The notes below the pieces were generated by a model. That model was given only the letters and a program-made list of their open reading frames with translations, ran no database searches and was not told the DNA's origin. Of a stretch of 49,455 nt of DNA, positions 1 to 49,455 are shown piece after piece. The translations under genes were made by a program, and so were the position numbers. This stretch comes from Girardia tigrina (taxonomy: Eukaryota), in the NCBI GenBank assembly GCA_001938485.1, contig MQRK01185467.1:1-49455 (forward strand), in the 5' to 3' direction. Position 1 is the stretch's first letter, and each line of letters starts with the position of its first letter.

Positions 1-491
1 TGATCCAGGACTGTTGAATGACTAATGCCCAACCCATCTGCAAGTTCTCTGATTGTTGTACGGGGATCTGTTTCCACCATTGTCCTCAAATTGTCGTTGT
101 TCACAACAACTGGACGACCGCAACCTTCATCATCTTCAAGGTTTTCATCTCCATCAGAAAATTTTCGGAACCATCATTGCACTGTGCGCTCAGAAGCTGT
201 TCCCTTGCCAAACGCTTTATTGATATTGCGAGCCGTTTCTGTTGCTTTATGACCCAGTTTAAATTCGTACAAGAAAATTGCTCGAATTTTAATTTTTTCC
301 ATTATTAATTTAGCACCGTAAATATTCTAAAAAAATAACAGCAATATGTTAATAATGGCTATAACAATATACAGCTAGGCATAAGATTTCAAATAATATC
401 TAACACTAATGCATTTAAACTTATATACATATCAAAGTAGATTAACAAAGTATAAAGCTCAAAAACCGCCATTATTTTTCGACCAACCCAA
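1..491 (-). mobile_element. Mariner transposon (Hsmar1/cecropia-like), 5' end; truncated by window edge; transposase pseudogene at 302->1
   Basis: Minus strand from ATG 302 reads MEKIKIRAIFLYEFKLGHKATETARNINKAFGKGTASERTVQ*WFRKF...GRP...DPRTTIRELA (mariner HTH region, TGA at 176-174). Terminus TA|TTGGGTTGGTCGAAAAATAATGGCGGTTTT resembles the Hsmar1 TIR; TA at 492-493. Confidence 0.92.
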
Positions 492-500
492 TATTAAACT

Positions 501-575
501 CGGACACTGTCATTTGGACGATTACAACTGGGCAACGGTCAACTGGGCGATATTCAACTAGGCGACGGACAAAAT
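501..575. repeat. Degenerate 15-bp tandem repeat (GGCGACGGTCAACTG-like), possibly a subterminal array of a MULE-type element
   Basis: ggacgattacaactg/ggcaacggtcaactg/ggcgatattcaacta/ggcgacggacaaaat. The link to the nearby MULE is inference. Confidence 0.55.
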
Positions 576-771
576 AATAATAAATAATTAAATAGTACAC
601 TGAAGAAAATAGTAAAAAATAATTAATACATGAAAAAATAAAATGAATAAAATTACCACGTTTTTCTTAGCTTGGTTTCTTGTCTGTTTGTCTGTCTGGA
701 ACAAATCTTGCGATTGATTTTTCGACCACTTTCAGTCATCCAATTGAGCTGAATTTTTTATACAGGCTTGC

Positions 772-949
772 NNNNNNNNNNNNNNNNNNNNNNNNNNNNN
801 NNNNNNNNNNNNNNNNNNNNNNNNNNNNNNNNNNNNNNNNNNNNNNNNNNNNNNNNNNNNNNNNNNNNNNNNNNNNNNNNNNNNNNNNNNNNNNNNNNNN
901 NNNNNNNNNNNNNNNNNNNNNNNNNNNNNNNNNNNNNNNNNNNNNNNNN
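772..949. other. Assembly gap (N run)
   Basis: 178 consecutive Ns; ORFs spanning it are artefacts. Confidence 1.
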
Positions 950-1025
950 TTTGGTTTTATTATCATTTCTGTTATTCGAAATCAATCGAAATATTTGAAT
1001 TCCTAAATGATAACTAAAAATAGTT

Positions 1026-1369
1026 AAATAATATTATTAATAAAAAATTTTTTTATAAAAACAACCACATTTTTCAAGTATTACCAATGCACTAAAAAGA
1101 GGAAAATAATTTTTTTTCTAGACATGTGCGAAATTTTATACCTAACCATAAACGTAGGACATAGAAATGATCAATTGTTACTAAAAAGCAGTAAAGAGGA
1201 AATAGCAGTTACTAATAGCAGTAATTCAGAAATCCGCCCCACGTTTTTGGTTAGGTATAAAATTTCGCACATGTCTAGAAAAAAAATTATTTTCCTCTTT
1301 TTAGTGCATTGGTAATGCTTGAAAAATGTGATTGTTTTTATAAAATTTTTTTTATTAATAATATTATTT
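1026..1369. mobile_element. Foldback/MITE-like palindrome with ~135-bp arms and a 75-bp spacer
   Basis: 1026-1160 is the near-perfect reverse complement of 1236-1369 (e.g. ...gaggaaaataatttttttctagacatgtgcgaaattttatacctaacc / ggttaggtataaaatttcgcacatgtctagaaaaaaaattattttcctc...). Confidence 0.85.
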
Positions 1370-1383
1370 TATTATAAACACAA

Positions 1384-2740
1384 TTAACACATATTATAGT
1401 TGAAAGATATTTCTTGTAAATACTCAATAATATTCTGTCTATTATAATTCTTAACTTTGATTAGAATTATTTTTTCAGCTTCTTCATACCGTTTGCGTTT
1501 TCGTGGTTGTTCATTACCAGCGATATTTCGTTCATAATCTATGTCATGTATTATTTGAATCTTTCTTAATCTGTCTATAAAAATCCACAGAGTTGGATGA
1601 GATGAATTACTTCCAAAGCCTAACTGTAATTTGCAATAACAAGCTTCAGCAACATTGTATGTTCTATCCATGCCATTTAGAGTCCATAGATACACTGATG
1701 GAAAAATTGAAGGAGCTCTAGTTCCATGGTTTCTAAGTCGACCTATATAAACCATTCTTACACAGGTTCAAGTTCATCAGGTATTTTATTTTTTAGTTCT
1801 GTTATTACATGAATTGTCTTTCTGTGGAACAAAAGCAATGGAGGTTATCATTTTTGAATATAGATCAAATTGAGTATCATTATTATATTTTCCTAATAGA
1901 TAATTTGATGCTAAATGTTTTCTTAAATTTTGAATTAAATGAAATAGGCAACCATTGATATTTGCCTCGGGGAAAATTGAACGTAAGGAATGATGAATAG
2001 CAAATTCATAATCCACATTTATATTGTCTGGATTTAATTGAGGGCAGAGTTTGAAATAATTTTAAGTATGTTCCACTTTTCTTATCCGGCAGCAAAAAAA
2101 TAACAATGGATAGACAAAATTTTCATCTTTTATTGCTATTGCAACAAATATTTGTGAAAAAAGAGGAGGAGAAAAAAGAAATGTTCCATCCATAGACAAT
2201 TATTTTATATTTTCACTCCATATGAAGTCGTATTGACGACCAAATATTAATATTTGCAGTGGATTAAATTGATCTCTTCCAGAATCTGCAAGTAAAAAAG
2301 ATTCAAATGCTTTTGGGTTTTACTCATATTGTGCATATTCTTGAGGAATAATTATTTTTCTCGAAGGTCTAGATTTTCAGATACCTTTAAAAGTTGAACT
2401 CTTCGCCTTATATTTTTCGTGGCATTACATTATTGGTGGGAAGTATATCATGTACTGAAGAAGAAACATTTTCAATTGCTTTGGATCTTATTAGTATAGG
2501 GCTCGCCATTGTGGTATCTGCAAAGAACTTGACAACTGTATTTACTCTTTGTATTACAATTTCTGTTGCGTTTCCGAAGTTACTGCATGTATGGTCACTT
2601 CTTTGAGAATGAAAAGTACCATCTACAATGTTAGTCTAAATTCTAAATTTGAATCCCGTATTCTTTTCTTAACAGCGCCAGAATTAAATTGGACGTTCTT
2701 TACTAATTTTATCTTTGATGTAAAGATACCAATATAAAAA
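1384..2740 (-). pseudogene. Mutator-like (MULE) transposase with N-terminal FLYWCH-like finger, decayed
   Basis: Minus-strand pieces YLYIKDK...FWRC (FLYWCH-like), MDGTF (first catalytic D), LLPDK..TY, MDYEFAI...GCLFH (D and CxxH motifs), RTYNVAEA (E) and HPTLWIFI; several stops and frameshifts. Confidence 0.9.
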
Positions 2741-3639
2741 TATAGATATATTTTTTAATGTTTTGGAAATTTCTCTGTTAGATTTTAAATTTAAAAATTT
2801 ATACTAGCTTCGCAAAATCCTCACAGGGTTCATATTTTTTCATTTTTCAAAGGGCAGGAAAAAACTTTTTAATTCTCTTTTTTCTTTTTGGTTTTGACTA
2901 CATAATTTTTGACATTTCTAATAATTGAAAAAACCAATTTGGAAAAAGTAAAAATAAATAAAATTTTGATGATTAATTTATTAAAAGCTTTTAATTAATT
3001 TTTCAAAAAAACATTTTTTTAAATTATAAAAATATTTTTTTAAATTAATTTAAGTATTATTATTTTATTAAACTCTTACGGATATAATTTTTCAAATTAT
3101 TTTAAAAATAATATTTCTTTTACCAAATATTAAAAATATATATTTTATTTATTAAAGTATTTATTTAATATTTTTAATAAAGATGGCTAGTTGTCATCTT
3201 GGAATTTAAAAATCCTTTTATTTTTTTATAATTTAAAATTAATTTATCAATAATTTTAGATCCTGCTCTTTTATCTTCTTTCATGAATTTATCGTTGATC
3301 AACCCTAGAAATCTAAAAAGATTGATTTGGTTCTGTGTCGATATTGATGAGAAATTACAATAAAAATATATATCGTAGATCATTATTTTCGTAAAATAAA
3401 AGAAAGTAAAATCGGAGTAAATTCCAGAAATTAAACAAATAATATATAAATGTACCAAAGGAATTCGAATTTTAGATAATAAATAAAAGTTATATTATTT
3501 TAAAATTTTTGTTACAATTTTCTTACAACTCTGGAATTTTTTTTAATTTTATGGATTTATTTCATTCAATTGTTTCTTTTATAGTTGAAAAGCGAATGTG
3601 TTTTACTTTTGACTCTTTTGTTAAATGACAATTTCTTAA

Positions 3640-4649
3640 CACAAGAACTCACACACCAGTCATTTTTGACCTTTTCACACTTCAATTTGCTATCAATTAT
3701 GGCTAATTTTGTTTTTTTTCCAATGAGATTATGTTATAAATAAATAATAATAACAATTCTAAAAGCTTGGAAATTTAAAGTACGGAAACTTTAGTTTAAA
3801 TGCTGCAAAATTTAGATTATACTAAAATGCCCACCGATCATATTTGATAGATGTGCTCTGCATTTAAAATTAGAAATATGATCTGTTTTATTTAAATAAT
3901 TTTATTCAGGAATAGGGTTGAAATTGTGAACTAACGGAAACTTTTATTTTGTAGAAGAGTGATTCAGTTAGGGGAACTACCTATCAAAGTGGTTGCTAGG
4001 GTCTACTTAATTTTAGTGTTTGAATCAATCACAATTTTAGCCTAATATAATTAGGTTGTCGTTTTGTCATTTTCGATGAATACTATTGAGATACCTGTCT
4101 TGAATGAAATGAAAATATTTGTAATATAATTATTTGCTAAGATAAAAGGGTTTTTGAGAAAAAAATAATATTTTATTAAGCTTTCTATTATTCTAATTCC
4201 AAATATGATATCTAGTATTTTTGTATGGGCAAAATGTATAAAAGAAATTGAATCTTTTTTTATCTGATTTCATGTTTTTATCTTCTTATTTACATTTTGC
4301 CTCTTTTATTTTAGCTTACAAAAAAGACGAGAAACTGTTTTTGGTGTCCTTAAAATCCTTTGGAATTGTGATCCTGTTGAAGAAATATTTTCAAATGAAT
4401 TTGGACGTAAATTTTTTAGCAATACCATATCAGTACGAAAATTTTGTTCAATTATGTCCAGTTTGCTATTTGATCGAAAATCTACTCAATGTTAAGGAGT
4501 TTAATCTGAACTGTTTGCACCAATCTGCTTTTGATCAACGAATTTTTAATAAATTCACAACAAACATAAGAGCCTTATTCAAATCTTGTAATGGATGAAC
4601 AATTATTGCCATCAAAGAATCGACCCAAGTTTCTGCAATTTATGGCTAA
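3640..4649 (+). mobile_element. piggyBac transposon A, 5' part (TIR plus decayed transposase)
   Basis: TTAA|CACAAGAACTCACACACCAGTCATTTTTGAC terminus at 3636-3670; decayed frame EFGRKFFSNTIS..KF..IMSSLLFDRK...PYSNLVMDEQLLPSKNRPKFLQFMA(N). Confidence 0.85.
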
Positions 4650-4652
4650 TGT

Positions 4653-5511
4653 TGTGGTTCTGTGGTGTTGAAACATGTGAACATATCTTGGGAAACTTAG
4701 GCTTTGAGCCCCCAGGTTATCGGTAACCAACCATAAAATACTCTTATGTCAATGCAGTCTCTGCATGTGAACTCCTAATCTCTCGATGTCTATGACCACA
4801 ACTTACCTCTCACCCAGCATACAATCTGCACGCAGTGATAAGTGATGAGGACCTTCCAGGTTCCAGATCTACACAAGTTTAAGACCAGGTAGACCAGATC
4901 AGCCCTAATGGGTATGATGTGATGTTAGATTAAAACAATTTGCATTAATGTAATAATCCCATGATGTGTTTTAGATTCGAATACGGCTGTGTTGATCCCA
5001 GATACTGTATGTTCCATCTTGTTATGTTAAACCCCCTTAGCAGATATAATAGCTATCACAACATTCCATCTTTTGTTATTCTAATCATTATGTCGTGTTC
5101 CCTTCTCTCGACAGCATTTTCGTGGACTCAGAGCCCCCATCCGTTTTTGAGTTCAACGGCAACTCCAATATGTCATTTACCTTCATGTATACTCATACTA
5201 CACCCATGAGGAGCAGACGCGTCTCCTCCGCACACATCAACAAGTTGTGTGTGCTTTGGAGCGCTTTCGGGTTCGAACCAGTAACGAGTATTGCTCGACT
5301 GGTAGCCTCAGTATCCTGTGGGGTTGATGATTTTGTTTTTATCGTTATGAATTTTACTCGCGAGTCCTCACTTTATATAATATGGAAGGAAGAGAGCTCC
5401 AAGGAAGTAGGCGACGATCGAGCTGCGTGCCCCTTGCATACTGCAGCCGACCCGCGCCACCTCCAGAGAGTGCTTCGTTCTCGACAAGAAATTTTTGCGT
5501 ACATAACCACA
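4653..5511 (-). mobile_element. LTR-like unit (~860 bp), probably a solo LTR of a second family
   Basis: GC-richer block with TGTGGTT...AACCACA inverted termini and a TATATAAAG box on the minus strand (5380-5372); flanks ATGT/ATTT are an imperfect TSD. Confidence 0.6.
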
Positions 5512-6529
5512 ATTTATTGAAGTTCCACTTCGTTTCGGTACTGACATTATTTCATACATACCTTTGAAAAATCATTGTAAAAGTATTTTCAATGATGTCA
5601 AGCCTGCTTCATTTTAATCTTTTATCATTCTGAACGTGGCTTAAATGGAAAATGACCAAACAATTAAATCACGACGTTTGCCTCAACCGGTCAAAAGATC
5701 TCAATAGTGATTTAAATAAGTAAGATCTCCTTACTAGTTAGATTAATCAGTATATGCAAACTTTGTTCCTTTGACACAATATTTATCGTTTTTTTTTCTT
5801 TTTTCAGAAGAATTGTATAAAATCAATATGAGTACCAGCAGAGTATATAATTAAGATTTATAATTGGTTTATATTTTCGTAATTTGTATAATTTAACATA
5901 CTAATATAATTTATATTTTACGACTAAGATTATAATTAGAATTTATAATTATTTGCAATTGGAGCGGAGAATTGCCGATTTGACCGAACATTTTTGCCAT
6001 TTTTAAGAATTCATAAATAAAAATATATAATTAAAATAATTAAATTAAAACAAAGTAATTAAAATGATTAAATAAAAATAATAAACTAAATTAAATAAAA
6101 ATTAATAAATAACTAAATAAATTAAATAAATAAATTGATTGAGTCTGATGAAAGCAGAAAGAAAAATCAGTTTCGAATCTTATTTAAAAAATGATGTTGG
6201 CAAATGATTCAATAATGTGCGATTTGAAATTGCGAAAATTCGAGCAAATTGAACTATCGGCCATTGTGAGCCTCATTGTTTTTTTTTATTTTGTGTCATG
6301 AATTTTCTCTACCAATGAATGACTGGTAATTTTCTTTCTTTATGTTTATGTTTGTGTGAATGTTTGTATGTATTGTGAATGAAATGTAATTGATTGGTTG
6401 AATGTGTTGTGTGTGTGTTATTTTTTTTAATTGTGAATTATAATCACAATTTCAATTTTTGTGTTTTAAAAAAGGGAGTGTTGATTGATCAATTTATTAA
6501 AAAAATAATTACAAAAAGGAGTAAAGGAA

Positions 6530-7209
6530 GAGTGTGTGGAAATGTTCAAATTTCAATTCCAATTTAAAAAGTGGTGAATGAGTTATTGTCAATTTAAAAA
6601 AAAATAAAGATCTCGTGTTTTGTTCTGTTTTTGAACAATTAAAAAAAATATATTTGAATAAAAAAAATGGAAAAGAGTTCAATTTCAATTTATTAATGGA
6701 AAACTTGAATAATAAAATGGCATCCAATATCAGTGACGATGATTTTGAAAACTGTAATTATTGTAAACAAAATAATCTACCAAATATTGATATTATTGCA
6801 TGTTGTTAAGATTCTGAGAATACAAAAGATTCTAATGACCAAAATAATTCCGTAAAAATTGATTTAACAATTTCCAGTGATACTAAGACTGTATGTGTTA
6901 GTGAAGACTCTTGTAAATTTGAATTGTGTAAACGAGATGGAATTCCGCTCATTGTTTTGCTCAATAAAATGAAAAGCACCTTTCAACCGACATGTAAAAT
7001 GAAAAATAATTATTCTCAGCCTAAAATATCGTGGAGACACGGTTTCCTGTCCAACAATGAGATCGCTCGAAATTAATTAAGACATAAAATTGCTTTAAAT
7101 AATAAGCGGAGCATCGAAAGGAAACTCATTGAATCGCACGCGTTGATAATATTTTCTTTGTATATTATTTACAAACGAAGAAATTAACTTCATTAAAAAA
7201 ACTAATTAA
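6530..7209 (+). pseudogene. Decayed orphan ORF (cargo 1), Cys/Asn-rich, unknown product
   Basis: One frame stays open for about 225 codons with three internal stops (6579, 6807, 7074), including an 88-codon stretch DSENTKDS...WRHGFLSNNEIARN, which is unusual in DNA this AT-rich. Confidence 0.5.
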
Positions 7210-7269
7210 ATAAAAATAAAATTATTCGTATTAAAGCAGAATACTAAATCACAGCAAAATAAAACAATT

Positions 7270-7740
7270 TAAACTCTTATTCTTTCGACTCCTTTGTTCA
7301 TTTTATCAGTGGTTCAATTAATTAACTTTCTCACTCGCTTGTAATCAAATCCTTTATTACTCCATCTCATCCACTTATTTGTTGATTAATTAAAGTTTCT
7401 TAATCGTCTATCATAAATTAATTTCTATATACAATATTTACATGGGCTCTACCGATCCCTAAACATCATACCTCCGAAGACTTCTGCTTCACTTTCTTTC
7501 ACGTCGTTAATTATTTGAAATTCATTCAAACAATTACTTTCTTGTAACTTGCATAATATTTCAATATAGATACCTTTATTTTTCTTATAGTTTTCTAGGT
7601 CTTTAATTTATGGATCTTTTGAATTTCTCTGTACAATCAACTATGCATTTGGATCAACATTTCGCCTTCAAGGGTAATCGTTCCAAGCATTATTTCATCC
7701 ATTATTCTTATGTTCAGTTGTGTTTCATCGATTTTATCAT
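7270..7740 (-). pseudogene. Decayed orphan ORF (cargo 2), convergent with cargo 1
   Basis: DKIDETQLNIRIMDEIMLGTITLEGEMLIQMHS*LYREIQK, frameshift, then DLENYKKNKGIYIEILCKLQESNCLNEFQIINDVKESEAEVFGGMMFRDR*; purine-rich on the minus strand. Confidence 0.4.
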
Positions 7741-8259
7741 AAATAAAATATTTTAACATTTCAGATAAACATGTAGTTTCAAATTTTGTTTATATTTGTT
7801 CATTTATATTTTGTCATTGTAATATTTGTTATTATAAATATTATTTCTTATCAGTTAAGACTCACATAATTATATAATATACTATTAAATATTAAAATGT
7901 TTTAAAAAATGTTCAGATATATAAATAATATAATATATTTTATTTTCTTTATTAATAATCAAAAAAAAAGTAAAATAAAATAATTTTTTAAAGTTCTTTC
8001 TATAACCAATAATATATTGTTTATACCTTATTTTTAATGTACTTCTGTAATTGATGAAGTAAATAATAAATAATATATATATATATATATATATTTTTAT
8101 AACCAAATAAAAATCGAAAATTACAAATTGTATAGTACTTATAAATATCTTCAATTTGATTTAAAAGTTAAATCTATTTGAAATATTAAAATCCCCCCTT
8201 TTTTAAATTGTATTCATTAATTTTTTTATTACTAGGTAATTAATTAATTTATTTACAAG

Positions 8260-8605
8260 GATAATATTTTCGGAGTAGTGCTTCAAGAAACAAATTTATT
8301 TCAAGAGGTAAATTATTCTTTTAAGAATCTTCGTCAACAAATTTTTTACTCTTCTTTTATCTTTCAGTGTGTTTATTACATTTAACGAGGTTATTATTAT
8401 CTAAAACATGTTATTGCTTCACATCAAAAAAAATTTCTTTTTCGCTATTGATTATAGTATTATTAATCACAAAGATTCACAAGCCTACAAGTATCTGGAA
8501 ATATAAATCAGTTTAAACTATCAAGCTAAACCTTTTAGAAGGATGACCTATATTTATCAAATGTTGTTACTCTGTTATTTAATAAAAAATAAAATTTGTA
8601 AATGA
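8260..8605 (+). pseudogene. Decayed orphan ORF (cargo 3)
   Basis: After a ttacaag acceptor-like site: DNIFGVVLQETNLFQEVNYSFKNLRQQIFY...*RGYYYLKHVIASHQKKFL, frameshift, FAIDYSIINHKDSQAYKYLEI*... Confidence 0.35.
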
Positions 8606-8784
8606 CGTCAACTGAATATTTTGTTTGGCAACTTTTTTAAACAATTTAAGGTTAGATATTTGAAAGAGATTAATTATACTATATTATATTAAAAAATTAT
8701 TTTTAACTGCTAAATTATTGATCTCAAATTGATAATCAATGTCTTTATTTCAATACCTAAGTCACAAATTGTATATACATATAT

Positions 8785-8792
<8 letters not shown>

Positions 8793-8832
<40 letters not shown>
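8793..8832. repeat. (TA)n microsatellite (others at ~8073-8095 and 46791-46828)
   Basis: Direct observation. Confidence 0.95.
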
Positions 8833-8839
<7 letters not shown>

Positions 8840-8959
8840 AGTATAAGTATTTTGAATATTTCTGTAAAATAATTTACTAATTTATTGAATGAAATTATTA
8901 TCCTTGTTAATAAATCATTCAATTAATAATATATTAAAAATTAGTTATGAAATTCAATT

Positions 8960-9360
8960 TTAAAATTAAATTGTAATTATTATCCAATTAAATTCAACTA
9001 TTAACTTCAGCTATTATCAATCCCACCGAAACGCACATAACACCTTCATTATCCGTTATTTATTAAATTTGCAATTATTAATTCTTTAAGCGAAACTGTA
9101 TCATCGTAAGTACTCATCTTCATACCTTCTCTAACATATCGTTCAAGAAAAAGAAGAAATATAAATAAGGTTAACAATTGATAATCGAAAAATTACATTT
9201 AAATATTAAACGAGAACGAATTCTATTACTAACTCTAAGAAATATCATCTAATCTCCGACTACCCTTTTATTTACATTATTTACAGCGAATTCCTTGCTT
9301 TCTAACATCTCAAATCCATTTCGTCCCTACTGTCTCTCGTCTCTAATCAATATATTAAGG
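8960..9360 (-). pseudogene. Decayed orphan ORF (cargo 4), convergent with cargo 3
   Basis: LIRDERQ*GRNGFEMLESKEFAVNNVNKRVVGD*MIFLRVSNRIRSRL... and, after a frameshift, FLERYVREGMKMSTYDDTVSLKELIIANLINNG. Confidence 0.35.
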
Positions 9361-9925
9361 TTTACTCGAAGTTAAAGAGTCAAATAATAAAACAAATAAA
9401 TGTCAAAATGACTAAAATAAAATATATTAAAAATGAGTCAAATAGTAAAACAAACAAAATGATTACAATAAAATATATTAAATGACATTCACCAAAACCG
9501 AATTATTAGAATAACATGTAATGCCAATAATAATATTTACTTGATAGTTAATTATTTTCAGGCTAGATATCAAAATTCGTACAAACTGGGTTAACGATCT
9601 TTTACAATTTTTTGTATTAAACTTGGTATAGCAATTCGTATAAAATTGACCAAAATTTTCGTGGTATTCGGTTGTTAATGATAATAATAACTTACAGATT
9701 AACAAAAAATGTGCAACGAAAAACGTGTAATATAGAGCGTAATAATAAATGTGCAATAAAAAAGTGTGTGTTTGTTTAACTCGTTCGGGTATTTATACCC
9801 TACAGGATGTTCGATTTGCAAAGGTAGGATGAGGGGGAAAAACGATTTCCGTCATCGCAATGTTAATTGCAAGTGATTTAATTGTTTCAGATTAATTTTT
9901 GATTAATTATTTTAGATTATTTTAG

Positions 9926-10617
9926 ATGTTGCTACCCTGCCGGATGCCGGTCAATCACTGACTGATAATTATCGCTCGCCGGTAATCGAGACAAACGGCA
10001 GTTATTCCGGGACAGGATGCGAGGGGGCAGAGAGGAAACAACCCTGATCACAATAATTATGCGAGATCCTGAGTCAATTACTGGCTTCAAATGATTGCGG
10101 GTAATTTATTTAATAAATCAAAGTTTTTAATTAATTATTTTTTTTAAGGATTTCGAAAGGTTCTCCAAGCGCTTTTCGGGTAGATTCGAGACTAGGGTCG
10201 ACTTACTCTGGGTGGGCTACAACGGGTTCAATTTTCAGGCCCTTAACGCTATCGGGTGAGTTTTTAGGACCTTTTCGGAAATTTCGACTTTAATTAATTC
10301 ATTTTTTAGCTCACGATTAATCTGAAAGATTTTTTCTTGACGAACCAAAGGGAATAATGGACTCTCCAATCTCGTCCGTCATTCGACGTGATCTGGGACC
10401 TACTTACAACGAGCCAGACTACATCAAACTTTACCTTCTCTCAAAGGTTCCTGGCGTGCGGTGTGGCGGCGTTATTGGGGAGTTGAGGATCTCGAACGTA
10501 ACAATTATAAATCTATTTACAAAATGTGAACTCGAATACCCTAACGCAAATTCTCCATTTATGTGTGTGATTTTAATGCCAAGATGTGATATAGAAAAAG
10601 AAAGAAATGCTAATTAA
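9926..10617 (+). pseudogene. Spliced, decayed cargo gene (cargo 5): exons 9926-10100, 10149-10255, 10310 onward
   Basis: GC-rich blocks separated by 48-bp (GTAATT...TAAG) and 54-bp (GTGAGT...TTAG) AT-rich introns. The spliced frame ...GFK*LRDFERFSKRFSGRFETRVDLLWVGYNGFNFQALNAIGSRLI*KIFS*RTKG... is interrupted by TGA codons. Confidence 0.5.
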
Positions 10618-10709
10618 ATTTTAAACTATTTAGTGCATGTTAAATTTTAAAACAATATATTAACAACTCATATAAATCCACTAAATATTATTTTGTAAAA
10701 CAACATTCT

Positions 10710-11254
10710 CTATACTCTTGCGGATTCTTTTCCGCTTTCGCCTATTCACATAATCCTCACCTCTATTGTCGGTGATCGACCATTGCGTTCCTAGAGTGCG
10801 CGACTCTTTCCCTTTGTCGGCTCTCACTTTCTTCCTTAGCTGGAGCTAAAGTTGCTCTGAATAAAGTCACTCATGCTCTCTTATTCGGCTCTCCATTGCA
10901 ACACCTCGTTTTACCACACGGGCGTATTCATCAGACTCTATGGAAGCTTCTTTAGTCACTCTCAGCTTCATTGATAAGCGCAATACGCTATCACGCAGGT
11001 TCAATATTTCTTTGCGGTCTGCCGCCCTGACTCTCTTTAACACTTTATTCTCTTCTTCCAACTTCTTAATCGTACGCTTTACTTTTTGCAACTCTATCTG
11101 TTGTATCATCTAAAAATCATAATGGTTATAATATGAGTTGTCGATTTATTATTTAATCTTATTCTACGTAAGCGGTCGGACAGATTTGCAGTCGGATTCC
11201 GAAACTGCCTTCCGGTATGAACTCCTGAGCTTTGTTGTCACTCACGGATCTCAT
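10710..11254 (-). pseudogene. Spliced coiled-coil cargo gene (cargo 6): exons 11254-11168 and 11109-10710
   Basis: MRSVSDNKAQEFIPEGSFGIRLQICPTAY joins in phase across a 58-bp GT..TTTAG intron to MIQQIELQKVKRTIKKLEEENKVLKR... (heptad pattern). The frame continues past TGA and TAG to ...RRKRKESARV*. Confidence 0.55.
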
Positions 11255-12106
11255 AACCCGGTGACCTATCTGGCCGCTCTAAAGCGCATGCTGGAACCAG
11301 CCTTCAAGAATTTATGTGCGTTCAAATTTAAGTTGACCCTACCCAAGGGTATTCGAGTTTAATGAAAATAAAGTATCGTAAAAAAATAATAAATTATTAT
11401 AAAATATTTATAATTGTGCGTAAAATAAAATGGTTCGACATAATTAATAAAAAAATATAATTAATAAATAAATAATAGAGTGACTGACCGTTTCGTGGGA
11501 CCCGAGAGAGAGAGTAACCCTCTAATTGTAACCTCTTGTAATTTATTTGCTTGTGGTAAAGATCAGATTTGTAACTGAATTTTTGTCAAAATCTTTGTGT
11601 CTCAAAAAATTGTCTTCAAAAATTGTCTTTCAAATTTTTGGTCTAAAATTGTCTGATTTTCTCAAAAATTCTTGCTGCTTATATTGGGTACACAATTTAT
11701 TTTGGGTGCACACTCTTACTCGTGGCTACTTTTCCTTCGTTCACGTAGAGTTCCAAACCGCCAGGTCCAATTCCATCAGAGCACGTCACTTCCAAATTTG
11801 GTGACTGCCAATTTTAGCAACTTTTAGAAAAACTGATTCAGCGATTTTCTAATTCTAAAAGTACGTTTATTTTATTTTTTGTTTTAATTTTAGTAATTTT
11901 CACATTTTTTTCCAGCTGTTTCCGGACCTTCAAAACATCATTGTTTAATCGAACCAACTGTATCCCATCGGTGACGACGTCCTGCGCGCGCGGTTCAAAC
12001 TCCATTAGGAAATTCCGTCTCAAAGTGAGTTAAATTTACATTTTTAGTTTGAACTTTAACTTTTGTATGTTTTATTTCACTTTTTTGTCTCACGGAGCCA
12101 GCATAA

Positions 12107-13518
12107 TGTATCGGCCCGCCTCTGCGACGATCCAGAGGAGAGTTGAGGATTTATTTATTTAATATATTCATGTAAATTTGATTTTAACTTTTTCTGAAAA
12201 TTTTTGATTTCAACTGAAACTTTCGATTTTATCTTTCAGGATTTTTGGTAATTGTACTTTTCAGTAATCCTCACGTTAATTGATTATGAGTTTTGAATTA
12301 TTCTATGATTTGGCTGATATTCGTTATGCGCATGATTTCCTTGGATTTTATTTTCCATATCGATTTTAGTCGGATTTTTTATGCGGAGTTCGATTATTTT
12401 CATTAATCCATTTATTTCTGATTTTTTGGTAATTTTTTTTTAGAATATTTCCGCATCTAATTCATTCCGTTCGATATATTTTCGATCTATAATTTATTGC
12501 CGATTTGATGAATATTTATCATTATTGCGTTTTTGCAGCTTTTTACGTTACTCTAAATCGGTTGGAATCTGTTTCAGTGGCGTCCGCAAAATATAGGACT
12601 CATTGTTCACTTGAATATTTATTATTTTGGATGATTTTCGATTTAATTGATTTTTACGTTTCTTTTCGTATTTTTCTATTTTCGTTGCGTATTTTTTCAT
12701 GTTTTCTATTGCATAATTTTTGTGATAATTTTTACGAATTTTTTCTGCTTTTATCGATCAATTTTCTTTCATATTTGCGTTTTTGATCGCCGGAATAAAA
12801 TAAATTAAAATTTTGTTATTTTTTAATTATTTTCTTCCGAAATCTTGGTCGATTAGTGTTGATTGCGGTGTTTTCGCATCTTGTTGATTTTTCTGTGATT
12901 TTTTCGATTATTTTATGAATTTTTCGTATTTATTTTGTGAGGTTTTCATCGGTACTTCTTTATTTGGCGATGTTCCAATTTATACTATTTTTGTATTTAT
13001 TTGCTATTTTCTCTCGTTTTTCGATGTGATCATTATCTTTTATTATCTGTGGGTATTTTACTAGTATTTTAATGATTTTTCCGACTATTTTATTTGTTTA
13101 TTTCACGTAATCCGTTCATTAATCGTTATTTATTGATTTATTAATTATTATTTTTATTTCAATTTTGCTATTTCTCTGTCAATTCTCAACGGATTTTTGT
13201 AATTTTTATTTTGTTTTGTTCGTAAAATTATTTGGGAATTTTTCATGATTTTTGCGGATTTTTATTTATTCTTTTACATGCGTTATTCTGATTTTATCGA
13301 TTATTTGTCCGTAATTATTTACCTTACTGCCAATGTTTGCACTTTTTATCCCATTTTATATACATTTTAGCACTTCTTGTTGCCGGTTTGTTACAATTCT
13401 TATGTTTTTTTGTGTGATTTCTCCTGTTTTTTATGCTTTACAATATTTCTGATTATTTTGTTTAAATCGATATTCAAATTTTATATGTTTTATATTAAAT
13501 TTTGATTCTTTCGCAACA
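12107..13518 (-). mobile_element. Putative 5' LTR (~1.4 kb, A-rich) of the large insertion, followed by a PBS-like site (12100-12087)
   Basis: Minus strand begins TGTTGCG, is strongly A-skewed, has AATAAA near 12160, a short GC-rich U5 ending GATACA at 12107, then TGGCTCCGTGAGAC 6 nt later. Confidence 0.6.
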
Positions 13519-13760
13519 CTAACAAACCTGATAAATATGAGTTAAAATTTTGGTTGATGTCAAGAATCATTTTTTGCATAAATCAGTTACCATGTCTTGA
13601 TATTGTACAGTGATCTAGGCGTCGAGCCAATTGGATCGTATGTTGTGAAAACATTGACGAAGCTTTTCAAAAGATCAGGATACAGCGTCTCAGCAGATAA
13701 CTTTTTTTCCTCAGAAAAAGTAATCAAGAAGCTTTTATTGCACAAAACTTTGTATCTTTT
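13519..13760 (+). mobile_element. piggyBac transposon A, continuation of transposase
   Basis: (A)NKPDKYELKFWL...PIGSYVVKTLTKLFKRSGYSVSADNFFSSEKVIKKLL, containing the piggyBac KPxKxG and DNFF motifs. Confidence 0.88.
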
Positions 13761-14059
13761 CCACCATTGGCAGAAATTTACGATTGCACCAGTCTGAATT
13801 TTATAAGTCTTGTGACGGTTCCATGACAGTCCGACACAAGACAATTCGACACAAATTTTTTAATTCCATACATTTTTTTAATGGGACAAATATTTTATTT
13901 CGACATTTTTAAATTTCGATTAGTTTTTTTTAATTCAAAACTTTTTTTAATTTGATCAATAACTAAAATGAAATATTTTCATTATTACTACACATTTTTT
14001 GAAACACGACATTTTCAATAACTATATTTTTAGTTAGACTAATGAGTTTTCCTGTATGT

Positions 14060-14178
14060 GATATGAAAAAAATCAATTTTTATGAAAAAATATGTATTTA
14101 ATATGAAAAATATGTATTTAATATAAAAATATGTATTTAATATAAAGATATATATTTTATATAAAAATATGTATTGAA
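14060..14178. repeat. ~20-bp tandem minisatellite (AAAAATATGTATTTAATAT), split by piggyBac B and resuming at 15802-15900
   Basis: Same unit repeated on both sides of the piggyBac, which sits in the unit's TTAA. Confidence 0.8.
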
Positions 14179-15801
14179 CCCTTAAACGACCACTGGGGTC
14201 TACTGGACCCTAAAATGTTTTAAAATATAAATAACTTTAACAATTCAAATCCAATTGAATCTAAACTATGATACATTTCTTACATAATATTGATGTAAAG
14301 TTTACCAAACACATCAAGTTTACCCACATTATACCATGTGGGGTCTGTGAGACCCCAAATGAATAATTAGCAAAATGAAATATTAAAAGTATTGCTAACG
14401 TTTTTAGTTTTTTAGGAAGAGGGTTTTTAAAAAATTGTCACAAATTATACCATGTGGGGTCTGTGAGACCCCAAATGAATAATTAGCAAAATGAAATATT
14501 AAAAGTATTGCAATGCATTTTGATCAGTAATAATAGCAAGATTATACATCAGTTACTCAATTGGTATATAAAGGCTCATAAATGTCATGCAAATACTTTT
14601 AACCAGTTATATGTGAATATATTAGGTTATATAAGCGCACATGTTTATTGTCTTGTTTGCTGGTGCATTTATATATGTCTACGTACGGCCAGTCAGTTAT
14701 ACTCGAATTGTATGTACGTCTCTACAACTGCATAAATTAGCATTTTCATTGTTTTCAAATCGTTTTATAAATTTTAAATTTTTTGAATAAGAAACGTCCA
14801 ACTAGAATAGCTGCAATTGAGGCGAATAGACACATAGAAATTGGTGATGATATTTTCGAAGGTTTTATTTTGAGTTATCTTTTATAACATATAATTATTT
14901 TTTACTTGACGAAGAAAACGAAGAAGATTTTTCAGAATATGATGAAGTTATTTCCAATCCAAGAGAGCAAGAAAGTAATGACGATGAATTAGAAGTGGTA
15001 AATAATGATGAGCAAGGCGTTATGGTATCTCGAAATGGCATTGAAATATTGGAACGTCGTTATATTTTTAATGCTGAAAGACAGCATAGACAACACGATA
15101 TCTTACGTGAGGAGGCAGGGCCCACACGACAAGCACTACAAAATGGTTGTGGTGACAGCCCATCGAGAGCGTTCAAAGTATTCTGTGGTTTAGATATAGT
15201 GGCCATTATCGTTCAAAACACCAACACAAAAGGCCGACTACACAACGCTAATTGGGTTTTAACAAATTCTGATGAGTTGTATCGATTTTTCTGTCTCCTC
15301 CTGCTTGCCGGAGTTTATAGAGCGAAAAGCGAAGCAATCACTCAGCTTTGAAATGAACAACATGGTAGATCAATATTCTATAAAACGATGTCCCGCAATC
15401 GTTTTTGTGAATTGAGACGGTATTTACGCTTTGATGACAGGGGCACACGTGAAGAACGTCGACGAAATGACAAATTGTTACCAATTCGAAATGTCATTGA
15501 CATTTTTGCAACAAAGTACCGATCAAGTTATAAGCCCGGAGCAGTTGTTGATGAGCAATTGGTGACGTTTCGTGGACGTTGCCCATTCAAATGTTTATTC
15601 CAAGTAAGCCGGGTAAATATGGTATGAAATTGTGGGATGCAACGGATGCAGGGAATTCCTATTGTGTCAACCTTGAAGTTTACACTGGTCGACGTGATAG
15701 TGAACAATAAATAGTGAAAAATAAAGGTGAACTGCCTATGCAAATGTTACCCACGCTACAACGACAGGTTGGTACTCAACGTGTACTTGGTCGTTTAAGG
15801 G
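14179..15801 (+). mobile_element. piggyBac transposon B, internally deleted, transposase pseudogene ~14930-15710
   Basis: Perfect 14-bp TIRs CCCTTAAACGACCA / TGGTCGTTTAAGGG, flanks TGAA and TTAA. Protein ELYRFFCLLLLAGVY...L*NEQHGR..MSRNRF..LRRYLRFDD...VDEQLVTFRGRCPF / IPSKPGKYGMKLW. Contains a ~67-bp internal direct duplication (14329 and 14445). Confidence 0.95.
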
Positions 15802-18482
15802 TTAATATAAAAATATGTATATAATATGAAAAATATGTATTTAATAAAAAATATTTATTCGATATAAAAATATGTATTTAATATAAAAATATCAATTTAA
15901 TATGAACTAATGTTTTAAAAATTCCTTCGTTTACAATTCAGCGTGCCATATTATTTTGAACATAGATTTCAATTTTTATATATTTTATATATAATTGGAT
16001 AATGATATAATAATAATTGGATAGTGATATCTTAATCAAAAAAAAATATTTGCCAATTTCACATCGAAATGTACATAAATATTCAACATGGTATGAAGTT
16101 CTTGTCAATATTTATAAATTGTCGAGGAATATCATACTGAAACTGAATTAAATTCAAAATATTTTTTCACAAAATTTTCGTTATTTGTCTAAAATGCAGA
16201 ATAGGACATAATCAATGATAATATGAAATTATGTTTAAAATTAATTCCCCGAACTAACGAAAAGGCCAACGGTAACCAATGAAGAATCACTGAAATAAAC
16301 ATTTGGAATAATATATAGTCAGACCTCTCGTATCCGTCAGGGTGGGTTTTTTCGACAGTGTGACGGATTTGACAGCTCGTTTTCAATGGCGATTTGAAGC
16401 TCTGTTAAATGAAAATCGCGACGCATACGATACGTCTGACTGCATTAATCAACATTTCTTGTATTCAGCATTGCACTGTGCACTCATATTTTTATAAATA
16501 ATTATCGTGTATTTCGCTCGGGTTACTAACCACATGTTACTTATTATTAAATTTGATTTTCAAGTTTGTCAGAGCTGGGTGTCTGTAACCTGTGAGTGTT
16601 TTATATACGCGAAAAACACATTAAATAGAATTTGAAATTTCATCTAAAATTTTTATATAATCGATTTTCTTCCCCATCAAATTTTACTAAATTTTCCAAA
16701 CGAACGTGCAATTATTTACATAATACCAAAACTAAAATTAAAAAACGAACGGTTCTCTTGATGTAAATAAAAAATAGCTGAATCGATTATTATTATATAA
16801 TCAATAATTATCTGTTTTAAAACAATAAAGATAATAAATAATCAATACTGGTAACGGAAAATAATATAATCAATATATCGTCATTAAATCGATATTAACA
16901 GATCGGGTGGTAATGGGATTCTTCAGTGACTTTACTACGCGTCACCATTAATCAATTAATCAATCAACCAATACAGTCAGTGCCACACACACACACAATC
17001 TATACAGTCATATATCAATGTGATATTATTGATCTCTTCCTCTTCGGCAATCCTCAAATCGCGAGTGAACTCCCAGACACCGCCAATAATCGATACATCG
17101 TCCTTCATGTCACTCCCCCAATGTTACCCAAAGTGTAACCCACAACAAATAAAAAAACGGTGTAAACGAATATCAAAAAATATGAAAAGAACAATCGTAA
17201 AAAGAACTGGTTTTTTATTGACTCTATTTTACTAAGTTAATAGAAATCATTCAATTTGATAGCTGGTTTATATCATAATCATTAGAACTCGTATGCGCAC
17301 ACTCCGCTCTCTTTCAAATATAGTAATTAAACAATGATTAATATATTAATATTATTAGTATTTATTATTATTTATTTTGCTAGTGGTTCACAGAGTGGCT
17401 AGTCTGTTGCCTGGAAAATAGCTGAGGATCATTACCGCTGACGTTTGAAGGTGCGCACTGTACACTCTGAACCCGCATTGATGACATCATATTGAAATTG
17501 CCTTCTGGGAAATTGCCTGGAAATTATCTTTCTTAATATTTTCATTTTGTTTCAAAAATTACAAATAAAATAATCAAGACGCCATTTCAATTGAAAAATT
17601 GTGAATATAATTTCGAAGGTATTTATCCATTTTAAAACATTTTTAGATTGTATCTTTTGGATTGATAAATTTGATAATAAATTAGTTTTTTTTATCTTTT
17701 GGTCCATTATATTAAATTTATCCTTCAAAAATTATATACAGATAATCAAAAATAAAATATGAATATTTTGTAATACACAAATCTCAGGATTCAGTCCACT
17801 ACAGCTAATTCGAATACGGAAACATTCCCCTAGTTTTCTGCAGTTAATTATTTTTTTTATTATAGTGAATTATTAAATTATTTTTTCATCAAAAACACAA
17901 ATATTTTTAAAAATTATAAATTGACTGTGATGAATTTTAAATTTGGTATGTTGAAATTGGTTTGTTGAATTTTGTATGTTGAGTTTAGTATTTGGAAATG
18001 TGTTTCTCCCACCCAGATGGAAAATTGATATTTTAGATGTTCACGATAAATAATTATTCGAGTATAATTTGCATTTTAAAGTACAGCATAAGATGTTTAA
18101 AATACTTTAAAAATATTAAATCTTTTCAAATTAAATAAATGTTCTTTACATAAAATTACAAAATTTGAACTTTAAAAAGAAAATCTGAAAATAATTTAAA
18201 AAAAGGTTCGAATAATTGTTTATTAAAAACATTAACTAAAATTCAAAGAACGATGTCGAATTACGAAAGCTTTGCTGAAAATTGTCCAAAAGACAATTCT
18301 AATTGTTTTGAAAATAAAAGTTCGAAAAGCCATGTGGTGTTCTTAATATTGACAATATTCCAAAAGTTAATTATTTAATTACTTTAAAAATTAATTTTTG
18401 ATTCTTTAGGAGTTTACTGTTGATTTATAAATTAAAACATGTTAAACAATAAGTTAACATAATTTTTTTGTTTTATACTTAA

Positions 18483-19112
18483 CCCCTTACCGCATAATGG
18501 ATCATATAGGATCCAAAATAATTTGGTAAAATGCCTCGACAAATGCACTAAAAGAAGATTGCGTATATGTTTTTGACATTTTTTATTATTAATTCGTTAA
18601 TGCTAAAAATAAATTTAACAAATATTTTTGAAAATAGTTCAGTGGCATAATGCATTACAGTCGCCTGTTGCTTGTCATCATCTTACAAATGACACTTTGG
18701 TCTATTATTTCCGTCGTGAACATGACTTGACAGAGCAAATTATAAGTCGTATATTTAGTGGAATTTAGATTGTATCTTTTGAATTGATAAATTGATAATA
18801 AATTAGTTTTTTTTATCTTTTGGTCCATTATTTTAAATTTATACTTCAAAAATAATATTTAGCATTAACGAATTAATAATAATAAATGTCAAAATGCAAT
18901 CCCCTTTTAGTGCTTTTGTCGGGTCACCAATAATTTTTCATAATTTTATTACCCTAACGGCATAACGTGCCATATAGAGAAAAATGTGTTTTTTGGATTT
19001 TCTACATGAACAAAAGCATTTATTTAAAAATAAAAAATACATATCTCTTTATTTCTATTTTCCTACATTATATATTTTTTATTAAAATAGAAAAAATACA
19101 TGCAGTAAAGGG
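18483..19112. mobile_element. piggyBac-type non-autonomous element with an internal inverted repeat
   Basis: TTAA|CCCCTTACCGCAT ... ATGCAGTAAAGGG|TCAA; internal IR ~18535-18612 versus ~18855-18923. Confidence 0.8.
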
Positions 19113-19659
19113 TCAATAACAAAAATAATTCAATTATGATTAAACTTGTAAATAAATCAGAGTGATAATAAGATTTAAATAAAAACAAACTATATTTTTC
19201 AAAAAATATATAAATTCTTTTTAAATATTTGTCCCATTTATTCTATATAAAATATACCTTATATAATATTATAAATTTTGTCTTTAAAAAAATTGTCCCA
19301 TTTATTTTTGTTGCCATGTCCCGTTTATTTTTTTAATGGAATTTTGTTCCGAGAGAACCTACTGTAATATAATTATCGCTGTCTAAACCGAAAACCGAAC
19401 GACTTTATGAGAACGGGTACGATAGAAACCTTGTACTTTTATTCGTCTTTTTCGAACATAATAGCGTAAAATATTTTGAATACTTTAAGTCAATTTCTTT
19501 AAATACCTTAAGTACTTTTCAAGTCAAGAAAGTCAATTTTTATTTCTAATAAACATGCATAAAATAAAAATTAAGGTGCTAAACATGGTTTTTTATTATG
19601 GCAGCAACTTTTAATAGGACTTTAAGGTCAATTTTCTCTTTTTACATCAATTCGAACAG

Positions 19660-19754
19660 TTATTCGAATAACTCGATTTCCGACTAAACCGAAAATCGGC
19701 TAATCCGAACGTTTTTTGTACATTTTTGGTGTTTGGATTAACCGACGTACACTG
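19660..19754. mobile_element. Tigger/pogo-like MITE end
   Basis: Minus strand CAGTGTACGTCGGTTAATCCAAAC plus repeated taatccgaac/taaaccgaa subterminal motifs; partner TIR not clear. Confidence 0.4.
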
Positions 19755-22134
19755 TTTTAGAATTAAAATAAATGCTTCATCGAGTAAAGCTCCGATTAAT
19801 TATTAAACTGGATGCACTGCTTAGTTATGTTTCTGTTATTCTTGATAAGCTTGCGATGAATGTCGTCGATATTAATTGTCAATAAAAATAATAAAAGGAT
19901 GGATAAAAACGTCTAACAAATGTTTCAAATGAATATTAAAAGTGAATTATGACAAATTTCTGAAGTGTCTTGTGAACCGGCATACCTATGACAACGTCAA
20001 TCATAAGATACTTAGATGAATTGAGCTTCTTCAGTGGATAGAAATAAGGAATATTATGCAGTGATATTCTTTTCTATAAAAAATTATGTCAATTGGCTCA
20101 ACTTAGATTTATCATGAATCAAATTATCTTGATTAATTATTATTTCATTTAATATTGCTTTTTATTTTTAAGAAATCATTTCCTTAATTTTAATGTTCCA
20201 AGTATTTTCCAAACAACGTTTATTCAAGGAAAACATGCTTTTTTAGATTTATTCATATTAATAATGTATAAATTTTAATTTAAGTAAGCCAAAATCTTAT
20301 GCTAAATTCTTCAGAGATTATCTGATTAATTTTTTATTAAAAATTGAAACTAATTAATCATCTATTTCATGTTTCATCATCGCATTATTTGTAGTAAATT
20401 GAAACATATTTGTAAATCATGACATTACTATTCCTGATATCATTAGTAATTATTCGAAAATTATTAAATACAATTATCTCTAATGTAGAATTAATACATT
20501 AAGCTGCAAAAAAGTTTAAGATCATTAAGAAATTAATACAATTTTTTGTATAAGCTTGGTTGTTGATGAGGGATATTGGTGACGCTTGAACGATGTTATT
20601 GTGATAACTATGTTTACTAAGATTAGTATAATATTGGATTAGTATAATAACTAGTTTAAAAGAATCCATTATTGTTTATCTTATATTTATAAATTAATAG
20701 TTGTTTAGTTTTCATATTTCACCCAAAACGTGAGTGCAATAACTAGGGAAGAATTTCAAAAGACTGTTACAGTAGCATAAAACATTTATGGACTTTCTTT
20801 TTATAAATATGAGTCATTTACATTCACATACATCCCATGACTGGATCAATTCATTTAATGCATTTTTGAAGAAATCCAATGACCGATTACGCTGGTTACA
20901 TGATGAGGTTACATCAAGCACTACTTGCATCATATTTAAAAATCATGGAAATGTGAAAAACTGTAATGATAATCTAAAACACCATATAAATTTAAGTTAT
21001 ATTTATATGGCTATAAAAAAATTTTATTGACAAAATATTATTTCTTTCCTATATTGCACAGACTTTTTAGTCGCACCACATATTGATAACATAATTTTGA
21101 TGAAAATATTTCGATATTTCAGAATGGTACTTCATATTCTCTAATCTCTCATTACTTAATTCTTTTTGATAAAATACAATATCATTTTAATATACCATGT
21201 TGTATTAACAAAGATTGCCGTAATATAATATTTTATTAGTCGTTCATATAATCCTATACCAATAATCAAATAAAAATTTTAAGAATAAGTATTAAAAACA
21301 ACCTTAAAATATTTTTTAGAAATTTCAGTCTTTAAAGAAATTTAAATTTTAAAAAACAGATATTGTCCTTTTAAAAACACCTGAAAATTCCTAGACTTTT
21401 CTGTCATTTCTTTTTCTTTTTTTTTAAATTTGATTAGAGAATTTTTTAATTAAAACAAGAAATAATCGATTATTTACTTATATAGTTTTTTCTTTGAAAA
21501 TACTCATGACCAGTTCTTAAAAAAATAATCAGTGTAAGAAAACTAAATTGATTCTAAAATACTTTATAGCAGTAACATTGCAACATAAGCAATAATTATT
21601 GGAAATGCGACACAAAACTTTAGCGTTTACTTCATCAAATGTATTTGAAAAATTACGTTTGGTCAAATTGTTTAATATTCTTTAAGATAAATATAAAACA
21701 AAATAATTCATAGCCGTCACTAATCTCTGATAGTCATTATTTTTAGCTATAAAATATATAATCGATCGGATCAAGGAATCATTTTTTTACTAAACGTAAT
21801 TTATTTTGTGTAAACTTTACGATTTTAAACCAAACTTTAATCATTCAAAATCATGGATAAATTAACCAAGAGTGTCACAAAACAACAATTTGAGAGAAGT
21901 GTTAAAAATGAGACCATTAGACATATATTTAGTAATAAAAGTTTTTGACTTAGTTGTATTTGGACAAGTGAAAATAAAAAGTTAAACGAAATTAAAATTA
22001 AAAAATGAAATCAGGAAAGGATTACCGAAACAAAATGGGAAACTAATATATAAAAAACATGGATAAGTTTTTATAATCATAATTAATAACGTCATTGATA
22101 GAATTACATTGCATTTTAAATGCAATATATTTCA

Positions 22135-22387
22135 AAAACCGCAATGATAAAGCTTAGTACAGTTTTTAAGATCAAAGAAATCGACCTCAAGAACAGAATA
22201 AAGATCACTATTACTGTCTGGACAACACTTCTCTATGGATGCGAAAGTTGGCAATAAGTAAGAAAAGCATGAATAAACTTGAAATGAAGGGCTACAGGAG
22301 AATGCTGAAAATAACGTGGAAAGAAAAGTCTTTTTCTGGAAGAGTTACAGAATCACTAGGTAAAATACTGGAATCAATAGAAGAGAT
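22135..22387 (+). mobile_element. RTE-clade LINE fragment, decayed
   Basis: KLSTVFKIKEIDLKNRIKIT..TLLYGCESW...EMKGYRRMLKITWKEK; clearly homologous to 41526-42025. Confidence 0.85.
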
Positions 22388-22640
22388 AAAAATACAGCTT
22401 TTTTAAAAATTATTTTCAAATACAGCCTTCCATCCATAGCCAGACATTTAAAGGTTATCGATGTTAATAGTATACGTACCTTTTTTCAAAATACAGCCTA
22501 TTTTATTTATTTTTAAAAAAATAGTAAAAACAATAAAACATATAAAAAAATCAAAAAAATATAATAAATCGAAAATAAAAAAGACAATTAAGCTCCAACA
22601 GTAAAAAAAAGGTTGAATATTAAAAAAGGCTGTATTTTTA
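22387..22640. mobile_element. Small MITE-like element with ~20-bp inverted ends, truncating the RTE fragment
   Basis: TAAAAATACAGCTTTTTTAA ... TTAAAAAAGGCTGTATTTTTA, with internal AAATACAGCC repeats. Confidence 0.5.
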
Positions 22641-23573
22641 GCTCTAACAGGAAGCTGAAATTCTACGCACATCAGATAAGAAAACATATAAGGAACTACC
22701 TATAGAGTTTTTGATCATATTTCCAAAAAGCACAAATTTCACATTTTCCAGTGGAATTAGTTTTAAAAAATAACACGTAATTTATTATTTACTTATAGAT
22801 TTTTTTATTCCGATAATTAACAACAAATTTTTAGTATTCGATTTCTAAAATATTTTTAACAATGTATTGATTTCACATGAAAAAATTTTATCACTACATA
22901 TCAATAAATATTTAACTTTTTTAGAATAAAAAAATGTCTGGAATATTTTTATTAAAAAACTAAAATAGAAAATGTAATGTCTGATCAATAAGAGTTTACT
23001 TTTTTATGGTAATGCAAACTATTTTTTTAGTTAAAAAGAAAAACTTTGAATTATTTTAAGATTTACTACTAATTTGGAAACACTCTTTGTTTCTAAGTAG
23101 TTTAGCCAATTCGTCAATGAAGAAACTAATCAATTTCTACGACAAAAAAGAGAAAAAAAAGAAATGACTGTGCAACCAATTTTAATAAATATGTAATATA
23201 CATATTTTGATATATTAAGAACACTTTTGTGTGAAGGATAATTATTTGTGGAACGTTATCTCAGAATTAACTACAAGATAGGAAAAGGTATTGAAGAAAA
23301 TTGACAATATGTTGTTAAGTAAAATGTCAGATTCCCATGAAAAATTAGGATATATATTTATATATATATAACACAATATAAATTAATTCTTTCAATTAAG
23401 AATTGTGAGTTATATGATTATGTTTATTTATAAAATTCAATGATGAATTTTTATTCCATTTTTTACAAAACGAAATAAGATCTGTCGTGATTAAACATTT
23501 TCTCTAAAATGTACTTTCAAAACGACAATTTATAATTGAAAGTATATACATATATTATAGATGTCTTTATATA

Positions 23574-23787
23574 TTAGGTCTACCGGAAAGTTCTGTACGT
23601 TTCTATCACCAAAAGTTCCGACACGTCAGTTATATTTTAAGAAAATTGGATAAAAAATTGCCTTCACACTGGCTATAAGTCATCAATTATGATGACAATT
23701 ATATTATTTAATAAAGTTTATTGATGGTAAGAACAATTTGTATTTTGTTTTATTCCAAAAACGGATAGAACTTTCCGGTAGACATTA
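23574..23787. mobile_element. Mariner-derived MITE (214 bp)
   Basis: TA|TTAGGTCTACCGGAAAGTTCTGTACGTTT ... AAACGGATAGAACTTTCCGGTAGACATTA|TA. Confidence 0.88.
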
Positions 23788-23892
23788 TATCAATAATAAA
23801 ATTCTATACTTGGAATATAGACAATTTTAAATTTTCAGTTGATCTTCAACACAAATAAGAAAATAAATCGACTGAAAATTTCGTTTGGTATA

Positions 23893-24322
23893 CCATGTTT
23901 CCCCGAAAGTAAGACAGTGTCTTACTTTCTTTTTATCCCTAAAAGTCCCACTATGTCTTACTTTCGGGGTATGTCTTATATTGGGAAAAAATTGTCGAAT
24001 TTTTTGTTTTAACCATAAAATTAACATTTATTAACAACCTGAATAGTATTGTATTCACCACAAAACAGGTTAATAAAAGGAAGTGCCAAGAATGTCTTGT
24101 TACAACATTACATAACATGTAAAACAATGGCACCCCCCATGGTGCGGCCCGCACCCCCAGCCCCACTCTTTGTACCGCACGTCACTGGAGGCAAATACCC
24201 CCGTGTTTCCCCGAAAGTAAGACATATGTCTTACTTTCGGGGTATGGCTTATATTAGCTGACCCTTCTGAAACTCCCGATACGTCTTACAATCGGGGGTG
24301 TCTTACTATCAGGGAAACACGG
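23893..24322. mobile_element. Tc2/pogo-type MITE (430 bp) with palindromic subterminal repeats
   Basis: TA|CCATGTTTCCCCGAAAGTAAGAC ... GTCTTACTATCAGGGAAACACGG|TA; internal CCCCGAAAGTAAGACATATGTCTTACTTTCGGGG palindrome. Confidence 0.85.
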
Positions 24323-24589
24323 TATTATTATCGTCAACTTTTAGATACGTTGAACTTCTTTAAATTTTGTGTTAGTTTAAATTTATTGTGTTCGCTTCCG
24401 AAATAACAAGTTTTAAAAAGTAACAAAAATTTATCTTTCACAATAGTTAAACAGTTTAAGTAATCCCACTATACAGATTTGGCGCTCAAAATATGTGAAA
24501 TGTGCGGTATTAGAATTTGATCATCGAATATGACCATCAGCTGTTACTTTAGAATTATTAGGCAAGGATATATGGTGTAGTCCAGGAAA

Positions 24590-26331
24590 TATTGTCGGAA
24601 AAGTCCTTTCAGATTGATTTTCTTAGATCATATTATTTCAGTGTAATGAGATAAAAGTTATTATATTTTAACATTATAAATCATTGCTAATTTTGGTATT
24701 GTTTTTTGGTGACACTTTCAAGTTGATTAAAAATGGATAATCGAAGGAAATATTTGCGGTATTTTCCTGTATTGTTTAAATAAATGGAAATGAAGTGCAG
24801 TAGATCCAGTTAACATCCAAAAGATAATACTCCCTTCTGTCCGAAAATAAGAATATTATTTCCATTTTACTGTTATTTTCGAGATTAAAATAACTGATGA
24901 AAATAAAAAGACAAACAAAAAATTAAGTTGTTATTAGAAAATACATTTTTTTACATACATAGGAGCAGGTACATTATTTGAAGTTTATGAGGGGTTAGTT
25001 TAAATTTTAGTTTCGCCAAAATAATTTATTATTTTTTTGATTTGAAAATAAATTAAAAAATTAAATGTAGAGTAAAAATATGAAAAATAAATACTTATTT
25101 AAAATATGTTTACAGTAATAACAATTGATATATTTTGATAAAAGTTATGAAATAAGTTTAAATAAATTTCAAATAAATAATTAACGGATCAATATTAAAG
25201 AAATATTTTTTAACAAAAGAGTCTATTGTAAATTTAAATTAATTAGTTTTTATGATAAAGTTTCGTAGAAAAATGTAAAATAATTTAAGGTTTAGATTTT
25301 GTAAAATTTTCGTAAAAAATGTAAATATAATTTGAAGTTAAATTTGAAAAATGTAAAATAATTTAAAATTTGAATTTTGTAAAATTTTTTGTAAATAAAT
25401 ATAAATATAATTTGAAGTTTATATTTCGTAAATTTTCAAAATTTAAACGAAAAGAATTATGAATTAATTTTGGGTGAAATAATTGAATTAATAAGAAATT
25501 TGTTTAAGTATGTGAATTGTTGATATTAATAAATTTTATGGTGTTAAATTATGACTTCAGAATGTGATAATAATGAAAGTGGCATAAACGCTACTTACAA
25601 TGTGTATATATTTGGATACAAGAAAACAAAAACGCCATTTAGCTTTTACAATCATCGTTAAATGGTTTTCAGACTGTTATACCATAAATAATTTCCATAT
25701 TTTTGTTGTTTGTTCTTTTAAATATATATAAATATATAAACAAGTTTAATCTTTCTCTGATTTCTGAAAACAATTAATATATTTTTATTGTTTATATATT
25801 TAATTTATTTATATTAGTCATGTTTATGTTTATCAATGAATACTTCATCCCTTCATACCATTTAAAAAAACCTAATATTTAGAAATGGGACTCTTATTTT
25901 CAGACAGAGGGAGTAACAATTCTTCATTCACGGAATTTAACTGATCAGTCTAATCTCTCTGGTGATCTTTCTACATTGTCAACCTATGATCTCGGATAAA
26001 ATACCACCATTATTTTTATAGTTTTGACTTCAGTTATCTATCGACACTTTCAAATATACTTGTGTTTTCCTTGTCAAAATTGTATGAAGCACTTTTTGGT
26101 CAGTCGATAGAAATTCCTGGAACTTGGGTGTAAAGTGAACATAAAACCATTGAATCGGATTTTTATCTATTCCCCATCATACCAAAAACTCGACAAAAAC
26201 AATGAAGAAACATACTTGGATGATTAATCGTTTAACAAATTCTAAAAATAAATGAAACTTATCGTCCGAAAGATTGTATTTATTTCATTTTTTATTGTAA
26301 AATACCGCAAAGGACTTTCCTGTCAACGTAA
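24590..26331 (+). mobile_element. Old mariner relic hosting the Stowaway-like MITE
   Basis: Degenerate inverted ends tgtcggaaaagtcctttc / gcaaaggactttcctgtcaacgtaa; a MDNRRKYLR-like N-terminal remnant at 24733. Confidence 0.45.
24830..25913. mobile_element. Stowaway-like (CTCCC-TIR, Tc1/mariner superfamily) non-autonomous element
   Basis: TA|CTCCCTTCTGTCCGAAAATAAGA ... TCTTATTTTCAGACAGAGGGAG|TA. Confidence 0.88.
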
Positions 26332-27195
26332 TATTTATCGCATCAATAAAAACAAAATTAAAAAGAACCGCAATTTTGATTAATTCCTTTCAGAATTTAA
26401 AACAATTAATTTATTCAAATTTCTAATGAAATGATAAAAAAACGATTAATAAAAAAATAATCATCAAATATTATCGACACGGAAAAAAAACACCCCCAAA
26501 ACCAAATCCTGTAGTTAAATGACAAAAAAGTAGTAGTTCTTCAATCCCATTGATATTTCTTCAACAGAAAACCGAGTGCGCATATCCACGGGTAGAGAAG
26601 AAGACAAGAAACACTTTGATCAATTAACACTGAAACCAAAACTGGCAGAAATGGAAATAATTTCACCAATCAACAAATAGTAACACAATAACTTAACACG
26701 TTTGTTTATTCATTTCTACTGGTGAAGAAGAAAATTAAAATAATTTTAAATTAAAAAAAAACAATCTTTATGTACAAAAGAAAAACAATTACAATACCTT
26801 TTTGTTTAATTGTCAATCGTTATTAAAGACAATTTGGCCTTCGATATTATAATAAATACAAATTATTAAAAGATAATTTTCAAAAAATAAAATCTGTTAA
26901 AGTCAACAAAATATTCTTTGAAAATTGAAGTTTGTTTGCATTAGATTTGTTTGTAAATTGTAAAAATATATTTATAAAAAATCAATAAGAATAAATTTGA
27001 AATTTTCCCGTAAAATGATGCTATTCCCATTGCTGATTACCGCAATAAAGTCCGAATGAAAATTAATAAAAAGTAGTCTTTGTAATTTTATAAACACATA
27101 TTAATCGATACTCTTTCAATTGATAAAAGTTGATATACAAAATTGGTTTGTTACAAATTTCACACAGATTCATTAATAAATCAATCAAAATAAAT

Positions 27196-27269
27196 TCAGT
27201 ATTTACTCAGATGTGATTCATTTGGACTGGTGTAACTGGAAAAACCGTTCCATTCTGAATTTCTTATTC
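27196..27269 (-). CDS. CNOT4: CNOT4 last coding exon (exon 8)
   Basis: ttgaacag acceptor; phase-1 join gives G-IRNSEWNGFSSYTSPNESHLSKY*. Confidence 0.65.
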
Positions 27270-30200
27270 CTGTTCAACAAAAGAAAGGTCTGCTAATATT
27301 TTGTTCGGAAATAAATTTTGAAAGGTTCACCTGAATTTTCATTCATTGAATGAGATCTGTTGTAACCAGAAGAACGAATTGCAGCGTGTGAGATATCGGA
27401 TGGACCGTCGCAAAATGCGGACTGAGCATTCTTCCAAGAATGTGATCCATGCAGTGACTGAGAATTAATATCATTGAACATCAATCCACCGTTTGAGTAA
27501 TTGAAATCATTATGGTAATTGCTACCCGTGGAAATCTTAATTAAATGTCTTTGTCAGCAAATAAGTAAAATGTGTCTGCTTATATAGTTATCATTTTTTA
27601 TTCCACCATATCATTAAATTTTTTGTCTTAAACTTAAATAATAATAAATAAATAAACTTAAAAAATCAAAAAAATATAAAATAAGAATTTGTTGAATTTA
27701 ACTTTGATATACGCTTAAAATATTCAGTTTTGTTTGACTTTATTATTCTTTTGAAATATTTATCGATTGGATACATGCATAGAAATGTTGACGAAAATCT
27801 GTAAAATCGACCTCCAAAGGATGCTCAATAATGAAAATGTATCACATCTTTAGTCATATTAGTCAATAAGATGGTTCAATCCTCTCCCATAGGTGAAAAT
27901 TCTTTTTAAAAGTGGTTTGGCAATCATTTCTTAACAGTAAAGAATATCATTGCGTTGTACATTTTTTTTAAAATAAACTCCAACTGATTATCATCATAAA
28001 CAAAAAAGCACCCGTCGTATATGATGGAAGAGTTGAATTTACTTCTTTGTAAAGTTGTGTTTTAATTTTAAAATCATAATTATAATTTATTATTTCAAAT
28101 TCGGTTTTGATTTAACAGTTGGTCGGGACTATCCAGACTGACTACGTCTTTGTGTGGATTCACTTCGGTTCCTCCACTATTTTGCATTTATATCATAATG
28201 TGATTGACAAACAAACTAACTAACATTTTAGACATATATATTATTTATTTATATTTAAATTCTAAAATATTTGAATTTGAGTTTCACTCAGAATTTTGAA
28301 TAATTCATATAAATCATTATGGTGAACCAAAAGTTCTTTCGGATATTTTATGTCATTCTAAAATAAATATATTTTATATGCATGTGTTAGATACTATTTT
28401 AAAAGTCTGTAATCGTTCTATCACATTATTCATATATAAAGCAGTTCCGCAGACGCTGATTATATTTTCATATTAGCCCGAGTTATTGTACATTGATTAA
28501 AAAATTAAGCCCTGCAAAAGCAGGAAAAAATTTGATCACAGCAAACTTTGAGCGTTACGCAGATGAAACAATGGTGAAATTATACTTCATAATTTATAAC
28601 AATGAACCTAATTTTATTAGATACATAAAATTGCTCTTTAAAATATAAAATTAGGTTATCTGGCATTAATAACATCGCTAATCTTGCTTGAGATCAATTT
28701 AGAAGGACTAATCATTAAAAAGATCTTAATTGTAAATTAGAAGAAAATTTTGATTCGCCTTAAACTTCAGATAAAATAGTTTTATTTTATACCGATAAAA
28801 TCGAAAATGTATTTTTTTGGTTTTAGTTATTTCAATGTTCAAGATATTAATGGAGCAATGAGAGATAACGGACCAATAACTGTTCCATTTCTATTTAATC
28901 ATCGAACATTAATCATTGTTGATTCATATTTAAAACAATATAAATTTATATTATAATCTTGAAAAATAGAAAGAACATTAAGTACCCTAAAAATGTATTT
29001 ATTCATGACGCAATATTGACATTTGCTGTCCACCGATTATTTAACCAATATCGAAATTGTATTTATTTAATTGTTTTATTCAACTTTTTTAAGCTTTCTA
29101 CTTTTATCATAGTATTGTAAACATTTGAAGACGAAGATTACTAAAAAAGAAATATGGAATACTTCTAAAAATATTTTTAAAGATACAATTTCATGTCCGA
29201 ACAACGCAATGTTTTGATAATAAATTATGCAGTAAGAATGATAGACAAATCTAATGTCAAATGATTCAAATAAGCAATTTAAATGCGAATAATAGATTAT
29301 TTTGATGTGGTTCATTATTATCACTTCCAAACAAATAGCACGACATAGCAGATCGAATAATTAATGTCACAGACGCAATACTTGTTGGAGTGTCTTGAAA
29401 ATCCGAAAGAAATTATCAGTTTAAATTTTATATTGGAAAAAAATCGAAATTTATTCCTATTTTATAAAAATTATAATTTTTAATCAGAATTTTTATTAAA
29501 TGTTGACACATTATCTATCAAAATCTTCATAACTCAATGTCACTGTAATTGATCCTTCGACGACTCAAATTTTTTTCATTTGAATTTTTACAGATCAGAT
29601 CATTATGGCAATTTGACGCAATTTATTTTCGGTAAATAATGATTGTTGATATCAGACATTTTAGACACATAGTAAGTTTGCTATAATTGTAAAAAAAGTA
29701 CACAAGATTCAACCTTAAACTTTGATTGTTACTGATGCGTCTTCATTACTGGGTAACTTTGACACTAGCTTTTTCCTGGTTTTCATAGGTTCTATTTTTG
29801 GACGAAAAATAAATAAAGATATTTTAATATGAATTGAAACACTGTACTTATTATTTTTGGTTATCATAAACTGGAAGGGTTTTTTATTTCAAAAAATAAT
29901 TAATATTAAATAATAATAATTATTAAGTTAAATAAATGACTTTAGAAACAATACTTCCACGTAGTGTCGCGGGGAAACTAGAATTATGGTTTGAGTCTGA
30001 TGAATTGTGGATTAGTGAACCACTTACAAAGTGACTTTCTGGGTGACAAAAGCCGTGTGGGTCAATAGCGAAGGATAGGAGGCAAGAATAACCTGTGATG
30101 GATGGTGAGACATAAGTGACGCCTACTGAGTTCAGTCATTCAGGTGGAGTAACGTTTCATGGATTCATGTTTTTAGGTTTCGCGATGTTGTGAAAATTCC

Positions 30201-33200
30201 ATGAAAATTCATTCGAAGAATCAAATTTAATGCACTATGAGCGTCCCAGCACCCCATAAAAAGCGTCATGGCTTAATATTATGAAGACAAGATGGTCACT
30301 GTGTAGAAAGATGAAACTGGATAGGTTTGGCCATGAAGTATTTTTTAATCAAACAATATTAGAATCTAAATTATACTGATAATAACATTATAACATTATA
30401 CTGATAATAATACTTATAATAACAATTAAACCCTACTTATACTCAAAAGCAAAGTTAATTATATAATCAATTGATATTTGATGCATTTATACCAAGTTGT
30501 ATGAACCGATATTTACAAGTTTCTCCTAAAATATCATTAAGAATTTGAATTTTGAAAAAAAGTTAGTATGAATGAAGAAACAATATTGCTATAAAATAAC
30601 ACGAAATCATTAAGTATTCTCTCAGCTTGTTTTCCTCGGCAACATGGTATTGTCTGTTAGATCATTTTAATTAATTTTTTTGACAAAAGTTTTCCTCGTT
30701 TTTCGATTGTGATAAAAAAGATATATGGATAGAATTATTTTTACAAACTTGAAACAATCGATATCGAACCGAAAAGAATTCATAATAAATCAGATAATAA
30801 TTTAAAAATCTCAATCTTTATCATGAGAAAAAAGAAGGTCAGAAAAAATAGTGGAGTCAACCCAATTGATTGAATCAAATGCGATGGATCACAGAGTGTC
30901 TTGGAATTACTACTCGACAATTCTAAATATGTTATTTAGATGCGAGATCTTATCAAGATTCACAGAAATTATTGTCAAACAAAAGTGGGATATCTCATAG
31001 ATATCGGTATTAATAATATAATTTTTGATCAACTTTTTTTTTTGATCAACTTTAATAAGAAAATATTGAAATTCAAATAGTAGAAAATGTTACCTGATTT
31101 GGACAATTATAATTGATTGGAAACTGATTGTTGAATTGATTATGATTGATTCCCATTTGAAGATCTGGACTTGAGTGTTGATTCTGATACCTTTGATACA
31201 TATCGACATTATTTGGATTATTCATAAACAGTGTCATAATGTCATTTGATGATGGATCACCAAGACAACTGTTATTGCCTGTTGCCTCAAACCCAGGAGG
31301 AGGGGATGGAAAACCGGAAGAAATAGATTGCACGGCAGTAGAGGTGCTGGGAATAGTATTGTTTTGATTAGCCACCAAATTTAAATTGGTCATTTGTTGA
31401 TTTAATCTAGACTCATTTGGAGAGGGTTTATCGTGAATAAAGGGTTGTCCAGGTGCACGTGAATTCAGATTAAAGAAATCATTGTTCGATTGCATTATAT
31501 AATCATGGGGATTTGGTCGAAGCATGCCGCGTTGAGGAAGAGGTGCATAAAGAGGATCATTGGGTATTAGTTTATTTGTTAAATAATTATTCATTCCCGG
31601 AGTGGATTTTTGACGGTTTTCATTAGCTATCATTTCGGCTAAAGCTTGTCGTGAAACATTGATAGGATCAAAATCAATATCAGCTGTGTCTTTGAATTTC
31701 TGTTCGTAATTTGAATTGTTTTTATCAGATCCAAAAAACCTATTAAAGTCCATATCTGATCTGTGGTGATATTGGCAGTAATTGAGGACTCCATTATTGT
31801 TTGCTTGTTGATTTATGTTGTGATCATATTGCTGATTGGTGGTTGAATTGCTTTGAGAATTGAGTTGATAAAAACTTTCCAACAATGAATTACTATTATC
31901 TGAATTAATACAATTCATGAATGTGTCTGATACCCGAGAGAGAGGTGAACTGGAATTTAGTGAACTACCTAAGGTTTCACTGGGATGTGAAGTGTTTGAC
32001 TGAGAATTATCCATTATACTATGCTGATAGTTATCTTTTGAAACGTTTGATAGAGTCTGATCTGGACCTGTTTTACTGACTGGCGGTAATTTTGAATTAC
32101 TGATATCACCTGACACCATATACACTTTGCTAGCATCATTTGGATCTGTTCCTATTGGTGTCATATGGACTAACCCAGGTCTCTGAGATTTACTGTTTGA
32201 TGCTAAAATGTGTGGAGTTGGTGTGGTTGATATACTACTCGTAAGACTTGTTTTTCTCTGAGTTGGAGTTACACAGTCAGAATTTGTTATTGATGTGGTT
32301 GTGGCTGTCGAAGAAGTGGTATTTACAATATTTAATTTTGAACTGTCGTGATACTCTTGAATAAGTTGATTTTCATATTCGGTATGTTTACCATTTGCCA
32401 TGTCTTCTTTTGTGAAACTAGCGGCTTGATCGCCCATTTCGTGAAGATACATACAATCTTGTTTTGTACATTTTCTATTACGTAAAAATTGACTGCAGTA
32501 TTTTGTTGTCCCGAGAGATAATTTTACAGCACGACCATCTATTTCCAACTTTTTCAGATCCACCAAAGTTTTTAGTGCATCCTCATTGCGGTGGTACGTA
32601 ACATAAGCACTGAGACATGATGTTCCCTAAAAAAGATTATTATTAATTGTTAAAAAAATCCAAGTCATAACTTTCCCAAAACTTCAAAACGTTTTAAAAA
32701 TTTACGTGTTGTACATTACATAAATACGAAAATATATATTATATATACATATATACGAAAATATATATTATATATACATATATACGAAACTTAACAATAA
32801 AAATAAAAACAAATATTTTCATTAAAAAGCAAAAATAATAATTCTCTTTATTGGATATTACCAAAACCTTGTGTTGAGAACAGGCATTACTGACTTATCG
32901 AGATTCATTAAATATTTGTTATTTTATAGTTTTATTTTATAAAAATTCAGATTTGTCAGAAAAGATGATGAAATAAAAATACATAAAACTGCAGAGATTA
33001 TATTAAAATCTTGCACAATATTAGTATAATATATATAAAAAGTGATTTATTCCACATCCATGTGGTTCAAAATTGCTAATTTCGGTCTTCGATGTATGAA
33101 AGTATTTGTTGCTGTTTAAACCGAGTTCACATTCATGAACATGAAAAATAGGATCCGATCGCTGAATAGATGTATAACTCACATTTTGAGACTTCGTTTG

Positions 33201-36200
33201 CATATAGTGGAACAATAGGATCATGGAGTTCCAATGTACTTAAAGCATCAAAAAGAGCAGACATAAAAATCACATCGATTTCAAAATTTTATTGATTATT
33301 TAAAAAATTTTATTTTTACATTAAGAAATTCAAATATTTATTATCACTTATATTAATTAATTCTTATCTCTTTTAAATTAATTAATATTTAGTGTTATTC
33401 GGTTTGAATTTAATTTCAGTTTTGATTGTGAATTTTATTATAGAAGATTAACAAATTCGGATAAATAAAAAAATATATTTACAAAATTTTTGTTTGATGT
33501 TGGACACTCAGTTTGGATGAGTATTCTATTCGATAACATACCCTTAATTTGCAGTAACCAAAACTTACACTATAACTAATTATAATAAATAATAATGAAA
33601 ATTAAAATGAGTTGTGGGTTCAAATTATTGAGACATTTGTAAATAGTTCCATATGAAGAATAGACAAATCAAAATTTAAATAATGGCTATTGAAAATATT
33701 ATGATTATAACCAATAGAATCCAAATGAACGTAAATGGTTACTCTTATTTGAATATCATTAAGACCGGAAGAACTGCGACATTAACCGCTAATTAATCAA
33801 CTGATATAGAATATCTACAATGGAAGCACGCTTAGTAGATTTATATGGTTAATAATTATCTTAATGTTTCAATACATATGTTTAAATACATTTAATTAGA
33901 AAATTATTTATTAAAATAATTTTCTTAAGAATATTAAATTTTTATCATTTCTTCAATGTTTAAAAACTATAAAAATTTCTAATATGTTTAATGATACAAA
34001 TTGAACATTTTACACCTTATCTAATTGAACATTTCTGGTGCCCGGAGTATTGGGAGAGGGTTTTAAGACATGACAATCGAATCCTATCAACATAATTCTT
34101 TACAATAAAAACGTGTGACCGTCATTATTGTGAACAAAAATTGTCTTTTATTAATTATGAAAATAACATTTCTTATCAAATTTATTGACAATACATAAAG
34201 ATTTTACCACTACGGAATCTTCAGTGTAATTAAATTAATTTCTATATAGTTGATACCTCGAAAAAATGCTTTAATATGTGAATGGATTGTTAAGACGTTA
34301 TTAACAATATTTAGTATGGGCATCTCTGTATACTTGTACATTCTTGTAATTCTTTTTGCATAATTTAGAACAAAAATTTTAATGGTGAATGATTTTTTTA
34401 TGTTCTGACATATGTCGATAACTCTTATATTTAAAGGTCATGAGGATGCCCAATTTAGGAATGTTTCTATGAATCTTTGGTCCCAAGCTTGGATTCCTAA
34501 ACTGAATACTTTTCCAAAAATGCCTCTCTTCGTTTCACTGGACTGAATGTACAACATTCTGAAACAATATTTCATAAACTCAGTGTGTTCATATTGATTT
34601 ACGTAACATTTGTAAGAGTTTAATAAGGTTGTGTTTATCTATAAGCAGTTTTATTATCAGTTTGACGAAGAAAATTTATGATCATTAATATAACAAAATC
34701 TTTTTTTAATTATAATCTAAGATTTTAAATTTAAAAAGTAATAAAGTCGAATCTTTTGGTAAAAGTAATTGAAAATTTTCTACTTGTTTTATGTATATAG
34801 AAGATAAATTGAAAGAAAGCCGATAAAAGAATTGATGCGGTCTATTTCCACGGATTATCTTCATATTAATTGCGACATCCCAGATAGAGAGAGAAACAAA
34901 GCGAGCATCAAATCAGAGAAAGATTTAACTTGAGATTGCGACTGCGATTTTATTATAATTCTGAAAATTAAATTTGTTTATAGAAACAACGAATAAATTA
35001 ACTTTTCTTTTAAACCGAATAAACTGATAAAGGACATAAAAATGATTTATTTGGGCATATGAATATAATAATACAACTCAAAAAATTATAAAAATTATAA
35101 TGCCGAATAAATAAAATAATTCTTTATTTATGATTTTCAGTGATTCTCTAAAATTGATTGATTAAATTCACAAGAATTTCCAGAAAATAATTCGATATGA
35201 CAAAATGATTGTTGAGAGTGCTATCGAGATAAACTTCATTCTTTGCTTTTAATATTATCTCCATTTTTAAATGGACATAAGTGGCGTTTTGATGTCTTTT
35301 AAGAGACCACGGCTAAAATAAATCTGAAGTACTTTAAAATGATTGATAACAATAAATCAATATTTTTAGGGTTTGAAAACCTCAAAATGTTTTAACATTT
35401 AGAAAGACATGTTTTATGAAAATTATTTAACAATAAATAATTATATAATATTATTATTTCTAAAATTAATTTTATGATACTAACCTGTGGGCCGGGAAAT
35501 GTTTGATTTTGATTGATAACGATTTTATATACTTTCCCACATTTTCCAAAATAATCTAAACCCTTCAATAATTCTACTTCTTCTGCCATTCGCATTGGGA
35601 GACCGACAACGAATATCAGATTCTTCTGTAAAACTCGATATTCTGATAAATATTCTTTGCCTTCCTGAGCGGGCTTTCCTTTCTTTGGGCATACTTTTTT
35701 TGAACTTTTTAATTTTATTTTAATTCTAAAAACATTTTTTGACATTAATTGGAATATTAATTATAACGGGAATAAAATAGCATTATTTTGAAATAATTAA
35801 TTTGTATAAATAATTTTTAAAATAAGAAAATATCTAAAATCAAAAGCTTTTATAAAAGAATTATATTTAAAAATATATCTAAATAATTTTATAAAAGTTA
35901 TTTTCAAGAATTATTTACTTTTATTTGCTAAAAAACTTAAGATGAAATTAATTGTTAAATAATTGATTTAAAAAAATATATAAAGCCAAGGATAATTATG
36001 TTTTAAATGAATTTTAAAAGTCATTCTGAAAAAAATTAATTAATGAAATTTTGATTGATAGAAATGTAATTTTTAAAACTTTATAACTTGAAATTCTCTA
36101 AATTAAAGATTTGATAAATAATTAATTTTAAATAGTTTTTTTAAATAAATATAATAAATAATATAATAAATTTAAATATTGTAAATTTTTTTTATTTAAG

Positions 36201-39200
36201 TTATACAGATGCTAAATGATTTTTAATTTTACGTTAATGAATTCCATTCTTGATCAAGAACCCAATAGATACAATGAAAATTAAGAAGCAAATATTTATA
36301 TTAACAAAAGAACATTTTTTAAGAACATTTTATAACCCAAATTTTTAGAAATATTTACACTTCTTAAAACAAATTTCATCATTATCAGTCCAAAATGCAA
36401 CTTTAAGAGTTATAAAAATACTTAGAAATATTAAAGATAATCAATAAAACCTAGTGCACCATGGCATTTTGTAACATAAAATGTCATGGGAATAGATGGA
36501 ACTTGATTTCACATATAATAGTGACCCATTTTATTGATTTATTTTAAACATTTTTGAAACAGAATATGAATTTGGTTGAAAGTAAAAAACGTTTGTAAGT
36601 AATACAAAAATTAATAATTAAATGTAGTTTCACAGTTCTCACATAATGTTAGCTCCATTTTCCTTCACTTATAATAAGAAAGTATGATTAAAACCAGCAA
36701 AAGGTGTAACATGAAAAAAAATACCTTTAAATAAATAACAAAAACATTGTACATAAGCCGCGACCCATCGGAACTGATAATTTTAATATCCTTCGATTAC
36801 TTCTTCTTTAAAGCTTATGTATATGGAATATACCCAACATCAGGTGCGTACGCAAAAAAATATTTCGTGTGGGTGTAATATTACGTAATAACCGTTTTTT
36901 TACAGTTATAAATATTAAATTAATCATTATTAAAATAATAAAATTTATAATATTATCGAAACACCACTAATGCAACTAATATCCCTTGGCCATTGGCTTC
37001 TATAGATAGAAGGATTTCGTTATCTGCAGCATGTTTTATGTTTTGAGGAAGTAAAATTTCTATGTTCTACAAAACTTATTACGTAATTAAGGTAATCATT
37101 TAAATTTTTCGGGCGTATGATTTTCTTAAAATTGCAAAATATTAATTATTTTGGACAATTCACATTTTAAACTTAAACATTTTAATTGTTTCTTAATGTT
37201 AGTTAAAAAAACTCTGAAGTTATTAGAATTATTATTTAATTTTCTAAATTAATTTGGAGAGTTCACATTTTAAACATAAGATTGTAATTCATTTTTTTTG
37301 TCGGGTGGGGGAGGGCATTTATCCCCCTAATTCCCTCCTGCGTACCCGCCTGTCCAACATTACTATTAAAATTCACAAAAAGAATGCCTAAGAATATGAT
37401 GAGAGCGTGTTAAATGATAGAAGTCTTTCTGCTATACCTATATTATTTTAAAACACTAGTATTGGAAGTAATGTTGGTAAATGCTTCATAGTCAAATGTA
37501 TTAAAAGATGATGTGCTATTCTTAGTGATTATGAATATTGCCCGTCGTTGACTGAACCGGTGCCATTGCTACATTTGTCCGAAAGTCGATATACAATGAC
37601 AAACTAAATACAACTAAAATGTCAACATAGCGGCTTGTTACAAACTCAAATCAAGAATTGGTAATTTTACACAGAAATAAAAGAAGTAAAATAAAATGAT
37701 AGCGATTTGATTCATTGAAAATTATTAAAAAAATAAACATTAATATTCGGAAATCTGGAACGGTTTACTTTAACATCAAAATTGTGTCTAGAAATGAAAA
37801 ATGAGGATTATTTCCAAAAAATAACAACAGATAATTCTTTATGTTTTATGTCAGATCTTATCAGATAAATTACAGATTAAAGATATTAGTTTTGGAATTA
37901 AATATCCGAATGAAATTTATTGAGGTTCTCATATGAAAAATATCTATTTGGTCTAAGTTTTTTATTCATCTGGCAACAGTAATTATTTATTAATGTATTC
38001 AATACATTCATGACAACATTGCCTTTATCTAGAGGATCAAAGAAAAGAATTGAAGTTAGTGTCCACGACAAATATCTATCGGGTCCGACACTCGTTACAT
38101 TGATGTTTCACGAATAATATTAACGGTCGATTTTCGATTTTCCTTTTCAGCATAAAATAATATTAATAAACGAATCGGGTATTCTTTAATTGATAAATAA
38201 ATTTTCTTTTAAAACAAGAATGAGATTATAGTCCTAAAAGTGATTCAATAGTATTATGGAAAGAACTTCAAGCAGGAAATATTAAAATATAAGTTTGATA
38301 GATAAAATCGCTTCAATAAAATACAATCACGTTCGCTTTTTGGTTAAAATAATGTCAATTAAAATTCCTTTAAATTTGAGGGTTTTGATTCGAGCTATTA
38401 TTTCTGTGAATTTTCTTTTCCATGAAAATTGTTTATTTTTGGATTAAAAGTATTAATCAAGATACAATATAAACATGTTGACGTTTTGTTTTTTATGACT
38501 TCACTGATTCTCTGGTAACGGATAAAAAATCGTATGCAAAAGGATAAATATGATTTCTTTCAAGAAATTTCATCGGGTGAAGAAAATGAAGGATATTTGT
38601 TGCGTAATGATCGTTATTATCTAATTTGTTTGTGTAATGTAATTCTATTATATCAGAATTGAGAAGACCCTCATCCTCCATGTTTTTCATAATTGCAAAA
38701 ATGGGAAAAGATTGAAATTTAAAAAATTAGATTTTTGGACCATGAAAATAATTGTAATACTTGAAAAACTTATTTAAAAATATTACATTTTGTTACACAA
38801 GGTTACAAAAAGTCCTCATTATTCAACTTAAAATTAGAAACAAACGATAAAATGGATGCTTCTATTTTCATTAGAGATTTTTTGTGAAGACTCTAGAAAA
38901 TGTCCGTGCTTAAGAAATATTGTGTCAAGAAACATTCTTGGCAATTTATTCGTATATTGCATTCAAATATAAATTGTAGCAAAATGCTTGATCGCTGTAA
39001 CTGAAATAGCTTTTAGGAATAATTAAATAAACGTAGTTTTTTTATTCATTGAGTCTTGCTCAACAAATTACCCTGCTCATAGACAAACTGTTCAATGCAT
39101 CATAAATTTCCCTTTAAAAAGTACGCCCAAAAATCAGACTGAGAAAAAATATTAAATATATGGAATAAAATTTCTACCAAAATACACTAATATTTTCCTA

Positions 39201-42200
39201 TTTACAAATTTATTTTGACTTTTTTAGTTATTTTACACTTTGACCCTAAAAATGGAATATACGATGTTCAAAATTTTATATCTTTCCAGAAATATGAATC
39301 CGCCAAAATATGCCATACACTTTCGGAAAATATTACCAGGTTTTGTTATTTTTACTTGAATTTAAAATAATTGAGTGCATTAAATAGTAAATTTTTAAAT
39401 AATTTCTATAATACTTGTACATTTATTTAACCCTCTGACTACCATTGGAACAATACGTCTCAAGCGATTTCAAAGAATTCCAGAGAGATAAATTAGTAAT
39501 CGAAATCGGTTTTTTGCATCCCAGTTGTGTGTAGTGGATGTACTCTTGCGCGCCATCTACACGCACTACCTAGAAACTTGTCAGTACTTATTATCAGTTA
39601 GTTTTACATTTTTTTAATGTTTTTTATTTAATACGAGTAAAAAAATAGTTCGGTAGTCAAAGGGTTAAATCAAAAGGTTAAATGCCCGGTATGGGAGTCT
39701 AGCAAGAAGAGAAAATTTCACAAACAAGTGAAATGTCAGAGACGAACAGAGAAACGATCACAGGAAGAAGTGATCAGTATTTTTCCCTAAAAGATGAATG
39801 TATGTGTATGTTTGACTGCATGTTCGTGTGATAATCGCAAATAATTATTTGAAGCGAAATTCTCGTGATTTGCATCGACAGAGTACGCATGACGATAATT
39901 AAGAGGCTGTGACACTAGAAGACTGTACGAATTCTAGAAGATTAATCAAAGCAGAAGCCAAAGTTTGGAAATTGCTACGAGATGAAGTTATGGTTGATAT
40001 TTTCTTCTTGTAGAAAGTAACAGATAAAAGCGACCTTGATTCGCTCTCTTTTCATGGGAAAAAAATTCAAAAAATTGGTTTGAATGTTACGATGCATTGT
40101 TTCGTGGATGAAAGATCTAATGTGACAGTAAATGGAAAATATGTAAATTTGAGAAAATTATTTTTTCCCGAATTTTTATAAATGTCAAAGAATCTTTTAA
40201 AAGATTCTTCTGAAACGATTTTTCTTATTTTAAAAAAAATTAGTAATGAATTATTGTTTTTGCTTTTTTTAATTATTTCTTTTAATATTTATTTAATTTA
40301 ATTAATAATAATAATTTCTTAATAAAAAATATTATTGAATTGTTGTTGCTTTTAAAGTATTATTTTTTTAATATTTTATTACTTCTATTCTTAGAAAATA
40401 TTTTTCTATTGATTTTTTATAATAAAAATATTTTTTTAATTAAATCAAAAATAATAAAATGATTGCAAAAAAATCGGCATTTAAATTATTTGTTTTCTTT
40501 TTAAAATTTAGAAGATTTTTTTATTAATTAATTATATTAGTAAATAATTAAAAAAAATAGAAACAAAATGAATTAGAAAATATTATTCAATAATAAAAAT
40601 AACAGCGAAAAAAACGTGATTTTTGATTAATTATAAATAATTTATGAAGATTTAAATACTTAAAATTATTTTTATTTTCATTTTTTTAAAAATCAATATC
40701 AATTATTTAATTTAATCATTTTCTTGGGTGTTCTTAGTCATCGATTGAAGAGTGTAAATGTTTGGGGAAAAAACTAAAATCTTAAATAAATTATTTTAAT
40801 TCATTTCTAAATAAAATATTGATTTTTTGACATTCAATATCGTTTTCATTCGAGAAAATTTAAATATTCAAAAAAAATCTAGAATTAAATTAAAATATTT
40901 TTAATGAAAAATTATTAAATACTGACTGAAAATCAAAAAAAATATTTAAAAATTAAAAAAAAGAATTTTCTAGAAATAAATTTAAATGATTAAATTATCA
41001 AATTTTGACTGAAAGAAATTATTTAAAAGAGCAGAATTAAATGAAGATGTCGTTCATAAACGAATATCAAACACTCGTCTAAACTGGGTACTGACACACA
41101 ATCAAATACACCAATAAAATTTAAATATTGATTTTCTTTAATAATAAATATCACATTTAATTTCATTATAATCGCAATAAATCGATATAATAAACTCAAC
41201 CGGTCGTTTATAATTAATATTCGATGTAATTACAATAAAAATCTTTATTTAATTTAATCAATATTAATGATAATAATTCGACAGTGATCGATCATTATAA
41301 GAATTAAATCATTTTCCAAGATAAAAGGATTCGAAAAGATTGAGAGGGTGTACTTCCATACGGGCGCCTGCAAAAATAAAAGCATGACAATATATAAACA
41401 CTTATCGGCATTACAGGAAAAATATTTTAAAAATTGAAGAAAATTATTTAAAATGTTTTTGAAGTCACAAAACCTCAAAGGGAAACATATGGATTGATAA
41501 CGTAATAAACGGATTAACTGACATTCTTCTTCTTCTTCTTTTGACCTCAGCCGTTGGGCCGTGGGTGCATCCAATTATAAACAAGTCTTCGCCACATCTC
41601 TCTATTTGTAGTTTCTTTTCTCAGACATTCCATACTCAGTCCAGTCCATTCTTTTAAATCGTCCATCCATTGCCTCTTTGGTCTTTCTCCTTCCACTCTT
41701 CCCTCAATCATAACCTTTGCTAGTGCTTGTTTTCTTATTTGATGACCGTAGAATATCAGCTTCCTTCTCTTGATGATCTCTTCTATTGATTCCGGTCTTT
41801 TACCCAGTATTTCTGTCACTCTCCTCCAGACAAAGTCATTTGTCTTCTTTTCTTTCCACGTGATCTTCAGCATTCTCCTGTAGCACTTCATTTCAAACGC
41901 TTTAAGTCTATCCATGCTCTTCTGATTCATTGTCCCACTCTCGCATCCATAGAGGAGTGTTGCCTTAGTGATCTTTAATCTGCTCTTGAGATGGATTTCT
42001 TTGAGGTTAAACACTGTGCTAAGTTACTGACATTATTCGACTTAATTTAGAAAATATTTGTACCAAGATTTCAAAAGAAAATGTTTAATGATTTGTTTCA
42101 TATTTTTTGGGAATGATTAATATATTTTATATTTAAAATTGAATAATTTATTTTGGATTTTCTGTTTTTTTTAATTATTTTCAGTTAATTTTTTATGCAA

Positions 42201-45200
42201 AATAAGAAATAGTTTTAAAAAATGAAACGAAAAACAAGTTTAATGAAGAAAAATACGTAAAATAAGGCGGAGAAAGTAGCGATTGTGTAAAATGAATAGA
42301 GCTATTTGCTTAAAAAATTTAAATAATTTTTCCCGGAATGCCGATAATTTTTTATATATTGTCATACTTTTATTTTTGCGGGCGCCCGTACGGAACTACG
42401 CCCATAATTAGAACAAAAATCTTTATTTAATCTATTCAATATTAATGATAATAATTCGACAGTGATCGATCATTATAAGAATTAAATCATGTTCCAAGAT
42501 AAAAGGATTCGAAAAGATGGAGATTATAATTGGAATATGTTCCAATGAAATTATCAAAATTTAATTATTGATGTTCAAAACAATAAAAATCGCGTTAAAT
42601 TCAATCAATAATGAATCAATAGCGAGATTGCGCGCATTTGTAATTGTTGTCCCTCACAATTAGATAATATATCATACAAAAACGAAGACCCTCAATTATC
42701 GATTCTTTGCACATTATTAAATTCCTCCGTTCGCGCTTTAACATTGATTATTTGATTTTATTATAACACAAATGAAAACGGCATTTTGCGAATTTCATCA
42801 ATAAAAATAAAAAATTTATTATTAAAAAATAATTGATTTTTGATGTTGTTATTATATTAGGGTGAACCAAAAGATATTTTATATGTTTTTAAAGCTCTTG
42901 AACTGCTCTATCGCAATATATATTAAAACTTCTAATTAGTCGTTAATATAATTTTTATTGTCTTTTAGAGAAATCATGGAAAATTTTGAAATTCGTGTTC
43001 TTTTACGCCATTACTGGAAACATGGCTTAAACGCAACTGCAGCAACAAAGAAGATATGCGAAGTTGAAGGGGATAATGTGGTCTCAAATCGTACTGCACA
43101 AAATTGGTTCAAAAGGTTCAACGAAGGCGACATTGACCTCGGAGACAATGCACGTTCAGGCCGACCTATCACCGTAGATTCCGGAGCAATTCGTGAAGCC
43201 NNNNAGACAAATCCGTCAATAAGTACTCGCAGATTGTCGGCCGAACTCGATATTCCTCAAACATCCATTGTACGACACCTTCACGCTCTTGGCAAGGTCA
43301 ATAGACGATGTCGAGAAGTGCCTCATGAATTGTAACTTGCGATGAAAAGTGGGCTTACTTCAGTAATCCAGACCAACAAAATCAATGGTTAGACCCCGGA
43401 CAAATGGCGAAACGAGATCGTTTCTCAAGGAAGGCACTTTTGTGTGTTTGGTGGAATTTCGAAGGCGTGATTCACTTCGAGCTGGTTCCAAATGGTCGTA
43501 CCATCGACGCTGACCTTTACTGCGCCCAACGTGATCGAATGTATGCGGCACTTGGCGAGAAATACCCCGCTTTGATCAATCGAAAGCGAGTTCTTCTACA
43601 ACAGGACAATGCAAAACCGCACACCAAAACAAAGGAAAAATCGAAAATCTCGACGCCTTCGAACTTCTTCCACACCCAGCGTATAGTCCGGATCTTGCGC
43701 CATCCGACTATCACCTTTTCCGCTCTATGACACACTTTCTTCGTGGTCGCAGCTTCAATAATCTGGTCGAGGTCGAAAACGGGTGTCTCCAGTTCTTCGC
43801 TTCTAAGAACAAGGATTGGTACCGCAGCGGGATCGCACAACTTGCCCATAGATGGGTTCAAGCTGTAGATTCAAATGGCATTTACTTTGAAACTTAAATG
43901 TTTTTTATTTGTTGTAAAATTATGTTTAAATTGTTAATAGAAAATACGAAAAGACTCTTGGTTCACCCTAATAGAATACTTGGTTTAATCAATGATAATA
44001 GAGTAAAATTATATATTGACCTATCGCGAATGATGGCAATGAGCAGTCAGAGTGTAAAAATAATCAATTGTTGATTTTATTAGTAGGAAGATAATTATTT
44101 ATTTAATCAATAATAATAAAGAAAACGATTAATTATTTTACTCCATCTGCGGTTTAAGAAATAAATGCTGGTTTTATTATCGTATGAATAACAGTTGTGA
44201 CGATCGTAATTCGACAATGAAAGAACGTTATACGGAGAGAGAGACTCGTGTATACGTGCACTAAAAGATCTGTTAATTGATCGTAATTTGTACGAGACAA
44301 TCGGACCAGAGGAGCTCATGTACGAGTGCGTAATAGAAATAAGCAGTAGATCATTTCCTTGGGAAATGACGTCAATAGAAAAAAGATGATTAATTAAAAA
44401 ATTGGAGAGAGCAGTGAGATTACAATTGGAATTTTTGTATTAAAATTTAATCATTGATTTTCTTTTATGACAAAGAAAAAATTTACTGGATTTAATTATG
44501 AATAATATTACAAAATGATATTAAAATAAAATAATTATCGATTTTATATTAATAAAATTTATTTATTTTATTTAATCAGTAGTAATAATAAATGACAAAT
44601 AATAAAATCAATAATTATTGATTTTATTATAATAATTATTATTATTTATTAATTTTATTATTGTAATAATTATTTAATTTAATCAATTAAAATAATAAAA
44701 TATATTAAAATAATTACTTATTGATTTTATTGTTATAAAAATAATTATTAAATTAAATCAATAGTAATATTAATCAAATGATAACATAATTAAATCATTA
44801 AATATTTAATTAATTATCATAGAAATTATTATTAAATTTAATTAATATTAATTAAATTCAAAATGATATTATAAGAGAATAATTAATTATTGATTTTATT
44901 ATTAAAAAAAGAATTATTCAATTTAATCAATAATAATTAATATTATTATTAATAATAAAACGATATTAAAATAAAATAATTAATTATTGATTTTATTATA
45001 AAACTATTTAATCAATAATAACAACGATAATTAAAACATTCAATTATCGATTATTTTAGCATCACAAGTAGAGAATCAAAGATTGCACTCACTCTTCCTC
45101 CGTCCGCGGCTTGTATGACGCTGGATGTTCGGAATTGTACGGCTGAAAAGCGCGAAAAAGAAAATTATGAAATCACACACAAAAAATCGAAAATCAATCA

Positions 45201-45584
45201 ATAAATCGATCGAATGTGACTCGATCAATAAATCAATGAATATTGATTGAAAAAGAACCTTTCTGCAGGCCGGACAAAGTCCGTTCTCTTCGTTAATGAT
45301 TTTGTACCAACAGAATCTGCAAATCTGCAAATAGAGCGCGTCACTCAAACACACAAAGAGAACAATCGCATAAAATCGATAATCGTACTTGATATCGGCA
45401 AGGACAAGGATAAAAGTCCACATCATCGAAATCCATGGGCTCCATACACAATGGACACTGGACAGACAATCGATCAATCAATCAATCAAAAAAATCGATC
45501 AAAAAATTTTTTTATTAATCATTATCGAAAAACAACAAAGAAAAAAAATCAATCAAATCTTACTTCGCCTGATTCACTGCTCAT
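27196..45584 (-). CDS. CNOT4: CCR4-NOT complex subunit 4 (E3 ubiquitin ligase), whole gene span; 8 coding exons, ~752 aa
   Basis: Exons 45584-45564, 45457-45389, 45324-45259, 45142-45093, 35725-35485, 32626-31094, 27535-27331 and 27269-27196 join with GT-AG introns and consistent phases. Contains the C4C4 RING, RRM (RVLQKNLIFVVGL..YFGKCGK..SAYVTY), LGTTKYC-C3H1 finger and DFDP..SRQALAEMI motif. Confidence 0.95.
27331..27535 (-). CDS. CNOT4: CNOT4 exon 7
   Basis: ttaag acceptor, phase 0, ISTGSNYHNDFNYSNGGLMFND...SMNENS, G|GTGAAC donor, 61-bp intron; GC-richer than its flanks. Confidence 0.7.
28318..28560 (+). mobile_element. Mariner-type TIR remnant related to the 42857 element
   Basis: TATGGTGAACCAAAAGTTCTTTCG resembles TTAGGGTGAACCAAAAGA; right end not found. 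Confidence 0.4.
29955..30365 (-). other. CNOT4: Candidate stop-containing cassette (poison) exon or alternative last exon of CNOT4
   Basis: 411-bp GC-richer island bounded by tttag| and |gtattg. In phase 0 it reads ILILFD*, and all three frames contain stops. Confidence 0.5.
31094..32626 (-). CDS. CNOT4: CNOT4 exon 6 (RRM end, C3H1 finger, N/S/Q-rich disordered region, CAF40-binding motif, PPPGF)
   Basis: ttttag|GGA ACA TCA...; GTSCLSAYVTYHRNEDAL...LSLGTTKYCSQFLRNRKCTKQDCMYLHE; CAG|GTAACA donor; 511 codons. Confidence 0.96.
35485..35725 (-). CDS. CNOT4: CNOT4 exon 5 (coiled-coil end and RRM start)
   Basis: tttag| phase 2 matches exon 4; KEYLSEYRVLQKNLIFVVGLPMRMAEEVELLKGLDYFGKCGKVYKIVINQ; CAG|GTTAGT donor. 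Confidence 0.95.
36841..37352. mobile_element. hAT-type MITE (512 bp)
   Basis: CAGGTGCGTACGCA ... TGCGTACCCGCCTG with an 8-bp TSD CCCAACAT/TCCAACAT. Confidence 0.85.
39431..39664. mobile_element. piggyBac-type MITE (234 bp)
   Basis: TTAA|CCCTCTGACTACC ... GGTAGTCAAAGGG|TTAA. Confidence 0.9.
41226..41345 (+). repeat. 120-bp direct repeat, copy 1 (copy 2 at 42404-42523), abutting both ends of a TIR element
   Basis: Ungapped alignment with 7 mismatches in 120 bp. Confidence 0.95.
41346..42403. mobile_element. Non-autonomous DNA transposon with ~85-bp GGG-starting TIRs (Merlin/MULE-like, unassigned), containing an RTE insertion
   Basis: GGGTGTACTTCCATACGGGCGCCTGCAAAAATAAAAGCATGACAATATATAA ... 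TTATATATTGTCATACTTTTATTTTTGCGGGCGCCCGTACGGAACTACGCCC. Confidence 0.88.
41526..42025 (-). mobile_element. 5'-truncated RTE-clade LINE with (GAA)n tail
   Basis: ORF 41547-42014 LLYGCES...RLKAFEMKCYRRMLKITW...RRKLIFYGH..R...EGRVEG.RPKRQWMD; (GAA)n 3' tail; 9-bp TSD ACTGACATT at 41517-41525 and 42026-42034. Confidence 0.93.
42857..43971 (+). mobile_element. Mariner transposon with both ends, internally deleted, transposase pseudogene (42976-~43897)
   Basis: TA|TTAGGGTGAACCAAAAG ... CTTGGTTCACCCTAA|TA; MENFEIRVLLRHYW..WFKRF..RSGRP..VPHEL, then TCDEKW, LLQQDNAKPH and YSPDLAPSDY, with frameshifts. Confidence 0.96.
45093..45142 (-). CDS. CNOT4: CNOT4 exon 4
   Basis: ttttcag|PYNSEHPASYKPRTEE(E)|GTGAGT. 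Confidence 0.92.
45259..45324 (-). CDS. CNOT4: CNOT4 exon 3 (RING second half)
   Basis: ttgcag|ICRFCWYKIINEENGLCPACRK|GTTCTT. Confidence 0.96.
45389..45457 (-). CDS. CNOT4: CNOT4 exon 2 (RING first half)
   Basis: tccag|CPLCMEPMDFDDVDFYPCPCRYQ|GTACGA. Confidence 0.96.
45564..45584 (-). CDS. CNOT4: CNOT4 first coding exon (MSSESGE)
   Basis: acaaaATG context, GAA|GTAAGA donor, phase 0 into exon 2. Confidence 0.85.
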
Positions 45585-46786
45585 TTTGTAAAAATCTAAA
45601 ATTCCAAATAGACAATATGAAAACAAAAATTCTTTTTATTATTATTATTAATTAAAGATTTATCGAAAAATCGATTTTCAGTTATAATCGAATATAACGG
45701 AAGAAATTAATTATCAATTGGAATACGAGAAAATTTCGAATGGTAAATAAACGTGAAAATTTTTTTTGGGAAATAATAATCGTTTTTTTTTTGAAAAAAA
45801 ATGATAAAATAATAAATTAATTCATGGTGTTTATTTTTTTACGGTATTCAGTTAAACAAAAGAAAATGTTGTCATGTGATAAAATGAATTTTTTTCGTTT
45901 ATTATTTTTTGATTATTTTCGATGGAAATAAAAAACTTTTTGGTGGAGGATTTTTTTCAATTATTGTTGTTTACTTTTCTTTGATTATGAAAAATTAAAT
46001 TCTATTGAGATGAATGAATTTTGCGAAAAAAAATGTACTTTCACTTAATCAGTTTAATGCATAAAATTAGGATTTTAATCATATTCATATTAAAAAAAAA
46101 TTATGTGTAAGACATTTAATTCATTCAAGAAAATATTTGTTACTTTCGTAAAATTTTATTATGCATGTTACATTTCATTAAAAAATGTGATAAAAATACA
46201 ATTTCGAGTTATATTTACTAAATTTATCTAAACTACCGTTAAAAATTAAATTATTGTTTTTGTAACATAAAAATGATTTCAAATAGTTTATTCAACAATA
46301 TTTTATTGTTTAAATTTCTTAAATTAAGGCATTCTTACACACTAAAAGTTATCTTTGCCTGTTTATTTTATCAGAGGATTAAACTAATATACGAGAGGTT
46401 TTTAGTAATTGTACAAGGTTCGCCAAATGTCGAAGCTTTCAGTTTTTACCAATGTTCAGTTTCTAAATGAATATTTGAACACCCAAAATTTTTGACATGT
46501 CTTTCAATAAGGTTAAATTTTTTTATTTCTAAATCTTGTCCACCTTCATCAAAAAAATCAAAGCAGGTTCATATCCAAATATTTTACTATCATAAATTGC
46601 TACTCATTTAAGAATTCCAAAAGGATATTCGTACTAAATTAGATTAATATTTCCTTCGACTAAAGAAAGCAACATATGATTGTTCCCTTCGTCCAAGTAG
46701 ATATTGTGTACTGCTTTACTCAGTTACTGATCTCGACAACTGTTTTGGATTCCATTATCGTTACTATATTGTTTATACCAATTAAT

Positions 46787-46828
<42 letters not shown>

Positions 46829-46832
<4 letters not shown>

Positions 46833-47215
46833 GATTAAAGCTATTTTTATATAATTATTGGACATGTTTCGATGTTTACATACATCATCATCAGCAATTT
46901 TCGGATGTTTAGTATATGAATATTGAATTGTTTGAATAATAAAATTTTAACAGATATATTTACTTTAAAAGGTAACGAATAAATTAATTATTATTATTTA
47001 TCAAAGTATTATTGGGTAATAATGACAAAAAGAATATTTGAATTAAAACATTTAAGTATTGAAATAACCTTACTTTGCCCATTCTGAATGTTAATTGATG
47101 GGTTGTAGTGTCTTATTAGTAGAGATTCACAAAACTGTCGTTCGTAATGTGAATCAAAACCCTTTTGTATCACAGAAAACTCATCTTTTGAAATGGATGA
47201 TGTTCTATCCGTATA
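46829..47215 (-). mobile_element. Penelope-like element 3' fragment (GIY-YIG C-terminus plus 3' UTR) ending at a (TA)n tract
   Basis: SISKDEFSVIQKGFDSHYERQFCESLLIRHYNPSINIQ matches the PLE endonuclease ESLLI...P.(L/I)N.Q ending; a hammerhead lies downstream. Confidence 0.85.
46857..46898 (-). ncRNA. Minimal type-I hammerhead ribozyme
   Basis: Minus strand ATTG-CTGATGA-T-GATGT(ATGTAA)ACATC-GAAA-CATG-TC-CAAT: intact core, 4-bp stem I, 5-bp stem II, palindromic mini stem III, GUC cleavage site. Confidence 0.88.
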
Positions 47216-48110
47216 ACATGCGAATTCAGGGAATCGATCAGAAACGTTTATATGGTAATCTGGACCTTGGTTAGCGTTTCATGGGTGAAATCTTTCCAAA
47301 ATAAATCCGATATTCTGACCATAGTTCAGTCAAAATGTATGAAAGAGTCTTACAGATGCTTGCTGGCATGTAATACTGAACTCACACCACCTTATGAAGA
47401 TGTAAAAGTAATTCACTTGATTAACCATTGTGAATTTAATAAAACGGTTTTCTTTACTCGAAAGATTTACAAAACTGCAGGGTGATTAAAGAATGTGAAA
47501 GTTGTTTGTTGATAGATTCAAGTGCTGTGCAAAGGAGAAAAAGCGAAGTGGGAGTGTCAAAAGAATTGTAAAAACTTGCTTAAGATTTAATTGATTATGG
47601 GTTTGTGATTTATTTGTGTATCGATTGTGGTCCAAGTCGTTTCGCAATTTGGAAGCCGGTGATTAACGAGAATGCTGACTGGTTAATGGAAACATTGACC
47701 GAAATATTCAGAGAGAATAAGCCTCCGAATAAACAAATTTGCGACAACGATAAGTGTTTCCGATCAGATAAACAATATCATATGTGAAGTACTTGAAAAG
47801 TCTTAGTTATATATCGTTGTGCTTACAGACCATCCGGAAACGATGTCGTTCAAAGGAATCATCAGACGATAAAGAGAATGGCGACAAGGACCGGATGCGC
47901 TGTTTTGGATTTAGTGTTCTACTACAACAATACAAAAAAAACTAGACTAATTAATTAATCTCCTAGTAGTGAAACTTATTCGTACAATTTCCGATTCCGG
48001 ATGGTAAGCTGGAAAAAGGACGTTATGATAAAATTTTGTTCGAGATTTGCGAGCAAGTCTATGTCAAACCCGGTAGTTTACAGTGCACAACTTGATGGGA
48101 AAGAGGCGAA
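47216..48110 (+). pseudogene. Ty3/Gypsy pol fragment (RNase H end and integrase), decayed
   Basis: WVKSFQNKSDILT; IHLINH (HHCC part); IDCGPSRFAIWK...IFRENKPP.KQICDNDKCFRS...YRCAYRPSGNDVVQRNHQTIKRMA (DDE core). Confidence 0.88.
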
Positions 48111-49455
48111 TATCTCGCGCCCAGAAAATCAATTATTTTTTTTTGAAAATTCTTCATGATAAAGATATAACTAAAATGTACAGAGCCAGACCTTCCGATG
48201 CCGATCCGTTAAGAGAAGGAATTGTAAAATCCAGTCTTGGCATTTTTCTGAAAATCCAAGTAGGCCAGCAAAATCTACTGACAACTGCTAACGTTCGCAC
48301 TAATATACGAGTTGTACGAGATGCAGCCATTCTTGATAATCATCACGGACAGAATTTCGGTGAAACAGGATCGTTTGGAAGACCTCTCAAATATCTTCTT
48401 TGATTTCGTCAATTATAGCCATTTAATAAAATTCAACAAAAGATCTCAAACTCAAAAACTTTATTTAAAAAAAACAAATTCCAAATTTTTCTATAAAAAC
48501 AATTTTAGGAGTTTTAAAAAACTATTTTTGCATGGTTTTTTGAACAAAAATAATTTTAACATATAATTTATCATATTAATAATTAAATATATGATTAATT
48601 TCATCAGAATTATCTTAAATTAAAATCAACAGAAAAAAATTTATTTCCCCACACATTGTTTTTAAAAACAATATTAAAATACTACATAAAAGATATGAAA
48701 AGATTTTTCCATCGACTTCGAATAATATTTCACAAATGTCAACAATATGACTCAATCAAATCCTAATACTGAATAATTATCAGAATAAACAATTTCATTT
48801 GTAATTTCTCTTTATTCATCTCCTCATCCTGTCTAACTATTTCCATCAATTCACAATCCGACACTCTTCCAGTCCCTGTGGCGGCACGGTAGCCCAATCT
48901 ACGGCACACTGGAATCAGATTCAGACAGAAAGACAAGAAAGGGTAATTAAATCATAAAACAATTTGATTTTTTTGTCATCAATCATGTTGGCTTTTTCTT
49001 AATTATTTATTAGCAGTAACGTTGTTATTCTTTGGTCCTACTACGATGTAAACATTGTTTGGTAATGAAAATAAGTTATCTATAAACCATTTAAAAACAA
49101 AATATTAATTTATTTATTATATAATAAAAATAAATTTATAGTATAATGAAATGAGTACTAGTTATACTGTATTACTATAATTATTTAGTATTAAATTATT
49201 TTAATATAAATTATTATCATTGTTATTATTAAGAACACCAACATGGCTTTTCAAACTTTTATTTTCATTACAATCAGAATTGTCTTTTGGACAACTCTCA
49301 GCAAAACTCTCGTCATTCGACATCATTCTAAATTGTTAATTTTTTATTAATGTTTGTTAATAAACAATTATTCGAACAAATTTTCATTATTTTCTGATTT
49401 TATTTTTAAAATACAATTTTGTAGTTTTAGTATTAATTTTTATTTACATATTAAT

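Follow-up and report, generated by a model that had tools for sequence, protein, structure and literature searches.

The 8.9-kb block at positions 4650-13518 of the window, i.e., the whole 49,455-nt stretch of Girardia tigrina contig MQRK01185467.1 analysed here, is not a single element with six genes but a nest of three solo LTRs, each the remnant of its own retrotransposon insertion. It is highly probable that, in this nest, the outer LTR carries a 142-codon gene maintained by purifying selection, whose product may regulate the RNA of the element in the nucleus.

The block starts with TGTTG at 4650 and finishes with CAACA at 13514-13518, and CTAA is found on either side (4646-4649 and 13519-13522) as a target-site duplication (TSD) within a dead piggyBac transposase. 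When the block and one CTAA are removed, the flanks join as KNRPKFLQFMAN-KPDKYELKFWL, and the right flank presents a weak DDE_Tnp_1_7 match (E 0.009). In this way, the outer boundaries, TG..CA ends, 4-bp TSD and piggyBac rejoining reported in the initial annotation were confirmed from the sequence. The six-frame view of the block revealed no RT, RNase H, integrase or gag ORFs, the same outcome as reported before, and no long direct repeat was found between its two ends.

Insertion A (3.45 kb, minus strand) comprises the U3-proximal 3.0 kb of its LTR at 10508-13518, the element beginning with TGTTGCG at 13518, and the U5 end at 4650-5090, which ends in CCACAACA and is joined directly to 10508 in other copies. 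Insertion B (5091-10503, minus strand), located within A, accounts for 4.3 kb net (4,314 bp without C), has TG..CA ends and is bounded by an ATTA/ATTA duplication (5087-5090 and 10504-10507). Insertion C (5960-7053, plus strand; 1,094 bp, TGGA..TCCA) is found within B, also with TG..CA ends and with the 5-bp TSD GCAAT/ACAAT. Each of the three is additionally present singly at other sites in the genome. The B site was empty in 57 of the 59 other A copies spanning it, the remaining two being occupied by another insertion or by an N gap; the C site was empty in all eight other B copies that span it. Genome-wide pattern searches verified that both the B/C and the A/B junctions are unique to this locus, two one-mismatch matches to the latter having proved to be without A, and nearest-copy identity increases inward (A 88-90%, B 92-95%, C 98%). 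It was shown that A was inserted into piggyBac, followed by B into the U5 of A and then by C into B. According to established LTR biology, LTR-LTR recombination would have reduced each full element to one LTR.

LTR A is abundant, with at least 544 exact right ends in the genome and a perfect 4-bp TSD in all six complete copies caught by end patterns. Of 30 right-end loci, three continue into a shared polypurine tract (PPT) and internal region. No match was obtained with a strict pattern for the PBS of A, and 0 of 30 left-end loci had a PBS; walking from pol, a PBS adjoining the U5 end of A was found in G000:C240315, and PPT and PBS both lie on the expected sides. The earlier attribution of the block's ends to an integrase holds. 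The G000:C240315 copy, which has assembly gaps and is without its last ~400 bp and 3' LTR, shows an internal region that measures ~26 kb, gaps included, between its PBS and the end of the contig. With an LTR of about 3.5 kb, the parent element totals ~33 kb and contains a PBS, TRAF/MATH, gag, env fused to protease, RT, RNase H, integrase and PPT. Its pol occupies a single 1,859-aa frame, in which RVP, RVT_1, RNase H, Integrase_H2C2 and rve give the order PR-RT-RH-IN. The env matches Monjiviricetes_fusion (E 1.6e-49), the fusion C-terminus and protease sharing one frame, and gag matches zf-CCHC (E 1.5e-8) and Ty3_capsid (E 5.8e-6, below the Pfam cut-off), with gag-to-env continuity interrupted in the copies seen. 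There is also a TRAF-mep_MATH domain (E 8.7e-23), and a long ORF follows integrase.

Burro/GYPSM1 elements are giant planarian Gypsy-like LTR retrotransposons, with an internal region of up to about 25 kb and a total of over 30 kb (PMC6431247). The parent of A resembles them in its ~25-kb internal region, its length above 30 kb, its CCHC-knuckle Gag and its mononegavirus-like env between gag and protease, and its MATH/TRAF is found in an upstream accessory ORF, as in one planarian element of that review (PMC6431247). On the other hand, the Burro section of the review mentions neither an LTR ORF nor a long post-integrase ORF, and the parent of A has both. In the ORFs of the A parent that were scanned, no BCL2, BIR, ankyrin, SUMO-like or dUTPase-like motif reached E 0.05, the review having used HHpred instead (PMC6431247). 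A is the solo LTR of a ~33-kb Burro-like env-bearing Gypsy element, an assignment made by architecture. The Burro link suspected in the initial annotation was right insofar as Burro-like giant LTR elements are involved, but the block is neither their accessory-gene region nor a cargo carrier.

The gene in LTR A is an ORF of 142 codons (10688-11109, minus strand) for an orphan helical protein with an Arg-rich C-terminus. Among the six ORFs proposed initially, that at 10710-11254 on the minus strand is the sole one containing a frame with a selection signal, the real ORF running from 11109 to 10688. The window's own copy is dead, being broken by two internal stops and small deletions, and the ORF is open in 25 of the 63 copies sampled, as well as in a 3' LTR still joined to its internal region (L211). 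Among 60 copies, shared variants gave an N/S of 48/148 (w 0.09) versus 157/33 (w 1.30) for singletons (p 6e-32), and over three thresholds, with 63 copies, the shared-variant w was 0.06-0.14 versus 1.42 for singletons (p<1e-26 overall). Three non-coding LTR windows used as negative control gave p >= 0.07 in all six frames, a scan of the whole LTR A flagged selection at the codons of the ORF only, and protease and integrase, the positive controls, gave w 0.01-0.03. These data demonstrated strong purifying selection on the ORF during the spread of the element. Additionally, the start is ATG in 46 of 47 copies and the stop is TAA in 52 of 52, the basic tail of the protein is conserved at 88-100% (24 sequences), and older LTR-like copies hold decayed homologues that are 27-40% identical.

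The protein model is all-helical, with three helices (pLDDT 70, pTM 0.27). No homologue or fold indicating function was obtained: Pfam gave nothing above cut-off, the metagenome protein search just eight near-identical proteins, the search of 1.84 billion representatives two matches that had both been found before, the Atlas weak generic matches, and the viral fold search no match at E 0.001. At the loci examined, neither B nor C LTRs gave a homologue in a profile search. The literature covered reports no reading frame within the LTRs of Burro or other Gypsy elements; Grohme 2018 with its supplement and Repbase were outside this scope and may bear on novelty. Two literature matches to 'LTR-encoded protein' refer to gag/pol.

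Predicted transcript signals accompany the ORF. A TATA-like box, the predicted promoter (11678-11683, minus strand), lies about 600 nt upstream and was found in all six distinct copies that matched the downstream anchor motif. Directly before the ATG, there is a predicted GT..AG intron of 57-58 nt (11110-11167, minus strand), with GT in 42, GC in 4 and AG in 44 of 47 copies, and upstream of it a conserved hairpin (11212-11261, minus strand), a weak candidate cis RNA element, in which 96.8% of cells are paired, two-sided change affects 2 of 14 pairs (26 copies) and z ranges from -1.4 to -3.1 (4 copies). Among the rows listed for four contig runs whose RNA status is conjectural, no joint at the predicted intron appeared, which speaks neither for nor against splicing. 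The exon upstream of the predicted intron showed no clear coding signal (p 0.05-0.25), and the 300 nt that follow the TATA box showed no RNA structure (z 0.16). An AATAAA overlaps the stop codon in 50 of 54 rows, and a second one sits inside the predicted intron. Following these predictions, transcription would start downstream of the TATA box located near 11680, the short intron would be removed, the ORF translated, and the RNA ended at the AATAAA overlapping the stop codon. With such a start and end, the gene would lie within an R region of unusual length, and each solo LTR would represent a complete cassette. The coiled-coil helices may oligomerise the protein, whose RRKRQ(R)xRK tail may bind RNA or import it to the nucleus, and the protein might help the very long unspliced genome to be read through or exported.

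Protein-coding sequence within an LTR is known from MMTV sag and rem exon 2 and from HIV nef (PMC12789967). However, these are found in U3, upstream of the promoter, whereas the ORF of LTR A lies downstream of the predicted TATA box, and retroviral R regions measure 15-250 nt, compared with more than 1 kb for the predicted R of LTR A (PMC12789967). No sequence similarity was found between the LTR A protein and MMTV sag/rem or HIV nef. Export of the unspliced genomic RNA of C. elegans Cer1 requires its CERV protein (517 aa), and the LTR protein is like CERV in being a lineage-restricted Gypsy-type accessory protein with predicted coiled coils and, by prediction, a spliced RNA (PMC10309623); CERV is encoded in the internal region and the LTR A protein in the LTR, the likeness being no more than an analogy. 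HIV Rev/Tat are likewise compared by analogy. That the coiled-coil oligomer and the RRKRQ(R)xRK tail act like Rev, Tat or Cer1 CERV on element RNA is accordingly offered as a tentative proposal, with the balance tilting against it. More speculative is the wider idea that the >1-kb R region of Burro-type LTRs could be a complete gene for a Rev/Tat-like regulator, with promoter, intron, ORF and poly(A) signal, in which case hundreds of solo LTRs would be dispersed translatable genes, trans-acting on intact elements or host.

It is possible, though rather doubtful, that the nest stands and that the LTR ORF is instead a host-interaction or anti-silencing factor. This would be in line with the apoptosis and ubiquitin cargo of Burro, in which TRAF, BCL2, BIR and ubiquitin-like domains are described (PMC6431247), and Burro1 is targeted by PIWI (PMC8532177); a coiled coil can serve as a dominant-negative partner, and four-fold sites in the ORF, whose divergence is three times that of the flanks, could reflect small-RNA escape. 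However, the LTR protein is without homology to any host protein, its amino-acid evolution is strongly purifying and not diversifying, and the upstream hairpin and Arg-rich tail suit an RNA-binding role. The AATAAA inside the predicted intron, if used, would assign the ORF to U5 and not to R, and from this follows another unlikely reading, in which a U5/leader ORF would need the full-length or spliced RNA of an intact element for its translation, perhaps serving as an exon spliced to accessory ORFs of the internal region, and be silent in solo LTRs. Against it stand the ORF's own conserved ATG and TAA and the AATAAA overlapping its stop.

LTR B probably belongs to a Burro-related sister family, with 50 right ends (at most one mismatch). 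It is joined to a PPT in two places, 3 of 15 loci have a PBS behind B-type U5, and downstream of B-type internal sequence are gag/env homologous to those of A's parent. Linkage of PBS, PPT and Burro-type gag/env was found for sister subfamilies, 72-88% identical, through which B's parent is provisionally assigned; the window's subfamily showed one PPT-linked copy with a short internal stretch, and a complete two-LTR copy of this exact subfamily was not seen. A B-family ORF contains a ubiquitin-like domain (E 2.7e-4). Spliced genes at both ends of B were rejected, with selection in 0 of 6 B segments; one value of p 0.00085 was on the opposite strand, with five majority stops, and was one of 36 frame tests. 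The scan of B was of low power (6-28 copies, few shared variants). LTR B also contains a captured plakin (plectin-repeat) coding-exon fragment (7482-7737, minus strand). At the DNA level it matches, at 87-88%, an open frame of 674 aa in G000:C235020, and this frame has a Plectin repeat (E 2.8e-7) and plectin-repeat relatives. Nested solo LTRs and captured host fragments are an ordinary part of the finding.

LTR C is of BEL/Pao type, judged by its 5-bp TSD, DUF1759 gag and Pao-type protease region, which are features of that group. A perfect 5-bp TSD was found in 10 of 16 complete copies, a PBS-side flank is common to 9 of 15 loci, and two-LTR copies carry DUF1759. In the two such copies examined, the internal regions measure 4.1-4.6 kb, with an Hsp90 fragment and ubiquitin ahead of gag; unlike BEL/Pao, both are without RT, RNase H and integrase, and are non-autonomous. 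A frame of about 119 codons in LTR C (6690-7053, plus strand), open in most copies, showed no selection (shared w 0.91, p 0.81, 12 copies), 0 of 119 majority-stop columns and no Pfam match, and is likely a captured sequence.

The initial annotation had proposed six genes, arranged as three tail-to-tail pairs, on one non-autonomous 8.87-kb cargo element or in the accessory region of a giant LTR element, and the clean TG..CA ends, 4-bp TSD, absence of gag/pol and one real ORF agree with this; yet it is very improbable, since the two further TG..CA insertions inside have their own duplications and occur alone, the junctions exist at this locus only, and the true accessory region, located between PBS and gag on other contigs, has no DNA in common with the block. 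Five of its six ORFs cross borders or are without a selection signal: those at 6530-7209 and 9926-10617 (plus strand) are chimeras that span element borders, at 7053 (C/B) and 10503 (B/A) respectively, the core of 7270-7740 (minus strand) is the plakin fragment, which shows no selection in LTR copies, and two have no coding signal. The segments are independent insertions never joined elsewhere, as the empty sites and unique junctions demonstrate, and therefore the accessory-region or cargo-carrier reading is wrong. Equally remote is an origin of A and B as non-autonomous DNA transposons of the Ginger type (TGT..ACA ends, 4-bp TSD), with which end dinucleotides, TSD length and a predicted intron inside agree, but Ginger TIRs span tens to hundreds of bp, the terminal inverted match of A is just 5 bp, and it is refuted by the A and B ends that adjoin PPT, PBS and gag-pol in other copies.

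Solo LTRs are usually regarded as non-coding regulatory relics. In this family of at least 544 LTR ends, one Gypsy LTR wholly contains a selected protein gene, which could explain why Burro elements have large LTRs. This gene would also be a candidate for how a 30-kb genomic RNA may pass its own 5' poly(A) signal and leave the nucleus.

In the window, contig G000:C185467 of a 1.43-Gb, AT-rich assembly, the TG..CA block at 4650-13518 opens with TGTTG and closes with CAACA, with CTAA on each side, and it splits a piggyBac motif that reads through as one across both flanks, the right flank giving a weak DDE_Tnp_1_7 match. These ends, the duplication and the interrupted motif, all reported in the initial annotation, were borne out by the block sequence, as was the absence of gag/pol, no such frame being found inside the block; its two ends form no repeat pair. 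A second decayed piggyBac (14050-15920; DDE_Tnp_1_7, E 1.5e-14) adjoins the interrupted one, to which it is related in its subterminal repeats. Further along the window, exons of a host gene with zf-RING_4, presumably CNOT4, occupy 31076-45477 (minus strand), and its introns hold a mariner (42952-43894) and what we take to be a LINE-like fragment (41550-42023).

The block is three nested elements: A (4650-5090 plus 10508-13518, minus), B inside A (5091-10503; ends TGTCGTG..CGTAACA, target duplication ATTA) and C inside B (5960-7053; ends TGGA..TCCA, target duplication GCAAT/ACAAT). A single element with six genes is not supported, since the inner pieces have their own ends and duplications and their sites are empty elsewhere. 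Genome searches fixed the breakpoints, because elsewhere 4650-5091 runs on into 10504, and 5091-5957 into 7055. B is absent from 57 of 59 other examined copies spanning its site (the remaining two carry a different insertion or an N gap) and C from all eight spanning its own; the B|C junction has a single occurrence in the genome, and the A|B junction pattern has three matches, two without adjoining A. Identity to the nearest copy increases inward, from 88-90% (A) through 92-95% (B) to 98% (C). Among complete copies caught by end patterns, the TSD was perfect in 6/6 for A, 2/4 for B (the window being one of the two) and 10/16 for C, the rest comprising two with one mismatch and four that are ends of larger elements. 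Family sizes are lower bounds, with at least 544 exact A right ends and at least 50 B right ends. A was also found inserted in a B-type LTR (locus L211:1990-2110) and adjoining an older LTR that carries a diverged version of A's ORF (L021:6757-7420), so nesting among these LTRs is frequent.

Of the six orphan genes proposed, only 10710-11254 (minus) holds a real one, the others being chimeric, captured or signal-free. ORF 6530-7209 (plus) is a fusion of a C frame with B sequence; that C frame is open in most copies, with a dN/dS (w) of 0.91 for shared variants (12 copies) and no selection. ORF 7270-7740 (minus) has at its core a captured piece of plakin exon (7482-7737), unselected among LTR copies. 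Plakin exon sequence is dispersed in several copies (loci L361-L363; contigs G000:C235020, C247937, C93057), one open for 674 aa and the others broken and reordered. ORFs 8260-8605 (plus) and 8960-9360 (minus) have majority stops in every frame of the window's reading and gave no selection signal in a low-power scan, and ORF 9926-10617 (plus) spans the B-to-A border.

The outer element, A, is the solo LTR of a Burro-like element. Three of 30 A right-end loci have a common flank that forms a polypurine tract when read on the minus strand. Upstream of it come an integrase together with a long orphan frame, followed by RNase H, RT, protease and a fusion protein of Monjiviricetes type. In contig G000:C240315, where a gapped copy with many breaks extends over about 26 kb, the order is 5′ LTR, PBS, TRAF/MATH frame, more accessory frames, gag and the remaining genes; the PBS, TGGGGGCTCAGCTGGGAT, lies five bases past the LTR and resembles the tRNA-Pro site. 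Pfam detected no BCL2, BIR or dUTPase motif in this parent. Past the integrase it stays in frame through a long orphan region with hydrophobic segments (>1,100 aa seen; L206:4583-8071, L229:6468-9983, L127:4500-9650), which has no Pfam match and whose last 104 codons tested are under purifying selection (w 0.08, p 0.0025). The architecture matches the available description of Burro elements, with an internal region up to 25 kb long, an in-frame env separating gag from pol and, in one planarian element, MATH_TRAF within an upstream ORF (PMC6431247); the Burro section consulted there does not mention the post-integrase region. This match suggests a planarian host.

B is assigned to a sister family, as one of its solo LTRs, via subfamilies 72-88% identical, because a polypurine tract precedes its U3 end in two places, a PBS like that of A follows B-type U5 ends in 3/15 loci, and the gag and env downstream are related to those of A's parent (25-56% identical). 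Six B-family elements (G000:C206602, C239256, C253217, C247209, C215642, C219584) are alike next to the PPT and through the first 7 bases of the LTR, after which five diverge abruptly from the window's U3 while their U5 ends remain alike; the B-family U3 thus looks like an exchangeable cassette. C is classed as coming from a non-autonomous BEL/Pao-type element: a PBS-side flank is common to 9/15 loci, and two copies with both LTRs carry a DUF1759 gag and a protease of Pao type, with RT and integrase absent from each of these copies. Within the L315, L314, L277 and L280 set of loci, C's parent has an Hsp90 fragment and ubiquitin domain upstream of gag, and one LTR variant an ankyrin-repeat frame; another variant holds a short piece, without Pfam match, that by eye we take to resemble LSm3. 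Solo LTRs in nested arrangement, Burro elements and captures of host fragments all belong to known kinds.

LTR A carries a real gene inside 10710-11254 (minus), the frame 11109-10688 being a 142-codon ORF in other copies. When variants in 60 distinct copies were scored against the commonest codon per column, those shared by at least three copies comprised 48 non-synonymous and 148 synonymous changes (w 0.09), versus 157 and 33 among singletons (w 1.30; p 6e-32). The remaining frames have 4-14 majority stops, and the mirror frame on the opposite strand reflects the signal (w 0.18). No selection signal came from three non-coding LTR windows, and a whole-LTR scan, in which three windows had too few copies, flagged the gene's codons alone. 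In 63 copies, w was 0.06-0.14 across three thresholds, with a median pairwise value of 0.09 from the 1,506 of 1,953 pairs that were unsaturated; protease and integrase controls gave 0.01-0.03. The gene is open in 25 of these 63 copies and in a 3′ LTR still joined to its internal region, and 127 of the best 150 tblastn matches, score-ranked from 1,513 candidates, lack a stop. Decayed homologues (27-40% identical) occur within older LTR-like sequence. Between 52 copies, four-fold sites of the ORF differ by 0.50, and the predicted intron, upstream exon and 3′ flank by 0.16, 0.15 and 0.17; this contrast (window 10500-11300) may reflect either constrained flanks or ORF lineages older than the flanks.

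A TATA box lies about 600 nt upstream of the gene (conserved in 6/6 copies matching the anchor), a predicted 57-nt GT..AG intron precedes its ATG, and AATAAA overlaps its stop codon in 50/54 rows, which would place the gene between promoter and poly(A) signal, i.e. in R. A further AATAAA within the predicted intron makes placement in U5 a possibility instead. The predicted R would be far longer than the 15-250 nt given for retroviral R regions in the consulted part of PMC12789967, and it differs from U3, where that text locates the LTR coding sequence of MMTV and HIV. No report of a coding ORF in Burro/Gypsy LTRs was found in the literature searched, which reached neither Grohme 2018 with its supplement nor Repbase.

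The protein is modelled as three helices with a conserved basic tail, and protein databases, Pfam and fold searches returned no informative homologue. Its sole database homologues, P0002-P0009 (68-78% identical), lie on 0.5-1.7-kb metagenome contigs; the source name "RNase H-like nuclease" on one of them is unsupported by Pfam. A conserved hairpin with weak covariation lies upstream of the predicted intron. The favoured reading, held tentatively, is that the protein may regulate the long RNA of its own element in the manner of Rev, Tat or CERV, the last being a known comparison in the part of PMC10309623 consulted; a host-interaction factor is about as probable. The window's own copy of the gene has two internal stops, and across the family the LTR protein was under selection during element spread and decayed neutrally afterwards.
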